From NCBI GenBank assembly GCA_964500415.1, contig CAZCOB010000001.1, positions 15,204 through 79,203 of the forward strand: a stretch of DNA of 64,000 bases, given 5' to 3'. The notes beneath the pieces are model-generated. The model was not told the DNA's origin and did no database searches. It saw nothing but the letters and a program-made list of their open reading frames with translations. Source of the DNA: an uncultured Dehalococcoidaceae bacterium. Its GTDB lineage: Bacteria > Chloroflexota > Dehalococcoidia > Dehalococcoidales > RBG-16-60-22. Of the stretch, positions 1 to 64,000 are shown piece by piece (positions within the stretch are counted from its first letter, which is position 1; the number at the start of each line of letters is the position of its first letter). A program made the translations under genes and the position numbers.

Positions 1-839
1 TCGATGGCTACCGACGCCGTCTCGCCGATGGCGCCCATCGTCATCAGGACGACCCTGGCGCTGTCTGTTTTGTGTTTCTCGACGGGTGTATATTTTCGCC
101 CGAAGGCTTTATTGTATTTGTCCCAGACCTCCACGATGACCTTCTTGGAGTTCCGTATAGTCACTTCGTGTGCCCACTTCGTCTCCGTGAAGATGCCCGG
201 CGGGGCGAAGTCTCCCATTGCTACCGGATTATCCGGGTTCAACGGCAGCGGAAACCTGTAAGGAGGCAGGAACTTATCGACTTCGCTCTGTTCCGGAAAT
301 TCTATCGGCTCGATGACATGTGTAAGGTTAAAGCCGTCCAGGTGTACCATCACCGGCAGCAACACCCGTTTGTCCTCGCCGATGCGGAAGGCGCAGATGA
401 CGTTATCCACACACTGCTGCCCGTTCTCCGCGATTATCTGTATCCAGCCCGTGTCCCTGACGGACATCAGGTCGGAATGGTCGCACCAGATGCTCAGCGG
501 CGCGGACAAAGCCCGGTTGGCCACCGTCATGACGATGGGCAGCCTCATCGGAGCCGCCACATATACCACTTCGTTCATCAGTGCCAGACCCTGGCTGGCT
601 GTGGCTGTAAACGTGCGGGCGCCGCTGGCCGCCGAGCCGAGACAGGCGCTCATGGCGGAGTGCTCCGACTCCACCGGTATGTATTCGGCATCCAGTTCCC
701 CGTTGGCTACCAGTTCGGCCAGGTGCTCGACGATGTGGGTCTGCGGGGTAATCGGGTAGGCCGCGATGACATCCGGGTTGGCCAGTTTGACCGCGTCCGC
801 AATGGCGATGGATACCTCGATACCTACTCTTGTAGCCAT
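1..839 (-). CDS. porA: Pyruvate:ferredoxin oxidoreductase alpha subunit, 3' end truncated by the window edge
   Basis: Not in the ORF track; manual translation from ATG at 839 gives MATRVGIEVSIAIADAVKLANPDVIAAYPITPQTHIVEHL with the PorA YPITPQT motif; start overlaps the porD stop. Confidence 0.93.
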   Translation of the reverse strand, partial: MATRVGIEVSIAIADAVKLANPDVIAAYPITPQTHIVEHLAELVANGELDAEYIPVESEHSAMSACLGSAASGARTFTATASQGLALMNEVVYVAAPMRLPIVMTVANRALSAPLSIWCDHSDLMSVRDTGWIQIIAENGQQCVDNVICAFRIGEDKRVLLPVMVHLDGFNLTHVIEPIEFPEQSEVDKFLPPYRFPLPLNPDNPVAMGDFAPPGIFTETKWAHEVTIRNSKKVIVEVWDKYNKAFGRKYTPVEKHKTDSARVVLMTMGAIGETASVAI

Positions 840-1132
840 TATTCCACCTCCTCTACCATCGTTATCACCCTGGTCCAGCACTCCCTGGCGCAGATGCCGC
901 ATCCCTTACAGTAGAAAAGGTCGGCTTCGAAATACCCTTCCTCGTTCTCCCCGATGCACCCCTCCGGGCAGTACAGCGCGCAGAGGCCGCACTTGATGCA
1001 TTTCTTAAAGTCATAGGTCGGGCGTTGCGAACGCCAGGTACCGCTCTCGTACTGCCGGGCGCTGCCCGGGGCGGCCACTATCGCGCCGATTTCCAGGTCT
1101 TTCCAGGTATATTCACCCTCGGATTTAGCCAT
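839..1132 (-). CDS. porD: 2-oxoacid:ferredoxin oxidoreductase delta subunit (2x[4Fe-4S])
   Basis: Two CxxCxxCxxxC motifs (CIKCGLCALYC, CKGCGICAREC); TWRSQRP motif; lies between gamma and alpha. Confidence 0.93.
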   Translation of the reverse strand: MAKSEGEYTWKDLEIGAIVAAPGSARQYESGTWRSQRPTYDFKKCIKCGLCALYCPEGCIGENEEGYFEADLFYCKGCGICARECWTRVITMVEEVE

Positions 1133-1717
1133 TTATTGCTCCTCGATTACTACTTCTTCGTAGGCTGTTTCCATCGCTTTGATGTTGCGCTCCCCCAGCC
1201 TCCCGAAACGCTTCTCCAGCGGTGCGTGGACTGACTCTTTCTTGACGATTCCCGTAACTCTGATAACCGCGCCGAGCACGGTGGTGTTGACGATGGGCAC
1301 CCCCAGTGTCTCGCGCGCAATCTTGTTGGCATTTACCGTGGCCACCGGATATTTTATGCCGAACTCTTTCTTTATCTCCTTGACCGTTTTTCTGGTATTG
1401 ACGATAACCCATCCGCCCTTTTTCAGGCCGGAGGTCACGTTGACTTTATCCAGCAGGTTGGGGTCAAGCACCACGACGACATCCGGTTCGTTGATATCCG
1501 CCCTGATTCTAACCGGCTCTCTGGTGTCTATCCGGTTAAAAGCCTGGACCGGCGCTCCCCGTCGCTCCGGACCGAAGCTGGGGAAGGCCTGTGCGTACTT
1601 GCCTTCGCTTATGGCCGCCTGTGCCAGTAGCTCGGTAGAGGTAACCGCGCCCTGTCCGCCGCGGCCATGCCACCTGATTTCCGTGAGGCTCTTTTCTTTC
1701 GTCATTTTATGCTCCAT
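1133..1717 (-). CDS. porG: 2-oxoacid:ferredoxin oxidoreductase gamma subunit
   Basis: EIRWHGRGGQGAVT and FGPERRGAPV motifs; start may be 1705. Confidence 0.94.
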   Translation of the reverse strand: MEHKMTKEKSLTEIRWHGRGGQGAVTSTELLAQAAISEGKYAQAFPSFGPERRGAPVQAFNRIDTREPVRIRADINEPDVVVVLDPNLLDKVNVTSGLKKGGWVIVNTRKTVKEIKKEFGIKYPVATVNANKIARETLGVPIVNTTVLGAVIRVTGIVKKESVHAPLEKRFGRLGERNIKAMETAYEEVVIEEQ

Positions 1718-1727
1718 GTACTAAAAA

Positions 1728-1800
1728 CGCCCCTGGAGCGACTTGAACGCTCGCACCCGGCTCCGGAGGCCGGTGCTCTATCCACCTGAGCTACAGGGGC
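1728..1800 (-). tRNA. tRNA-Arg(CCG)
   Basis: Reverse complement folds as a cloverleaf: acceptor GCCCCTG/CAGGGGC, anticodon arm CCGGC-CTCCGGA-GCCGG, T-loop GTTCAAG; CCA not encoded. Confidence 0.95.
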
Positions 1801-1855
1801 CAATTACTAAAATGATACTATAAAATGTAAAGTTTGCGCAACCTGTACGCATCGT

Positions 1856-3214
1856 TCAGGCGTAGCGCCAGATAAGCATCAGGTGGCTGATGCCTACCAC
1901 GATAATCATGGGCGGCAGGGCGTATTTCAGGAATCTGCCCCAGCTGATGGGGTAGCCCTCTTTGTTGGCCACTGCCGTGCCCACCACATTAGCCGAAGCG
2001 CCGATGGGTGTGGCGTTCCCACCGAGGTCGGTACCCAGCGCCAGCGTCCAGGCGAGCGTCGGCAGGCTCATCGCTCCCACTACCGAAAGCTCCTTGATAA
2101 CGGGCACCATGGTGGCGGCGAAGGGAATGTTATCGACGATTGCCGAGGCGAAAGCAGAAATCCATAAGATGAAAGGTATCGCGATAGTTAATTTACCCCC
2201 GGATGCATCCCCGATGAATTTGGCGATTATCTCCAGCACGCCGGTCTCTTCCAGCCCGCCGACGCAGACAAACAGGCCGATGAAAAAGAGCAGGGTCTGC
2301 CAGTTGACCCCCCTTAAAACGTGCTTGATGTCTTTCACGTCGGTCAGCAATGTCAGTATGGCGGCAATCACGCCGATAATACCCATTGACAGTCCGGTCT
2401 CGGCGTGCGTCACGATAAGTATTACCGCAAATATGAATATGCCCGTATCTATCATGAACAGGCGGCGGTCCTTGATGGCGGAGCCGGGCAGGGGGCATAC
2501 CTTCATTATTTCATCGGGGCTGGTCTTCTGCTTCAGGCTTTTACGGAAAATAAAGTAGAAATAGACCAGCGTAAAAATCATGCAGGTCCAGGCGATGATG
2601 CCGGTATTCATGGCGAAGTCGAAGAAATTATAACCCAGGGCGGTGCCGATGATGATATTGGGCGGGTCGCCGCTCATAGTGGCGCTGCCGCCGGTGTTGG
2701 CGGCGAAAATTTCCGCCACTATCACCGGCACGGGGTCGAACTTGAAAAGTCGGGCCAGTTCGACGGTTATCAGGCTCAGGAACAGCAATACGGTAATGCT
2801 GTCGATGAACATTGATAAGAACCCGGAAATAACCATAAACAAGAGCAGTAAAGGAATTACCCGGCATCCTACCAGGCGCGCCGCGTAAAGACAAATCCAG
2901 CGGAAAAATCCCACCCTCTCCATGCCGGCCACCATTACCATCATCCCGCCGATGAAGATTATGGTCTGCCAGTTCACGCCGTAGGATTCTACATGCTCCC
3001 CGCCCGGTACCCAGAAGCTCCACTGCCCCAGTTGCTCCAGGTTCAGCACATTCCAGGCCGACCCCGGACTCTGCATGACTCCCAGGAAGACGACCAGTAT
3101 CACGAGGGCCGCGCCGATAAGGGCGGGGATATAACGGGGTGCCTTATCGCTGACAATTACGGCCAGCATGATAACGAAGATGGCTATGGATAGAATTTGG
3201 CTTAGTGATATCAT
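1856..3214 (-). CDS. ArsB/NhaD (SLC13-like) ion transporter superfamily permease
   Basis: Multi-TM protein; AANTGGSATMSGDPPNII, VDNIP and LGGNATPIGASAN hairpin motifs. Confidence 0.88.
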   Translation of the reverse strand: MISLSQILSIAIFVIMLAVIVSDKAPRYIPALIGAALVILVVFLGVMQSPGSAWNVLNLEQLGQWSFWVPGGEHVESYGVNWQTIIFIGGMMVMVAGMERVGFFRWICLYAARLVGCRVIPLLLLFMVISGFLSMFIDSITVLLFLSLITVELARLFKFDPVPVIVAEIFAANTGGSATMSGDPPNIIIGTALGYNFFDFAMNTGIIAWTCMIFTLVYFYFIFRKSLKQKTSPDEIMKVCPLPGSAIKDRRLFMIDTGIFIFAVILIVTHAETGLSMGIIGVIAAILTLLTDVKDIKHVLRGVNWQTLLFFIGLFVCVGGLEETGVLEIIAKFIGDASGGKLTIAIPFILWISAFASAIVDNIPFAATMVPVIKELSVVGAMSLPTLAWTLALGTDLGGNATPIGASANVVGTAVANKEGYPISWGRFLKYALPPMIIVVGISHLMLIWRYA

Positions 3215-3301
3215 TGAATTGGACGCAGTCTAAGAATCGGATGTGACAACTCAATTTTAACAGGTGTTATCCGTTACTGGCAATATTACCCTGTCACATG
3301 G

Positions 3302-4399
3302 TTATTTACACCTGGCGAGTATGCTCAGGCTGCAAGGGAGACCTCCCCACTCACTGACGACCCTGTCCAGTTGCACCCACGTAAAGCCCGGTGACGATTC
3401 GGCAGGCGTCTCCAGTATTTCTATTATTTCAAATCTATCACTTAAATTCCTGATAAGAAATTCTCTGGTGTAACCCACCAGATGGAGGCGTCGAAGGCCC
3501 CTTTGCTGATACTCAATTTCATCATTGATATTAGGGCATTGAATCAGTAAATACCCCTTCGATTTAAGTTGGTAATACATAGCGTCGAAGACTTCCTTAA
3601 CGTTAAAAACATGTTCCAGAGCGTGGTGTGAAATAATGCCGTCGAAGCTGGCCTCCGGGAAACTCTTCAGCCCGTAATTACCGAGCGCAATATTTTCGAG
3701 GTTATAGTGTTCCCTTGCGTATTTGACCTCCGGCAAGCTCGGGTCGATTCCGTACGGAATCATGCCGGCTTCTTTAAAGCAATTGCATAAGATTCCTTCG
3801 GCGCAACCTATGTCCAGTATTTTTGAGGAAGGTGGCAGGCCGGTACGATTAAGAAAGTACTGTGCGATGAAGTTCTTGCGTTCTATGAACTTTACGTCTG
3901 CTCCACGCCCAAAACTTGATTCCGTGTCAGCCAACATGGACCGGTACAGGTTGCTGTAATAGTTGTTGACAGCCTGCTCGTCGTGAGGGTAATTCTGGTA
4001 AATCAGGCCGCAATCATTGCATTTCATGTAATTGATGGAAGTGTTTTTCTCCAGGATTCTTTTTGCCTTGTTGAAATAGCGGTTGCGTTTTTTTAAGCTC
4101 TTGATATTCATGCCGTAAATATAGTCTAATCGCCTGGAATCTTTATCGTAGAGGCCTGTAAAATTTCCCTCCAGCGTGTATTTATAGAACAGCTGAGAGT
4201 TATTGGACCCGCAATAGTAACAAGGTAAGATTACCCCGCTATTATTTGTTTGCTCGATGGTGGATAGTCGCCATAGCCTTTTTATCTTGTTGGATTTGTA
4301 TGCATGGAAGACTGCAAGAAATATCAGACGCTCAGCGTAAATGTATACTAAAAACAACAACGCTTTCAGTTTATGATAGAACCATTTGATAATAGTCAT
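3302..4399 (-). CDS. Class I SAM-dependent methyltransferase with N-terminal Zn-binding region
   Basis: ILDIGCAEG motif I, HHALEH, CxxC pairs (CYYC, CNDC). Confidence 0.85.
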   Translation of the reverse strand: MTIIKWFYHKLKALLFLVYIYAERLIFLAVFHAYKSNKIKRLWRLSTIEQTNNSGVILPCYYCGSNNSQLFYKYTLEGNFTGLYDKDSRRLDYIYGMNIKSLKKRNRYFNKAKRILEKNTSINYMKCNDCGLIYQNYPHDEQAVNNYYSNLYRSMLADTESSFGRGADVKFIERKNFIAQYFLNRTGLPPSSKILDIGCAEGILCNCFKEAGMIPYGIDPSLPEVKYAREHYNLENIALGNYGLKSFPEASFDGIISHHALEHVFNVKEVFDAMYYQLKSKGYLLIQCPNINDEIEYQQRGLRRLHLVGYTREFLIRNLSDRFEIIEILETPAESSPGFTWVQLDRVVSEWGGLPCSLSILARCK

Positions 4400-4458
4400 A
4401 TTATTGGCAGCCGGGTATTTTTATTTTTATGATTATTCCTCCTGAGCAATGAGAAAGG

Positions 4459-5526
4459 TTACCGTTTGGTATGGCTGTTCTTTTCATTTGAAAGGTTTTG
4501 CTTGCTCATGAGAATACACAGGTTATCACCGGGATATTTTATGACCTTTCGGGCTGCTATTAGCAATTCCAACAGTAAGTACACAACGCCCCTGTCGATA
4601 AAGCCGTTACCACGGCTTTTCATGTCTTGAAACCCCGGTTCCTTTATCTCATCATACAGGTTGTAATTATCAACGATAGTGAGTTTTAGTGGATTTTCCA
4701 GGATATCCCTCATGGATATTGATTCCGACCAGAGATTTTTTACACTGAGGCCTGCGGCCTTAGCTGCCCGTTGTACTGTCCTGGCCGTGAAGAACTGCAC
4801 GTGGACCGGCGACCATGTGCGTTGTAATCCGTTAAATATTTTTCGAGATAATGATTCATAATTCGGGACGGAAACAAAGATGCGCGAGCGTTCGTCCCGA
4901 AGCAAGCGTTTACAATGTGATAATAATGCTACGGGGTCAATTATATGCTCCAGTACCTCCTCAAGTATAATCAGGTCAAACTTCTCGCTACTCTCAAAAT
5001 CCTCCACCTTCGTCTGAACAAGTTCTAATCCAAAGCGCCGGCGGGCTTCTTCCACCCTGGTATTATCGAATTCAATCCCCGTAGCCTCCCAACCCTGGTC
5101 GAGGGCTGCTTTTACCAGGTAGCCGTAACTGGTGCCGACATCCAAAAGCCTTCCCTTTTCGATACCTGCTATATCCTTTAACTGGTTAAAACGTTTGACC
5201 TTGGACTGCAGTGCGGCTTCATCGGATTTGAACCCCATGTGAGGGACGGCGTGGTCAATCCCTTTATATTGCAGGGCCAGGCGTAGTTCCACCAGCGCTT
5301 CAGGCGATGTTACTTTACGCAGGTACACCAGCCTGCAACGACGGCACTTTACGAAATCCAGCGGCCTTAAGGGGTGTGTTATCGGTCTGCCATTATCACC
5401 GGAACATAAGGGACATTCTCTATGCACCAGTTTTGAGCTATCGAGGTTTTCTTTTACCTTGTCTTCCAGCAGTCGTAACAGTGTTTTAGATTTTATTATT
5501 TTATAAAGTCGCCTTAATGTCTTCAT
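4459..5526 (-). CDS. Class I SAM-dependent methyltransferase with N-terminal Zn-binding region
   Basis: LLDVGTSYG motif I, EEVLEH, VSVPN, CPLC and CRRC. Confidence 0.85.
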   Translation of the reverse strand: MKTLRRLYKIIKSKTLLRLLEDKVKENLDSSKLVHRECPLCSGDNGRPITHPLRPLDFVKCRRCRLVYLRKVTSPEALVELRLALQYKGIDHAVPHMGFKSDEAALQSKVKRFNQLKDIAGIEKGRLLDVGTSYGYLVKAALDQGWEATGIEFDNTRVEEARRRFGLELVQTKVEDFESSEKFDLIILEEVLEHIIDPVALLSHCKRLLRDERSRIFVSVPNYESLSRKIFNGLQRTWSPVHVQFFTARTVQRAAKAAGLSVKNLWSESISMRDILENPLKLTIVDNYNLYDEIKEPGFQDMKSRGNGFIDRGVVYLLLELLIAARKVIKYPGDNLCILMSKQNLSNEKNSHTKR

Positions 5527-5569
5527 GTTTTATATCTCACCGGTGAGTTGCGGCTGACATTCTTTATTA

Positions 5570-6856
5570 TTAATTCCTGATATCCAAAGACGGGTAACGT
5601 CTGCGCAAATTCATCAAAAACCGGCAATACCTGTCCAGCAATCTCCATAACTTGCGGTGCGAAGCGAGAAACCGTCTGGAATGAAGGAGGAAAATATTCA
5701 GGTAATCGGTGGCTAAAGTCGGTATCGATGGCTTTTCATCATAGCGGGGCACCTTTCTCCCCAGGAGTCTGGCATATTGAAATTGCCCCTTCAGCCTTCT
5801 CTTTTGCCTGAAAAATTGTTTTCCAGATATCTTGACGCGGTCGGCGCTAATCGGCTCCGCGGTTATCCTTCCTTTGTTAACAAGCCTCTGAATAATCTCC
5901 TCGCCATAGCTGGTTCTGGACACGAAGATGGAGCTACCGATTTTGTCGATATTCCTTATTTCGGGCAGCGATGCGTCCCCGAAGGAGATATCGGCTAGCT
6001 CCGCCGCGCCGTCTCTGCAGAGTGTGCAGCGCCAGGGAGTGAACGAGCAAAAGGGAATATCGTAATACCTGAGCTGATTGATTTCCTTGATACCCCCGCC
6101 CTTGAGATGAATTACCATTTTGCCGGGCCAACCTTCCCTGCGGTAGCTCAGTTTGGTTACGTTATCTTTCTCAATTCCGTATCTGGAGAGAAGATATTCG
6201 GTGGCAAGGAGGGTTTTGGTGGTGCCGCAGAACAGCCCGAGGTGTAAAATTATCCTTTCCTTGAGTTCGGTATTAACTTCCTCGGCTTTTCTCACACCAT
6301 GAAGGTGACACGGCAGCCCCACCACGGCGTATTTACCCGGCGTCGCCAGTATCTCGTCCAGGGCCAGATTGGCGGGAACGGCGCAGTACTTGGACCCCGC
6401 TGAGGATATTATATCCTCTTTGTTTCTGGCAATCACGGGTTCCGGTTCTAAAGGCCTATCTTGATTCATCGTAGCTACGAGGGCCCCATCGATGATATTA
6501 TCTTCCAGCAATGAAATCAGCAACGATGGTATCAGACCGCCGGAGCTGGACTCATATCTTATTTTGTCATCAGTAGCATGGCCGGTGTAGCAATTCAAGT
6601 AATTGCCGAGTATTTTGTCCTCGGGTTCCGCATTAAAGATATCCAGGTTAAGATGTTTGAAATCGACCTCGTGCCCCGGGCAGACCTGAAGGCAGGTTCC
6701 ACACGCGGTACATTTTTCCTTTTCCACATGCGGAATGTAAAGCTGGTCGTTTTTGAGTATTTTTATTGCCGAGGAGGGACAGAGACTCACGCACGTGCCG
6801 CAGCCCAGGCAAAGGCCGCTTCTTACCACGTCATCAATCGTTCCCTCTTTTTTCAT
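5570..6856 (-). CDS. Coenzyme F420 hydrogenase/dehydrogenase beta-subunit (FrhB-like) domain protein with ferredoxin N-terminus, glycan-cluster type
   Basis: CLGCGTCVSLCP and CTACGTCLQVCP; SSSGG, GSKY, VVGLPCH, LGLFC, CTLC..ADISFGD. Confidence 0.88.
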   Translation of the reverse strand: MKKEGTIDDVVRSGLCLGCGTCVSLCPSSAIKILKNDQLYIPHVEKEKCTACGTCLQVCPGHEVDFKHLNLDIFNAEPEDKILGNYLNCYTGHATDDKIRYESSSGGLIPSLLISLLEDNIIDGALVATMNQDRPLEPEPVIARNKEDIISSAGSKYCAVPANLALDEILATPGKYAVVGLPCHLHGVRKAEEVNTELKERIILHLGLFCGTTKTLLATEYLLSRYGIEKDNVTKLSYRREGWPGKMVIHLKGGGIKEINQLRYYDIPFCSFTPWRCTLCRDGAAELADISFGDASLPEIRNIDKIGSSIFVSRTSYGEEIIQRLVNKGRITAEPISADRVKISGKQFFRQKRRLKGQFQYARLLGRKVPRYDEKPSIPTLATDYLNIFLLHSRRFLASHRKLWRLLDRYCRFLMNLRRRYPSLDIRN

Positions 6857-6871
6857 GGGGGTTAATCCGAA

Positions 6872-8053
6872 TTATTTACCCGGCAGCCCCAGCTTAACCA
6901 GGTCGTCTCTCATCTCTTTTTTAAATATCTCCCACTCTTTAAAGGCCTGCTCGACTCTTTTGTTATAGTTTGCCAGCGGGTCCGGATTTTCCAGAATCGA
7001 GCGCGCCTTGGAGATGACAGTATCTAGGTTCGCGGATTTTGCGGGGAGGTGCAATTCCATATCCGGGTCGTAGGTATCTATCATGTCCCTCGTTCTCGTA
7101 GATTCCTCGGTAAATACGTGGAGGAAGGGCGTTCCCACCGCACCCGCTAATATCGAAGAATGTAACTGATAGGTTATTACCAGAGGGGCATTCTGGAAAA
7201 GGAGGGGGTAGGCGTAGGGGTCATAAAATTTCATTCCGTACCTTTTGACCACAACTGCTCTCGGCGAGTATTTCAGGGCGCTGGTAATCAGCGGGTGGAC
7301 CCAGTTTTTCAGCGGCGAGCGCCTTATTAACGCTTCTGAAAGGGTCCTTGCCCTTTCGAACATTCTCCAGGTAAACCTCTGTGTGCCGGTTATCGGTTTA
7401 TCCATTCCTACCCGCCAGTCCTGAAGTAGAGGCCTCTCGTATTCCTGGGCCACGATAAGCGCCTTGCGGAGGCCTATTCTCTCGGCCATATGCTGCGCCT
7501 TCGACTCGTCGAGTAACAAATCATCCGGTATAAACATGTCCCGATAGTTGATTATCAGCGTCTCTCTATCTCGCTCGCTGAGTGGTTTCCTGGCCCACTG
7601 GTCTTCTCTGGAAAGATGCATCACGGGGTCACCGATTACCCTGGCTTTAACTCCCAGTTTTTCCAGCCTGTTTTGGGTGACATTATCCCTGGCTGAAAAA
7701 AGCCTTAGGCTTTTAAGACTCTTGATAAATTGCTCAAATTTAGACGTAAGGTCAACACCAATAGTGCTTGAATAGTCCGGTGTGGTTATGCCTAACGCAT
7801 AGACAGGTATATCGATATTCGCTGGAAGATTTAATAAAAAGGAGACGCTGATTATGCCGCCGACGACGATTATATCTGGTTTGCCTAACAAGCCGATATT
7901 CTCCTCGGTAATCGGTGTGGACAAATTCATTATCTCTGCATGGGGTATGATTTCCCTGATAAGGTCTCGCCCTTTGATGTGCACCATGGCCCCGCCGGCA
8001 TTTGGAGCTGTTATTTTATAAAATTTGACTTTTACGGTTGATTTATTCATCAT
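6872..8053 (-). CDS. Polysaccharide pyruvyl transferase family protein
   Basis: IVVGG, SARDNVT, IGDPV, YQLHSSILA motifs; start placed at ATG 8053 just past the wzt stop. Confidence 0.72.
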   Translation of the reverse strand: MMNKSTVKVKFYKITAPNAGGAMVHIKGRDLIREIIPHAEIMNLSTPITEENIGLLGKPDIIVVGGIISVSFLLNLPANIDIPVYALGITTPDYSSTIGVDLTSKFEQFIKSLKSLRLFSARDNVTQNRLEKLGVKARVIGDPVMHLSREDQWARKPLSERDRETLIINYRDMFIPDDLLLDESKAQHMAERIGLRKALIVAQEYERPLLQDWRVGMDKPITGTQRFTWRMFERARTLSEALIRRSPLKNWVHPLITSALKYSPRAVVVKRYGMKFYDPYAYPLLFQNAPLVITYQLHSSILAGAVGTPFLHVFTEESTRTRDMIDTYDPDMELHLPAKSANLDTVISKARSILENPDPLANYNKRVEQAFKEWEIFKKEMRDDLVKLGLPGK

Positions 8054-8073
8054 CCTGCCTTTTCCCCTGACGC

Positions 8074-9336
8074 TTATGGATATGGCTGATTGATGCGCCA
8101 TTCGTGATGCGGTAAATAGGGCGGGTAGTTTTGTACTACCGGGGCTATGCGCTCCCAGCTTGCTTGGGATGAAGATATCTCCATGAAACCGATTGTCTGT
8201 CTGGTAAAAGCCGCTTTCTTGCCGAGAGTCGATGTCGGTAGCAGCAGCACCGATAGTAAAATATCATACGTGCCGGGTAGAAGTAACAGGTCGTGCAAGG
8301 TGCAGGAGATTATTCCCTTGCCGACCTCGATAGTGGCACGTACATCGTCGTGGGCGGTGTTTAGGCGTATCGCCAACTCCTTGTTATCTCTCCGCTGGAA
8401 GAGTATATCGAACGAGGGGGTTTCCAGGCGTTGGAAGCAATCATAGCCTATCTCCATCGTTACCGTGTCGCCGTGCCTGAACTCGGAGGAGTCTTTTCTC
8501 TGGTTGCTTATGTTGACATTACGGATGACAATTTCCTCTGATGCGGGCAGTGTAACGGCTCCGGGCGCGGCGCCGGATATGGTATCGCGGATATAGGCTG
8601 ATATGACGGATTCCGGAGTGCCTTCCTGTTTGACAGTAGCGTCCTGAAGCCATATCACCCGTTCTGTTATTGACTGTACGGTTGGCATGCTGTGGGATAT
8701 GAAGATAGTTGAACCGCCGGCATTCATGAATTCTTTCATCTTGGCGACGCATTTGCCCCTGAAGCTCTCATCGCCCACCGCCAGGACCTCGTCCACCAGC
8801 AGGATATCCTGGTCGCAATGGGCCGCTACGGCGAACCCCAGCCTGACGAGCATGCCGGAGCTGTAGTTCTTCACCGGCGTGTTCAGAAAGTCGCCGATAT
8901 TCGCAAAACTCACTATCTCATCGAATTTGCGGTCTATCTCCTCCTTGTTCATGCCCAGGATGGCGCCATTGATGTAGATGTTCTCGCGCCCGGTCAGCAT
9001 GGGATGGAACCCGGCGCCCAGCTCGATGAGAGGCCCCACCCGACCGGCTATCTCTATTTTACCCTTATCCGGCATGTAGATTCCGTTGAGCATCTTCAGC
9101 AGTGTGCTCTTCCCCGAGCCATTGGCCCCGATAATCCCCAGGCACTCGCCCTTTTTCAGCTCGAAGGAAACATCGTCTACTGCCCAGAACTCGTTTTTTC
9201 TGAGTCTATCCGGTTTCGTGCTCATCCGGAGCAGGCTCTTGGCGATGTCTAGCATGCCGTAACGCATCGATGTCCGCAGGTATCGGCAGAACTTCTTGGA
9301 TACATGCTCGACTTTTACTATAGTGTTATCGTTCAT
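8074..9336 (-). CDS. wzt: Polysaccharide ABC exporter ATP-binding protein with C-terminal Wzt_C-like domain
   Basis: Walker A GANGSGKST, YSSGM signature, LLVDEVLAVGD; about 170-aa C-terminal extension. Confidence 0.92.
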   Translation of the reverse strand: MNDNTIVKVEHVSKKFCRYLRTSMRYGMLDIAKSLLRMSTKPDRLRKNEFWAVDDVSFELKKGECLGIIGANGSGKSTLLKMLNGIYMPDKGKIEIAGRVGPLIELGAGFHPMLTGRENIYINGAILGMNKEEIDRKFDEIVSFANIGDFLNTPVKNYSSGMLVRLGFAVAAHCDQDILLVDEVLAVGDESFRGKCVAKMKEFMNAGGSTIFISHSMPTVQSITERVIWLQDATVKQEGTPESVISAYIRDTISGAAPGAVTLPASEEIVIRNVNISNQRKDSSEFRHGDTVTMEIGYDCFQRLETPSFDILFQRRDNKELAIRLNTAHDDVRATIEVGKGIISCTLHDLLLLPGTYDILLSVLLLPTSTLGKKAAFTRQTIGFMEISSSQASWERIAPVVQNYPPYLPHHEWRINQPYP

Positions 9337-9350
9337 CGTCTTTTACAGCC

Positions 9351-10205
9351 TTATACCCTCTCGGTAATCCTGGTCTCGCTCAGATGGAAAACAATCAGGC
9401 CGACCACGAACACTACGAGAGAGATAATACTCGCATAGGCGAACCCTTTGAGATTATCGGCACTACCCAGAACGAGCAGGTCCCTGGGAACTGAAACCAG
9501 ATAGTACAGGGGATTGTAGGTACTGACAATGCCTACAATACCGCCGGCCGGTTTGGCGTAAAGTATCGGCGTGGCGAAGAGCAGGAAGGTGATGGCTACT
9601 ACAATACTGTTGCCTGCATCCCGGGCAACGCAGTTAATCAGCGAGAGGAAAAACCCCAGGCCGAGTGTGAGTATTAGTAAAGGTATAACGGCGAATGGCA
9701 CCAGTAATATCGTTAGAGGGGGTGGGGTCGTGTAAGCGCCGAAGAGGATGAGCAGGATTACAATCGGGATAAGGAAGGTAATAAATCCCTGGAGTACGCC
9801 GGAGATAACGAGGGTCTTCTTGGGGAAATTAATCTTGGTAATGATAGTCCCGGCGGTAACCAGTGAGTTTGTGCCCAGCGTAAGCCCCACCGAAAAAAGC
9901 TGCCATATCGACGTTCCGGCCAGGGCGAACAGCGGATACGGTACGGAGATATCCCCAACGTTAAGTATTCCACCGTTATTCAGGAAGACGAAGATAACCA
10001 CACTGGCCAGGGGGACCATGAGAGCCCAGAATATACCCAATACCGACTGCTTGTAGTTAGCCGTGAAGTTCCTCTTAAAAAGTTGGAAAGTCAGCCAGTA
10101 ATTACTGAAGATTTCGCTGAACATCTCTTTAAACAAGGTCGGATAACCTTGCTTGTTGAGCTTATCCGGCACATATACGAAGCGTTTTTCCTTCACTTTG
10201 ACCAA
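9351..10205 (-). CDS. wzm: Polysaccharide ABC exporter permease (ABC-2 type)
   Basis: YKQSVLGIFW, KINFP, TPILY, NPL motifs; adjacent to wzt. Confidence 0.92.
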   Translation of the reverse strand: MVKVKEKRFVYVPDKLNKQGYPTLFKEMFSEIFSNYWLTFQLFKRNFTANYKQSVLGIFWALMVPLASVVIFVFLNNGGILNVGDISVPYPLFALAGTSIWQLFSVGLTLGTNSLVTAGTIITKINFPKKTLVISGVLQGFITFLIPIVILLILFGAYTTPPPLTILLVPFAVIPLLILTLGLGFFLSLINCVARDAGNSIVVAITFLLFATPILYAKPAGGIVGIVSTYNPLYYLVSVPRDLLVLGSADNLKGFAYASIISLVVFVVGLIVFHLSETRITERV

Positions 10206-10217
10206 TCACTATCCGAA

Positions 10218-10240
10218 GTTAATGGATAATTTCCATTAAC
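10218..10240. promoter_or_regulatory. 8-bp inverted repeat in the wzm leader (operator or RNA hairpin)
   Basis: GTTAATGG-N7-CCATTAAC, 13-35 nt upstream of the wzm TTG start. Confidence 0.4.
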
Positions 10241-10330
10241 GTTCATCAAGCGTAACACGGGTATTGTATCGTTTAAGCGTCGGCTGATAAGAGGATGTTG
10301 CCTCATCATTATCGCTCTTGGTGTTAACCT

Positions 10331-10339
10331 ATTATACCA
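10331..10339 (-). promoter_or_regulatory. Extended -10 promoter for the wzm-wzt operon
   Basis: Minus strand reads TGGTATAAT; no clear -35. Confidence 0.55.
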
Positions 10340-10377
10340 CAAGCGGCGAATCTATAGTCCAATTTAAGAAGACATAG

Positions 10378-10548
10378 CTGGACGATGAAGGTATTAAACT
10401 GGCACTCAACATACTCGGTATCGCGGTATGGCTGGACGGTGAAAACGTAGAAGTGACGGGCTCTTTAGACCCTGGCATCGTGTTCACACCCTCGGGGGGG
10501 GCGCCAGCCCCCTCTCGAAATTATTCTCCTACTCTATCATTCTGCTAA
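10378..10548 (+). pseudogene. Probable C-terminal remnant of a large serine recombinase
   Basis: Start-less open frame LDDEGIKLALNILGIAVWLDGENVEVTGSLDPGIVFTPS, preceded by an in-frame stop; resembles from recall the C-terminal tail of Dehalococcoidia recombinases; no search run. Confidence 0.5.
10492..10518. repeat. REP-like GC hairpin
   Basis: GGGGGC-GCCA-GCCCCC core, similar to AGGGGC-TTCG-CCCCT hairpins at 56641 and 62837. Confidence 0.55.
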
Positions 10549-10610
10549 TATTGACTTTTTAGCCTCATGCCGATTAAAGTAACTACAGCAAGATTCAGTA
10601 GAGGTATATC

Positions 10611-11597
10611 TTGGTCTGGCTTAAGCTTGTTATTTGCATACTGGTTATTTTCTTTTCCGGGCAGAAAGTAGCCAAATACGGTGATGTCATCTCGGAGAGA
10701 ACCGGTATCGGTCAGGTGTGGATGGGTGTCATCGCCATAGCGCTGATAACTTCGCTGCCCGAGCTTTTTACCGGCATCAGCGCCGTAACCCTGGTGAACG
10801 CCCCCGATTTAACCATCGGCGACCTCATCGGTGCCAATGCCTTCAACCTGTTAAATCTCGCCCTGCTCGATATTTTCCACAAGAACGGTTCCATCCTGGC
10901 GATAGCCAGCCGGGCGCACCTCCTCACCGGCTGGTTCAGCCTCAGTCTTGTGGTAATCGTGGCTGTCTTTATCTTCATCAGCTGCCGCTTCTCCGCCATG
11001 TCGCTCGGCTGGATTGGCTGGTACACTCCCGTCATTATCCTTTTCTATCTGTTCTCGGTGCGGCAGATATTTCATTACGAGAAAACACACCTGGCGATGA
11101 AAGAAGCCAGCCCTTTCCCGGCTGAGATGTCCTTAAAACGAATCTATATTTACTTCGGTATCGCGGCGGTTTTTATTATAGGCGCCGGTATCTGGCTGGC
11201 TACTATCGGCGACGAGATTGCACAGGTCACCGGCTGGGGACAGAGCTTTGTGGGCAGCCTTTTCCTGGCCTTTACCACCACCCTCCCCGAGATAACGGTT
11301 TCCTTCACCGCTTTGCGAATCGGTGCTGTCGATATGGCGGTAGCTAACATGGTCGGCAGCAATCTGTTCAACCTGACCATCATCCCCGTAATCGACCTTA
11401 TTTATGCTAAAGAGCCTGTCCTGGCTCAGGTCTCGGAGAGCCATCTGGTTACCGCCGGGGCTGTTCTTTTAATGTCGCTGCTCTTTGTTGCCGGGCTGCG
11501 TTTTAAACCGGGGAGGTATTTCCGCCTGAGCTGGTTTAACATCGGTATAATTGTGTTGTTCATTGCTGGCGCGTATTTTAATTTCGTCGTGTCCTGA
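10611..11597 (+). CDS. Sodium:calcium antiporter (YrbG/CaCA family)
   Basis: Two alpha repeats: ITSLPELFT..IGANAFN and TTTLPEITV..VGSNLFN. Confidence 0.9.
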   Translation: MVWLKLVICILVIFFSGQKVAKYGDVISERTGIGQVWMGVIAIALITSLPELFTGISAVTLVNAPDLTIGDLIGANAFNLLNLALLDIFHKNGSILAIASRAHLLTGWFSLSLVVIVAVFIFISCRFSAMSLGWIGWYTPVIILFYLFSVRQIFHYEKTHLAMKEASPFPAEMSLKRIYIYFGIAAVFIIGAGIWLATIGDEIAQVTGWGQSFVGSLFLAFTTTLPEITVSFTALRIGAVDMAVANMVGSNLFNLTIIPVIDLIYAKEPVLAQVSESHLVTAGAVLLMSLLFVAGLRFKPGRYFRLSWFNIGIIVLFIAGAYFNFVVS

Positions 11598-11614
11598 AGA
11601 GGAGAACTGTAAGG

Positions 11615-12685
11615 ATGCAAAAATTAACGGCGGTAATCCTGGTGGGCGGTCCGGGTTTGCGGCTCCGCCCGCTTACCGATGATAGGCCCAAGTCCGTTTT
11701 GCCGGTGCTTAACCGGCCCTTTATTGAGCATACCATTGCCTATCTCAAGCAGTTCGGCATCGAGGATATCGTCCTGACTCTGAACTACCTGCCGGATGTC
11801 ATTCGCGGATATCTGGGGGATGGCAGCCGCTGCGGCGTCCGCCTGACCTATTGCCTGGAAGAAGAGCCGCTGGGTACTGCCGGCGCCGTCGAAAATGCCG
11901 CGAGTTACCTGGACGGTACCTTTCTTGTCCTCAACGGCGATATTTTCACCGATATGAATCTGGCCGACATGCTCGCTTTTCACCGCGATAAAAAGGCAAA
12001 GGCTACCATATCGTTAGCCTGGGTTGACGACCCCAGCGCCTTTGGAGTCGTTGAAACCGATGATGAAAAAAAGGTGAAGCGCTTTATCGAAAAGCCTCCC
12101 CTCACCGAGGCCGCCACCAACTGGATAAATGCCGGGATTTACGTCCTGGAGCCGGAAGTCCTGGAGCTTATACCATCGAATACCCACTACATGTTCGAAA
12201 AAGGCCTTTTCCCTCTCCTTCTGGATACGGGAGAGCCGGTGTATGGCTATCCGTACCGCGGCTACTGGCTGGACATGGGCACGCCGGATAAATACTTTTC
12301 CCTGAATGTTGACCTCCTGTCATCGAAAGTAGCCAGCCCGCTGGTTTCTTTGTCGGGGCAAAATGGTATATATTATAACCGTGATGTTATCATCCATCCT
12401 TCGGCGGAAATATCACCGCCCGTATTGATTGGTAGCGGCAGCCGCATAGGACAGGGAGTAAACATCAGAGGCCCGGTGGTTATCGGGCGGGAGTGCCGCC
12501 TGGAACAGGACGCCGGTATAGAAAACGTCTTGTTATGGGATAATATTGATATCGGGGCCGGGGCCAGACTCAGTCGGTCAGTTGTTAGCAGTGATATGAG
12601 TGTTAGGGCAAATCAGGATATTACGAATCGTGTTTTAACCCCTTCGCAAACGGCGACGCTGTTTCCGGCTTTAATAAACGGGTGA
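11615..12685 (+). CDS. NDP-sugar synthase (mannose-1-phosphate guanylyltransferase family)
   Basis: LVGGPGLRLRPLT..PKSVLPV, EPLGTAGA, LNGDI, WLDMGTP, C-terminal hexapeptide repeats. Confidence 0.9.
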   Translation: MQKLTAVILVGGPGLRLRPLTDDRPKSVLPVLNRPFIEHTIAYLKQFGIEDIVLTLNYLPDVIRGYLGDGSRCGVRLTYCLEEEPLGTAGAVENAASYLDGTFLVLNGDIFTDMNLADMLAFHRDKKAKATISLAWVDDPSAFGVVETDDEKKVKRFIEKPPLTEAATNWINAGIYVLEPEVLELIPSNTHYMFEKGLFPLLLDTGEPVYGYPYRGYWLDMGTPDKYFSLNVDLLSSKVASPLVSLSGQNGIYYNRDVIIHPSAEISPPVLIGSGSRIGQGVNIRGPVVIGRECRLEQDAGIENVLLWDNIDIGAGARLSRSVVSSDMSVRANQDITNRVLTPSQTATLFPALING

Positions 12686-12706
12686 ATTTACTATAAAGGA
12701 GCACCT

Positions 12707-12880
12707 ATGGCAGCAGAAGCAATAAAGGGAGAGGCTAAAGGGAAGAGGCAGGAACCAAGGAAAATTACGTTCAAATGTCAGCGCTGTGAAAAACAGAGGG
12801 CGCTTGAAGAAATGGTGAGCCTCACCCGGTTCCGGCCGGTGCTGGTAGTATGCCGGGATTGTGCCAAAGAGATACGTTAG
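12707..12880 (+). CDS. Small Zn-finger protein, 57 aa
   Basis: Below the ORF-track cutoff; AAGGAG RBS; MAAEAIK..FKCQRCEK..VVCRDCAKEIR with two CxxC. Confidence 0.75.
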   Translation: MAAEAIKGEAKGKRQEPRKITFKCQRCEKQRALEEMVSLTRFRPVLVVCRDCAKEIR

Positions 12881-12920
12881 GTATCATGATATTGCTCTGA
12901 GATTATAGGGGGGGTGTTTG

Positions 12921-13556
12921 ATGGCTGAGGAACTCGGGAAAATAGAGAAACTTCCGGTAGAAGATTTTAAAAAAGGCAGAAAGCTGTACTTCGTTCCGCT
13001 TATTTACGGCGGCGTGGACATGCCGGAAAATTATATTGAGAAATTAAATAAATACTGGGAACAGGTGGAAAAGCAGATTGAGGAACTGGCCTCGAAACTC
13101 GGCGAGGTAAACAGGATATACCACGAGCTGATTACGCTGCCCGGCGATGAAGGCTGTAAGAACGTTAAGGAGTTGAGTGAACCGAGTCATAAAATCGTTC
13201 GGGCCTGTATGGATAAGAAGGCGCAGCTGGAAGCCGTCGAGGATGGTGATATCCTGACGGAATTCATGGACTGGAGCCGTTGCCTGATAATCGGCCTGCA
13301 AAACCCGAAGGTAGTATCAAAGGTCTACGAATCTTATACGGAAATCGGTAAAAAGAGAAACGAGTATATTGCCTGGAAAATCGACGAAACGCTTAAAGAG
13401 AATGAAATCGGGATATTACTCATGAGGGAAAATCATCAGGTACAATTCCCGTCTGACATACAGGTGTTTTATGTCGCCCCACCAGCCCTGGACGAGATTA
13501 AACGCTGGCTCAGGGAAAATGAAAATAAGACAGACCGGGAAGCCGAACGGAAGTAA
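12921..13556 (+). CDS. Hypothetical protein
   Basis: 211-aa ORF with G-rich RBS and no recognised motif. Confidence 0.75.
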   Translation: MAEELGKIEKLPVEDFKKGRKLYFVPLIYGGVDMPENYIEKLNKYWEQVEKQIEELASKLGEVNRIYHELITLPGDEGCKNVKELSEPSHKIVRACMDKKAQLEAVEDGDILTEFMDWSRCLIIGLQNPKVVSKVYESYTEIGKKRNEYIAWKIDETLKENEIGILLMRENHQVQFPSDIQVFYVAPPALDEIKRWLRENENKTDREAERK

Positions 13557-13569
13557 TTAGCCTCTTCTC

Positions 13570-13746
13570 CTAGTGGGCATACACCTTTTTTCTTTTAGCC
13601 TTCGGTGTTTTCGTTACCGGGGCGAGGTGCCTGTAATAGACCGCGCTGCACTGCAGACAGGTTATGTAAACTCCTTCGTCATCGCGTTCCAGGAACAGGT
13701 CGCCGCCGCAACGTTTACACCCTTTGAATTTGACTATATTTAGCAT
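13570..13746 (-). CDS. Small Zn-ribbon protein, 58 aa
   Basis: Below the ORF-track cutoff; GGAGG RBS; MLNIVKFKGCKRCGGDLFLERDDEGVYITCLQCSAVYY with a basic tail. Confidence 0.78.
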   Translation of the reverse strand: MLNIVKFKGCKRCGGDLFLERDDEGVYITCLQCSAVYYRHLAPVTKTPKAKRKKVYAH

Positions 13747-13962
13747 TACCCTTCCCCTCCTTGGAGACCGCTGTTTTAACCTCCGTTCTTTTTTATACAG
13801 CAGTTTGTAATAGTTGCGTGTTTAACGTTCTCTGCAATCGTTTCATTCGCTTTAATCGTTGGTATTGTAAAGAAGCGGTATCACAGAGATATCACAAAAT
13901 ACGTTACGAACGTCACAAAATCATCACAAATGCGGTTTTCGTATAAAATGTAACGGTTTGCT

Positions 13963-13992
13963 TTGACAAGGTAAACGTAAATAAACTAGAAT
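13963..13992 (+). promoter_or_regulatory. Sigma70-type promoter
   Basis: TTGACA-N18-TAGAAT upstream of 14041. Confidence 0.7.
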
Positions 13993-14040
13993 TTTTTTAA
14001 TAACTCACGTTCTAAAATTTCAATTTTCAGGAGGTAAAGC

Positions 14041-14535
14041 ATGGCGGGAAAATACGATGAGTACATTCATCATCCGCCCCATGTCCGGATGAGCATGAAG
14101 GCGGACAAGAGCATTATTTTCGATGGGCTGTGGGTGGGCAAACAGCTTATAAATTATGATTTTACTTTCGGCCATCAGTTTGTCAGAAAACCGTTTAAAG
14201 GAGATAATCCCGCTCATACCCACAATTTCCAGGAGTTTTTGGCCTGGTACGGCGGCAACCCTGACGACCCCGACGATTTCGGGGGTGAAGTGGTATTCTA
14301 CATGGGTGAAGAACTGGAAAAACACGTCTTTACCCGGCCGACGGTTGTCTCCCTGCCGCCGGGGCTTGTCCATTGCCCCCTGGAGATAACTAGGATTGAC
14401 CGCCCGATTATTCAGATAGAAATGATGCTCGCTCCCCCGGACGGTTCGCCCCCGACAAGGGAACCTTTCTTCGAAAAAGATAAGGGTTTTAATCCCCAGG
14501 ATGTGATGGAATTCGAGGATTTATCACGCCGGTAA
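14041..14535 (+). CDS. Uncharacterised cupin-like protein, paralog 1
   Basis: HTHNFQE..GNPDDPDDFGGEV..EKH..PPGLVHCP; GGAGGT RBS. Confidence 0.8.
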   Translation: MAGKYDEYIHHPPHVRMSMKADKSIIFDGLWVGKQLINYDFTFGHQFVRKPFKGDNPAHTHNFQEFLAWYGGNPDDPDDFGGEVVFYMGEELEKHVFTRPTVVSLPPGLVHCPLEITRIDRPIIQIEMMLAPPDGSPPTREPFFEKDKGFNPQDVMEFEDLSRR

Positions 14536-14636
14536 CCCGTGGCTCGTCAGGGTTGCTGTTTGTTAATTGAATGTGACCGGCCGGCTGCTTGAGGCTGTTT
14601 TATCTCCGGGCGGCCGACCTGAGAAGTTGGATTATC

Positions 14637-15101
14637 ATGGAGATACTATCAGCGCAGGATTCCCATGTACCCGGCATTGTAGATGTCTGGGAGGAGTTTG
14701 CCATCTTCCACGAAGATATGGACCCCCGCTATCCCATGGTGGATAACGTCCGTTCCGGCTTTGAAGAGCACTTAAAAGACTTGATGGCGGATGCCGACAC
14801 CCTTGTCCTCGTCGCCCTCGATAAAGGGAAAGTGGTCGGCCATTCTATCGCACAGGTCAGGAAGTCCTCTCCGGCGTTTAAGCGGGAAAGGTTTGGATTC
14901 ATCGACGAAATGGCCGTAAAGGCGGAGTACCGCCGCTGCGGCGTTGGGACGCAGCTGCTGGAGAAAATACTCGAGTGGTTCGGGTCGCAGAATATAGATA
15001 TGATTGAATTAGATGTAGCCGCTGCGAATCAGGTAGGCCACCCTTTCTGGAAGAAGCACGGCTTTCAGGTTTACCTGCACCGCTTATATTTGAAAACGTA
15101 G
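14637..15101 (+). CDS. GNAT family N-acetyltransferase
   Basis: VKAEYRRCGVGTQLL acetyl-CoA motif; FWKKHGF. Confidence 0.88.
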   Translation: MEILSAQDSHVPGIVDVWEEFAIFHEDMDPRYPMVDNVRSGFEEHLKDLMADADTLVLVALDKGKVVGHSIAQVRKSSPAFKRERFGFIDEMAVKAEYRRCGVGTQLLEKILEWFGSQNIDMIELDVAAANQVGHPFWKKHGFQVYLHRLYLKT

Positions 15102-15116
15102 CACGTATAATCGGCC

Positions 15117-15965
15117 TTAATCTTCCCTCCAGTTCCAGTCCATTCCGCCTTTGAAAACTTGCGAGTTCATCTCGTTGCTGATAAAGAGGTTGGCATCGGG
15201 GAAACGTTTTACCATGGCGTAATAAAATCCGGCAACGTCATTCGTTTTTGGAAGTTCCTCGTCGGTAGCGACCAGGTATTCCCTGGTAAAACTGAACGAA
15301 CTGGAGTCGAAGGGCATCCCCGGTTTCTGGTGTCCGGGAATGACTACCTCGGCGCCCATTTTCTCCAGGCGCTCTATATCCTTTAGCCATTGCTGGCGTT
15401 CTTCGGCCGTAACCTCGCAGGTAAACAGGTGCGCTTGGTTAAAAAGAACATCGCTTCCGTACAGGGTTTTTATGGAAGGTATCCACACCACCGTGTTGTA
15501 TTTCAGGTCTCCCATTACTTCCGGTATTATCTCGATACGGTGTCCTTCCAGCTCGAAGTGGTTCTCGGCAAGAGGTTCGATATTTACCGCTTTTCTGGGT
15601 GTGTTGATAACTCCTATGGTTGCTTCCCAGTGTTCGATTTTCCCAAAAAACTGATTATTTATCGTGCGGGCTACCGAAGGGAGCGCGATGACCCGGGCTT
15701 CGGGGAAAGCCTCGGCAATCGGTCCGAGGCCAAAGTAATGGTCGGGATGCGCGTGAGTCACGTAAATCGTTTTCAGGTATTTGCCTGTTTCCAGTATTTC
15801 CGCGACAACTCGATGGGCATTGGATAGAGTCCACTGCGCATCGATAAGGACGGTATCGGTCTCCCCGGTCACGATTACGGAAGCAACTTCGAAACCGCTT
15901 TCGTCGCTGAAAAAGACTTTCGTGGCCGGTAAATCCGGCCCGTGTGTGTCGATTCTAACTTCCAT
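15117..15965 (-). CDS. MBL-fold metallo-hydrolase
   Basis: LIDAQ, THAHPDH, GSD, VIPGH; GGAGG RBS before ATG 15965. Confidence 0.88.
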   Translation of the reverse strand: MEVRIDTHGPDLPATKVFFSDESGFEVASVIVTGETDTVLIDAQWTLSNAHRVVAEILETGKYLKTIYVTHAHPDHYFGLGPIAEAFPEARVIALPSVARTINNQFFGKIEHWEATIGVINTPRKAVNIEPLAENHFELEGHRIEIIPEVMGDLKYNTVVWIPSIKTLYGSDVLFNQAHLFTCEVTAEERQQWLKDIERLEKMGAEVVIPGHQKPGMPFDSSSFSFTREYLVATDEELPKTNDVAGFYYAMVKRFPDANLFISNEMNSQVFKGGMDWNWRED

Positions 15966-16097
15966 AGACTGGTCCTCCAAAAAGAGATATTTAAGTTTAT
16001 CAAGCAGTGCTCCAAATTGCAAAAAGTTATCAATGCTCTTAATAATCTTCCACCCCTTGCCCCTTTGCCCACTTTTCCGTTACAATTCAATAGCCAC

Positions 16098-16187
16098 GGA
16101 GAGGTGTCCGAGTGGTTTATGGTGCCGCTCTCGAAAAGCGGTCTACGTGCAAGCGTAGCGTGGGTTCGAATCCCACCCTCTCCGCCA
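16098..16187 (+). tRNA. tRNA-Ser(CGA)
   Basis: GGAGAGG..CCTCTCCGCCA; anticodon arm CCGCT-CTCGAAA-AGCGG; long variable arm. Confidence 0.96.
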
Positions 16188-16232
16188 TAATGCTATCAAC
16201 CCGTTGTGAAAATCTGCTAAAATAAAGAGCGC

Positions 16233-16323
<91 letters not shown>

Positions 16324-16395
16324 CCTTTTACAAAGTTTTGGGGGGGGGGGAGGTAGCTCTCTCGCCATTGTTCAATATGAACGAGGTAGCGTCAG

Positions 16396-17451
16396 ATGAA
16401 AGTAATTGATTTGCGCAGCGACACCGTTACCCACCCCACCGCTGAAATGCGGAAGGCAATCTTTAAGGCGGAAGTCGGTGACGATGTTTACCGCGAGGAC
16501 CCCACCGTCAATCAGCTTGAGACAATGGCCGCTGAAAGAATGGGTAAAGAAGCCGCCCTCTTAACCACCTCCGGCACCCAGAGTAATCTTATCGCCGTAC
16601 TTACCCATACCGGTCATGGCAACGAGATAATATTGGGCGAAGATGCCCACATGTTGTGGTACGAAGTGGGTGGTGCTGCCGCCCTGGGCGGTGTGGTTAT
16701 GCGCACCCTGCCCAATGACAGTAACGGCCGTCTCGACCCCGATGACATCGAGCAGGCCATCCGGGGTAAATATATACACTACCCGGAGAGCACGCTCCTC
16801 TGTCTTGAGAATACGCATAATCGCTGCGGCGGGGCGGTTCTTTCCGCGGACTATACAGACGAAGTCTGTAATCTGGCCCATGCACACGACCTGAAGGTGC
16901 ATCTTGACGGTGCCCGTATTTTCAATGCCGCAGTTGCTCTCGGCGTACCGGCACGCGTACTTGTGAAAAACGTCGACTCGGTTTCGTTCTGCCTTTCTAA
17001 GGGACTCAGCGCACCGGTCGGGTCGCTGTTATGCGGAAACAGCGATTTTATCGAGCCAGCCCGCAAGTTCCGTAAGATGCTGGGCGGCGGTATGAGGCAG
17101 GCGGGGATTATCGCAGCCGCAGGCATTGTGGCACTCCGAACAATGATAGACCGCTTAAAGCAAGACCACGACAATGCGAGACGTCTGGCCCGGGGATTGG
17201 CAGGTATCGAAGGAATCACGCTGGCCCGGGACGATGTACCCACCAACATCGTTATGTTCGACCTCTCACCGGAGTTATCTTTTGGAGAGTTCGTTGAGGG
17301 TCTTGAAAAGGAAGGGGTAAAGGTGGGTTCGCGCGGTGGGAATTTATTTCGTGCGGTTACTCACCGGATGATTTCATCCTCAGACATTGACAAAGCGCTG
17401 ACACGCATCGAAGCAGTATGTCAGAGACTCAGCCGTCGAAGTCATAAATAG
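16396..17451 (+). CDS. ltaE: Low-specificity L-threonine aldolase
   Basis: DLRSDTVT, EDPTV, LENTHN, HLDGARIFNA, CLSKGLSAPVGS (PLP Lys). Confidence 0.95.
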   Translation: MKVIDLRSDTVTHPTAEMRKAIFKAEVGDDVYREDPTVNQLETMAAERMGKEAALLTTSGTQSNLIAVLTHTGHGNEIILGEDAHMLWYEVGGAAALGGVVMRTLPNDSNGRLDPDDIEQAIRGKYIHYPESTLLCLENTHNRCGGAVLSADYTDEVCNLAHAHDLKVHLDGARIFNAAVALGVPARVLVKNVDSVSFCLSKGLSAPVGSLLCGNSDFIEPARKFRKMLGGGMRQAGIIAAAGIVALRTMIDRLKQDHDNARRLARGLAGIEGITLARDDVPTNIVMFDLSPELSFGEFVEGLEKEGVKVGSRGGNLFRAVTHRMISSSDIDKALTRIEAVCQRLSRRSHK

Positions 17452-17473
17452 TTTTTTATTAATTTACGTTCAG

Positions 17474-18697
17474 TTATCCCGAGGGTCCTTCCGGCCGGGT
17501 AAAACGGGGCAAATCCTTAATTTCATCAAGTATCTGTGAGGCCATCGTCAGGGCTTCGTTACATTTATTTTCCACAAACTCTGTTAGTATCTTTCTGGCT
17601 TCATCCGGCTTACCATCGTCAGCCAGAATCGCAACCTTTGCCTCCAGCCCGGTGCTTTCCTCCATGGTGTGTATTTCGAATATCTTCCAGTAACGGGTAA
17701 TTTTATCCCGGTACTCCGGGTGGTATTCTACCGCTAACCGCAGCTCTTCGAATATTTTAGCCGCCGCATTTGTCCCCATCGACTCGGGCACGGCATTAAT
17801 ACCGATATAGAATGGCAGATAGGGGGAAATACAGGGCTGTCCGAAGGTCGTCCACAGGCAGCTAAGCAAATCGGTATGGTCCGGCCTGGCAACGCAGATG
17901 TAGGCATAGGTCGTATATCCCTTCAGTCCGTGCGTGCATATGGTATAATGGTCTCTCTCCTCCGATACACCTAATACGCTGAACCGGTGGTCCTCGGGAG
18001 AGGTGTTTCCATGGTCTCTGAAGCAGCTCATCAGGTAGGACAGCGATATGCCCCTGGCGAACGTCATGCAGGAGTCGTATTGCTGGTCTATCAGCAGTTG
18101 CCACATCCTCTTGGCCCTGATGTAACCCAGTCCGATTCCGGCTTCAACCGCCTTGAGCCTTTGCGCAACAAAGAAATTGGCGTGGGCAAAGACCTGGTCG
18201 GTCATGGGGCCGTGGACGGCATGATTTTCCGGATTGTTATAAACCCAGTTTGCGGCTTCCAGGAGGTAGCCTTCCCTGGGGTCAGCAATCGTATGCGCAC
18301 CTGCCCCGCTGGGAAATTCGATTCCGTATTTGGTCACGTTCTCCGACCATAACTCGACGAATTTCCTGGCGCTATCGGACCGCTGCATCAGTTCCTTGCT
18401 GCTGAGAGGTTGCGGCTTATCCGGGCCGGGATACGGGACTATTCCGGCCGAACGGAAAAATTCGGTATTGCAAACGCCCTTTTCATTCAATGCGCTCATC
18501 GGACGCTCGAACATGCCGGCTACAGACAGGCATCGGTACCCGTCTTTGGGGATAACCAGCTCTATTTTAACGTTCTGCCAGAAGGGCACAAAAAGGTCCA
18601 TGGACTGCCCCACCATATTCCCCCCGCCTGCCGATGTTAAGCCCGTTACGAGTGCTCCCGTACATCCGCCTGGTGGTTGATACACAGTCTTTTCCAT
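17474..18697 (-). CDS. Ntn-hydrolase, C69/secernin-like or C45-related
   Basis: N-terminal GGCTG putative nucleophile then SAGGGNMVGQSMD; LNEKGV, AHANFF; C69-like C-terminal PCISPYLPF; GGAGG RBS before ATG 18697. Confidence 0.65.
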   Translation of the reverse strand: MEKTVYQPPGGCTGALVTGLTSAGGGNMVGQSMDLFVPFWQNVKIELVIPKDGYRCLSVAGMFERPMSALNEKGVCNTEFFRSAGIVPYPGPDKPQPLSSKELMQRSDSARKFVELWSENVTKYGIEFPSGAGAHTIADPREGYLLEAANWVYNNPENHAVHGPMTDQVFAHANFFVAQRLKAVEAGIGLGYIRAKRMWQLLIDQQYDSCMTFARGISLSYLMSCFRDHGNTSPEDHRFSVLGVSEERDHYTICTHGLKGYTTYAYICVARPDHTDLLSCLWTTFGQPCISPYLPFYIGINAVPESMGTNAAAKIFEELRLAVEYHPEYRDKITRYWKIFEIHTMEESTGLEAKVAILADDGKPDEARKILTEFVENKCNEALTMASQILDEIKDLPRFTRPEGPSG

Positions 18698-18811
18698 ACA
18701 ACCTCCAATCGTCCGCTGCTTTTTTTCTTTCATCTTTCCCCTCCTTAAACCGTTTGTCCGTTGATACTGACGATTTATACAGGGCAGTCTTCGATAACCC
18801 GCCGGTATTAC

Positions 18812-19594
18812 TTATTCGTCTCTCCCCGAGAGCAACCTGCCGCTGGTAACTTCCTTAAAGCGTTTGTTATACCCCTCCCGACCATCTGTATAGGCAGCGA
18901 TTACCCAGGTCATCTCTTTCAGGTTTTCTATCATGTTTCTTAATAAATTAAACGGTATGGATACGGTAACGTATCCCATCGTTGCCACCTGGCGTGCGAT
19001 ATGGCCGAAACATACTCCTTCAACGACATAGTTCAGTTGGCCTGAAATGTATGGATATACGAATGTCCACGCACAGCCGATAACCGGTGTGGTTCTACTG
19101 ACATACATTTCACCGGTTGAATAAGAATAAGATCGCAGTACAATTTCAGCCTGCCTGGCGGTGCCCGTGATAATCAGTACATCAGGGTCGAAATCCATCT
19201 CACTCAACGGCGCGAAGATGATATAGTTGCAGCTACCTTTTCTTAAAGTGGGAAGCACCTCGTAAATACGCCGGTTGGCGCGTGCCTCCTGAAAAATATC
19301 CAGTCCGTACTTGGTGCCAATTTGTCCGGACACGCTGAACGGGTCGTCATTGGCTATACCCAGACAAAGCGGCCCGGCACATTCAAAATGTGTCTCATCA
19401 ACATAAAAAGCTCCTGAATTCTGGGCTTCTTCCGGCATCAGGCAGAAAGCGAGGTTTTTATCCAGTCTCCTTACACCTTCCGGTTTATTAAAGAGAAATT
19501 TGATGCCGACAGGTTGTCTCTCCAGTTCCAGCTTGTTGAGAATCGACAAATCGATGCTTAGCGGATGTATCTCTGCGCTATTAAACTTGGTCAT
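18812..19594 (-). CDS. DUF169 domain protein
   Basis: PVGIKF, FCLM, FECAG, GC; GGAGGTGG RBS. Confidence 0.8.
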   Translation of the reverse strand: MTKFNSAEIHPLSIDLSILNKLELERQPVGIKFLFNKPEGVRRLDKNLAFCLMPEEAQNSGAFYVDETHFECAGPLCLGIANDDPFSVSGQIGTKYGLDIFQEARANRRIYEVLPTLRKGSCNYIIFAPLSEMDFDPDVLIITGTARQAEIVLRSYSYSTGEMYVSRTTPVIGCAWTFVYPYISGQLNYVVEGVCFGHIARQVATMGYVTVSIPFNLLRNMIENLKEMTWVIAAYTDGREGYNKRFKEVTSGRLLSGRDE

Positions 19595-19664
19595 AATTCC
19601 ACCTCCAATTATAATATTTTTTTATTCTAGCACATATTGTTATTAATGATTACCCCAGATTCCC

Positions 19665-20852
19665 TCAGTTTTTGCCTTCTTTCACCAAGGGCGCAAGTAT
19701 CAATGTTACCACGACTACCGCTATACTGGCCCAGGTAAAGCAGTTAGAGAAACCGTAATTATCCATCAGGTAGCCCATCAATGGAGCGAGCAGGGCGCTG
19801 CTCTCGGTCATGGAAAAATAATAAATCCCGTAGACCAGGGAACGGTTGCGCTCGGTCGTCTGCCCGATAATGTATGCTTCGGACACCGGCATACGAGTAT
19901 ACATTGCCATGCCGTATACAAAAGACACCACCGCTATTCCCCAGTAATAAGGGGCCCAGTTGAGCATATAAACGGCGGCGGCACTTGCCAGGCAAGATGT
20001 TACCACCAGCGGGACTCTTCCCAGGCGGTCGGAAAGGTAACCGCCCAGCGGACTTATCCAGATACCGGCCGCATTCATTATGACGAGGAAGGACGCAGCC
20101 CCTGTTATACTGGCGCCAAAATTATCGACGGCGTAAAGAGTGATAAATGCGAATACGGAACTGACAATTCCACCCGTTAAGACGCTTAGCAGAAGAAATG
20201 CCACCAGGTGCCGCCCCTTGCCCTTGGGCATTGGTTTGGCTTCCGGGCTGTGATCGAGTTCGCGGCGAGTTTCGCTTGTTTTCTTGGGTCGGCGGGTGAG
20301 TTTTATCATGAATAGTCCACATATCATTGTGGGTATGGCGAGGATAATAAAAGCACTGCGCCATCCGCCGACAGAAGCTATTGCCGTGGCGATAAGTGGG
20401 GTCACCAGAAAGCTGGCGCTGGCTCCCATCTCGTGAAAACCCAGGGCCCGACCGCGATTCTTCCCCGCCGCCGCCGAGACCATCGGCGCCGCAGACGGAT
20501 GGTAGCCGCCTCCCAGAATACCCATCACCACCAGAAAAGACAGCATCATGACATAGGTCCGGGACAGCCCTATAAGTATCCCCCCGGCAGCTACACCACA
20601 TATGCCGATAATCAACAGGATACGCGGCCCGATTCTGTCGGCGAGAAAACCGGCCGGGATTTGGGCAGTTCCGTATGTCCAGGAGAACGATGATTGAATT
20701 AGCGCTGCTCTGGTATAGCTCAGGTTGAATTCGTCGCGGATAAGCGGCAGCAACGGAGCCGGCAATGCGATTAGTATGTGATGAACGAAATGCGCCAGCA
20801 CATAAACGGGAAGAAATCCCTGAAAAATCGAGCGAAGTCGAGATTTTTTAAT
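19665..20852 (-). CDS. MFS transporter, paralog 1, probable ATT start
   Basis: GFLADRIGPR and GYLSDRLGR motif A, YHP; frame stays open to ATT at 20852 with AAGGA 7 nt upstream; the ORF track starts it at GTG 20801. Confidence 0.85.
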   Translation of the reverse strand: MKKSRLRSIFQGFLPVYVLAHFVHHILIALPAPLLPLIRDEFNLSYTRAALIQSSFSWTYGTAQIPAGFLADRIGPRILLIIGICGVAAGGILIGLSRTYVMMLSFLVVMGILGGGYHPSAAPMVSAAAGKNRGRALGFHEMGASASFLVTPLIATAIASVGGWRSAFIILAIPTMICGLFMIKLTRRPKKTSETRRELDHSPEAKPMPKGKGRHLVAFLLLSVLTGGIVSSVFAFITLYAVDNFGASITGAASFLVIMNAAGIWISPLGGYLSDRLGRVPLVVTSCLASAAAVYMLNWAPYYWGIAVVSFVYGMAMYTRMPVSEAYIIGQTTERNRSLVYGIYYFSMTESSALLAPLMGYLMDNYGFSNCFTWASIAVVVVTLILAPLVKEGKN

Positions 20853-20885
20853 GGTCGCGTCCTTTCCACATCGTACTCTTTTTAC

Positions 20886-22592
20886 TTATTTAATTACTCC
20901 GGCGTTATAAACGATATTACCGCCGACTACCGTCATTACGGTTTTTATATTCTGTATTTCATGGGGTTCGATACTCAGAATGTCCTGGTCCAGGATACAG
21001 AGGTCGGCCAGCTTGCCTGCCTCGAGAGAGCCTTTGATTTTTTCCGAGTGGTCCTGCCAGGCACCTTCGATGGTGTACATCCGGATGGCTTCTTCAACGG
21101 TAATACGCTGGTCCGGCCCCCTGACTGTGCCGGTGGCCTTGGACTCCCGGAGCACCGCCGCCTGGATTCCAGCCTGCCAGCTGGGGTAGACTACCGGGGC
21201 ATCAGACCCGGCCGCCAGGTGCGCTCCGGCGTCAAGCATTTTACGCAGCGGGAACTGCCGGGTGGAAAGCTCAATCCCCACCAGCTTATCCATCGCATCG
21301 GAGAAAGTCCATTTTAAGATTGGCTGTACGCCTAGCCCGAAGCCGTGCCGGGCAGCGAATTCGATATACTCATCCGAGATGAAGTCGGCATGGAGAACAT
21401 AATGACGGAGGCCTTTCGGGGCTTCCTTCTCAGCCTGGAGGAACCCGTCGATGGTGGCTTCAATCGCTCTGCCGCCAATGGCGTGGACCCCCACCTGAAA
21501 TCCGTACTTATGGGCAAAGTAAATCATCTTTATCAACTCACTGCGGCGTTCTTCGTCGCTGCTGCCGGGAATAACCAGACTGCCACGACCACTGCCATCG
21601 GGATAGTCATCGTGCATCCAGGCAGTCTTGGTCATAGGGGTACCGTCGGCGAATATCTTGACCCCCGCCACCCGCAGCCATTCGTTACCGAAACCGGTAT
21701 GAATGCCCAGCTGGGGAATAACCTCCCGGAAATCCTCGAAGGTACAGGCGCCGTATTCCCCGAAGAGGTATAGCCAGCCCGCCCTCAGTGTCAGCCTGCC
21801 TTCATTGAGCAGGTCGCTGTAAATCCCGATACAATCGGACCCGAACAGACCCCCCTGGAATTCGTCGCCTCCGGAACCAAGCGCGCCCTCCGTGATGCTG
21901 GTTATACCTAGCGAATTCAGGTCTCTTATCATGGCCTGGATTCCCTGCCGTTTCTCTTCTTTCGTCCAGGGAGGTACCGCCTTCATCACGAGAGCCTGCG
22001 CCGGAAACTCGCTGAAGATACCCGTAAGCTCTCCGGTGGCCGGGTCTTTAGCGATTACCCCGCCCTCCGGGGTCGGTGTGTCTCTGGTAATCCCGGCTGC
22101 CTCCATTGCCCGGCTGTTCACCCACACCTCGTGCTGGGTGTAATGACCGAGTATTACAGGGTTATCCGGAGACACTGCATCCAGGTCCCGGCGGCTCGGG
22201 TAACGCGCCGGGTCTTTTAAGCATTCCTCCAGATAGCCTTCGTCCCAGCCCATACCCCGTATCCACTCACCGGGTCTGGCTTCTTTCGCCTTCTCGGCGA
22301 CAGCCTTCACGATATCACTGATTGATTTTACCGTCGGATAGCCGACATCAAGGGTCAGGGGAGGCCGCGTGCCGCCGTAGAGGGCGGCATGAATATGAGC
22401 GTCATTAATACCCGGCAGCATCGTCCTGCCCTTAAGGTCGATAACCTCGCTTTTAGCGTCGATACATGTTTTAATACCCTCATCCGACCCAACGGCAAGA
22501 ATTTTGTCTCCTTCAACTGCCACCGCTTGAGCGATAGAGAAACTACCGTCAACTGTAATCACCTTTCCGTTGATAAAAACTAAGTTAGCCAT
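20886..22592 (-). CDS. YtcJ-like amidohydrolase (Amidohydro_3), paralog 1
   Basis: PGINDAHIH, KIFADG, HAIG, RHYVLHAD, GSDAPV, GSLEAGKLAD. Confidence 0.9.
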   Translation of the reverse strand: MANLVFINGKVITVDGSFSIAQAVAVEGDKILAVGSDEGIKTCIDAKSEVIDLKGRTMLPGINDAHIHAALYGGTRPPLTLDVGYPTVKSISDIVKAVAEKAKEARPGEWIRGMGWDEGYLEECLKDPARYPSRRDLDAVSPDNPVILGHYTQHEVWVNSRAMEAAGITRDTPTPEGGVIAKDPATGELTGIFSEFPAQALVMKAVPPWTKEEKRQGIQAMIRDLNSLGITSITEGALGSGGDEFQGGLFGSDCIGIYSDLLNEGRLTLRAGWLYLFGEYGACTFEDFREVIPQLGIHTGFGNEWLRVAGVKIFADGTPMTKTAWMHDDYPDGSGRGSLVIPGSSDEERRSELIKMIYFAHKYGFQVGVHAIGGRAIEATIDGFLQAEKEAPKGLRHYVLHADFISDEYIEFAARHGFGLGVQPILKWTFSDAMDKLVGIELSTRQFPLRKMLDAGAHLAAGSDAPVVYPSWQAGIQAAVLRESKATGTVRGPDQRITVEEAIRMYTIEGAWQDHSEKIKGSLEAGKLADLCILDQDILSIEPHEIQNIKTVMTVVGGNIVYNAGVIK

Positions 22593-23002
22593 TACATCGC
22601 CTGCTTTCCGCTAATAATTTCTGCAAAATAGGCAGAATCAAAATGCATCCGGACGCTCTTGATTTTGTCGTCCCTGAATTCATAGATATTGGCGCAGGGT
22701 ATCTCGAACGTTTGCGCATCCCCGCCTCCCACAAGCAGCCACTCAACGGCAACCCGATTACCCTCACCGAAAACGCCCTGCACCCTGGCTTTCACCGGCG
22801 GCAGGTTTGCCAGCCATGTAAAAAAATCCTTTACCTCGTCAAGACCGGAAGCAGTGTTAGTGTCCTTGTAGCCGGCGACCTTCATAACCGGGTCCCATAC
22901 CACGGCGCTGTCGGTATAACAGGCCAGTTTTTTCTCCAGGGTCTCCGGGCCGATACTGAGGACATCGGCAGTAGCTACCTTCTTATTATTTTCTACGCTC
23001 AC
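22592..23002 (-). CDS. NTF2-like / SnoaL-like protein
   Basis: GEGNRVAVEW..IYEFRDDKIKSVRMHFD fold pattern. Confidence 0.8.
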   Translation of the reverse strand: MSVENNKKVATADVLSIGPETLEKKLACYTDSAVVWDPVMKVAGYKDTNTASGLDEVKDFFTWLANLPPVKARVQGVFGEGNRVAVEWLLVGGGDAQTFEIPCANIYEFRDDKIKSVRMHFDSAYFAEIISGKQAM

Positions 23003-23024
23003 AGAATTCCTCCATCCCGATTTA

Positions 23025-23495
23025 TTATTTGTATTGCCCCGGATTCTTTATGGCATCATCTTCAGCCGTGGGATATTTATCGGTCAAAGCAAATACCACC
23101 AGCAGGAACGGCTTATCGACACGTTTATGCATGAAGGGGCAGTGTGGCACGCCTTTCGGTACGAAAATCGTAGTCGTCTTACTAAAAGTGTGTTTTTCAT
23201 CGCCGATGTGAAATTCAATCTCGCCGCCCAACTCCCGCGGGCGCTCCGGGTCAGTCCCGATAAAACAGAGGACTTCGTCAAAATCATGGGTATGCGTCCA
23301 TTCCACGGGATCCGGCTCTGGTATCTGAAAACACCATCCGATATCTACCACCGCCGGTGAGCCTGCAATGATGTCGCCGTCGAGATAAATCTCGTCGGGG
23401 AAGGTTACTCCTTTGACGTTCTTAACCGGGTGGTAAGCAACACTTTCCACCCTGGGTTCGGTGATGAAGTATTTACCGTATTTGCTTTCCCCCAT
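23025..23495 (-). CDS. Uncharacterised cupin-like protein, paralog 2
   Basis: HTHDFDE..GTDPERPRELGGEIE..EKH..VPKGVPHCP. Confidence 0.8.
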   Translation of the reverse strand: MGESKYGKYFITEPRVESVAYHPVKNVKGVTFPDEIYLDGDIIAGSPAVVDIGWCFQIPEPDPVEWTHTHDFDEVLCFIGTDPERPRELGGEIEFHIGDEKHTFSKTTTIFVPKGVPHCPFMHKRVDKPFLLVVFALTDKYPTAEDDAIKNPGQYK

Positions 23496-23573
23496 TTTGT
23501 ATCACACCTTTCTTCCAGATATCGGCTTATAATAACAAATATCGATAAAAATTCTCCGGTCAGGATTCATATT

Positions 23574-24950
23574 TCAGTGTTTTCTACAGACATCCAGAAC
23601 AATATCAACCGCCTTTTCCAGATATTCTTTAGTGATGGTCAAGGGGGGCATGAAACGTATCACATTATGGTAGCGACCGCAGGGGACGGCGATTACGCCC
23701 CGGTCAAGCAGCCCGGACAATATTTTGCCCATGTCATCGGCGGGGAGGGGTTCCCTGGTTTCCTTGTTCTTCACCAGCTCCACCCCGATGAACAAACCCC
23801 GACCTCGGACATCCCCAACAATATTAATTTTCTTTGATTCTTCTTTAAGCCTGGCTTCTATTTCTTCACCCAGCTTGGCGGCCCTGCCCATCAGGTCGTA
23901 ATTCTTATCGGTCAGTATATCGATATTGGTCATGCAGACAGCGGCGGAGAGAGCGTTCCCGGCAAATGTACCCGGCTGGGAAGCCTCTACCAGTTTATCG
24001 GCAAAATCGGCTTTAAACGTAAGACCGGCCATCGGGAGGTCGCCACCCAGTCCCTTGCCCCATATAAGCATGTCCGGGACGACATCACTAAACTCGATAG
24101 ACCACATTTTACCGCTGCGTCCCGCCCCTGCCTGGACTTCATCGGCGATAAACAAGGCACCGCATTTTTCGCAGGCTTTCTTCAATGTCTCCATATAACC
24201 CGGCGGCGGTACCAGGTAGCCTCCCTCCCCCTGCAGCGGCTCCACGATGAGTGCGGCGACGTCATCAGCCGCAGTGTAAGGGGTATTGAGCACATAATCG
24301 ACGTATTTAGCACATTGGAGGTCACAGCTCGGGTACTCCAGGCCAAAGCAGCAGCGGTAACAATAGGCATAAGGCACGTGGATTACATAGGGCATGAGAG
24401 GACCGTAACCATGATGGTACTGGTCCCCGGTGGTCAGCGCCCCGGAACCGCACCACACCCCGTGATAGGCGCCGTGAAAAGCGACAATCTGCGCCCTCCC
24501 GGTCAAATGACGAGCGAACTTTATGGCTGTTTCCACAGCTCCGCTGCCGCTCTGGGTAAAGTAACTGACACAATTGCCACGCAAACCTTCAGGCATGATA
24601 TCGGATATTTTCCTAGCTAATTCCGTACGACGGGTATTAACCGCTTCAGCGGCGTGCATAATTTTACCCAACTGCCCCTCCATGGCCTGGACTACTCTGG
24701 GGTGTCTGCGTCCCACAGAATTTACCGCTACCCCGGCGGACATATCGATGAAAATGTTTCCGTCGGGGTCTTTCACCGCGGCGCCCATACCCTCGTCAAA
24801 AACCGGAGGAGCCGCGCTGCCGGGTCGGGTTAAAGACTCGTATTTGGGTACGTCTTTCAACACCTTGAGACTCTTGGGGCCGGGAATAGCGGTTATTATT
24901 TCCGGAGCTCCGGGGTAGGATAATTTAGCGAGTTCTGCTTCTGATATCAC
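23574..24950 (-). CDS. Class III PLP aminotransferase (GabT-like omega-transaminase)
   Basis: SGSGAVETA, FHGAYHG, EPLQGEGG, FIADEVQAGAGRSG, WGKGLGG. Confidence 0.92.
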   Translation of the reverse strand: MISEAELAKLSYPGAPEIITAIPGPKSLKVLKDVPKYESLTRPGSAAPPVFDEGMGAAVKDPDGNIFIDMSAGVAVNSVGRRHPRVVQAMEGQLGKIMHAAEAVNTRRTELARKISDIMPEGLRGNCVSYFTQSGSGAVETAIKFARHLTGRAQIVAFHGAYHGVWCGSGALTTGDQYHHGYGPLMPYVIHVPYAYCYRCCFGLEYPSCDLQCAKYVDYVLNTPYTAADDVAALIVEPLQGEGGYLVPPPGYMETLKKACEKCGALFIADEVQAGAGRSGKMWSIEFSDVVPDMLIWGKGLGGDLPMAGLTFKADFADKLVEASQPGTFAGNALSAAVCMTNIDILTDKNYDLMGRAAKLGEEIEARLKEESKKINIVGDVRGRGLFIGVELVKNKETREPLPADDMGKILSGLLDRGVIAVPCGRYHNVIRFMPPLTITKEYLEKAVDIVLDVCRKH

Positions 24951-25031
24951 AATTTTACCCTCCTTGTTAAGGATGTATTATGTAAATTTATATCGTACGA
25001 CTATTCTATAATCACAGGTATAAATACCTGA

Positions 25032-25862
25032 TTAAAAGCCGTTACCGCGAGATAATTGACCGCCGTCTATATAGATAGTCTGTCCCGTAACCCAGTCGGA
25101 TGCCTCTGATGCAAGATATACCACCAGCAGTCCGATTTCACGTATTTCACCTAATCGCCCCAGAGGAACCCTCTCCAGTATTGCCTTCTTTCTCTCCGGG
25201 TCATCGAGCACGGGCGCGCTTAATTCGGTATGAACGCTCCCGGGACCGACGGCATTAACGCAGATGTTATAAGGGGCCCACTCCGTGGCCAGGCAGCGGG
25301 TAAACATACTCAGGCCGGCTTTACTGACACAATATGCCGAAAAATAAGGAGGAGCCAGCTCGGCACTGTTCGAACTGATGTTAATGACTTTCCCCTTTTG
25401 CCGCCCCATCATATGCGGACCCACAGCCTGCGCGAAGAGAAAGGCACTGGTCAAATTGGTATTTAAAACAAGGTGCCATTCTTCTTCGGTTAGCGGTGTA
25501 TCCCAGCTATCTGCGGTCTGCCAGCCCTCGAGCTTCATCCCGGCTACGAAAGCAATGGGTTTGAGAATGGGTATGCCGGCATTATTTACGAGGATATCTA
25601 TTTTACCGAATTCTGAAACGGTTTTGGTAACTGCATTTTCCACGTGCTCTTTCTTGAGCACGTCGGTCGGAACAACCAGTACGCTACGCCCCAACTTGCG
25701 TATCTCTTTAGCCGCGTTTTCTAGCTGCTCCTCGGTGCGAGCCGCCAGGGTAACGTTCGCGCCGGCCTCAGCGAGAGTCTGGGCAATCCCCCTGCCGATG
25801 CCCCTTCCCGCCCCTGTTACGATAGCTACCTTGCCTTGAAGACTGTATTCCTTAAGAATCAC
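25032..25862 (-). CDS. SDR family oxidoreductase
   Basis: TGAGRGIG, NNAG, YCVSK, NAVGPG. Confidence 0.92.
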   Translation of the reverse strand: MILKEYSLQGKVAIVTGAGRGIGRGIAQTLAEAGANVTLAARTEEQLENAAKEIRKLGRSVLVVPTDVLKKEHVENAVTKTVSEFGKIDILVNNAGIPILKPIAFVAGMKLEGWQTADSWDTPLTEEEWHLVLNTNLTSAFLFAQAVGPHMMGRQKGKVINISSNSAELAPPYFSAYCVSKAGLSMFTRCLATEWAPYNICVNAVGPGSVHTELSAPVLDDPERKKAILERVPLGRLGEIREIGLLVVYLASEASDWVTGQTIYIDGGQLSRGNGF

Positions 25863-26929
25863 TTATCTCCTGATTTCTTATAATCGCTGATTAACCTCTT
25901 TACCTCGTCATAAACTGCACGAGCCGGTAATCCCATATCTTCAACTTCTTCCATCCACGCTAACGTAACCGATTCAGCGGTTTTCCTCCACTCTTCTATT
26001 TCTTCATCATTAAGAGTCGAGAAAGTATTACCCAGCTTCTTAGCTTCATTGATTGCCTTTACAATCTCAGCTTCATCTATTGAAATATACTTTTCCTCAA
26101 TCCAGGAAGAATTGCCTAAAATAATTTCCCGGATATCCTCAGGAAGCTTATTCCAGACTACCTCGTTTGCCCACATGCCATGCATGCCCATGCTGATACC
26201 GGCATCGCCGAAATCCGTATGATAATGGAAAAGGGGAATGAGACCGTAGCCACTGACGGCCGACCAGTGTACCATGATACTGTCGGCAAGGCCTGTTTCC
26301 AGGGATGTTTCCCAATCAGGTGGCCCCACGCTGGTAATCGGGGTGGCACCTGCGTTAGTTGCAATTTCAGCCAGGCGACCGGACGTAATAACTTTTATAC
26401 CTTTGTAATCCGCGGGGATACGTACTTCACGGTTAACCATATGTATCTGATTGGGCGGCATACTGCATATCCATAACAACCTGGTACCTTCAAATTCCGC
26501 TTCTAACTCCGGGAATTTGGGAAATATTTCATGGTATATATCAGTTGCCATTTGCATATCTTCCCACCCCATGAACGGCAAGCCGGTGAAGCCGTTAAGA
26601 GCGTGCAGCGCAGGGTCTTCACCGAAACCGATTACGAAATAACCGATATCAGTCATACCCGTTTGGATGGCCTTCCAGGTATCGCTCGCTTTTACCAGAG
26701 ACTGGCCCCAGTAAAAGGTAAATTTTACCCTGCCGCCGCTCTGTTCCTCGATAATTTCCGCCCATTCTTCATTGACCTTGGAGATGGGTAGCTGGGACGG
26801 ACCCCAGGTAGAAACCTTTAGCTCTAGCGGCTTTTCTACCGTTGGCTGCGGAGCATTTTCAGCGCATCCTCCAAGGACCGCCAGACCTGTAAGCAGTAAC
26901 GTTAGAAATATTGTTATATTTTTTTTCAT
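25859..26929 (-). CDS. dctP: TRAP substrate-binding lipoprotein (DctP family), orphan
   Basis: Lipobox LGGC; SGGRVKFTFY, GLPF, DYKGIKVI, SLETGLAD; no DctQ/DctM in the window. Confidence 0.85.
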   Translation of the reverse strand: MKKNITIFLTLLLTGLAVLGGCAENAPQPTVEKPLELKVSTWGPSQLPISKVNEEWAEIIEEQSGGRVKFTFYWGQSLVKASDTWKAIQTGMTDIGYFVIGFGEDPALHALNGFTGLPFMGWEDMQMATDIYHEIFPKFPELEAEFEGTRLLWICSMPPNQIHMVNREVRIPADYKGIKVITSGRLAEIATNAGATPITSVGPPDWETSLETGLADSIMVHWSAVSGYGLIPLFHYHTDFGDAGISMGMHGMWANEVVWNKLPEDIREIILGNSSWIEEKYISIDEAEIVKAINEAKKLGNTFSTLNDEEIEEWRKTAESVTLAWMEEVEDMGLPARAVYDEVKRLISDYKKSGDK

Positions 26930-27009
26930 ATTCCATTATTCCTTGATAAGGCGTAAGGTGAAATAATATATAAGATTGTCAAATAATAATAAAAGATTTT
27001 TAGCAACCA

Positions 27010-27096
27010 GATATTGCTTTCAGAGTATATCATACAGCCATGTACTTCAAGATACTATTAGTCTCTATCTTTTGGACTACAAAGTATATCTTTTGG
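27010..27096 (-). promoter_or_regulatory. Regulon promoter block A, driving the dctP operon
   Basis: Gene-strand GTCCAAAAGATAGAGACTAATAGTATCTTGAAG-N15-TATACT; homologous to blocks B and C. Confidence 0.75.
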
Positions 27097-27153
27097 CTGA
27101 AACGAAGACGTGTCAAGTATCAATTTTAACCGCTTTTTGTTAAAATACAGATT

Positions 27154-27861
27154 ATGAACGACATTGTCCCAGCAGCAGAACAAAATAATGAAGAACCGAA
27201 AAAGACTTCAATTATTCTGGCAGACGACCACCCAATCGTGCGCAAAGCTCTCAGGAACGACCTCGAAAAAGAAGTTGATTTTATTGTTCTGGCAGAGGCC
27301 GGCGATGGTGAAGAGGCCGTGACACTTGTTTCCGAGCTAATCCCAGATGTAGTGATTATGGATATCGGAATGCCTAGGATAAACGGCATAGAAGCAACTC
27401 GACAAATAAAATCAACCCACCCTGACATCATCGTACTGGTTCTTACCGTCTATGATGACGTCGAACATATACTCGGTATACTTGAATCCGGGGCTGACGG
27501 GTACCTGACAAAGAATATACTGGTCGAAGACATCATTAAATCCATACGTTCCGTTGTAGCCGGCGAAACGGTACTATCTCCTCAGGTTTTTCAACAAGTA
27601 TTAAAATACGCTCTTAGACACAGTATTAAACCTATACGTTTAGATACCGGAGTGAAGCTTACCGCGCGTGAACTGGAAATTCTTCAATTAATCGCAAGGG
27701 GTATCAGCAACAAAGAAATAGCGAATGAGTTGAATATAAGTTCACGCACTGTAAAGAGTCACATGGTTGATATATTTCGTAAGTTAGACGTGTCCTCCAG
27801 GACAGAGGCAGTTATTACTTCACTAAGAATCGGCTTCATTAATATTAATAATATCGGCTGA
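27154..27861 (+). CDS. NarL/LuxR-family response regulator
   Basis: ADDH, PDVVIMDI, GYLTK, LTARELEIL..NKEIA..TVKSH. Confidence 0.95.
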   Translation: MNDIVPAAEQNNEEPKKTSIILADDHPIVRKALRNDLEKEVDFIVLAEAGDGEEAVTLVSELIPDVVIMDIGMPRINGIEATRQIKSTHPDIIVLVLTVYDDVEHILGILESGADGYLTKNILVEDIIKSIRSVVAGETVLSPQVFQQVLKYALRHSIKPIRLDTGVKLTARELEILQLIARGISNKEIANELNISSRTVKSHMVDIFRKLDVSSRTEAVITSLRIGFININNIG

Positions 27862-27873
27862 TAAGGCACTGGT

Positions 27874-28965
27874 ATGAAGCGGCTTGCAGACATAAAATTC
27901 GCAGACGGAATTAGCATATTCCGTAATTTTCACTTCTGGGCCATAGTAATTATTATGCTTGGCCTAACTTTCATGTATTACTCTGATATTTTATTTATCA
28001 ATCTTTTTAACCAGAGATGGAGCTGGTTGTGGCACCTGGTAATTTTTGAATTTAACAATGATATACACGGCAGCCTTTTTGTCATCCCGTTTGTATACGC
28101 AGCGGTAATATTCTGGTGGCGCGGTATTCTACTTACGTGGCTATTTACCATGGTCGTAATGATACCCAGAATTTACTACTACGCGCCTGACATTAACTCG
28201 TTAATCACCAATATATTCTTGTTATTAGTGCCACTACTGATTGTGGCTATCCTGGCCTTACAGATAAAGTGGAGGGAGGCCGAAAAGAAGGCATCAATAG
28301 AACGCGAAAAAGAACGTCAGGCTTACATGGCTCGTATCTTTATCTCTCAAGAAGAAGAGAGAAAAAGGATTTCAAGAGAGATTCACGATGATACAACACA
28401 GAGGTTATGGATAGTAGCAAATGACGTGCGGAGGCTGGCAGTTGATAAAATCCGCAGTATTGATTCCCAAACAGGGGACGATCTCGAAGCGATTAAGGAC
28501 ACCGTGTTAAATATAGCTGAGGATACGAAAAGGTTAAGTCTTGCCCTAAGGCCTGGTATACTGGATGACCTTGGTCTCGTCCCGGCGATGAGGTGGCTGG
28601 TCGACCAACTAAATAGAGACGATTCTGTCCAGGCAAAGGTATCTGTGGAGGGCCGCCAACGTTCGCTAAACCAGGAGATTAACAATCATTTATTCCGTAT
28701 TGTCCAGGAAGCCTTGAACAATATAAGGCGACACGCAAAAGCAACTGAAGTGAACGTTAAACTTGTATTTTCTAAAGAGACCGTAAAATTATTAGTTCAA
28801 GACAATGGCAAAGGTTTTGTATTTAAAGATATTGACAATTTCCCACATCAGGAAAGAATAGGGATAATAGGAATGCAGGAAAGAGCCAGATTGCTTAAAA
28901 GTAATTTACAAATTTCTTCCAAGTCGGGTAAAGGTACAACTGTTTCGGTTGAATTCAGAGAGTAG
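27874..28965 (+). CDS. HisKA_3 sensor histidine kinase, intramembrane-sensing type
   Basis: About 4 N-terminal TM segments with short loops; QEEERKRISREIHD, QEALNN, DNGKG, GIIGMQER, GKGT. Confidence 0.94.
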   Translation: MKRLADIKFADGISIFRNFHFWAIVIIMLGLTFMYYSDILFINLFNQRWSWLWHLVIFEFNNDIHGSLFVIPFVYAAVIFWWRGILLTWLFTMVVMIPRIYYYAPDINSLITNIFLLLVPLLIVAILALQIKWREAEKKASIEREKERQAYMARIFISQEEERKRISREIHDDTTQRLWIVANDVRRLAVDKIRSIDSQTGDDLEAIKDTVLNIAEDTKRLSLALRPGILDDLGLVPAMRWLVDQLNRDDSVQAKVSVEGRQRSLNQEINNHLFRIVQEALNNIRRHAKATEVNVKLVFSKETVKLLVQDNGKGFVFKDIDNFPHQERIGIIGMQERARLLKSNLQISSKSGKGTTVSVEFRE

Positions 28966-29000
28966 ACCGTATACTAATTAAATCCATCACGGCTAATACA

Positions 29001-30071
29001 TTAATTCAACTTATACTCTAAGTATTCATATTTACAGGGTTGTCCCCAGGTAGCATACAGCACTCCGTCTTCCGGCACCATGATTTCCGCGGCGAGCGTC
29101 TCGCCAAGCTGCACTTCCATGTCGGTGTGTTTACAGATAGAACGCGGGTAATCGGTATGGTCGGTCAGGAACTCTTCCATTAACTCGACAGTCAGTTCGC
29201 CGTAGTGTTCTTCCATGAGCCTCTTTAACCGTTGGATACGAACGTAACTGTCTCCCTCCATGAAACCGAACATTTTATCGCCCTTCTTAAATCTCTCCGT
29301 GATGTAATGGTTCGTGTGGACCAGCATGTCTCTTTCCGGCTGTATCACGTTATAGTCGCCCGGCCTGGTCTCAATTCCGATTATATCCCCCTCGGCGCTG
29401 GCAAAACCGTAGTAGAGTATACTGCGCCCGGCCCCACATACGACCCCCAGGGCATCACCAATCCTCTTCTGCCTCATCGCCTTCGGTATTACACAAGCAC
29501 AGGGTACGTTGAGTGTCTGCTGTTCGGCAGGACTCAACATGACATTTAAAACCATCCCCAGACCCGCCGTGGTCAGGGATAGCTCCCCGACTCCTCCGCC
29601 TGCGAACACCAGGGATAACTGCTCCAGGCCATCCGGGAATTTCGTTTTCACCAGGTCTATGCTGATTCCGGGATTGAGGTCGTACGTCTGCCCGATGATA
29701 GTCTTGCCTCCCCTGGTCGCATTCCCCGTGGCTATGAAAGACGTACAGAGCGCCGCTATACGCTGGTAATACATGCCTACCTCAAGCCTGCACCTCAACG
29801 CGAAAACCTCATCAAAACTCACCCCCGCTCCATCTGCCTGTCCCTTCAGCGTTTCAATTAACTCCGGGTCGAAACTCTCTACCAGCGGGAGATACTTCCT
29901 GGCATTGGCAATAATGTCTTCCTTGCCGGTTTTCTGAAACATGCTGATATCACTGAAAAGCGAATCGATAGAACCGATAAGGCTGTCCCGGCAGTACTCG
30001 CCATACTGCCTGCCGATTTCGTAAAAACTACCGCTACATTCGATTAATTTGTACTCTTTCCTTTCCTTCAC
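29001..30071 (-). CDS. C45 family autoproteolytic acyltransferase/hydrolase, paralog 1
   Basis: ALCTSF cleavage-site Cys, GQTYD, HTNHY, SICKH. Confidence 0.88.
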   Translation of the reverse strand: MKERKEYKLIECSGSFYEIGRQYGEYCRDSLIGSIDSLFSDISMFQKTGKEDIIANARKYLPLVESFDPELIETLKGQADGAGVSFDEVFALRCRLEVGMYYQRIAALCTSFIATGNATRGGKTIIGQTYDLNPGISIDLVKTKFPDGLEQLSLVFAGGGVGELSLTTAGLGMVLNVMLSPAEQQTLNVPCACVIPKAMRQKRIGDALGVVCGAGRSILYYGFASAEGDIIGIETRPGDYNVIQPERDMLVHTNHYITERFKKGDKMFGFMEGDSYVRIQRLKRLMEEHYGELTVELMEEFLTDHTDYPRSICKHTDMEVQLGETLAAEIMVPEDGVLYATWGQPCKYEYLEYKLN

Positions 30072-30216
30072 CTACTGCTCCTTTTTCCCGTCATCCAGTA
30101 ATAATACGCATAATCACTCTCAATGTACACCGCAATACAGTCAGGCATACAGGCCAGATATGCACTCCCGCTGAATTTAAGGATAAAGCTAAAATTCTTA
30201 TGAATAACCTGTATTT

Positions 30217-30624
30217 TTAATCCGGATAAGCGGCTATTGCATCCACCTCTACCTTAAAGGTGTCCACAGCCAGCCCATCCACAACTGCGAGCGTCCCGGT
30301 ACTTGGTTTTTCTTTCAAATCCGGCGCCAGACGGTAGCACTCTTGATGGAATTTCTGTATTACCTCGACGGGGTCCGCGGCGCCCTTCTTCATATAAAGA
30401 GTGTGTTTTATCATGTTTCCTATGGAAAGGCCGATTTCCTCCAGCGCGGCGTTCATCTTCTTCACAACCACCTCTATCTGTGCATTTATGTCCTCAGGGA
30501 CCGCTCCACCCTTGTCAAAATCCATTGCCTCTGTTCCGGAAAGGAAAACCAGCTTGCCGACCGTCAGCGTTTTGCAGATGTCCATCTGCATTCCTTCAAA
30601 ATACGTGCGATGATAATTATCCAT
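30217..30624 (-). CDS. Rid/YjgF family protein lacking the catalytic Arg
   Basis: LVFLSG, KVEVDAIA; PAR motif replaced by PSTG. Confidence 0.85.
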   Translation of the reverse strand: MDNYHRTYFEGMQMDICKTLTVGKLVFLSGTEAMDFDKGGAVPEDINAQIEVVVKKMNAALEEIGLSIGNMIKHTLYMKKGAADPVEVIQKFHQECYRLAPDLKEKPSTGTLAVVDGLAVDTFKVEVDAIAAYPD

Positions 30625-30661
30625 TTGTAACCTCCTTTAGTGTTTTTAATATTAACAGGGA

Positions 30662-32371
30662 TTATTTACCCAATCCGGCACTATATACAATCTCGCCGCC
30701 AACTATCGTCATCAAGGTACGTATATCTTTTATTCTTTGCGGTTCGACGGTTAGAATATCTTCGTCTAAAACGCAGAAATCCGCCAGCTTTCCTTCTTCG
30801 ATAGAACCTTTGATGTCTTCTGCGTGGTCCTGCCAGGCGCCTCCCACCGTAAACATGCGGATGGCTTCTTCCACAGTTACGTGCCGGGCTGGCTCACCCT
30901 CCGTCGCATAATTTCGTAAAACGATGGACTGTATTGTCGCCTTCCAATCAGGATACGTAACCGGAGCGTCGGAACCACCGGCAATATGAACGCCGGCATC
31001 AAGCAATGTTCTTAAACACCCGTATTGTGCCGCTCTTTGCGTACCCACGGAATACGGCAGCAAATTCATAACGATATCAGCTAGAGCCGGCTGCACCGAA
31101 ACGCCAATGTTATACATATTCATAAGCTTCGCTCCCTCGGGTGATACATAATCTCCGTGAATAAGGTAATGCCTGAGCTTCTTCGGCTCTTCGCGTTCGG
31201 CTTTTACAAAACTGTCAATACACGCGTCGATAGCTCTATCTCCCGTAACGTGAACGCCTACCCGGAAACCAAGTTTATGACAATGGGCCACGATTTTCAT
31301 CAGTTCAGTGCAGCGTTCTTCGTCGGTTTCACCGGTGAAAATCATTTTACCGTTGCCACCATCTTCGTAATCTTTGTACATCCAGGCGGTCTTGTTCAGG
31401 GGTATACCATCGGCAAAGAGTTTGACTCCGGCCATTCTCACCCGCTCAGTGTTAAAATCGGAATTCGTCCCTAATTGAGATAGTCCATCATATAATGCTT
31501 GGGGGTCGTATGAGCCGTACGGTGTAAATAGCATCATGATGCCTACCCTTAGAGAAAGCCTGCCCGCATTATCAAGCTCTTTGTAAACTTCGATACACTC
31601 TTCATTCCACAACCCGCCCTGATATCCGGTGCCGCCCGGGCCAAGAGCCCCCTCGGTTATGCTCGTTATACCCAGCGAATTCAGTTCCTTCACAGCGGTA
31701 AGAAGTGCTTTTCGCTTTTGTTCTCGTGTCAAATCGGGAATAACGCTGGCGACCATCTCTCCCAGTTGCGCCCCCCTCAGCAAACCGGTAGGCTCTCCGT
31801 TTACCGGGTCTTTGACTATCTCACACCCCGGAAGCGCCGGTGTATCCCCGGTGATTCCAACCAGTTCCAGGGCCCGGGTATTAAGCCAGGTAACACTCTC
31901 TCCGATAGTAAAAGGAATCACACCAAGACAAACAGGATTGACAGGAGATACCAGGTCCAGGTCCCATCGTGTCGGGTACCTTGCGGGACTACTTTTACAT
32001 TCCTTCAGTGTACCCAGATTTAACCCTGACCCCCGGATCCATTTACCGGGTTTGGTCTTTTTAGCCTGCTTCCCAACTGCGTTCACAATATCGCGAATCG
32101 ACTTCATAGCAGGGTAACCGGCATCAAGTACCACAGGCGGTCTCGACCCCCAGTAGAGGGCTGCATGGATATGGGCGTCATTAATACCCGGAAGCATGGT
32201 TTTCCCTTCCAGGTCTATGATTTTTGTCTGCCTGTCACCCAATGCTTTAATATTATCGTTAGTGCCAACGGTTACTATTTTCCCGCCCTTTACTGCAACT
32301 GCCTGGGCGATGTAAAAATTCCCGTCAACTGTGATTATATTGCCATTAATAATTATCAAATCTGCTGACAT
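30662..32371 (-). CDS. YtcJ-like amidohydrolase, paralog 2
   Basis: PGINDAHIH, KLFADG, HVTG, RHYLIHGD, GSDAPV, GSIEEGKLAD. Confidence 0.9.
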   Translation of the reverse strand: MSADLIIINGNIITVDGNFYIAQAVAVKGGKIVTVGTNDNIKALGDRQTKIIDLEGKTMLPGINDAHIHAALYWGSRPPVVLDAGYPAMKSIRDIVNAVGKQAKKTKPGKWIRGSGLNLGTLKECKSSPARYPTRWDLDLVSPVNPVCLGVIPFTIGESVTWLNTRALELVGITGDTPALPGCEIVKDPVNGEPTGLLRGAQLGEMVASVIPDLTREQKRKALLTAVKELNSLGITSITEGALGPGGTGYQGGLWNEECIEVYKELDNAGRLSLRVGIMMLFTPYGSYDPQALYDGLSQLGTNSDFNTERVRMAGVKLFADGIPLNKTAWMYKDYEDGGNGKMIFTGETDEERCTELMKIVAHCHKLGFRVGVHVTGDRAIDACIDSFVKAEREEPKKLRHYLIHGDYVSPEGAKLMNMYNIGVSVQPALADIVMNLLPYSVGTQRAAQYGCLRTLLDAGVHIAGGSDAPVTYPDWKATIQSIVLRNYATEGEPARHVTVEEAIRMFTVGGAWQDHAEDIKGSIEEGKLADFCVLDEDILTVEPQRIKDIRTLMTIVGGEIVYSAGLGK

Positions 32372-32441
32372 TCGCTCTAAACCTGTCTTTGAGTTCCATT
32401 TTAACTATATAAATCTTTACGGCATCAAGACACAAAAAGCC

Positions 32442-32527
32442 GATATTGCTTTTAGGGTATATTAATCTATTATGCGGTTCAAGATACTAATAGACTCCAC
32501 CTTTCGGACAATAATATATATCTTCCG
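32442..32527 (-). promoter_or_regulatory. Regulon promoter block B, driving amidohydrolase-rid-C45
   Basis: 62/83 ungapped identity to 27010-27092 by manual count; -10 TATACC. Confidence 0.75.
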
Positions 32528-32754
32528 TTACAATCGAATATAAAACTCTGGAAATTAGATTAAAAATTAAATCGATCTCGTTGATTTTTTTGCGGGTGCA
32601 TACATTGGCTTTATAAGAAACATATCATTATCATCACTTTCCCAGCCGCCCCCCGATACCGCGATAACTGTATCATACCGGGATTATTGTCAATCTGTTG
32701 GGGTAATATTTAAAGCTTATACTTTCAATCCCATCAAAAAGTACGTACTGAGTT

Positions 32755-32819
32755 GTCCAAAAGATGGAGGCTATTGGTATCTTGAAGTATAAAATACGTT
32801 GATATAATCTGAGAGTAAT
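32755..32819 (+). promoter_or_regulatory. Regulon promoter block C, driving the ABC operon
   Basis: GTCCAAAAGATGGAGGCTATTGGTATCTTGAAG-N15-TATAAT-CTGAGAG; inverted copy of A and B. Confidence 0.75.
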
Positions 32820-32990
32820 TGTAAGTTGCTCGTGTTTCTCTCAATGAAAATTCCAAACATAGAAGCAACAGCGTGACGGTCTGAATCTGTGAAGAAGGAG
32901 GTGCAATATTTAAATAATACGCAATAGTGTGACCACTTGTTTACAAAATGGACTGAAAAGTCTCTCCCCTGTAATAAAGGAGGAAAAATA

Positions 32991-34667
32991 GTGAAAAAGT
33001 ATTTTATAATTATTTGTGCGATAGTAATAATCGGCTCGCTGATACTTGGCGGTTGTGCCGAACCTGAACCAGAACCGGCACCAGCGCCGGCACCGGCACC
33101 GAGTCCAGAACCGGCACCGAAACCGAGTCCAGAACCGGCACCGGCACCGAGTCCAGAACCGGCACCGGCACCGAGTCCAGAACCGGCACCGGCACCTGAT
33201 CAGCCAAAGTACGGCGGCACGTGGACCATCATGTCGGACACAACTCCCACCAATGTTAACCCCCCGGCCGATGGAGGTTCTTTGTCGACCAGGCATCTTG
33301 TCCCCTGCCTGGAGCCATTACTCCGGCTAGGCGAAGGTGGAGTTCTCCAAGGGCATCTGGCGGAATCCTGGGACGTTTCTCCCGACGGTACCGCCATCAC
33401 CTTCCACCTGCGCCAGGGCATCAAGTTCCATGATGGCACCCCCTTTAATGCCGAGGCGGTCAAATATAACCTGGAAGCAACCGCGGCATCAGGCCTTTGG
33501 GGCGTTGGTATCCTGAACGTTGCCACATCTTATGACATCCTTGACGACTATACCATCCGGGCGAATCTTGACGGCTTCAATTACAGTTACATAACCGCGC
33601 TGGCCGGGCTTGCCGGCATGATCGCATCGCCAACAGCTTTACAGATACCCGCCGAGGACGAAGAACTCCCCGAGCTCCACATGGTAGGCACCGGGCCTTT
33701 CATCTTCGATAGCTTCAAGCGGGATGACTATGTCAAATATACGAAGAACCCGAACTACTGGCAGGAAGGTAAGCCCTACCTCGATGCGGTTGTCTTGAGG
33801 AACATCGCCGACCGAACCGTCGCGTTGATGGCTTTCCAGGCGGGCGAGGCGGACGAGTGGGCGACAGGACTCCAACTGGCTACGTCGAATATGCTGGAAG
33901 AGCAGGGCTACATTATTAGATCATATCCGCTGCGGTTCCATTTTGCCATGGTGTATGACAGCGCGGACCCGGCTTCTCCATTTGCCAACCAAAAAGTACG
34001 CGAAGCTGTTCACTATGGTGTGGACAAGCAGACTCTGGTTAATGGTATCGGCGGCGGCGCAAAGAGAGGATTTACCGCTCTGTATCAGATGGCTGAGCCA
34101 GGCGACCCGTGGTATTGCCCCGAACTGCCGATTCGCGCATACGATCTGGCAAAAGCCAAGCAGATGCTGGCTGACGCCGGTTACCCCGATGGGATAAAGA
34201 CAACGCTCATTTCGGACACCTTTGCGGAGACGAACTTCTTAGAGGCCCTGCAAATCGAGCTTAAAAAGATGGGCATCGATACCGAACTTGACATTGCGGA
34301 TTTTGGTAGGATAACCTCTCTAGAGATGGGCGGTTGGGAAGGTCTGTTGCATCCGGGTTTCCCGACCTCCGATACCATCTCGGGTCTTAACTCCCGCTGG
34401 GGCGACCCGTCCTTCTTCGTCAGTATGTACAAGCCGGCCGGATGGGATGACATGTGGGCTGCAATGATGGCCGAGGTTGACGATAACAAGCGTATAGAAA
34501 TGATGAAAGATATAGTTAGACTCGACTATAATGAGTGTTTAACCTTTACCTGGAGGGCGGATGCTCCTTTCGGAGTGAATGATGGAACCAGTCATGGTTT
34601 CGTACTTCACGCCGGTGGTGCCATGGACATCTGGTGGCCGGAATTCGTTTGGAAAGAACAAAAATAA
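32991..34667 (+). CDS. Family 5 (Opp/Dpp) ABC substrate-binding lipoprotein with a Pro-rich linker
   Basis: Lipobox LGGC; LAESWDVS..LRQGIKFHDGTPFNAEAVK, GTGPF; GGAGG RBS before GTG 32991. Confidence 0.93.
   Translation: MKKYFIIICAIVIIGSLILGGCAEPEPEPAPAPAPAPSPEPAPKPSPEPAPAPSPEPAPAPSPEPAPAPDQPKYGGTWTIMSDTTPTNVNPPADGGSLSTRHLVPCLEPLLRLGEGGVLQGHLAESWDVSPDGTAITFHLRQGIKFHDGTPFNAEAVKYNLEATAASGLWGVGILNVATSYDILDDYTIRANLDGFNYSYITALAGLAGMIASPTALQIPAEDEELPELHMVGTGPFIFDSFKRDDYVKYTKNPNYWQEGKPYLDAVVLRNIADRTVALMAFQAGEADEWATGLQLATSNMLEEQGYIIRSYPLRFHFAMVYDSADPASPFANQKVREAVHYGVDKQTLVNGIGGGAKRGFTALYQMAEPGDPWYCPELPIRAYDLAKAKQMLADAGYPDGIKTTLISDTFAETNFLEALQIELKKMGIDTELDIADFGRITSLEMGGWEGLLHPGFPTSDTISGLNSRWGDPSFFVSMYKPAGWDDMWAAMMAEVDDNKRIEMMKDIVRLDYNECLTFTWRADAPFGVNDGTSHGFVLHAGGAMDIWWPEFVWKEQK
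33093..33194 (+). repeat. Coding tandem repeat, 4 x 24 bp (PSPEPAP[A/K])
   Basis: CCGAGTCCAGAACCGGCA at 33099, 33123, 33147 and 33171. Confidence 0.95.
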
Positions 34668-34702
34668 ATAGAGATAGCTGAAGAAAAGGAATATATACAT
34701 AT

Positions 34703-34739
34703 CGGTGGAGGGGCCGGACACGCTCTAACCCCTCCACCG
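34703..34739 (+). terminator. 11-bp GC stem-loop after the SBP gene (terminator or mRNA stabiliser)
   Basis: CGGTGGAGGGG / CCCCTCCACCG; no U-tract. Confidence 0.6.
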
Positions 34740-34966
34740 GAGTAGAACTTAATAGCTTTATTCTGGTTCTCTGCCTGAATGAACCTTCTGGAATGTATGA
34801 AATAGAAATCAGATTTAAATATAACCTATAACTATAGAAACAACAGAGTTCTTTGATGGTTCAAAGGGTGCCAGTACTTCGAAAGTAACTCCGCCGGCGC
34901 GGTACCTTTTGTAATACACTTCAAATAATAACATGTAAGCGAAAATAAGCCAGCGAGAGGTCTTGA

Positions 34967-35929
34967 ATGGCAGGCTACGTGATTCGCCGATTATTCATGG
35001 GTCTTATTGTCGTCATAATAGTGACCATCCTGGTATTTCTCCTGATACGGCTTCTGCCGGGTGACCCGCTCTTGGTGTATCTAACCCAGCAGCAATACAG
35101 GGATACGGCTTACGACCCTGCCCAGCTGGCACAATTGCAGGCACAGTATGGCCTGGACAAACCACTGCCCATACAGTATATATCCTGGATAGCGGATATG
35201 TTCCACGGCGATTTCGGAGAATCAATTAATCTTAAGGAGCCGGTGTCGAAGCTGATTGGAGAACGCTTACCGGTGACCCTACACCTGAGTATCATTGGCG
35301 CCATATTCGCTACAGTTTTCGGTATAGGTTTCGGCATAATCTGCGCTTTAAGGCGAGGCACGTGGCTGGATACCGTGCTTACTTTCCTGGCAAACATAGG
35401 TATAACTATGCCCAGCTTCTGGGCAGCTATTCTGCTCATATATCTGTTCGGCCTCAAGCTGGGCTGGGTGCCGATCGGGGGTTACACATCACCGTTCGAG
35501 GACTTCTGGTTGAACACCCGCCAGATAGTATTGCCGGTTTTCTGCATGTCGCTCTTCGGCCTGGCATCAAACACGCGCCTGACGCGTTCCTGTATGCTTG
35601 AGGTCGTCGCTCAGGATTATATTCGCACAGCCTGGGCTAAAGGCCTGAAAGAGCGGGTTATCGTCCTCAGGCATACCATTAAGAATGGCTTAATACCCTT
35701 AATTGCCAATATGGGTTTCCTGGTCGCCGGCCTGTTCGGCGGTTCGGTGATTATCGAGACTTTATTTAACATTCCCGGTGTCGGGAGATTATTGACAACA
35801 GCTATTCTCGGGCAGGATTACATGATTGTTCAGGCCAGCACTTTGCTGATGGTGGTACTGATAACATTCGCCAACATTGCAGTGGATATTTCCTACGGTT
35901 GGCTTGACCCCAGGATAAGATATGATTAA
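34967..35929 (+). CDS. ABC permease, DppB/OppB-like
   Basis: RLLPGDP, QDYIRTAWAKGL EAA-type motif. Confidence 0.93.
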   Translation: MAGYVIRRLFMGLIVVIIVTILVFLLIRLLPGDPLLVYLTQQQYRDTAYDPAQLAQLQAQYGLDKPLPIQYISWIADMFHGDFGESINLKEPVSKLIGERLPVTLHLSIIGAIFATVFGIGFGIICALRRGTWLDTVLTFLANIGITMPSFWAAILLIYLFGLKLGWVPIGGYTSPFEDFWLNTRQIVLPVFCMSLFGLASNTRLTRSCMLEVVAQDYIRTAWAKGLKERVIVLRHTIKNGLIPLIANMGFLVAGLFGGSVIIETLFNIPGVGRLLTTAILGQDYMIVQASTLLMVVLITFANIAVDISYGWLDPRIRYD

Positions 35930-35940
35930 GGAGTTCTGGT

Positions 35941-36855
35941 ATGGCAGATAGTCCAAACCCCCGCGCCCCGCTAAGCGATACTGTGACGTCGGACGTACCT
36001 TTAAAAAAGTACAGTGAATTTAAGCGCACCGTAGCCGTATTCTTCGGGCGGCCGCTCCCCGTCGCTGGCCTGGTAATTATCACCATTTTTATTATCATTA
36101 CTATTTTCGGCCCCTGGCTGGCTCCCTACGACCCTCTTGATATGGATGTCATGAGCTCGTTAGCGCATCCCAGCAGCAATCACCTCCTCGGCACCGACGA
36201 AATAGGCCGAGATACCTTGAGTCGTTTGATTTACGGCGCGCGTACTTCGCTGTTCATCGGCATCGTGGTCATCGGTGTATCTTCGGCTATTGGTGTACTG
36301 CTGGGTCTTATTGCCGGGTATTCCACCGGAGCACTGCATCATGTAATTATGAGAATTACCGATGGTCTGATGGCCTTTCCGAGTATAATACTGGCTCTCC
36401 TTATCGCCGGGTTGCTCGGAGGTGGTCTGCAGAATGTCATTATAGCTCTGACCGTTGGTATGATAGCGCCGGTTATCCGTATAACATGTGGTACGGCCAT
36501 GTCTATTAAAGAAAATGAATATATTATGGCTGCACGGGCAATGGGCGTGAGCAAACTGAATATTATGATTAGCGAAATTTTACCTAATTGCTTCGCTCCG
36601 ATACTGGTGATGATGACCATGGGAATTGGTGCGACCATTCTGGCGGAGGCGGGGCTCAGTTTTCTGGGGGTAGGTATCACCCCACCGACACCGGTCTGGG
36701 GACGCATGGTAAATGACGGCTATCGATATCTCCTTACCAATCCCGAGTTGTCAATAGCACCTGGCCTGGCGGTCATGCTGGTAGTCTTCGGTTTCAATAT
36801 GATGGGTGATGGCCTGCGGGATGCACTCGACCCGAGGCTGAGAGGTGTTATCTAG
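35941..36855 (+). CDS. ABC permease, DppC/OppC-like
   Basis: HLLGTDEIGRD, EYIMAARAMG. Confidence 0.93.
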   Translation: MADSPNPRAPLSDTVTSDVPLKKYSEFKRTVAVFFGRPLPVAGLVIITIFIIITIFGPWLAPYDPLDMDVMSSLAHPSSNHLLGTDEIGRDTLSRLIYGARTSLFIGIVVIGVSSAIGVLLGLIAGYSTGALHHVIMRITDGLMAFPSIILALLIAGLLGGGLQNVIIALTVGMIAPVIRITCGTAMSIKENEYIMAARAMGVSKLNIMISEILPNCFAPILVMMTMGIGATILAEAGLSFLGVGITPPTPVWGRMVNDGYRYLLTNPELSIAPGLAVMLVVFGFNMMGDGLRDALDPRLRGVI

Positions 36856-36887
36856 TTATTGCTCAAAGAATAAGCAAGGAAGTTGAC

Positions 36888-37880
36888 ATGGAAGCTCTGC
36901 TAAATGTTGAAAATCTTAAGACTTACTTCAATACCTACCACGGACAGGTTAAAGCTGTAGATGGCGTCTCCTTTCATATAAATCAGAAAGAGACTATTGG
37001 TATAGTGGGAGAGAGTGGTTGTGGTAAATCGGTGAGTATGTTGTCAGTAATGCAGTTAATCACCACGCCACCGGGTGATATAGTTGACGGCAAGGTTATC
37101 TTCGAAGGGAATGATTTGCTCCAGTACAATGCTAAAGGCGATGTAATGTGTTCTGTCCGCGGTGGGAAAATTAGCATGATATTTCAAGAGCCGATGACCT
37201 CGCTTAACCCAGTACTGACTATTAACCGGCAGTTAACCGAAACGCTGGAGCGGCATCTCGGTATGGACCCCCGTGCGGCCAGGCTGCGCGCTATTGACCT
37301 GCTGAAGCTGGTGGGTATCCCTGAAGCTGAAAAACGCATTGATGCCTACCCGCACCAGTTCAGCGGCGGTATGCGCCAGCGAGTGATGATTGCCATGGCA
37401 ATCTCCTGTAATCCGGAAATACTGATCGCCGATGAACCTACCACAGCTCTAGACGTAACCACTCAGGCGCAGATATTAGACCTCATGAAAAAAATGACAG
37501 AGAACTTGAATACTTCTCTTATTATCGTCACACACAATATCGGCGTAGTCGCCCGTTATGCCGAGAGGATTTATGTCATGTACGCCGGTCGCATCGTTGA
37601 GTCTGGCCATTCCTACGATATATTTGACAACCCGTGCCATCCATACACAATAGGTCTTCTTAAGTGCGTACCTCAGTTGGGAGAAACACGAAACACGAGA
37701 AAACTGGTACCGATTACCGGTATGCCTCCCAACCTGATTGATATGGCCCCAACTTGCGCTTTTCTCCCAAGATGTACTTATCGAACTGAAAGGTGTAAAC
37801 GAGAGCCTTGGCCTCCGTTAAGACAAATAGATGGTCAGCATTATATATCGTGTTATGTTGATACTTGGGAGAAGAAATGA
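36888..37880 (+). CDS. ABC ATPase, DppD-like
   Basis: [29 protein letters not shown] and Cys-rich tail. Confidence 0.94.
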
Positions 37881-38860
37881 AAGAAGCAGCGGATGACTCA
37901 GTAATAGAAGTAAAAAACCTGAAAATGTACTTCCCCATAACAGCAGGCATATTGCGGCGTAAAGTCGGCGATATTAAAGCTGTAGATGACGTGAGTTTCA
38001 AGATAAAGAAAAATGAAACGCTTGGCCTAGTTGGTGAAAGCGGGTGTGGCAAGACCACTGTTGGTCGCTGCATCTTACGCCTTTATCGACCTACCTCCGG
38101 AAATATCACATTTCTCGGACGCGATATATCAAAGATGCCGGAACACCATATTAGACCGATGCGCATACACATGGGCGCTATTTTCCAGGACCCGTATAGC
38201 TCACTTAATCCACGCCAGACGGCCCGCAATATCGTCGGTAAGCCGTTGAAAACCCATAACCTCGTAGGAATGAATGAGTTTAATACCAAGGTATCCGACC
38301 TTTTCAATCTCGTCGGTCTTAACCCCGTAATGATGAACCGCGTTCCTCACGAGTTTAGCGGCGGCCAACGACAGCGTCTGGCTATTGCACGTGCATTAGC
38401 TTGCCAGCCTTCACTGGTAGTCTGTGACGAGCCTATTTCAGCTCTCGACGTTTCGATTCAAGCTCAGATAATTAATATCCTTGAAGAAATCCAGGATATG
38501 ATGGGATTGACGTATCTCTTTATTGCCCACGACCTCTCCGTGGTGCAGCATATCAGCACTCGTGTAGCTGTCATGTATCTGGGACGCATCGTGGAGATAA
38601 CAAACGCGGAGGAACTCTACTCCAATCCGCTGCATCCATATACCAAGGCTTTGCTTTCGGCGGTACCGATACCGAATCCGCATATTGAAAAAAACCGCCA
38701 GCGTATCGTCTTGAAGGGCGAGGTGCCCAGTCCGGCTAATCCGCCGAGTGGTTGTCACTTCCATCCACGCTGCGATTTAGCTACTACAGATTGCATGGAG
38801 ACAAAGCCGACCTTAAGGGACGTTGGTAACGGCCACGAGGTGGCCTGTTTCAGGGTATGA
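37877..38860 (+). CDS. ABC ATPase, DppF-like
   Basis: GESGCGKT, FSGGQRQR, HPYT, CHFHPRC; ATGA overlap with the upstream gene. Confidence 0.94.
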   Translation: MKEAADDSVIEVKNLKMYFPITAGILRRKVGDIKAVDDVSFKIKKNETLGLVGESGCGKTTVGRCILRLYRPTSGNITFLGRDISKMPEHHIRPMRIHMGAIFQDPYSSLNPRQTARNIVGKPLKTHNLVGMNEFNTKVSDLFNLVGLNPVMMNRVPHEFSGGQRQRLAIARALACQPSLVVCDEPISALDVSIQAQIINILEEIQDMMGLTYLFIAHDLSVVQHISTRVAVMYLGRIVEITNAEELYSNPLHPYTKALLSAVPIPNPHIEKNRQRIVLKGEVPSPANPPSGCHFHPRCDLATTDCMETKPTLRDVGNGHEVACFRV

Positions 38861-38952
38861 TATCAGTTATCGAAAGGAGTAATTAAACAACTAAAAGGTC
38901 TTTTAGGACCTACTTCGCATTGTTGTTCCTGTTATTTTCTTGATTATCATTA

Positions 38953-39054
38953 GACGGGCAGGCTCTGCCAGGGGAGAATCAGGCAAAGGCTGGTGCTGGC
39001 GCCCCTACCATTGGCAGCCTGATGCACAATTGGTCAAGTGGTATCCTGCCTGTC
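38953..39054. other. Candidate structured RNA element upstream of aor
   Basis: Outer stem GACGGGCAGG/CCTGCCTGTC plus competing inner stems. Confidence 0.4.
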
Positions 39055-39172
39055 CCTACTTCTCGTTTCATTGAATATAGTCCGTGATTATATTTAGCAA
39101 CTCGTTATGAATTCATCCACATGAATATATATTAACTATTCAGTTAGTGATTTTTACAGAAAGGAGTACGAA

Positions 39173-41023
39173 ATGGTTAGAGGAGGATATATGGGAAAGC
39201 TCCTGTGGATTGACCTTTCCACAGGAAAAATAGAAGTGGAACAGCCGGATGACAACCTCTACAGGGATTTTATCGGAGGCTACGGGATAGGTTCGCGATT
39301 ACTTTACAGCAGGATGAAGGGGGGAGTGGACCCGCTGGGGCCGGACAATATATTTGGCCTGATGACCGGTCCGCTAACCGGCACACCGGCAATCAGCGGT
39401 ACCAGGTATGCAGCCATGGGCAAGTCGCCGCTGACCGGCGGCTGGGGAGACGCCAACTCCGGAGGGCATTTCGGCCCCAGGCTCAAGTTTGCCGGCTTTG
39501 ATGGGGTGTTCTTTACCGGCATTGCGGACAAGCCGGTATACCTGCTGCTGGACAATGGCAAGGCCGAATTGAAAGATGCAGGCCAGTTCTGGGGCAGAGA
39601 TACGTACTATACAGAAGATACCCTCAGGGCGGAATACGGTGACGCCGCCGAAGTCGTATCTATCGGTCCGGCCGGTGAAAAACTTTCCCCCGTGGCCTGT
39701 ATTATTACCCGCCACGGGGATGCCGCCGCACGCTCGGGGCTTGGTACGGTAATGGGCTCGAAAAAACTAAAAGCAGTGGTTGCCAGGGGAGACCGGGAAG
39801 TGCCTCTAGCCGATAGCGAGGCCGCCAACAGAATCAGGAAAGAACACATGGAAGCTTCTAAAATGGCATTCAGCGGCATGAACGTTTACGGCACCTCGGG
39901 ACACGGAGACACGTCGGCTATGAGCGGCGATACCCCCGTTAAAAACTGGGGCGGGATAGGCGTTAACGAACTGTCTGATGTCTCCGGCCTCCATAAGGAT
40001 AAGATGATTGCCAATCTCGACTACAGGACGGGCTGCTGGCACTGCCCGTCGGCCTGCAAGGGCATCCTTAAAGCCGGAACGGAATACCCCTATCCGGCCG
40101 GCAGTAAAAGGGTGGAGTATGAGACTATCGGCGCTTTTGGTGCTAACTGTTTGAACACTAATGCCGAGGCAATAACCATGGCAGCCCACCTCTGCGACAG
40201 CTACGGTATGGATACAATCTCTGCCGGTAGTATCATCGCCTTCGCGATGGAACTGTATGAGCACGGCATTATCACCAGGAAAGACACGGACGGCATTGAC
40301 CTCAAGTGGGGCGACCCTGATGCCCTGGTTGCCATGACGGAAAAACTGGTAAAGCGCGAGGGAATCGGGGACATTCTTGCGGAAGGCGTTAACATTGCGG
40401 CAGAGAAAATCGGCAAAGGTGCGGAGGAATATGCGGTACATGCCGGCGGACAAGAACCCGGAATGCATGACCCCAAATTAAAAGGCCATCCCCTGCAATA
40501 TCCCCGCCACCCCACCGCCACCGTTTACAAGATGGATTCAACTCCGGGCCGGCACACCGGGGCTTTTGGACCAGACGGCTTTGAAAGGCATCTCAACAAT
40601 TCCATGGGTACCTGCCTGTTCGTTTATTTATCCCCTCTCCCCTCGAATCCCACGGTAGGCTCTCCTTACGCAGCTTCTATGATGAAAGCCGTCACCGGCT
40701 GGGACCGCTCCTGGGAAGAACTGCTCAAGGCGGGTGAGAGAATTGCCAACATGAGGCACGTCTTTAACCTTCGTGAGGGTATAAACCCCGTGAAGAGTTT
40801 TATGCATGACAGAGTGCTGGGCATTCCTCCCCAGCAGGAAGGTCCGCTGGCCGGGGTAACCATTGACGAAAAGTCGGAGAGCCTGTGGAACCTGGGAGCC
40901 CTGGATTGGGATTGGACAACCGCCATACCGAGTCGGAAGAAGCTGCTGGAACTCGGCCTCGACGATATAGCGGATGAGATTGCACCACCGCTGAAAGCGC
41001 CGGGCTTCGGGCCGTCAGGGTAA
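39173..41023 (+). CDS. aor: Aldehyde:ferredoxin oxidoreductase (tungsten AOR family)
   Basis: KSPLTGG, AARSGLGTVMGSKKLKA, CWHCPSAC, EYET, DSYGMDTIS, SMGTC (fourth FeS Cys). Confidence 0.93.
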   Translation: MVRGGYMGKLLWIDLSTGKIEVEQPDDNLYRDFIGGYGIGSRLLYSRMKGGVDPLGPDNIFGLMTGPLTGTPAISGTRYAAMGKSPLTGGWGDANSGGHFGPRLKFAGFDGVFFTGIADKPVYLLLDNGKAELKDAGQFWGRDTYYTEDTLRAEYGDAAEVVSIGPAGEKLSPVACIITRHGDAAARSGLGTVMGSKKLKAVVARGDREVPLADSEAANRIRKEHMEASKMAFSGMNVYGTSGHGDTSAMSGDTPVKNWGGIGVNELSDVSGLHKDKMIANLDYRTGCWHCPSACKGILKAGTEYPYPAGSKRVEYETIGAFGANCLNTNAEAITMAAHLCDSYGMDTISAGSIIAFAMELYEHGIITRKDTDGIDLKWGDPDALVAMTEKLVKREGIGDILAEGVNIAAEKIGKGAEEYAVHAGGQEPGMHDPKLKGHPLQYPRHPTATVYKMDSTPGRHTGAFGPDGFERHLNNSMGTCLFVYLSPLPSNPTVGSPYAASMMKAVTGWDRSWEELLKAGERIANMRHVFNLREGINPVKSFMHDRVLGIPPQQEGPLAGVTIDEKSESLWNLGALDWDWTTAIPSRKKLLELGLDDIADEIAPPLKAPGFGPSG

Positions 41024-41035
41024 TAGGAGGAAATA

Positions 41036-41965
41036 ATGTCAAAAGGGATAATTGTATACCTCTCTTATACCGGAAATACCAAGCAGATTGCCGAGGCTAT
41101 TTACAAAGGCATGAGTCCTGCAATTGACCAGTGCGACATTGTAAAACTGCGCAAGACAGACCCTAAGATTCTAACTGGTTACGACCTGATTGGTATCGGC
41201 AGCCCGGTACGACTCGGCAAAATGCCGTTCGAGCTCAAAGAATTTATCGCCGGTATGAATTCCCTGGAAGGTAAGCATTGTTTCGTTTTAAATACTCACG
41301 CCGCCCTTCCAGTAAATTTTATGCGGGAGGCAATAACCGCTCTAAAAGAGAAGGGGTTGGTCGTTATCGGTTTTAAAAACTGGTACTGTTCCGTCTATCT
41401 ACCCTACGTGCCCAAGCCGTACTTCACCGACGGACATCCGGATGACATCGACCTTAAAGAGGCCGAGGACTTCGGTCGGGAGATGGTCGAGCGCAGCCGT
41501 AGAATACATGACGGCGAGACCGACCTCGTCCAGAAGCTGCCTGAAGGCGAAGAGTACGATAAGATTTACGGCGGCATGATGATAGGTACGTTGCCTGCGG
41601 GTGTCATGGAGGCGCGAGCCCAGGGATTCAGCATCGACATGAATAAATGTACCCGCTGCAATTACTGCGTTGAGCTCTGCCCTACCAACAGCATCGATTT
41701 CTCCACAGACCCGCCGGTTTTTCATCCGTGCGAGCAGTGCTGGTTGTGCGAGCAGACCTGCCCTGAAGGCGCTATATCATTCAACTACCCGCCGCTCCAC
41801 AAATCTCACAACATCATGGTAGCGCAGAATTATGCTACGTCGCTGGAAGCCGCCGAGAAAGCCGGGCGTTTCCGTCCGCTGGTCAAACCCGAGGAGGTTG
41901 GCTGGGAAACGGCGCTGTACGTAACGAAAAAACCGCCGCGTTTTAAGCTTGCCGACCCTATCTGA
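41036..41965 (+). CDS. Flavodoxin-ferredoxin fusion (EFR1-like)
   Basis: SYTGNT flavodoxin loop, GSPV; CTRCNYCVELCP and CEQCWLCEQTCP. Confidence 0.88.
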   Translation: MSKGIIVYLSYTGNTKQIAEAIYKGMSPAIDQCDIVKLRKTDPKILTGYDLIGIGSPVRLGKMPFELKEFIAGMNSLEGKHCFVLNTHAALPVNFMREAITALKEKGLVVIGFKNWYCSVYLPYVPKPYFTDGHPDDIDLKEAEDFGREMVERSRRIHDGETDLVQKLPEGEEYDKIYGGMMIGTLPAGVMEARAQGFSIDMNKCTRCNYCVELCPTNSIDFSTDPPVFHPCEQCWLCEQTCPEGAISFNYPPLHKSHNIMVAQNYATSLEAAEKAGRFRPLVKPEEVGWETALYVTKKPPRFKLADPI

Positions 41966-42004
41966 TAAAAATATCAGGTAAAATTTAGTAAAAGGAGATA
42001 GATT

Positions 42005-42667
42005 ATGGCTGGTGAAACCTTGGAGGCGAAGGTCAGGGACCTGGAAGCGAAGGTTAAGAATTTGGAGACGGAGCTTACTGCCGTGCATGATATACAGGAG
42101 ATAAAAAAATTGCAGAGAACATACGGTTATTACCTGGATAATCGCCTGTGGGATGATATTGTAGACTTGTTTTCCGATAATACGGAGTCGCTGGAGATAA
42201 GCGATAGCGGTGTCTACCTGGGTAAAGCGGGGGTCGAGAGATTCTTCAAGGGTTTCCTGAGCGGAGGCGGCCTACCGCCCGGACGAGGGAGCCTGGGCAC
42301 CCACATGCAGCTTCAGGGCGTTGTCAATCTGGACCCGGGAGGCGATACCGCCAGGGGAAGATGGCAATGCGTTATTCTGCTGGCCGTGCCCTACAATAAT
42401 GAACTGACGGCAATGGTCGGCTTCGGCGTGTATGAAGTGGAGTATATCAAGGAAAACGGCGTCTGGGCGTTCAAGAAAATGCACTTCTATCTTATCTTCC
42501 GAACGCCGCTTCACGAAGGCTGGGCCATGACGCCGGTGGTTTATTCCATGGCCAGCGGGACTCCGGATAAACCTTCGACGGTCTACAAGCCGCTACCGGA
42601 TAGATATATCGTGCCGTTCCACTATAGCAACCCCGTAACCGGTAACGAACCGCGTATTACCTCTTAA
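42005..42667 (+). CDS. NTF2-like (SnoaL_4/LinA/BaiE-type) protein with N-terminal coiled coil
   Basis: DIQEIKKLQRTYGYYLD, TARGRW, YEVEYIKENGVWAFK. Confidence 0.85.
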   Translation: MAGETLEAKVRDLEAKVKNLETELTAVHDIQEIKKLQRTYGYYLDNRLWDDIVDLFSDNTESLEISDSGVYLGKAGVERFFKGFLSGGGLPPGRGSLGTHMQLQGVVNLDPGGDTARGRWQCVILLAVPYNNELTAMVGFGVYEVEYIKENGVWAFKKMHFYLIFRTPLHEGWAMTPVVYSMASGTPDKPSTVYKPLPDRYIVPFHYSNPVTGNEPRITS

Positions 42668-42705
42668 TTTCCGGGTAATAATACCGGACATGTGGAATTA
42701 AACAT

Positions 42706-42729
42706 TCAGGCGTTGCCCTTGACGCCTGA
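42706..42729 (+). terminator. Intercistronic stem-loop
   Basis: TCAGGCGT-N8-ACGCCTGA followed by TTATT. Confidence 0.45.
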
Positions 42730-42759
42730 TTATTCGTAAATTTATTACAGGAGGGTGAA

Positions 42760-43209
42760 ATGGCAGAGTCCAAATACGGGAAATATGTCATATCGAATCC
42801 GAAGATTGCCGAACAGCTGGCGCACCATTCCAAAGAAGCCGACTATCCCTGGAAAAACCCCGCCGAAGTCTATCTGGATGGCGAAATGGTGCCCGGATGT
42901 CCGGTGTGGTTCGACATTAACTGGATTTATGATACCCACCTGCCTTCCGTTCCAGGCTGGGTCAAGCCGCATAAACACGAGCAAAATGAGATACTCCTTT
43001 TTATTGCGACTAATCCGGAGGGCGACCTGGGCGGGGAAATCGAGATTACGATAGGCAAGGGCAAGGATAAAGAAAAACACAGCTTCAGCCACACCGCGGC
43101 TGTCTTCATACCGGCGGGGATAACACATTGCCCCATTGTTTATAAAAGTGTTGACAAGAATAAACCACAGATGATGATGGCCCTGTTATTTAATCCCGAG
43201 TACACATAG
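42760..43209 (+). CDS. Uncharacterised cupin-like protein, paralog 3
   Basis: HKHEQNE..ATNPEGDLGGEIE..EKH..IPAGITHCP. Confidence 0.8.
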   Translation: MAESKYGKYVISNPKIAEQLAHHSKEADYPWKNPAEVYLDGEMVPGCPVWFDINWIYDTHLPSVPGWVKPHKHEQNEILLFIATNPEGDLGGEIEITIGKGKDKEKHSFSHTAAVFIPAGITHCPIVYKSVDKNKPQMMMALLFNPEYT

Positions 43210-43292
43210 CATCGCTATCAAGTGGCTGACCGATAAAACCTATATTTACCGATATTTATTTTTAATAACCAGAATTTGAAAAGGAGCTTTTT

Positions 43293-44480
43293 ATTAAAAG
43301 ATTCCGTTTTCCCTCGTTTTCAGGATTTCTGATACTCTTTATCCTGGCCCACTTCATGCACCACCTCCTGGGGGCACTGCTGACACCTCTATTGCCGTTC
43401 ATCCGCGACGAATTTGTTCTTGATTACACCCAGGCAGGATGGTTGCTCTCTGCTTATTCGTGGTCATACGGCATCAGCCAGATTCCGGCGGGATACCTTA
43501 CCGAAAAAATAGGTCTGCGCCTGATTATGACCATAGGTATCTCGGGCGTGGCGCTTGTCGGGATAGTAATAGGCCTTTCGCCGTCTTACTATATAATGGC
43601 TGTCTTACTGGTAATTCTAGGGCTGCTGGGCGGCGGTTACCATCCGGCTTCGGCGCCTTTGGTTTCCGAACTGGTAGAACCGGAAAAAAGGGGCGTGGTC
43701 CTGGGAATCCACCAGGTAGGTGGTACGTGCAGCTTTTTCCTGACTCCCCTCATTGCGGTTGGAATCGCCGGCTACTTCGGCTGGCGCGGCTCGTTCGTCG
43801 GGCTGGCCCTGATTACGTTAATTTTCGGTATCATATTTTATATACTCCTGAGGCGCTGGAGGAGTGGCGGAAAATCCGAACCCGTACAAACCGAGAGTCA
43901 TATAATAACACCGCCCCCGGCGAATCATGCCCGCCACCTGATAGTGTTTTTAATCCTGGGTATAACCAGCTACGCCACTATCCTTTCCGTGATATCGTTC
44001 CTCCCGTTATTTGCCGTGGATTACCTGAATGTCAGTGAGGAAATCGGGGCAACCCTGTTAGCGATTGTTCACTTTGCCGGATTGCTGGCGGGTCCGCTGG
44101 GGGGTTACCTCTCCGACAGGTTCGGAATGGTTAAGGTGATGGTAATAACCGTCCTTATTGGCGGCCCCCTGCTTTACCTGCTGTCACTGGTGTCCTACGG
44201 ATGGGTTATTTACGTCCTGTCGTTTGCTATCGGCATGTCCATGTATATGACCATGCCCGTCGCCGAGTCATATATAATAGGATATGTTCCGGAAAAGAAA
44301 CGTCCCAAATTTCTCGGGTTCTACTACTTCGGCAGCCGGGGCGGCGGTGGCGCAATAACACCCATAATAGGTTATTTAATTGACCGATTCAGCTTTTCTA
44401 CCAGTTTCACCGTTGCAGGGGCCTTTTTAGTCGCGGTAACACTTGGTTGTATCGGCCTGCTATGGAAAAACCGGAGATAA
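43293..44480 (+). CDS. MFS transporter, paralog 2, probable ATT start
   Basis: YHP, GYLSDRFG; frame open to ATT at 43293 with AAGGAG 6 nt upstream; the ORF track starts it at 43356. Confidence 0.85.
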   Translation: MKRFRFPSFSGFLILFILAHFMHHLLGALLTPLLPFIRDEFVLDYTQAGWLLSAYSWSYGISQIPAGYLTEKIGLRLIMTIGISGVALVGIVIGLSPSYYIMAVLLVILGLLGGGYHPASAPLVSELVEPEKRGVVLGIHQVGGTCSFFLTPLIAVGIAGYFGWRGSFVGLALITLIFGIIFYILLRRWRSGGKSEPVQTESHIITPPPANHARHLIVFLILGITSYATILSVISFLPLFAVDYLNVSEEIGATLLAIVHFAGLLAGPLGGYLSDRFGMVKVMVITVLIGGPLLYLLSLVSYGWVIYVLSFAIGMSMYMTMPVAESYIIGYVPEKKRPKFLGFYYFGSRGGGGAITPIIGYLIDRFSFSTSFTVAGAFLVAVTLGCIGLLWKNRR

Positions 44481-44521
44481 GGAAACCGTTATGTTAAAAA
44501 ATATAAGGAGGGAATAAAGCA

Positions 44522-44953
44522 ATGGGTAAATATGACAAGTATTTTATGACGGAGGTTAAACTCCCGGCGGGCAAACAGAAGTTCGCCGATGAGTATGCCG
44601 GTACGTACTCTCACGTAGCCTGGCTGGACTCTAGCAAAATCGAAGGTGCGTTTTATACCGAGGTCGTCTGGTATTACAAGCCGAGGAAAAGCATAGTGGG
44701 AGCTCATACGCACGATTTTGACGAAGTAATTGCATTCTTCGGCAGCAACCCTGATGATATCCACGACCTGGGAGGCGAGGTGGAAATGTGGATGGGCGGC
44801 GAGAAGCATATCATTACTAAAAGTTGCCTTGTCTTTGTCCCCAGGGGGATGGAGCACTGCCCCCTGTCCTTCAACAGGGTTGACCGGCCCATCTTTCACT
44901 TCACGGCGGGAACCGGGGGTAAATATATATCGTCAATTGAAAGAGAAGATTAA
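44522..44953 (+). CDS. Uncharacterised cupin-like protein, paralog 4
   Basis: HTHDFDE..GSNPDDIHDLGGEVE..EKH..VPRGMEHCP. Confidence 0.8.
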   Translation: MGKYDKYFMTEVKLPAGKQKFADEYAGTYSHVAWLDSSKIEGAFYTEVVWYYKPRKSIVGAHTHDFDEVIAFFGSNPDDIHDLGGEVEMWMGGEKHIITKSCLVFVPRGMEHCPLSFNRVDRPIFHFTAGTGGKYISSIERED

Positions 44954-45009
44954 TCTACTGAATATATTTTAGTTATAACCCATAGGGCGCCGGAATAGGT
45001 TTAGCAGTC

Positions 45010-46227
45010 ATGAAACGTTTGCTGGCTACCATTGATTTTCAACGTTACCGACGGTTTGATACCAGAATCTGGATTATCACCGCCGTCGGTCTTCTTAACG
45101 TAGCCGGCTTTTCTCTCAGCCTGCCTTTCCTCTCTTTGTACCTGTACCAGGAACGCGGAATACCCATGACCGTGGTGGGGACTATCATCCTTATCAGCGG
45201 TCTCTGTTCCGCCGTAACCCAGATTTTCGGCGGCGTAATCTCTGACCGCCTCGGGCGCCGACCTCTGCTCATCGGCGCCGCCATGACGGCGGCATTGTTA
45301 TTCATAGCAATGGCAATCTTAATCGCTGCCGAGGCTCCGGTCTGGGCTATCGTTATCGTATATGCTACCGGCCAGTCGGCGATGATGATAACACGACCCG
45401 CCAACCAGGCAATGGTAGTTGATATTTCCCCTAAAAAACAGCTCGCGGAAGCTTACGGCATCCTTAGAGTAGGTATGAACCTGGGCTGGGCGGTTGGCCC
45501 GGCGATTGGTGGTCATCTACTGGTATTCTTACCCTACCCGTGGCTTTTCGGGGTAACGGCTCTGACGAGCTTTATCAGCTGCGGGCTGATATTTTTCCTG
45601 GTAAAAGAGTCATTCGGCGGAGCAGTGGAACAGGTAAACGTGCGGACTATTTTCCTGGCGGTCAGGGACCGGCATTTACTGAAATTCACTTTATTGAGCC
45701 TGCTGGTCTTTCTGGTAATGGGACAGATGATAAGCACTCTATCAATCTTCACTGTCGACCACGTGGGGTTTACCACGGCCCAATACGGCATGCTGCTTAC
45801 AACTAACGGCTTAATCGTGGTGGTATTGCAGTATCCCGTGGCTGTTAATGCCGGCCGGATAGCGAAATATAAAGCCCTTGCCCTGGGGGCCCTGTTTTAT
45901 GCGATGGGTTACCTGCTATTCGGCTGGGTCGGGAGTTTTACGCTGGCTATCATCGCCATGATAATCGTCAGCTTGGGTGAGGTCATCTTCTCCCCCGTAT
46001 CGCTCTCGGTTGTCGGGGAGCTTTCTCCGCAGGACCGGCGGGGACGATACATGGCGTTTTTCGGCCTGAGCGAGGGGCTGGGGTTCTCGGCGGCGTCGCT
46101 GCTCGGTGGGGTTCTCCTCGACGGGTTTCCCGCGAAACCCCTGTTTATATGGGGGACAATCGCACTTATAGCACTCTTGGCCGCGGCAGGTTTTCAGCGA
46201 TGGGGCAGCGCCAGTAAGCAGGCATGA
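45010..46227 (+). CDS. MFS transporter (different subfamily)
   Basis: GVISDRLGRR motif A; about 12 TM segments. Confidence 0.9.
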   Translation: MKRLLATIDFQRYRRFDTRIWIITAVGLLNVAGFSLSLPFLSLYLYQERGIPMTVVGTIILISGLCSAVTQIFGGVISDRLGRRPLLIGAAMTAALLFIAMAILIAAEAPVWAIVIVYATGQSAMMITRPANQAMVVDISPKKQLAEAYGILRVGMNLGWAVGPAIGGHLLVFLPYPWLFGVTALTSFISCGLIFFLVKESFGGAVEQVNVRTIFLAVRDRHLLKFTLLSLLVFLVMGQMISTLSIFTVDHVGFTTAQYGMLLTTNGLIVVVLQYPVAVNAGRIAKYKALALGALFYAMGYLLFGWVGSFTLAIIAMIIVSLGEVIFSPVSLSVVGELSPQDRRGRYMAFFGLSEGLGFSAASLLGGVLLDGFPAKPLFIWGTIALIALLAAAGFQRWGSASKQA

Positions 46228-46246
46228 AGATTGAAATAAGGGGGCA

Positions 46247-47305
46247 GTGATGAAAAAGAGAAAGAGGTTCAATATTATCGAATGCGGGGGTACTGCCTTT
46301 GATATTGGCAAGCAATACGGGACTGCCTGCCGGGACAGTTTTATTACTTCGATTAACTCCATGTTTGAAGAATACATCGTATCCAATAAAACCAGCCAAG
46401 AAGAAATAATCGCCACGTTGAGAAAATACATTCCCCTGGTGGAAAGCTTCGACCCCGATTTGCTCGAAATGCTCAAAGGCCAGGCGGAGGGCGCCGGGGT
46501 TTCCTTGGAAGAGATTTTCTTACTCAGGTGTAATTTCGAGCTGAGTTTTTATTATCAGCGCATGAAGACCTTTTGTACGTCCTTTGCCGTTACCGGCAGG
46601 GCTGCGAAAGACGGAAAGACGATTATCGGTCAGAACTTTGACGCCACCGTCGGCAGGACGATAGACCTTGTGAAAGTAACGCATGCCGATGGACTGAAGC
46701 AGCTGTCTTTGATTTTCTGGGGGGCCTGCGAGCTTACCTTGAACTCGGCGGGTTTGGGGATGGTCTTAAATGTTGTGGTGAGTCCGGTGGAGGAACAGCT
46801 TCTCAACCTGCCTGCCTGTTGTGTTATCCCGAAGGCAATGAGGCAAAAGAGAATCGGCGATGCCCTGGGAGTCTTCTGCGCCGCCGGACGCAGCATGATG
46901 TACTACTGCCTTGCCGGTAAGGAGGGTGATATTATCGGCATCGAAACCATGCCCGACGATTATAACGTGATACAGCCGGTTAAGGATGTACTGGCTCATG
47001 CCAATCATTATCATACCGACCGTTTTAAGAAGGGCGAACTGGTCTATATGGGCGCTCCGAGCAGCTACATTCGTGAGCCGCAAATGAGGAGGTTGATTGA
47101 TAAACATTACGGAAATATCACGCTGGAGCGGATGATGGAAATCATGTCCGACCATAATCATTACCCGAAGGGAATATGCAATCACGCCCTGGAGGGGTCT
47201 ACCGCGGAGACGCTGGCTTCGGTGATAATGGTGCCTGAAGATAACGCCATGTACGTAACCTGCGGGCACCCCTGCGAGTACGAGTATGAAGAATATAAAT
47301 TATAA
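46247..47305 (+). CDS. C45 family autoproteolytic acyltransferase/hydrolase, paralog 2
   Basis: TFCTSF, GQNFD, HANHY, GICNH. Confidence 0.9.
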   Translation: MMKKRKRFNIIECGGTAFDIGKQYGTACRDSFITSINSMFEEYIVSNKTSQEEIIATLRKYIPLVESFDPDLLEMLKGQAEGAGVSLEEIFLLRCNFELSFYYQRMKTFCTSFAVTGRAAKDGKTIIGQNFDATVGRTIDLVKVTHADGLKQLSLIFWGACELTLNSAGLGMVLNVVVSPVEEQLLNLPACCVIPKAMRQKRIGDALGVFCAAGRSMMYYCLAGKEGDIIGIETMPDDYNVIQPVKDVLAHANHYHTDRFKKGELVYMGAPSSYIREPQMRRLIDKHYGNITLERMMEIMSDHNHYPKGICNHALEGSTAETLASVIMVPEDNAMYVTCGHPCEYEYEEYKL

Positions 47306-47309
47306 GCTA

Positions 47310-48404
47310 TTACCCGCTTGGCCGGTCAGCGATATACGACAGCAGGCGTCCGGGATTATCTATCGTCATGGTATTAACCTGCGTTTCCGTGACTCCCTGC
47401 CGCAGCATTACAGGTACGATGTTGCGCAAAATATGGGCGTAACCGAACCCGCCGTAAGCAGTCAGGAGTACCTTTAAAAAGGTATCGTGGGACAGGAGAA
47501 TGTGCTCCAGGTACCCTTCGGCGATAAGCTGCATTATGGCGTCGATGCGTTGCGACTCGCCGGGGAAACTCATCACGCTTTCACCAAGCAGGAAGGGCGG
47601 GAACAGGTGGCCGAAGGTGTCGAACTCGATGAAACAGCCGGCATCGGCAATGCGGCGGGCGGTATCCAGGTTTAAACCCATGATGTCGATATGGCAGATG
47701 ACCGTCCTGTCCGGTCGGCCGCCGTTCTCCCGTAAGATGTGTAGTATCTCCTGTATTAGCTGGTTGTCCAGGCCGGGCGGGTGAATCGTCAGGGGTGCCC
47801 CGGTCTGGCTTTGAGCCGCCGCACAGGCACGCAACAATCGGCGCTCATCTTCACGCAGGGCGGGAGTCAGGCCTATCTCGCCGATGATGCCGGCGCATAT
47901 TCCGGTATCATCAATACCCACGGTCAGGTCGCGCACGAGCCCATCACAAAGTTGTGCCTCGGTCAAAGCGGCTACCTCTGTAGAATACTGTAGTCCCATG
48001 TAGTAGCCGGTGCCCATGATTATGTTAAGGCCGGTAGCCTGTGCCAATCGTTGCAACCCCAGAGGATTATCACCACCGACGGGTCTGGTACTGACATCGA
48101 CAATGGTGTTGCCCCCGGCCTGTTTGTAGGCCAGAAGCTCTTTCGTCAGAACAGCCTCATCCGGTGATTGCAGGCAGTCCAGGTTACTTAAAGCATGCGC
48201 GCGTACCCAGGCAAGGTTTTCGAGTGTGACCGGAGCGTTGGCCAGCCGCTTTTCGGCCGGTTCGACCGGCTCAAAGTAAAAATTCTCCCGGGCGTCAACG
48301 AAGATATGTTCATGAGGAAGGGTTATACCCAGCTTATTGGCATCAACCGGTCCCGTGACCGTTTGAGCCTTGAGAGACTTATGCGTTGTTATCGTTATTT
48401 CCAC
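47310..48404 (-). CDS. Phosphotriesterase-related protein (Php family)
   Basis: LGITLPHEHI, IGEIG, TIH, ICH, LSHD. Confidence 0.9.
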   Translation of the reverse strand: MEITITTHKSLKAQTVTGPVDANKLGITLPHEHIFVDARENFYFEPVEPAEKRLANAPVTLENLAWVRAHALSNLDCLQSPDEAVLTKELLAYKQAGGNTIVDVSTRPVGGDNPLGLQRLAQATGLNIIMGTGYYMGLQYSTEVAALTEAQLCDGLVRDLTVGIDDTGICAGIIGEIGLTPALREDERRLLRACAAAQSQTGAPLTIHPPGLDNQLIQEILHILRENGGRPDRTVICHIDIMGLNLDTARRIADAGCFIEFDTFGHLFPPFLLGESVMSFPGESQRIDAIMQLIAEGYLEHILLSHDTFLKVLLTAYGGFGYAHILRNIVPVMLRQGVTETQVNTMTIDNPGRLLSYIADRPSG

Positions 48405-48570
48405 CTCTTTCTTATTGACTTACCCCCGGTATTGGTAACACTTTTCGGGGTAGATATTTACTGTTTGTTTTTAATAAAGTATATCACGTTTTATTACCCA
48501 GGTGATTAACCTCATGTTATACTAATTCCTTACGTGATATTGAAACCTCAAAGAAGTTTATAGTGGATTA

Positions 48571-48714
48571 TTATTTCTCTTTGCTCTCACGCTTCGTTCG
48601 CTTGCTGACCTCGTCGGCCTTGGCGATGACAAAAATCATTGTCCCCAGCAGTACCAGGAAAATCCCTATACCTATCGGGCTTCCCCAACCCAGTATCATC
48701 ATTAAATCTCCCAT
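48571..48714 (-). CDS. Small single-TM protein, 47 aa
   Basis: MGDLMMILGWGSPIGIGIFLVLLGTMIFVIAKADEVSKRTKRESKEK; AAGGGAG RBS. Confidence 0.65.
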   Translation of the reverse strand: MGDLMMILGWGSPIGIGIFLVLLGTMIFVIAKADEVSKRTKRESKEK

Positions 48715-48939
48715 TTATATATCTCCCTTCTTAAATAAAATATTGCCCCGATTATACCTGCCAGTTCAAACCCGAGTCAAGTAACCTCCCCCATTTTACG
48801 ATGAATTGTTTTTAAAACCAAACAAAGCTGTACTTACCATAAATCTAAAATCAATACAAAGTTATTCCTCCCCCCCACCACGAAGGAATTGTTTCCCTTT
48901 ATAAAAGTCCTTGGTTTTCATCGTTCCTTATATCGTAAA

Positions 48940-48968
48940 TTGTCATCGCTCTACCCCTGTGCTAGAAT
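48940..48968 (+). promoter_or_regulatory. Sigma70-type promoter of dprA
   Basis: TTGTCA-N17-TAGAAT with an extended TG. Confidence 0.65.
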
Positions 48969-48978
48969 TAAACTTGCT

Positions 48979-50097
48979 TTGAAAGAGGACATTAAATACT
49001 GGGTAGGCTTCAACAGCATCCCCGGCATCGGACGTGTCAGGCTGTCCCAGCTTGAAGATTACTTCGGCGGGCTGGAGCAGGCCTGGAGGGCTTCCCCCGG
49101 CGAGCTGAAGCGCTCCGGAATCGATAGTATGGCTCTGCGGGCTATAAACCAGTGGCGTGATAAAATAGAACCTGACGAAGAGATGGAGAAGCTGGAAAAG
49201 TTCGGCATTAAGGTGCTTACCTGCAACGATTCTGCTTACCCGGGCCGACTCAAGGAGATATATGATTATCCTCCGGTGCTTTACCTGCGCGGCTTGCTAT
49301 TGCCGGAGGATGATTGGTGTGTGGCGGTGGTCGGCACCCGGCGGGCGACCGTCTACGGTAAACAGGTAACTGAAGAACTGGTAGCCGACCTTGCCCGAAA
49401 TAAAATTACCATCGTCAGTGGTCTGGCTAAAGGGATAGATACCATTGCTCACCGGAGCGCACTAGAGGCCGGTGGGCGTAGTCTGGCAGTCTTTGCCTGC
49501 GGACTCGATGTCGTCTATCCCTCCGAGAATGATAGGCTGGCTCGTGATATTATGAAACACGGCGCGCTACTCAGTGAATACCCTCTGGGTACCAGGCCTC
49601 GTGCAGAAAACTTTCCGCGCCGTAATCGGATTCTCAGCGGTCTGAGCCTGGGTGTTCTGATCACCGAGGCGGACGAGACCAGCGGTGCCATGATTACGGC
49701 CCGTATGGCGTTGGAGCAGAACCGGGAGGTATTCGCTATTCCCGGCAATATCCTCTCGCCGGTGAGTCGGGGTACCAATCACCTTATCCAGGATGGAGCC
49801 AAACTGGTGCGCGAATACACTGATATACTGGAGGAACTCAACTTGACGGCAGTAGCCCGACAGATGGAGATGCGGGAGATACTCCCTGAGTCTGGCACCG
49901 AGTCTGTCCTGCTCAAGCAGCTCAGCGCTGAACCGACCCATATAGATGAACTCTGCCGTAAGAGCGGGCTTCCGGCTGCGGAGGTCAGCGGCACACTGGC
50001 GATGATGGAGTTGAAGGGACTCGTCAAGCAAATGGGAACCATGAATTATGTCCTGGCGCGGGAATTGCGGCAGGAGTATCGAGTGAGAGTGGATTAG
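48979..50097 (+). CDS. dprA: DNA-processing protein DprA
   Basis: YPPVLY, AVVGTR, VSGLAKGID, FPRRNRILSG, SGAMITA; start placed at TTG 48979. Confidence 0.95.
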   Translation: MKEDIKYWVGFNSIPGIGRVRLSQLEDYFGGLEQAWRASPGELKRSGIDSMALRAINQWRDKIEPDEEMEKLEKFGIKVLTCNDSAYPGRLKEIYDYPPVLYLRGLLLPEDDWCVAVVGTRRATVYGKQVTEELVADLARNKITIVSGLAKGIDTIAHRSALEAGGRSLAVFACGLDVVYPSENDRLARDIMKHGALLSEYPLGTRPRAENFPRRNRILSGLSLGVLITEADETSGAMITARMALEQNREVFAIPGNILSPVSRGTNHLIQDGAKLVREYTDILEELNLTAVARQMEMREILPESGTESVLLKQLSAEPTHIDELCRKSGLPAAEVSGTLAMMELKGLVKQMGTMNYVLARELRQEYRVRVD

Positions 50098-50102
50098 AAA
50101 CT

Positions 50103-52199
50103 ATGAGCAAGAAACTGGTTATCGTGGAATCGCCGGCTAAAGCCAAAACACTGGGTAAAATTCTCGGGAAGAACTACAAGCTCAAGGCTTCACTCGGACA
50201 TGTAAGGGACCTGCCCCGGGGCCAGATGGGTGTGGACATAGAGAACGGATTTATTCCCAAGTACGTGGTGCCTAGAGCCAAGACCAAACTGGTCAATGAG
50301 TTAAAGCAGGCGGCTAAAGACGCTTCAGCCATATATCTGGCTACCGACCCCGACCGCGAAGGAGAGGCCATTGCCTGGCATTTGGCGGAGGTAGCCAGGA
50401 TCGAAAAGCGAAATTACCATCGCGTCGTCTTCCATGAGATAACTGAAGACGCCGTGAAATCGGCTTTTCAGAATCCCCGCACCATCGATATGCAGCTGGT
50501 GAATGCCCAGCAAGCGCGGCGTATCCTGGACAGGCTCGTTGGCTATAAAATCAGCCCGCTGCTCTGGCAGAAGGTCAGAAAACGCCTCTCCGCCGGCAGG
50601 GTGCAATCGGTAGCGGTTAAAATAATCGTCGACCGCGAGCGTGAAATACGGGCCTTCGTTCCTGAGGAATACTGGACCGTCGAGGCTGAACTTGAAAAGA
50701 AAAAAGAAAAACCTTCCTTCCGGGCAACATTAATCGGCCTCATCGATGGTAAAAAGCTTGATATTCATGCGCAAGAAGAAGCCGATAAGGTTAAAAGCGT
50801 GCTGGAGCAGTCAGCCTATGACGTGCTCAAGGTAAGCACTAAGAAGGCGACTCGCCAGCCGGCCCCGCCTTTTACTACCAGCACTTTACAGCAGGAAGCC
50901 TGGCGTAAGCTCCGCTTCACTGCCAAGCAGACCATGGCTATCGCCCAGCAGCTATACGAAGGCCTGCCGGTTGGCAATGAAGGCAATGTCGGCCTTATCA
51001 CCTATATGCGTACCGATTCCACCCGTGTGGCCAGTTCTGCTATCGGCGAGACCGTGGCCTTTATCCGTGAAAAATACGGTGCCAAATTCCTGCCTCCCCG
51101 CCCCCGCGCCTTCACCACCCGCACCAGGGGGGCGCAGGAAGCGCACGAGGCTATTCGCCCTACCAGGGTCAGCCGTGAGCCTGACTTTATTAAAAAATAT
51201 CTCAATAACAACCAGTTCAGATTGTATGACCTTATCTGGAAGCGGATGGTTGCCAGCCAGATGGCGGCGGCTTTATTTAATAATACTAACGTCGATATCA
51301 AGGCCAAGGACCACCGCGACTATTTGCTGAGAACGGCCGTCTCGGTCAATACCTTCCCCGGTTTCATGAGCCTTTACAGCGAGAGCAGGGACGAGGTCGA
51401 GGAGGAAGGTAGTAAGAATGCGCTCCCCCGTCTGGCAAAAGGTGATGAGCTTAAGCTCCTGGGTATATTCCCTAAGCAGCGTTTTACCCAGCCGCCGCCC
51501 CGCTATACCGAGGCAACGCTGGTGAAAATTCTAGAGCAAAACGGCATCGGCCGGCCCAGCACCTATGCGCCGACCATCTCCACGATTCAGGACCGGGAGT
51601 ACGTCACCAGGGTCAAGGGGGTCTTTCAGCCCACGGAACTGGGCATGGTGGTCAACGATTTACTCGTCCAGCATTTCCCCGACATCATAAATGTGAAGTT
51701 TACCGCCGGTATGGAGAACGAACTGGATAATATCGCCAGTAAGGGGCGTGAATGGCCGAGCGTCGTACAGGACTTTCATACTCCGTTTGAAAAAGACCTG
51801 CAAAAGGCGCTCAAGACGGCGGAGAAGGTTAAGCTGGCGGACGAGGAAACCGGCGACTCCTGCCCCAAGTGCGGTAAACCGCTGGTGGTTAAAGCGGGGC
51901 GCTTCGGGAAGTTTATCGCCTGCAGCGGCTACCCCGAGTGCCGGTATACGCAGTCGTACCAGATTAAAGTCGGGGCGAAATGCCCCAAGTGCGGCAAAGA
52001 AATCGTACAGAGGGTAAGCAAGAAGAAGCGGACTTTCTATGGTTGCAGCGGCTATCCCGACTGCGATTTCATTACCAGTTTTAGGCCGTTGACCCAGCCC
52101 TGCCCGCGGTGCGGCGGCCTGCTTACCCAGCACGGCAAACAGGCCTGGTGTGTCAAGTGCGAGTATAAGGGGAAGGTGGAAGAGGAAAAGGCGGGATAA
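50103..52199 (+). CDS. topA: DNA topoisomerase I
   Basis: IVESPAKAKT, LATDPDREGE, SAGRVQS, ITYMRTDS, C-terminal Zn ribbons. Confidence 0.97.
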   Translation: MSKKLVIVESPAKAKTLGKILGKNYKLKASLGHVRDLPRGQMGVDIENGFIPKYVVPRAKTKLVNELKQAAKDASAIYLATDPDREGEAIAWHLAEVARIEKRNYHRVVFHEITEDAVKSAFQNPRTIDMQLVNAQQARRILDRLVGYKISPLLWQKVRKRLSAGRVQSVAVKIIVDREREIRAFVPEEYWTVEAELEKKKEKPSFRATLIGLIDGKKLDIHAQEEADKVKSVLEQSAYDVLKVSTKKATRQPAPPFTTSTLQQEAWRKLRFTAKQTMAIAQQLYEGLPVGNEGNVGLITYMRTDSTRVASSAIGETVAFIREKYGAKFLPPRPRAFTTRTRGAQEAHEAIRPTRVSREPDFIKKYLNNNQFRLYDLIWKRMVASQMAAALFNNTNVDIKAKDHRDYLLRTAVSVNTFPGFMSLYSESRDEVEEEGSKNALPRLAKGDELKLLGIFPKQRFTQPPPRYTEATLVKILEQNGIGRPSTYAPTISTIQDREYVTRVKGVFQPTELGMVVNDLLVQHFPDIINVKFTAGMENELDNIASKGREWPSVVQDFHTPFEKDLQKALKTAEKVKLADEETGDSCPKCGKPLVVKAGRFGKFIACSGYPECRYTQSYQIKVGAKCPKCGKEIVQRVSKKKRTFYGCSGYPDCDFITSFRPLTQPCPRCGGLLTQHGKQAWCVKCEYKGKVEEEKAG

Positions 52200-52356
52200 G
52201 CGGCGGGTGATGCGGGGGTAGCCTGGGTGGGTGAATGAAAATCCCCCTTTTATCCCCCTTTTCCAAAGGGGGAAACTGGGAAGGGAAACCTGCGGGATAA
52301 GCCGCAGATGATGCGAGGGCGGACTGGGTGGGAAAAGATAAGAAAAGAGGGGAAGT
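52191..52356 (+). repeat. Truncated composite repeat R1
   Basis: Two GGGATAAG..GGGTGGG units flanking an AAAATCCCCC..CCTTTTCCAAAGGGGG hairpin; supplies the topA stop codon. Confidence 0.75.
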
Positions 52357-52391
52357 ATGGAAAGGTAAAGGGCTGGTCGCAGGATAGAACT

Positions 52392-53357
52392 ATGCAGCAG
52401 GTCTTCAGCAAGTACATCGCGTTTCTGGAGGCGGAGAAGAACGCCTCTGCGTATACGGTGAGGAACTATACCAACGACCTGATGGAGTTCTTCGGCTTCG
52501 TCAGGGACAAGGGAATAGAGTCGCTCAGGGACGTTAACAAGCAGACGCTGCGCGACTATATGGCGTACCTGATGGCGCAGGGTAAGGCCAAGTCCAGCAT
52601 CGCCCGGAAACTCTCGGCGATACGCTCTTTTTATCGTTACCTGATGCGGGAAGAAATGATAGCGGCCAGTCCCGCCGCGACGACTGTCTCACCAAAGCTG
52701 GACCGACGCCTGCCCTCTTTTCTGACCGTGGAGGAAGCCAAGCGCCTGGTGGAATCGCCCGACCTCTCCAAGGCGCCCGGTCAGCGCGACCGCGCCCTGC
52801 TGGAGCTTTTATACGCGTCCGGCCTGCGGGTAAGCGAGCTGGTGAACATAAACGTAGAGGAAGTGAACCTGGCGACAAATGAAATACGTGTCTGGGGCAA
52901 AGGCTCCAAGGAAAGAGTGGTGCTCATCGGCACTCCGGCGGCGCGGGCGTTAACGAGTTATATCGATAAAGGCAGGCGGGAACTGCTCGGAGGTAAAAAG
53001 AACAACGCCCTATTTTTGAATCGCTACGGCGAGCGCCTGCCGGCCCGGCGGGTACAGAAAATACTTCAAAAATATGCCCGGAATATCAATAAAAAAGTGC
53101 ACCCGCACGTACTGCGCCACACCTTCGCCACGCATCTCCTCGACGGCGGGGCGGACTTAAAGGTCGTCCAGGAGCTGCTGGGACACGCCGACCTACAGAG
53201 CACGCAGATTTACACGCACGTAACGCAGAGTCGGGCGCGCAAGATATACCTCGCCGCCCACCCGATGGCGCGGGAAAAGGGTCTGGATTCTGGCCTTCGC
53301 CAGAATGACATGACTGACCATCCGATGGCGCGGGGAGACATTGGTAAACATGAATAG
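52392..53357 (+). CDS. xerC: Tyrosine recombinase XerC/XerD
   Basis: SGLRVSEL, GKGSKER, HPHVLRHTFATHLL, LLGH, TQIYT; dprA-topA-xer synteny. Confidence 0.9.
   Translation: MQQVFSKYIAFLEAEKNASAYTVRNYTNDLMEFFGFVRDKGIESLRDVNKQTLRDYMAYLMAQGKAKSSIARKLSAIRSFYRYLMREEMIAASPAATTVSPKLDRRLPSFLTVEEAKRLVESPDLSKAPGQRDRALLELLYASGLRVSELVNINVEEVNLATNEIRVWGKGSKERVVLIGTPAARALTSYIDKGRRELLGGKKNNALFLNRYGERLPARRVQKILQKYARNINKKVHPHVLRHTFATHLLDGGADLKVVQELLGHADLQSTQIYTHVTQSRARKIYLAAHPMAREKGLDSGLRQNDMTDHPMARGDIGKHE
53258..53334 (+). repeat. REP-like hairpin flanked by a 17-bp direct repeat inside the xerC 3' end
   Basis: CTGGATTCTGGCCTTCGCCAGAATGAC at 53283-53309 between CCA[C/T]CCGATGGCGCGGG copies 60 bp apart. Confidence 0.85.
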
Positions 53358-54426
53358 TCGACTGGAAAAGTTACGCAACGAGTTTGACGCAAGGGAAATC
53401 GATGCTATCTTTATTACGCAGGCGGAAAATCGCCGATATCTTTCCGGGTTCGACGGCACGGCCGGCTATCTGCTGATTACCCGGAAGAAAGCGGTTCTGG
53501 CCACGGACTTTCGCTATACCGAGCAGGCTGCCGGGGAGGCGCCAGATTTTGAGATTTTACATATCGGCGGCAAAATCGCCGACTGGTTGCCCGGTCTGTT
53601 ACATGATGCGGGTATCAAAAGACCGGGGTTTGAGGCAGCCGACATTACGTTTAATTTCTACCTCCAGTTGAGCGATGCCCTGAAAGAGAAAAAAGCTACC
53701 GTCAGGCTCGTCCCCGTAAGCGGGCTGGTGGAATCGTTGCGGGCAGTCAAAGAGCCGGGAGAAATCGAATTCATCAGGAAGGCGGCGGCCATCAGCGATG
53801 CCGCCTTTGAATATGTAGAAGCGACGATGAAGGCCGGCATGACGGAAAAGCACGTGGCCTGGGAACTGGAGAAAAGCATGCGTGAAAACGGGAGCCAGTC
53901 GCTGCCCTTCGAAATAATCGTCGCTTCCGGCCCTCAGGCAGCCCTGCCCCATGCCAAGCCTACGGACCGGGTCGTTAAAGAAGGCGAGCCAATATTGATA
54001 GACATGGGGGCGAAATACGGTGGCTATGCCAGCGACCTCAGCCGGACTATATGTATCGGAGCTCCCGATGATAAATATAAAGAAATATACCGCACCGTCC
54101 TTGACGCGCAGGCGGCGGCAATGTCTATAATAAATACGGGAACGACCGGCCACCAGGCCGATAGCGCCGCCAGGGGAACTATCGAAGAGGCTGGCTACGG
54201 CGAGGCCTTCGGACACGCGCTGGGACACGGCGTCGGCCTGGCCGCTCACGAACTGCCCCGCCTCGGCCCCGGCGCGGAGGAGCCGCTAACCGAGGGTATG
54301 GTGTTCACCGTGGAGCCGGGTATTTACCTGTCCGGGTGGGGAGGCGTCAGGATTGAAGACACTGTCGTAATGAAGAGCGGGAAGGCCATAGCGCTCTCTA
54401 AAGCTAGAAAGGCGAGGTATGATTAA
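53350..54426 (+). CDS. Xaa-Pro aminopeptidase (M24)
   Basis: YLSGFDG, DFRY, DMGA..SDLSRT, HALGHGVG, TVEPGIY, RIEDT. Confidence 0.93.
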   Translation: MNSRLEKLRNEFDAREIDAIFITQAENRRYLSGFDGTAGYLLITRKKAVLATDFRYTEQAAGEAPDFEILHIGGKIADWLPGLLHDAGIKRPGFEAADITFNFYLQLSDALKEKKATVRLVPVSGLVESLRAVKEPGEIEFIRKAAAISDAAFEYVEATMKAGMTEKHVAWELEKSMRENGSQSLPFEIIVASGPQAALPHAKPTDRVVKEGEPILIDMGAKYGGYASDLSRTICIGAPDDKYKEIYRTVLDAQAAAMSIINTGTTGHQADSAARGTIEEAGYGEAFGHALGHGVGLAAHELPRLGPGAEEPLTEGMVFTVEPGIYLSGWGGVRIEDTVVMKSGKAIALSKARKARYD

Positions 54427-54976
54427 CGCAACGGAGTTGAGGAAAGGGGTTCTTATCGAATTCGAAGGCAAGCTTTACCAGGTCGTCGAGCACCAGCATG
54501 TCAAGATGAAGCGGACGGCCCTGGCGAAGGTGAAACTCCGTGATATCAATGCCGGCCATACCATCGAACGTTCCTTCCAGTCGGACGACAGGCTCGTCCG
54601 GGCGCGCCTCGACGAGCGGCAGATGCAGTACCTCTACAACGACGGCAACCTGTACTATTTCATGGACCAGGAGAACTTCGAGCAGATGCCCCTGACAAAG
54701 GAACAGCTCGGCGACGCGCTCGACTACCTTAAAGAAGGCAATACCGTGGAGGTATCCAACTATAAAGGCGAGGTGGTGGGGGTCACGATGCCGATTACCG
54801 TGGAGCTCGAAGTAGCGGAGACAGATCCCGGCTTCAAGGGAGACACCGCCACCGCCGGTACGAAACCGGCCAGGCTGGAGACCGGCCTGACGATACAGGT
54901 TCCCCTGTTCATCAACGAAGGCGATGTGCTCAAGGTGGACACGCGTACCGGAACCTATCTGGAGAGGAGGGGTTGA
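54419..54976 (+). CDS. efp: Elongation factor P
   Basis: PGFKGDTA, KPARLETG, VPLFI, VDTRTGTY; tip loop VKMKR32TA. Confidence 0.96.
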   Translation: MINATELRKGVLIEFEGKLYQVVEHQHVKMKRTALAKVKLRDINAGHTIERSFQSDDRLVRARLDERQMQYLYNDGNLYYFMDQENFEQMPLTKEQLGDALDYLKEGNTVEVSNYKGEVVGVTMPITVELEVAETDPGFKGDTATAGTKPARLETGLTIQVPLFINEGDVLKVDTRTGTYLERRG

Positions 54977-54983
54977 GACTGCT

Positions 54984-55640
54984 ATGCTGAAAGCCGACCT
55001 TCATATCCATACCATGTTCTCCATGGACTGCAGTACGCCCCTGGAAAAGATAGTCCAGCGCTGTCAGGAACTGAAAATCAATTGTATTGCCATAGCCGAC
55101 CACGGCATCGTCGATGGCGCCCTGATGATGCAGAAACTGGCCCCGTTCAGGGTTATCGTCGCCGAGGAAATCCTGACCACCCAGGGCGAAATCATGGGCA
55201 TGTTCCTGAAAGAGACCATACCCGGCGGCCTGACTCCCCAGGAGACGATTAAACGTATCCGGGCCCAGGGTGGGCTGGTCAACATCCCGCATCCCTTCGA
55301 AACAATGCGCGGTTCCGCGTTGAAGGACTGGGCTATCGAAGAGATAGTCGGTGACATCGACCTCATGGAAGTGCTCAACTCAAGGAGTCCTTTCCCGGCC
55401 AATACCGAGAAAGCCAGGGCTTTTGCCGGGAAACACGGCATACCCGGAAGTGCCGGCAGCGATGCTCATACGGTTTACGAAATAGGAAACGCCTATGTCG
55501 AGATGCCCGAGTTCAATAATAAAGATGATTTTCTCAAGTCCCTGGCCCAGGGTAAAATTCAGGGGAGGCGGTCGAGTGTATTTGTGCGTCTTTTCAGCAC
55601 CTGGGCCAAAGTGAAATCGCAGTACCTCAGAAGGAGGTAG
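54984..55640 (+). CDS. PHP domain protein
   Basis: DLHIHT, IADH, HPF, GSDAH. Confidence 0.88.
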   Translation: MLKADLHIHTMFSMDCSTPLEKIVQRCQELKINCIAIADHGIVDGALMMQKLAPFRVIVAEEILTTQGEIMGMFLKETIPGGLTPQETIKRIRAQGGLVNIPHPFETMRGSALKDWAIEEIVGDIDLMEVLNSRSPFPANTEKARAFAGKHGIPGSAGSDAHTVYEIGNAYVEMPEFNNKDDFLKSLAQGKIQGRRSSVFVRLFSTWAKVKSQYLRRR

Positions 55641-55642
55641 CC

Positions 55643-56476
55643 GTGAGTAACCGCTATAAAGTCGGCTGGTTTTCCACCGGGAGGGGGTCAGGTTCGCGGG
55701 GACTTTTACAGACGGTCCAGGAAAGTATTATCGCCGGAGAACTCGACACAGAACTAGAGTTCGTTTTTTGCAGTCGTGAATGGGGTGAGACGGAAGCCAC
55801 CGACCAGTACCTGACGATGGTGGAGGAATACGGCATACCCCTGGTCAGATTTTCCTACCAGATGTATAAAGCGGTGAGGGATATGCCCAATCCCGAACCG
55901 GCTCAGCCCCTGCCGCAGTGGCGAATCGACTACGATAGAGAGGTCATGAAACGGCTGGAGGGTTTTCATCCAGACCTGTGTGTTCTGGCGGGTTTCATGC
56001 TGATAACCGGCCCGGAGATGTGTGAAAAATACGATATTATCAACCTGCACCCGGCGGCGCCCGACGGCCCGGCCGGCACCTGGCAGCAGGTAATCTGGAA
56101 GCTGATAGAGACCGGGGCGGAGGTGCAGGGGGTGAAGATGCACGTGGCCATACCGGAACTGGACATGGGCCCTACGGCCACGTATTGCACGTTCCCGATA
56201 CGCGGGGAGGCCTACGACGGGGGGTGGGAGGAAATCAGGGGGAAAACGGTGGAGGATGTGAAGAAGGAACAGGGTGTGGAGAACGTGCTGTTCAAGACCA
56301 TACGGGAGCACGGCGCCATACGCGAATTGCCGCTGATGGTGGCCACCATCAGGGCTTTCAGCCGGGGTAAGGTGAAAATATCGAAAGACTGGCAGGTGGT
56401 TGACGCTGCTGGCCGTGTTATCAAGGGTTATGACCTTACCGCCGAGATTGACGAGATGGTGAAGGGCGAGCTTTAG
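55643..56476 (+). CDS. purN: Phosphoribosylglycinamide formyltransferase-like protein
   Basis: GWFSTGRGS, VLAGFM, IINLHPA, ELDMGP. Confidence 0.75.
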   Translation: MSNRYKVGWFSTGRGSGSRGLLQTVQESIIAGELDTELEFVFCSREWGETEATDQYLTMVEEYGIPLVRFSYQMYKAVRDMPNPEPAQPLPQWRIDYDREVMKRLEGFHPDLCVLAGFMLITGPEMCEKYDIINLHPAAPDGPAGTWQQVIWKLIETGAEVQGVKMHVAIPELDMGPTATYCTFPIRGEAYDGGWEEIRGKTVEDVKKEQGVENVLFKTIREHGAIRELPLMVATIRAFSRGKVKISKDWQVVDAAGRVIKGYDLTAEIDEMVKGEL

Positions 56477-56517
56477 TCAATATTTTCATAAATTTTAGCC
56501 TAAGTAGAACAATGTGC

Positions 56518-56957
56518 TAGCCTCATCCCCTGTGTCCCCCTCAAGGGAAAATTCTAAGCACTAAACTGGCTGGTGAACCTATCCCCCTATGTCCCCCTTC
56601 CCTTGAGGATTATTGAAGGGAAGGGGGAGTAATTTGAAATAGGGGCTTCGCCCCTCTTAGACGCCCCGTTTGGGGGTGGGGGTAAAGACTGAGGGATAAG
56701 ACAATGAAAATCCCTCTTAGTCGCCCCTTTTTCAAATGGGGAAACTGTATATCACCCTCACCCTAGCCCTCTCCCATCAATGGAGAGGGGAATATAATAC
56801 GGGATAAGCCGAGGATGATACTGGGCGGCCTGGGTGGGAAGAGATAACAGGCGAGGGGTGGGGCGTATAGGTACGTTACCCACCCCACCACGAGATTCTT
56901 CGCTGCGCTCAGAATGACAGAGGGGAAGTACTGGATTCTGGCCTCCGCCAGAATGAC
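56518..56957 (+). repeat. Composite multi-hairpin repeat R3
   Basis: Ordered hairpin modules shared with R4; see findings. Confidence 0.8.
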
Positions 56958-56970
56958 AGTTATGAATAGC

Positions 56971-57606
56971 TTATTTCTTTGTTTTTTTGGGCTTCGCCTC
57001 TTTTTCATCGGCGGGTTTGGCCAATATCTCATCGATGATGCCGTATTCCGCTGCCTGCTCGGGGTTGAGATAGAAATCGCGGTCGGTGTCGTGGGTTATC
57101 TTGTCCAGAGGTTGGCCGGTATGCCTGACGAATATGTCCTTGATGATATCCTGCTGCCGCATGATTTCACGGGCGGCAATGACCATATCCGCCGCTTGCC
57201 CCTGGACACCGCTACTGGCCTGGTGCATGTGGATGGTGGCGTGGGGGAGGGCGTAACGCTTTCCCTCGGCTCCGGCACAAAGTAAAACAGTGGCCATGCT
57301 GGCTGACATGCCCACGCAGATGGTGGAAACACTGGGGCGGATGAGCTGCATGGTATCGTAGATGGCCAGTCCGGCGCTGATAACGCCGCCCGGACTCTGG
57401 ATATACATGCTGATGTCCTTATCCGGGTCTTCGCGTTCCAGATAGAGAAGCTGGGCAATCAGGGTATTGGCTACGGGGTCGGAAATGGGGGTGAAGAGCA
57501 TAACGATACGTTCTTTCAGGAGCAGGGAATATATATCCCAGAACCTTTCACCCCTCGGGCCGGTTTCGACCACACCGGGTATGATATTCGCTGGTAGATT
57601 ATTCAT
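56971..57606 (-). CDS. clpP: ATP-dependent Clp protease proteolytic subunit
   Basis: DIYSLLLKERI, SPGG, SASM (Ser), HQ, DRD. Confidence 0.96.
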   Translation of the reverse strand: MNNLPANIIPGVVETGPRGERFWDIYSLLLKERIVMLFTPISDPVANTLIAQLLYLEREDPDKDISMYIQSPGGVISAGLAIYDTMQLIRPSVSTICVGMSASMATVLLCAGAEGKRYALPHATIHMHQASSGVQGQAADMVIAAREIMRQQDIIKDIFVRHTGQPLDKITHDTDRDFYLNPEQAAEYGIIDEILAKPADEKEAKPKKTKK

Positions 57607-58943
57607 TTTTCTTCCTCCTTTTTGGTCTTCTTCTCCACCTTTGTCTTTTTCTTAGGGTCTCCGTTAGTTTTAGCTATATCGGTCATTCTTTCTATGGTCT
57701 TGCGGGTCTTTAACGACTGCTTAATCGATTCGCGGGTTTGAGGGGTGTCCAGCATTTTTCGAAGTTCATCTATTTTATCATCTCCCGCGCCCCGCGTCAT
57801 ATTACTAATTCCATTTTCAATGTCTGTCTCGGTGATTTCAATCTTCTCCGCCTCGGCGATTTTGCTCATTACCAGAGAGGCGGCTACGTTTTTCGTCGCT
57901 ACCGGGCGTAGTTCTTCACGGAGCTGCTCCGCCGTCTTATTGATACTTTGCAGGTACTCGTCCATACCCCGCCCCGTCATTTGCAGCTGCCTTACCTGCT
58001 CGTTAAGAATACGGTTAATTTCCATCTCCACCAGGACCGGCGGATATTCAACACTTGACCGCTCGACAGCGGTATTGATAACCTTTTCCTCAAATTCCAT
58101 CCTGGTGTTTTCTTCGGCCCTCAGCTGCAGGCTTTTGGCGATTTCCTCGCGGAGCGTATCAACCGTCTTAAAGTCGGGAGAGACCTGACCGGCGAACTCG
58201 TCGTTGAGTTCCGGGAGCTTCTCTTCCTTGATTTCAGTAAGTTTAACTTTAAAATGGCCTTCCTTACCGGCTACGTTGTTGTTGGGGTAGTCCCCGGGAA
58301 AGCTGAGGTTAAATTCCTTCTCCTCTTCATTCTTCATGCCGACTACCTGGTCGGAAAATCCAGGCGCGGGGGATATCAGTTCTTTCAGTACCTGAATCTG
58401 GGCGCCAACTTTCTGGACATAGGGCTTCTCATCGACCATGCCGTTAATATCGATAATAGCCATATCATTGTAGTCGAGCGCCCTGTCGACGGGTTCCCAG
58501 ATGGCGTGCTGGTGGCGCAGCTCTTCGAAAACAGCATTGACCTTCTCATCCGTTATGTCAACCGGGTCAGGCGTTATCCGGATATCCCGGTAGTCACCAA
58601 GCTCCACCGTGGGCGACAGAGGCACGACAGCCTTGAATATCAGGGGGTCGGTCTGGGTTATCTCCAGGTCCGGCTGGGCGAAGGGTTCTATTTCCTGCTC
58701 CTTGAGGGCCTGCTCGTAGGCCTGGGGCAGCAGGTGGTCGAGCGCCTCTTCGAGGAGCCTGGGTTTGCCCAGGTGGCGTTCCACTATCGCTCGCGGCGCT
58801 TTCCCCTTGCGGAATCCGGGGATGCTGGTTTTTTGCACCAGGTTGTGATAGGCATGCTGCAGGGATGATTCCATTTCGGCAGGCTCCATCTCGACGGTTA
58901 TATATGCCTGACGGTTCTCCTCTTTTTCTTTCGTAACTTTCAA
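57603..58943 (-). CDS. tig: Trigger factor
   Basis: IPGFRKGKAP, PGFSDQVVGM, FPGDY. Confidence 0.96.
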   Translation of the reverse strand: MKVTKEKEENRQAYITVEMEPAEMESSLQHAYHNLVQKTSIPGFRKGKAPRAIVERHLGKPRLLEEALDHLLPQAYEQALKEQEIEPFAQPDLEITQTDPLIFKAVVPLSPTVELGDYRDIRITPDPVDITDEKVNAVFEELRHQHAIWEPVDRALDYNDMAIIDINGMVDEKPYVQKVGAQIQVLKELISPAPGFSDQVVGMKNEEEKEFNLSFPGDYPNNNVAGKEGHFKVKLTEIKEEKLPELNDEFAGQVSPDFKTVDTLREEIAKSLQLRAEENTRMEFEEKVINTAVERSSVEYPPVLVEMEINRILNEQVRQLQMTGRGMDEYLQSINKTAEQLREELRPVATKNVAASLVMSKIAEAEKIEITETDIENGISNMTRGAGDDKIDELRKMLDTPQTRESIKQSLKTRKTIERMTDIAKTNGDPKKKTKVEKKTKKEEEK

Positions 58944-58959
58944 ATTCCCTCCCGATTAG

Positions 58960-60783
58960 CTAATCTTCACGCAGACGAATGTGCAATTCATCAAGCTGTT
59001 CTTCCGTGACGGGTGAAGGCGCGTTAAAGGTAAGGTCGGCGGCGCTCTGAGTCTTGGGGAAAGCGATTACCTCCCTGATGTTTTCCTCCCCGGTAAGATA
59101 CATGATAATACGGTCAATACCCGGAGCGATGCCACCGTGAGGGGGCGCACCATATTTAAAGGCCTCGAGCAAATGCCCGAAGCGTTCTTCAATGGCTTCA
59201 TCAGTGTAGCCAAGTATTTTAAATATTTTTCTTTGCAGGTCGCTCTTGTGAATCCTGATGCTGCCGCTACATAGTTCGCCCCCGTTACAGATAATATCGT
59301 AGCTCCTGGCCCTGACCTTCTCGGGGTCGGTATCCAGCAGCGGCATATCCTCTTCCCTGGGCATGGTAAAGGCATGATGCATGGCTTCCAGTCGCCCTGT
59401 CTGGCTATCCCTCTCGAACATAGGAAAATCAATGATAAAGCCGAAGGCAAAGACATCAGGGCTGGCCAGTCCCAGCCGGGAGCCAATCTCGCGGCGGAGT
59501 CCTCCAAGCACCGTACTGACCAGTTTGTTTTCCCCGGCCACAATCAGGAGCAGGTCGCCGATACCGGCTTCGAGTCGTCCGGCCATTGCTTTAATATCAT
59601 CCAGCGAGAGGAACTTGGCGGCAGTTGATTTCACCATTTCCGGGGTAAGTTCCGCCAGGCTATTACCGGCACCGCTCAGGGCGATGGAAACCAGGCCACC
59701 GGCGCCGAGTCCCCTGGCTATCTCGTTTAACTCCTCAAGCTGGCGGCGCGTATAACCGGCACAGCCAGCAGCACGGATACCTTTTACCCTGCCCTTGCCG
59801 GCGATAGCCGAGGTAAATATATCGAAGCCGGAATTCGCCACGATATCCGAAAGGTCTTTAATCTCCACGCCGAAACGGAGGTCGGGTTTATCCGAGCCAT
59901 AGCGTTCCATAGCGTCAGCATAACTGAGGCGGGGGAAAGGCTGTATCAACTGCTTTTCCGGCATGAGTGTCTTTATCATGGCGGTAAACAGTTCTTCGGT
60001 CAGACTGAAAATATCCTCTTCTTCAACGAAGCTCATCTCAACGTCAAGCTGGGTATGTTCCGGCTGTCGGTCGGCGCGGGTATCCTCGTCGCGGAAGCAG
60101 CGGGCAATCTGGTAGTATTTTTCGAAGCCGGCCACCATAAGTAGCTGCTTGAGCTGCTGGGGTGACTGCGGCAGGGCGTAAAAGTGGCCGGGGTAAACAC
60201 GGCTGGGCACCAGGTAATCGCGGGCTCCTTCCGGCGTGCTTTTGATAAGGATAGGCGTCTCTATCTCGACGAAACCTCTGGCATCCAGGAAATCGCGCAT
60301 GAACCTGATAACCCGGTGACGGAGGAGCAAGTTCTCTTTCATGCGGGGCCGGCGCAGGTCCAGGTAACGGTATTTCAGGCGCAGGTTTTCGTCTACCTCC
60401 ATTTCTTCGTTAATATAAAAGGGAGGGGTCTCGGAGGGGTTCAGTATCTCGGTGTCCTTAACGATTACCTCGATATCGCCGGTGGGGAGCCTGGGGTTTT
60501 CGGTACCCGCCGGACGCAGAGCTACCTCGCCTTTAATCCTCACGACGTACTCATTGCGCATTTTTTCGGCGGTTTTCAGACTGGCGGGTGATATTTCTGG
60601 ATTGAAAACCGTCTGGACGATGCCTTCCCTGTCCCTCAGGTCGATAAAGATAAGGCCGCCGTGGTCGCGCCTGCGGTTTATCCAGCCGGCCAGCGATACC
60701 TCGCTGCCGATGTGTTCTTTCCTTAATTCACCGCAGGAATGCGTCCTGAGCAAAGTTGCCTCCCCAATGATAGATGCCTTCAC
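58960..60783 (-). CDS. aspS: Aspartyl-tRNA synthetase, probably non-discriminating
   Basis: RTHSCGELR, RRRDHGG (His at the ND-diagnostic site), YQIARCFRDE, PPHGGIAPGIDR. Confidence 0.96.
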   Translation of the reverse strand: MKASIIGEATLLRTHSCGELRKEHIGSEVSLAGWINRRRDHGGLIFIDLRDREGIVQTVFNPEISPASLKTAEKMRNEYVVRIKGEVALRPAGTENPRLPTGDIEVIVKDTEILNPSETPPFYINEEMEVDENLRLKYRYLDLRRPRMKENLLLRHRVIRFMRDFLDARGFVEIETPILIKSTPEGARDYLVPSRVYPGHFYALPQSPQQLKQLLMVAGFEKYYQIARCFRDEDTRADRQPEHTQLDVEMSFVEEEDIFSLTEELFTAMIKTLMPEKQLIQPFPRLSYADAMERYGSDKPDLRFGVEIKDLSDIVANSGFDIFTSAIAGKGRVKGIRAAGCAGYTRRQLEELNEIARGLGAGGLVSIALSGAGNSLAELTPEMVKSTAAKFLSLDDIKAMAGRLEAGIGDLLLIVAGENKLVSTVLGGLRREIGSRLGLASPDVFAFGFIIDFPMFERDSQTGRLEAMHHAFTMPREEDMPLLDTDPEKVRARSYDIICNGGELCSGSIRIHKSDLQRKIFKILGYTDEAIEERFGHLLEAFKYGAPPHGGIAPGIDRIIMYLTGEENIREVIAFPKTQSAADLTFNAPSPVTEEQLDELHIRLRED

Positions 60784-60864
60784 TTTTGATTATAGCTTAT
60801 ACAGGTAGGCGCTTCAACAAAAATGCACCGACCGGCGATATCGGATAGTCTGGCTAGACGAGTA

Positions 60865-60893
60865 TTGACAAATAAATAATCCGGTGCTATCCT
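60865..60893 (+). promoter_or_regulatory. Sigma70-type promoter of the homocysteine operon
   Basis: TTGACA-N17-TATCCT with an extended TG. Confidence 0.7.
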
Positions 60894-61035
60894 GAGTATT
60901 GTTGATGAAAACAGTCAACTTTTATAGCGAGAATAATGCCAGTAAGTTAGGTACAGTTGTATTAGTACGGCGGCTCTGCTAGAATGTTATGTAATCCCGC
61001 TAATTATCATCAGGGGACAGGAGGGAAGCAGTCCA

Positions 61036-62244
61036 GTGGCCAAGACAATCGCGGAGATAAACGAAAAAATCAAAGAAGGCAAGGCCGTAGTCTTCAATGC
61101 GGAAGAGATTATCGACGTTGCCCGGGAGAAAGGCATCAAAAGGGCCGCCCAGGAAGTGGACGTGGTCACTACGGGGACTTTCGGGATTATGTGTTCCTCC
61201 GGGGCCTATTTCAACATCGGACACGCCAAACCGCGCTTTAAGCTGGGGGGCGGCCGGGCTTACCTGAACGACGTGCCGGCTTATACCGGACTGGCGGCAG
61301 CCGACCTGTTCCTGGGGGCTAACGCCCTGCCCGACGACGACCCGAGAAACAGGGTACATCCCGGTGAATTCACCTACGGCGGCGGGCATGTTATCGAAGA
61401 GCTGGTGGCGGGCAAGGACGTGCGGCTGGTGGCCACGGCCTTCGGCACGGACTGCTATCCACGCAAGAAGCTGGAGACGCTGCTGAACATCAAAGACCTT
61501 AACGAAGCGGTGCTCTTTAACATCAGGAATGCCTACCAGAATTACAACGTGGCGGTGAACTGTTCGGATAAGACAATCTATACATACATGGGGGTGCTCA
61601 AGGCGCAGTTGGGCAACGCCAACTATAGCTCGGCGGGGCAGCTTTCGCCACTGTTCAACGACCCCTATTACAAGACGATAGGAATCGGGACGAGGATATT
61701 CCTGGGCGGGGGCACCGGTTTCGTGGCCTGGCAGGGCACGCAGCACAATCCCGGCGTGCCCCGCACCGAGAAGGGCATTCCTAAAGAAGGCGCCGGGACG
61801 CTGGCGGTCATCGGCGACCTGAAGCAGATGAACGCGCGCTGGCTGGTAGGCACGAGCGTGCTCGGTTACGGGTGCAGCCTGACGGTCGGCATCGGGGTGC
61901 CAATTCCCGTGCTGTCGGAGGAAATCCTGGAGTATACCGCGGTAACCGACGCGGATATCCTGGCGCCGGTCGTCGATTATTCGGACGCCTTCCCTAATCT
62001 AAAACCGGACATCCTGGGCGAGGTCAGCTACGCCGAGCTTAAGAGCGGCAAGATAAAGGTCAAGGGGAAGGACGTGCCGACGGCTTCGCGCTCCAGCTAC
62101 CCGAGGGCGCTGGAGATAGCCAACCTGCTCAAGGAGTGGATACAATCGGGCAAATTTTTACTGACCGAGGCGGTGCAGCCGTTGCCCGGCGCGGAGTCCG
62201 CCGTAAAAGTGAAGCCGCTCAACGAGCGGCCCATCGAATATTAA
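61036..62244 (+). CDS. Homocysteine biosynthesis protein (DUF39, MA1821 family)
   Basis: KTIAEINEKI, VDVVTTGTFG, RNAYQNY, YSSAGQLSPL, GTQH, GDLKQM. Confidence 0.9.
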   Translation: MAKTIAEINEKIKEGKAVVFNAEEIIDVAREKGIKRAAQEVDVVTTGTFGIMCSSGAYFNIGHAKPRFKLGGGRAYLNDVPAYTGLAAADLFLGANALPDDDPRNRVHPGEFTYGGGHVIEELVAGKDVRLVATAFGTDCYPRKKLETLLNIKDLNEAVLFNIRNAYQNYNVAVNCSDKTIYTYMGVLKAQLGNANYSSAGQLSPLFNDPYYKTIGIGTRIFLGGGTGFVAWQGTQHNPGVPRTEKGIPKEGAGTLAVIGDLKQMNARWLVGTSVLGYGCSLTVGIGVPIPVLSEEILEYTAVTDADILAPVVDYSDAFPNLKPDILGEVSYAELKSGKIKVKGKDVPTASRSSYPRALEIANLLKEWIQSGKFLLTEAVQPLPGAESAVKVKPLNERPIEY

Positions 62245-62330
62245 CTTCAGCAGAAGCGAGATAATATAAATATAGAGAATCTGAGGTTATATTGCCTTAG
62301 CTATAGTGAGCAGGGGAAGAGGTGTAAGCA

Positions 62331-62741
62331 ATGGCAGTTACGAAAAGAATCGTTTTACGCTTTCCCAGGCGACTGGTGGAGCGACCGATAATATACCGTC
62401 TGGTCAAGGACTACGACCTTGAGTTCAATATTCTCAAGGCTTCTATAACCCCCGAGCAGGAAGGTCTGCTGGTGCTGGAGCTTAAGGGGAACCAGAAGGA
62501 ATACGATAAAGGCATCGATTTCCTGATCAAGGCCGGCGTGCAGATACAGTCGCTGAGCCAGGACGTGACGCGTAACGAGGAGAGGTGCACCAGTTGCGGC
62601 GCCTGCGTCACCGTCTGCCCTACCGGCGCTTTCCGGGTAGACCCGAAGACGCGGGAAGTGCTGTTCGATAATACGAAGTGCATTGCCTGCGGGCTCTGCA
62701 TCCCGGCTTGCCCGCCGCGGGCGATGGAAGTGCATTTCTAG
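62331..62741 (+). CDS. NIL-domain ferredoxin (MA1822-like)
   Basis: FNILKASI NIL domain; CTSCGACVTVC and CIACGLCIPAC. Confidence 0.9.
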   Translation: MAVTKRIVLRFPRRLVERPIIYRLVKDYDLEFNILKASITPEQEGLLVLELKGNQKEYDKGIDFLIKAGVQIQSLSQDVTRNEERCTSCGACVTVCPTGAFRVDPKTREVLFDNTKCIACGLCIPACPPRAMEVHF

Positions 62742-62770
62742 CTGCTTTGATATTGAGTGGCGTTATTTAA

Positions 62771-63297
62771 AAACCTTACCCCCTGTGTCCCCCTCTCCTT
62801 ACGAGGCAGGGTGAAGGAGAGGGTGAATGGATTTGAGAGGGGGCTTCGCCCCCTCTCGCTGTGCACTCCCCTGTAAGGGGTGGGGAAACGCCAGGTATCA
62901 AGGAACAAGTATCAAGGAAGGGATAAAATTCCTAAGCTATCAAAATCCTCCTTAATCCCTCCTTCGGCAGGCTCATGACAGGCTCTTTTTTCAAAGGAGG
63001 AAACTGGGGACGAAAATCTACCTTAATCCCTCCTTACGAAGGAGGGAGACAGATTGGGTTAAGGCATTGATATAAGGGTTTGTGCAAACAACCTCTCCCT
63101 TCGGTAAAGGGAGAGCGAGAGGGATTTTGGGGCGGGGGTATATTAGCGGGATAAGCAGAGGATGGTGCGAGGGCGGTCAGGGCGGGAAAAGATAACATAG
63201 ACGGGGGGTGGGGTCTGTATGTTGCCTGCCCCACCCCGAGATTCTTCCCCTTCAGCCGAAGGGTCAGAATGACAGAGGGAATGTTCCTCAGAATGAC
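62771..63297 (+). repeat. Composite multi-hairpin repeat R4
   Basis: Same module order as R3, with nested extra modules. Confidence 0.8.
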
Positions 63298-63304
63298 GGA
63301 ATGA

Positions 63305-64000
63305 ATGAAAGAGGATACCTACCAGCCGAGGACGTACCGGCACTGGATTGAGGGCAAAGACCTCATCGCGTTTAACGCAGCCGAGAAGGAAACCGATTTA
63401 TACATTCGCGCCGTATCCGACTTGCAGAGAAAAGCCCGACGATTGATAGTAAAATACCGCCGTCAGCTTGAGGGTTATATCGGACGCAATCCCGACTTCG
63501 TTACATCACTTACGCCTCTTCGCGTGGAGGACGATGCACCGGCTATAGTCAAGGGGATGGCGGAGGCGGGAGAGAAGGCAGGAGTCGGGCCGATGGCGGC
63601 GGTAGCCGGAGCCATTGCGGAGTATGTCGGCTGGGAACTGCTGGAGTTTTCACCGGAGATAATCGTGGAAAACGGGGGGGATATCTTTCTAAAATTTTTG
63701 AACAAAAGGGTTGTGGGCATATTCGCCGGAGAATCGCCATTGAGCGGGAAAATTGGACTGGAAATAGAGGCGCGGGATACGCCGCTGGGTATTTGCACCT
63801 CCTCGGGGACGGTGGGGCATTCTTTAAGCTATGGTAAGGCCGACGCCGTGGTGGTTGTTTCCGCTTCGGCGGCGCTGGCCGATGCTGCGGCGACAGCTAT
63901 CGGCAACCGGGTTGAGAAGCCAGGCGACATCGATGCCGCCATCGATTTCGGCAATAGCATCAATGGTATTAAAGGCATCGTTATTATCATCGGAGAAAGT
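63305..64000 (+). CDS. UPF0280/ApbE-like protein (MA1715 family), truncated by the window edge
   Basis: Manual translation MKEDTYQPRTYRHW..ETDL..GPMAAVAG..NGGDI..GICTSSGTVGHSLSYGKADA. Confidence 0.9.
   Translation, partial: MKEDTYQPRTYRHWIEGKDLIAFNAAEKETDLYIRAVSDLQRKARRLIVKYRRQLEGYIGRNPDFVTSLTPLRVEDDAPAIVKGMAEAGEKAGVGPMAAVAGAIAEYVGWELLEFSPEIIVENGGDIFLKFLNKRVVGIFAGESPLSGKIGLEIEARDTPLGICTSSGTVGHSLSYGKADAVVVVSASAALADAAATAIGNRVEKPGDIDAAIDFGNSINGIKGIVIIIGES

Follow-up and report, generated by a model that had tools for sequence, protein, structure and literature searches.

The window analysed here is a 64,000-nt stretch from an uncultured salt-marsh Dehalococcoidia genome. It contains two intergenic arrays of short hairpin modules, R3 (56519-56959) in the convergent spacer adjoining clpP, and R4 (62772-63299) in the spacer after a NIL-ferredoxin gene. 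The two arrays are collinear and, aligned with MAFFT, have 71% mean column identity interrupted by large module-sized indels. An earlier note on this DNA had described a composite hairpin element with a conserved module order, and we found every module that it listed, in that order, in both R3 and R4. The extra R4 modules that it had reported at 62963 and 63248 correspond in the alignment to approximately 24 nt near 62961-62984 and 9 nt near 63248-63256. Our data indicate that the shared sequences exceed chance, since CAGAATGAC occurs 5 times compared to 0.39 in shuffles, and CCCCTRTGTCCCCCT at two or fewer mismatches occurs 3 times compared to 0.31. We also found a third collinear array, R2 (52191-52342), which is shorter and lies between topA and xerC, while the remaining intergenic regions of the window contain no similar arrays. 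As the earlier note had stated, neither a cognate nuclease nor a transposase is found in the window, and no GIY-YIG gene lies within it. The features are as follows (MITE, miniature inverted-repeat element; SRM, Ssn-related motif).

R2, 52191..52231, + strand: 48-nt unit, copy a (nhmmer E 3e-4); the next module replaces its 3' end
R2, 52234..52278, + strand: D hairpin (AAAATCC..CCCCCTTTT..AAGGGGGAAACTG), family D13; Y-tract, Y-arm, loop, R-arm
R2, 52292..52342, + strand: 48-nt unit, full copy b (nhmmer E 5e-14)
xerC 3' end, 53283..53310, - strand: solo SRM hairpin TGTCATTCTGGCGAAGGCCAGAATCCAG, family D17, in frame
R3, 56519..56548, + strand: solitary MITE left end (AGCCTCATCCCCTGTGTCCCCCTC..), truncated, shorter than its R4 counterpart
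R3, 56576..56686, + strand: MITE copy, aligned with the complete MITEs L156:1790-1925 and L144:2226-2376; left inverted end AACCTATCCCCC, hairpin A CCCCCTTCCCTT..AAGGGAAGGGGG, hairpin B AGGGGCTTCGCCCCT, then a short third hairpin and the G-rich right end GGGGGTGGGGGT
R3, 56703..56747, + strand: D hairpin, family D13; depth 1x at >=90% identity
R3, 56753..56790, - strand: BoxC/PIT/TMECO-type intrastrand-triplex motif, CCCTCTCCA TTGAT GGGAGAGGG CTA GGGTGAGGG
R3, 56799..56848, + strand: 48-nt unit ACGGGATAAGCCGAGGATGATACTGGGCGGCCTGGGTGGGAAGAGATAAC (E 5e-14)
R3, 56855..56886, + strand: G-box and hairpin GGGGTGGGG..CCCACCCC
R3, 56891..56923, - strand: SRM-like hairpin a (GAGATTCTTCGCTGCGCTCAGAATGACAGAG on the + strand), with NTS layout; it does not match the degenerate pattern given below
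R3, 56931..56959, - strand: SRM hairpin b (CTGGATTCTGGCCTCCGCCAGAATGACAG on the + strand), 12 nt from the clpP stop
R4, 62772..62886, + strand: MITE part; left end AACCTTACCCCC, hairpin A (62790-62824), hairpin B GGGGGCTTCGCCCCC (62839-62853), third hairpin CTCCCC..GGGGTGGGG
R4, 62941..63006, + strand: D hairpin 1, family D20, containing the nested 24 nt
R4, 63012..63050, + strand: D hairpin 2, family D20
R4, 63092..63138, + strand: hairpin CCTCTCCCTTCGGTAAAGGGAGAG, then GAGAGGGATTTTGGGGCGGGGG
R4, 63146..63196, + strand: 48-nt unit (E 2e-12)
R4, 63203..63237, + strand: G-box and hairpin GGGGGGTGGGG..CCCCACCCC
R4, 63238..63299, - strand: SRM-like hairpin with a small hairpin nested in its loop (63238-63278) and a partial second SRM copy (63287-63299); the next gene starts at 63305

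The arrays are insertions into small gene junctions

The earlier note had proposed a search for empty sites, and we found that the sites of all three window arrays are empty in syntenic relatives. The gap between topA and xerC is 8-52 nt in relatives versus approximately 190 nt in the window. The convergent spacer adjoining clpP is approximately 20 nt in L121 versus 494 nt with R3, and in L164, L165, and L168 it holds a plain terminator instead of an array. After the NIL-ferredoxin gene the spacer is approximately 8 nt in L144 and L155 versus about 565-570 nt with R4. In two gene pairs, neighbours that almost touch in relatives are now separated by inserts of 190 nt and 570 nt, and the arrays lie at gene 3' ends and inside two former operon junctions. 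The topA stop codon is the TAA (52197-52199) of R2 48-nt unit copy a, an arrangement also present in L019, likewise following topA. R3 and R4 are real insertions, made of several small non-coding repeat families nested into each other. The mosaics are BIME/NIME-like and draw on at least five repeat families, of which two are already known (BoxC triplex motifs and Ssn-nuclease hairpins) and two others appear undescribed.

The backbone is a probable miniature inverted-repeat element

The backbone of the arrays, which corresponds to the first three modules of the earlier note, is a MITE with three hairpins and inverted ends of approximately 22 bp. Its left end reads (A)TTTAG(C/T)AACCT(C/A)(A/T)CCCCC, and this sequence, together with its complement at the right, is present in L156, L144, L136, and L073. 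The window copies have clear left ends and degenerate right ends (GGGGGTGGGGGT), and many composites likewise have a degenerate right end. Each MITE end is BoxC-like, with a pyrimidine tract, a spacer of 3-5 nt, a pyrimidine arm, a loop, and a purine arm. On both sides of the element at L156:9176-9400 stands the 12-bp sequence TTCAAATATGAG, a perfect repeat and a target duplication. This sequence is present once in the empty tig-clpP spacer of L145, and with 1-2 differences in those of L134, L158, and L128; the tig-clpP spacer is empty in these four and filled in L156 and L136. A target duplication of 11-13 bp with one mismatch flanks L144:2226-2400. The window MITE copies align to these target-duplicated elements of L156 and L144, and neither the window copies nor any composite with a 48-nt unit was found to have a target duplication. 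Within the 8-kb genome pieces, we found no parent insertion sequence, no recurrent ORF family that would mark a parent element with a transposase, and no recurrent transposase or nuclease near the copies (31 loci).

The earlier note had also reported compensated stems with divergent loops, and this holds for the first hairpin. Across 22 hand-curated copies, 88% of cells pair and both sides have changed in 7 of 14 pairs. There are 40 compensated cells compared to 16.5 +/- 3.0 in shuffles, and none of 500 shuffles reached 40.

Nested BoxC motifs, D hairpins, and Ssn-related motifs

Judged by its sequence, the R3 BoxC hairpin is a true BoxC/TMECO motif. Positions 56755-56789 (- strand) differ by one substitution from the consensus CCCTCNCCC N3-6 GGGNGAGGG N3 GGGNGAGGG, which at two or fewer substitutions had no match in 30 shuffles. 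Copies from E. coli (40 nt; 3806 of 5426 genomes) are 88.4-92.5% identical to the R3 motif among the matches listed. The D hairpins (AAAATCC..GAAAC) have the same three-block layout as BoxC, and upstream of the R3 copy lies GGGATAAG (56693-56700), a fragment of the 48-nt unit. The GGGGTGGGG..CCCCACCCC hairpin is another of the modules attached to the backbone, and L141 has an R3-like order downstream of xerC, with the GGGGTGGGG..CCCACCCC hairpin followed by GAGAT.

The GATTC..GAATGAC hairpins that form the last module, one or two of them on the 3' side of the composite, are SRM of the NTS/dRS3 type, and the window copies are predicted targets in single-stranded DNA. The motif is bound by SsnA GIY-YIG single-stranded DNA nucleases, and the NTS consensus is CGTCATTCCCGCGMAVGCGGGAATCYRG (Chenal et al. 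2025, PMC11893778). We used the published degenerate pattern HGTCWYN(0-2)YYVSBRHN(0-5)WNVSBRGN(0-2)RNCYNB, which 53283-53310 (- strand) fits, with 0.34 matches expected in shuffles; four of the five window copies fail the strict pattern, 56931-56959 being off an SRM-matching copy by one loop base and the GAGATTCTTCGC.. type being more divergent. The solo copy gives xerC 20 extra codons and is flanked by a 16-nt direct duplication, CA(C/T)CCGATGGCGCGGG (53259-53274 and 53319-53334). The xerC orthologues are without this insert, and HPMA(Q/R) is present in them only once. SRM hairpin b of R3 is orthologous to a hairpin in L119, whose ClpP is 90% identical. There, the hairpin adjoins an ssnA-like gene, a 95-aa single-domain GIY-YIG ORF (PF01541, E 6.5e-16) with UPF0213 protein 1ZG2 as its best PDB match. 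The earlier note had advised a search for linked GIY-YIG genes; L119 has such a gene at the R3 site, and the last module is the published Ssn motif.

Module order is conserved around a 48-nt unit

The 48-nt unit (GGGATAAGC..GATAAC) is purine-rich and non-palindromic, and was found only in 13 Dehalococcoidia species MAGs. It sits with G-box flanks at the right end of the MITE. We examined module order at 25 loci with unrelated flanks in these MAGs, using the 8-kb genome pieces. The first module of the arrays lay upstream of the 48-nt unit, and on its strand, in 14 of 14 cases, the second module did so in 14 of 17, and SRM shared the strand of the unit in all 11. The earlier note had held that random order in other copies would count against its reading, and the order proved strongly non-random in 13 other genomes.

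Metagenome depth was 1x for D, 6-10x for the 48-nt unit, 12-39x for the MITE, 60-100x for R3 BoxC, and, as a figure for the whole community and not for one genome, 570-1050x the flanking single-copy depth for SRM-a (56881-56922; two salt-marsh runs). Heterogeneous flanks start at module borders (56752 and 56789 for BoxC; 56890 and 56923-56924 for SRM-a). Since depths differ approximately 1000-fold, the modules are separate families.

Origin of the arrays

We consider it likely, with a probability of roughly 0.7, that R3, R4, and R2 are intergenic mosaic elements, that is, piles of small hairpin repeats inserted into three originally tiny gene junctions. The composite (MITE and 48-nt unit, often with SRM) and larger sub-blocks would have been copied as units, within and between Dehalococcoidia genomes, and module order would be conserved because of this. 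R3 and R4 would be a pair of such copies that have since diverged, gained further nested insertions, and undergone a single internal deletion. The modules would be moved in trans by enzymes whose genes lie elsewhere, with folded single-stranded DNA as the probable substrate. An SsnA-type GIY-YIG single-stranded DNA nuclease would be the mover of the SRM hairpins; the published work demonstrates cleavage, not transposition, for hairpins of this type (PMC11893778). Of the readings offered by the earlier note, a non-autonomous mobile element and an ordered BIME-like array turn out to be the same thing, supported by the non-random order, the empty sites, and, in relatives, inverted ends with 11-13-bp target duplications.

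Alternatively, the modules may never move together, each hairpin family inserting independently into sequence made by another, and the module order would arise from this targeting. The arrays would then be nothing more than BIME-like pile-ups at hotspots, where, for instance, the G-rich right end of the MITE would be the constant landing place of the 48-nt unit and sites beside G-boxes that of SRM. Several observations are consistent with this: solitary 48-nt units are also present, in every case between G-boxes and in many directly at gene ends, one copy (L063:7242) is nested in the reverse direction, SRM is alone in xerC, MITEs without the 48-nt unit are present in L156, L144, L136, and L166, composites lack a target duplication, and copy numbers are spread approximately 1000-fold among modules. 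However, long multi-module blocks and their linkers are common to different genomes and contexts. The R4 block of D hairpin 2, the 63092..63138 hairpin, and the 48-nt unit matches L116, a locus with different neighbouring genes in a different genome, at 85% identity across 156 nt. A compact 200-nt version with near-constant spacing is present at a minimum of 12 loci (at least 12), and R3 and R4 have in common an idiosyncratic junction, GGGATAAAATTCCTAAGC..AAAATCC, which lies outside every module consensus. We regard independent insertion as unlikely. Since no target duplication was found around composites, it is from shared order and junctions only that we infer movement of whole composites.

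A somewhat less likely proposal, although compatible with a mobile origin, is that the host keeps the arrays for a function, as proposed for REP/BIME and Neisseria NTS clusters. Candidate functions are protection of mRNA 3' ends or decoupling within operons, pausing of replication or recombination by triplex or hairpin DNA, and marking of DNA for SsnA cleavage during single-stranded DNA uptake. The position of the arrays at gene 3' ends and former operon junctions fits this proposal, and conservation of the non-coding, unstructured 48-nt unit at 85-95% across 13 species suggests constraint. In addition, NTS/SsnA modulates transformation in Neisseria (PMC11893778), and TMECO loci in E. coli have raised genetic variability (PMC4666352). 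However, the junctions of most relatives work without an array, terminator-like features are absent, and PIT/BoxC elements had no promoter or terminator activity in earlier work (PMC4666352).

That the composite is one large structured non-coding RNA gene or cis-regulatory RNA, the third reading of the earlier note, with the hairpins as helices and the 48-nt unit as conserved core, is highly improbable: R3 folds far better than shuffles (z = -6.2), the first hairpin has compensatory changes, RNAalifold allows a helix between the 5' CCTCACCCCC and GGG..GGGTGGG in the 48-nt unit, and R2 and R4 lie between co-oriented genes and are probably co-transcribed, but R4 folds no better than shuffles (z = -1.5), no Rfam family matches at the gathering threshold and none convincingly up to E = 10, the 48-nt unit, which is the most conserved part, has zero consensus pairs and a candidate stem without covariation, the long-range pairs are invariant and thus uninformative, loop length is hypervariable (4-40 nt) and it is the stems that are conserved, the reverse of what typical RNA genes show, the arrays are oriented at random with respect to adjacent genes, promoter and terminator signals are absent, G-T and A-C mispairs are balanced (3 vs 6), and the approximately 1000-fold copy-number differences indicate that the composite is not one unit.

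Comparison with known repeat systems

The mosaic elements resemble BIMEs (REP arrays, RAYT/TnpA-REP) in being ordered clusters of short extragenic palindromes that encode nothing, are located inside operons and at the ends of genes, and keep their stems while their loops vary. Unlike REPs, which have neither, the backbone here has inverted ends and target duplications. A GTAG-type REP head and alternating inverted REP pairs are both absent from the modules, and no RAYT or Y1 transposase-like recurrent ORF was found near copies at the 31 loci. The large RNAs of Rfam (ROOL, GOLLD, OLE, HEARO) were also considered and set aside; only local hairpins covary here.

Modular MITE-like repeats include pneumococcal BOX (boxA-boxB(n)-boxC), Neisseria Correia elements, and IS4-group derivatives such as MIC231. 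All are small non-coding repeats of 100-300 bp that end in inverted repeats and have optional internal units, and they are inserted at gene ends, where they can provide stops or signals. IS4-type transposition typically duplicates 11-13 bp of the target. The element described here has no sequence similarity to these repeats and differs from them in its triplex-motif-like ends and foreign nested repeat families.

The SRM hairpins share with Neisseria NIME/SRM the layout GTCATT, stem, loop, stem, AATCC (PMC11893778). A copy in relative L089 is one base from the Neisseria NTS consensus, and, as in NIMEs (dRS3/NTS and RS units), the hairpins lie in mosaics with other short repeats. In contrast, the host here belongs to Chloroflexota (Dehalococcoidia), which is absent from the main text of PMC11893778. 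Most stems here are variants (ATTCTGGC, ATTCTTCGC), Neisseria RS units are unrelated to the repeats that accompany them (MITE, 48-nt unit, and D), and the window itself is without ssnA.

BoxC/PIT-type triplex motifs have been known for 30 years, across phyla, as immobile function-less repeats. Similar to BoxC/PIT/TMECO (Holder et al. 2015, PMC4666352), the R3 motif is intergenic and has no strand bias to genes, and the MITE ends and D hairpins share the three-block layout, although the MITE-end blocks are 10-12 nt and the BoxC blocks 9 nt. No sign of mobility was found for E. coli BoxC (PMC4666352), whereas the BoxC-like blocks here end an element with target duplications and empty sites. Taken together, our comparison leaves room for a broader proposal, which we put forward tentatively and lean against: BoxC/PIT-type motifs might serve as the functional ends of a family of transposable elements that duplicate 11-13 bp of their target, the highly conserved, unstructured 48-nt unit might be the handle for an undiscovered trans-acting single-stranded DNA enzyme, SsnA/NTS-like, and the arrays might be the traces of a hairpin mobilome of several families in which composites are moved as units.

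Repeat arrays and their gene context

The earlier note had described a composite hairpin element in two intergenic arrays, R3 and R4, and on reading 56300-57200 and 62600-63500 we found all of its listed motifs in the same order in both. The two arrays are collinear when aligned with MAFFT, with a mean column identity of 71% and module-sized gaps. Short array motifs occur far above chance: CAGAATGAC was found five times against 0.39 expected and CCCCTRTGTCCCCCT three times against 0.31 expected. A repeat finder, together with BLAST of the arrays against the window, recovered a third collinear array (R2), shorter than R3 and R4, and a solitary copy of the last-module hairpin, while no such array lies in any of the window's ten other long intergenic regions. 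The arrays and the solitary hairpin were all reported on the + strand:

52191-52342, + strand, R2, array between topA and xerC
53283-53310, + strand, solitary last-module hairpin within the end of xerC
56519-56959, + strand, R3, array between a 277-aa formyltransferase-like gene and clpP
62772-63299, + strand, R4, array between a NIL/ferredoxin gene and a UPF0280-like gene

The gene order is dprA, topA, R2, xerC, pepP, efp, PHP, the 277-aa formyltransferase-like gene, R3, clpP (-), tig (-), aspS (-), a DUF39-like gene, the NIL/ferredoxin gene, R4 and the UPF0280-like gene, and it is kept in many metagenomic relatives. R2 and R4 are almost certainly transcribed as operon parts. The window originates from a salt-marsh metagenome, and exact-protein look-ups found neither its ClpP nor its NIL-ferredoxin protein on record. 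The arrays have no similarity to phages, and their matches to plasmids are limited to pieces of two modules, the BoxC hairpin and the last hairpin.

Other repeats were seen in the window. An AT-rich repeat of 44-88 nt (TACTTCAAGATACTATTAGTCTC..) lies at 27005-27092, 32437-32524 and 32746-32789 (two direct, one inverted), in low-GC spacers either side of the 27-33 kb region, and is unrelated to the hairpin arrays. Positions 20886-22442 and 30662-32218, separated by approximately 9.77 kb, match in several segments at 72-76% identity, which suggests a gene or gene cluster that was duplicated and has since diverged. In a high-GC stretch at 33055-33196, a GCACCGGCACCG-like unit of 12 nt is repeated in tandem at least 12 times; one of the strands there probably encodes a repetitive segment rich in Gly, Ala, Pro and Ser. 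At 16098-16350, two tRNA genes 135 nt apart have identical 3' halves, with a run of 11 G after the second.

Occupied and empty sites in relatives

The expectation that empty orthologous sites exist held for all three arrays when syntenic loci from other genomes (L-numbers, compared as 8-kb pieces) were examined. The topA-xerC spacer is approximately 190 nt in the window and 8-52 nt in eight syntenic relatives. The convergent spacer beside clpP is 494 nt in the window and approximately 20 nt in L121 (ClpP 88%); L164, L165 and L168 contain a plain hairpin terminator there, and L166 contains that terminator plus an inserted MITE, the element formed by the first three hairpin modules. Approximately 565 nt follow the NIL/ferredoxin gene in the window, while the next gene starts approximately 8 nt past the stop in L144 and L155. 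These comparisons show that R2, R3 and R4 are all insertions. A search around the composites for target duplications of at least 8 nt turned up nothing but a single doubtful case, in L087. The xerC-pepP junctions of L141 (approximately 4700-4890) and L144 (approximately 17300-17390) carry other module combinations after xerC, including a GTCACCCTGAGCGCAGCGAAGGGTC hairpin, another variant like the last-module hairpin, and a GGGGTGG..CCACCCC hairpin followed by GAGAT.., ordered as in R3 and R4.

For the MITE, the evidence for insertion is direct. A ClpP-based, unbiased set of relatives contains complete elements of 125-200 bp with the layout TA-ACCTATCCCCC-TGA-[CCCCCTTCCCTT..AAGGGAAGGGGG]-[AGAGAGGGGC..GCCCCTCTCT]-[TCCCCCTCTCC..GGAGAGGGGGA]-TAAAGGGGGTGAGGT-TA and the ends ..TTTAGCAACCTATCCCCC / GGGGGTGAGGTTACTAAA... 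The L156 copy, in the tig-clpP spacer, has a perfect 12-bp direct repeat, TTCAAATATGAG, on both sides, which is single in the uninterrupted spacer of L145 and occurs with 1-2 differences in L134, L158 and L128. At the L144 copy, the duplication is 11-13 bp long (TCAGATGAAAAG / TCAGATGAAGAG). Duplications of 11-13 bp resemble those of IS4-type elements; the TA dinucleotide as an IS630-like target duplication was dropped because the 11-13-bp duplications lie outside it. In L144, the stop codon of the upstream gene comes from the inverted end of the MITE (GTTTAGC).

Window positions 56576-56686 and 62772-62886 align to complete MITEs across the left end and first two hairpins, with the third hairpin and right end shortened to ..CGCCCC..GGGGGTGGGGGT. 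The compensated stems that the earlier note had reported were borne out for the first hairpin, where 22 copies with hand-curated arms gave 40 compensated cells against 16.5 +/- 3.0 in shuffles, 0 of 500 of which scored as high.

Separate repeat families within the arrays

We found that module depth in salt-marsh contigs differs by orders of magnitude along R3, and that contigs with unrelated continuations start or stop at 56752/56753, 56789, 56890 and 56923, which are module borders. The composite is thus made of separate repeat families.

Depth of R3 modules in salt-marsh contigs, relative to a single-copy baseline of approximately 15; figures sum the whole community
First hairpins: 10-23x
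Second hairpin: 30-39x
D hairpin (AAAATCC..GAAAC): 1x
Hairpin 56753-56790: 60-100x
48-nt unit: 6-10x
56891-56923: 570-1050x
56931-56959: 5-13x

One of these families is already described. Positions 56755-56789 (- strand) match the BoxC/PIT/TMECO intrastrand-triplex motif with one substitution from the E. coli BoxC/TMECO consensus (Holder et al. 2015, PMC4666352). Of 5426 complete E. coli genomes, 3806 carry 40-nt copies (in the phnE-phnD spacer, for instance), which are 88.4-92.5% identical among the matches listed. As read from the sequences, the three-block BoxC layout (pyrimidine tract, short spacer, pyrimidine arm, loop, purine arm) is also that of the first module and of the D hairpins. 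Polymorphism of the E. coli phnE-phnD spacer gave an ambiguous test of BoxC mobility, with no target duplication visible at its occupants. This spacer (L199:2440-2545, L200, L201) is a repeat hotspot with alternative occupants that differ by strain: two inverted BoxC motifs in strain 7/2, a single CCCTCTCCC..GGGAGAGGG hairpin in TUM20902 and REP in K-12.

Module order beyond the window

A search with the start of the 48-nt unit, one genome per species, returned at least 118 loci. True copies of the unit occur in at least 25 loci from 13 Dehalococcoidia species MAGs among the matches listed; the remaining loci, including those outside Dehalococcoidia, are chance matches inside genes such as uvrA. 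Across unrelated flanking genes, CCTCACCCCCTGTGTCCCCC and its hairpin are followed by a AGAGGGGC..GCCCCTCT hairpin, a short hairpin ending GGGGTGGG, the 48-nt unit, a G-box and often a GGATTC..GAATGAC hairpin. Within 450 nt of a 48-nt unit, among the listed loci, the first module lies upstream on the same strand in 14 of 14 cases and the second in 14 of 17 (two exceptions are a palindrome matching both strands), while the last hairpin is on the same strand in 11 of 11 (7 downstream, 4 upstream). Module order is therefore non-random, and the order seen in the window is conserved in these 13 species MAGs.

A compact composite of approximately 200 nt also exists (e.g., L059:3420-3600, L087:1056-1260). 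One stretch of R4, 156 nt long and comprising D hairpin, linker, hairpin, G-box and 48-nt unit, recurs at 85% identity in L116, which is a different genome with different neighbouring genes; this suggests that multi-module blocks are copied as units. R3 and R4 have a common junction sequence outside every module consensus, and relative to R4, approximately 135 nt behind the first left end have been lost from R3, which has also acquired a new copy of the MITE. The only recurring ORFs near copies reflect housekeeping synteny.

DNA-level repeats or structured RNA

The earlier note had also considered a large structured RNA. Compared with shuffles, R3 does fold better (z = -6.2), but R4 shows no such advantage (z = -1.5). 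At the gathering threshold, Rfam finds only three tRNAs in the window, and at E up to 10 it gives chance-level matches to R3 and R4 (RAGATH-10, 19 bits against a cutoff of 41). Unequal module depths and flanks that diverge at module borders argue against a single RNA gene, and this reading was not supported. A terminator or promoter function was rejected, there being no T-runs and counts at shuffle level. A look-up of RNA-seq runs returned none.

Copies are oriented at random with respect to the genes beside them (upstream genes: 18 opposite, 12 same; downstream genes: 19 same, 16 opposite). Stems are conserved with loops of 4 to 40 nt, and G-T and A-C mispairs are balanced. Neighbouring copies within a locus tend to share orientation (13 of 17 pairs, hand count), which is suggestive only; agreement with local GC skew was 15 of 38 on 8-kb pieces too short to be informative. 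Random orientation, absent T-runs, variable loops, balanced mispairs and, suggestively, shared orientation within loci favour the arrays being DNA-level repeats.

The 48-nt unit

The best-conserved part is the purine-rich, non-palindromic 48-nt unit, with 85-95% identity between copies from 13 species among the listed loci. RNAalifold on 31 copies gave 0 pairs. A candidate stem, AAGCCGCC/GGCGGCTT, was rejected (62.3% of cells paired against 62.1% in shuffles, no covariation), and 1-2-nt indels between copies rule out coding. The unit also occurs alone, always between G-boxes (GGGGTGGGG, approximately 10 nt, unit, approximately 5 nt, GGGGGGTGGGG). Because the two flanks of a copy resemble each other no more than flanks taken from different copies do (p = 0.35), a copy-specific target duplication is not apparent; the G-rich flanks are a shared feature. 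One unit is nested in reverse orientation (L063:7242). The unit may be a protein-recognition sequence: lineage-specific and kept across 13 species without coding or folding potential, it is a concrete candidate binding site.

In four cases the TAA of the unit is the upstream gene's stop codon, placing the unit exactly at the gene end. This TAA, within GGGATAAGC, serves as stop in the window topA (52197-52199), its orthologue in L019 (5175-5185), L050:2771 and L076:3460, four independent cases in which the frame is always the same (..(T/A)G*).

Ssn-related hairpins and an ssnA-like gene

Chenal et al. 2025 (PMC11893778) defined the Neisseria NTS as CGTCATTCCCGCGMAVGCGGGAATCYRG and showed that SsnA, a GIY-YIG nuclease of 94 aa, binds and cuts it only when it is single-stranded DNA; motifs of this kind flank ssnA genes in many phyla (PMC11893778). 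By sequence, the GGATTC..GAATGAC hairpins belong with these Ssn-related motifs (SRMs). Reverse-complemented, the L089 hairpin differs from the NTS consensus by one base, and the published degenerate SRM pattern matches window 53283-53310, from which 56931-56959 differs by one loop base. The GAGATTCTTCGC..CAGAATGAC hairpin type is a more distant variant that fails the pattern.

The earlier note had suggested looking for a linked GIY-YIG gene. None is in the window, but L119, the closest ClpP relative (90% identity), encodes a 95-aa single-domain GIY-YIG ORF (Pfam E 6.5e-16) that directly adjoins the hairpin orthologous to window 56931-56959. In this spacer after clpP (L119:1167-1566), the SsnA-like ORF starts right after the hairpin GTCATTCTGGCGTAGGCCAGAATCC with no obvious ATG, and the contig ends at its 3' end.

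In xerC (53259-53334), an in-frame insertion of approximately 60 nt (20 codons) consists of the SRM hairpin and a 16-nt duplication, CA(C/T)CCGATGGCGCGGG. The C-terminus reads AHPMAREKG-LDSGLRQNDMTD-HPMARGD, and orthologues have HPMA(Q/R) once. It is rare for an SRM hairpin to be tolerated within coding sequence, and this case gives our sole clue to what SRM insertion does to its target.

Proposed spread and comparison with known repeats

The elements are modular insertions that recur in a fixed order. From their sequences, one family has inverted ends and target duplications, and another corresponds to the motif recognised by a known family of ssDNA nucleases. We hypothesize that spread occurs in trans, with the modules folded as single strands. 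The MITE may be moved by a transposase, with the 48-nt unit fused to its right end and travelling with it, while SRM hairpins would rely on an SsnA-type enzyme whose gene lies elsewhere in the genome; later insertions would land within or beside existing hairpins.

The arrays rewrite gene ends and split operon junctions, and the effects visible in the sequence are a new topA stop codon, 20 codons added in xerC and long spacers in two formerly tight junctions. Since arrays break metagenome assemblies, recognising them improves annotation of Dehalococcoidia MAGs.

A full-text literature search returned no paper on Dehalococcoidia and miniature inverted-repeat elements, and we found no description of a Dehalococcoidia MITE with triplex-motif ends, of the 48-nt unit or of their fixed combination with SRM hairpins. 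The filled and empty site pairs and target duplications are clean for an element with BoxC-like ends and bear on how BoxC-type repeats spread. As a kind, mosaic extragenic hairpin arrays are already known (BIME, NIME), and two modules belong to families that have been published. Here, BoxC triplex motifs and Ssn-nuclease hairpins, both widespread across phyla and poorly understood, are joined in a single type of locus of an uncultured Dehalococcoidia lineage.
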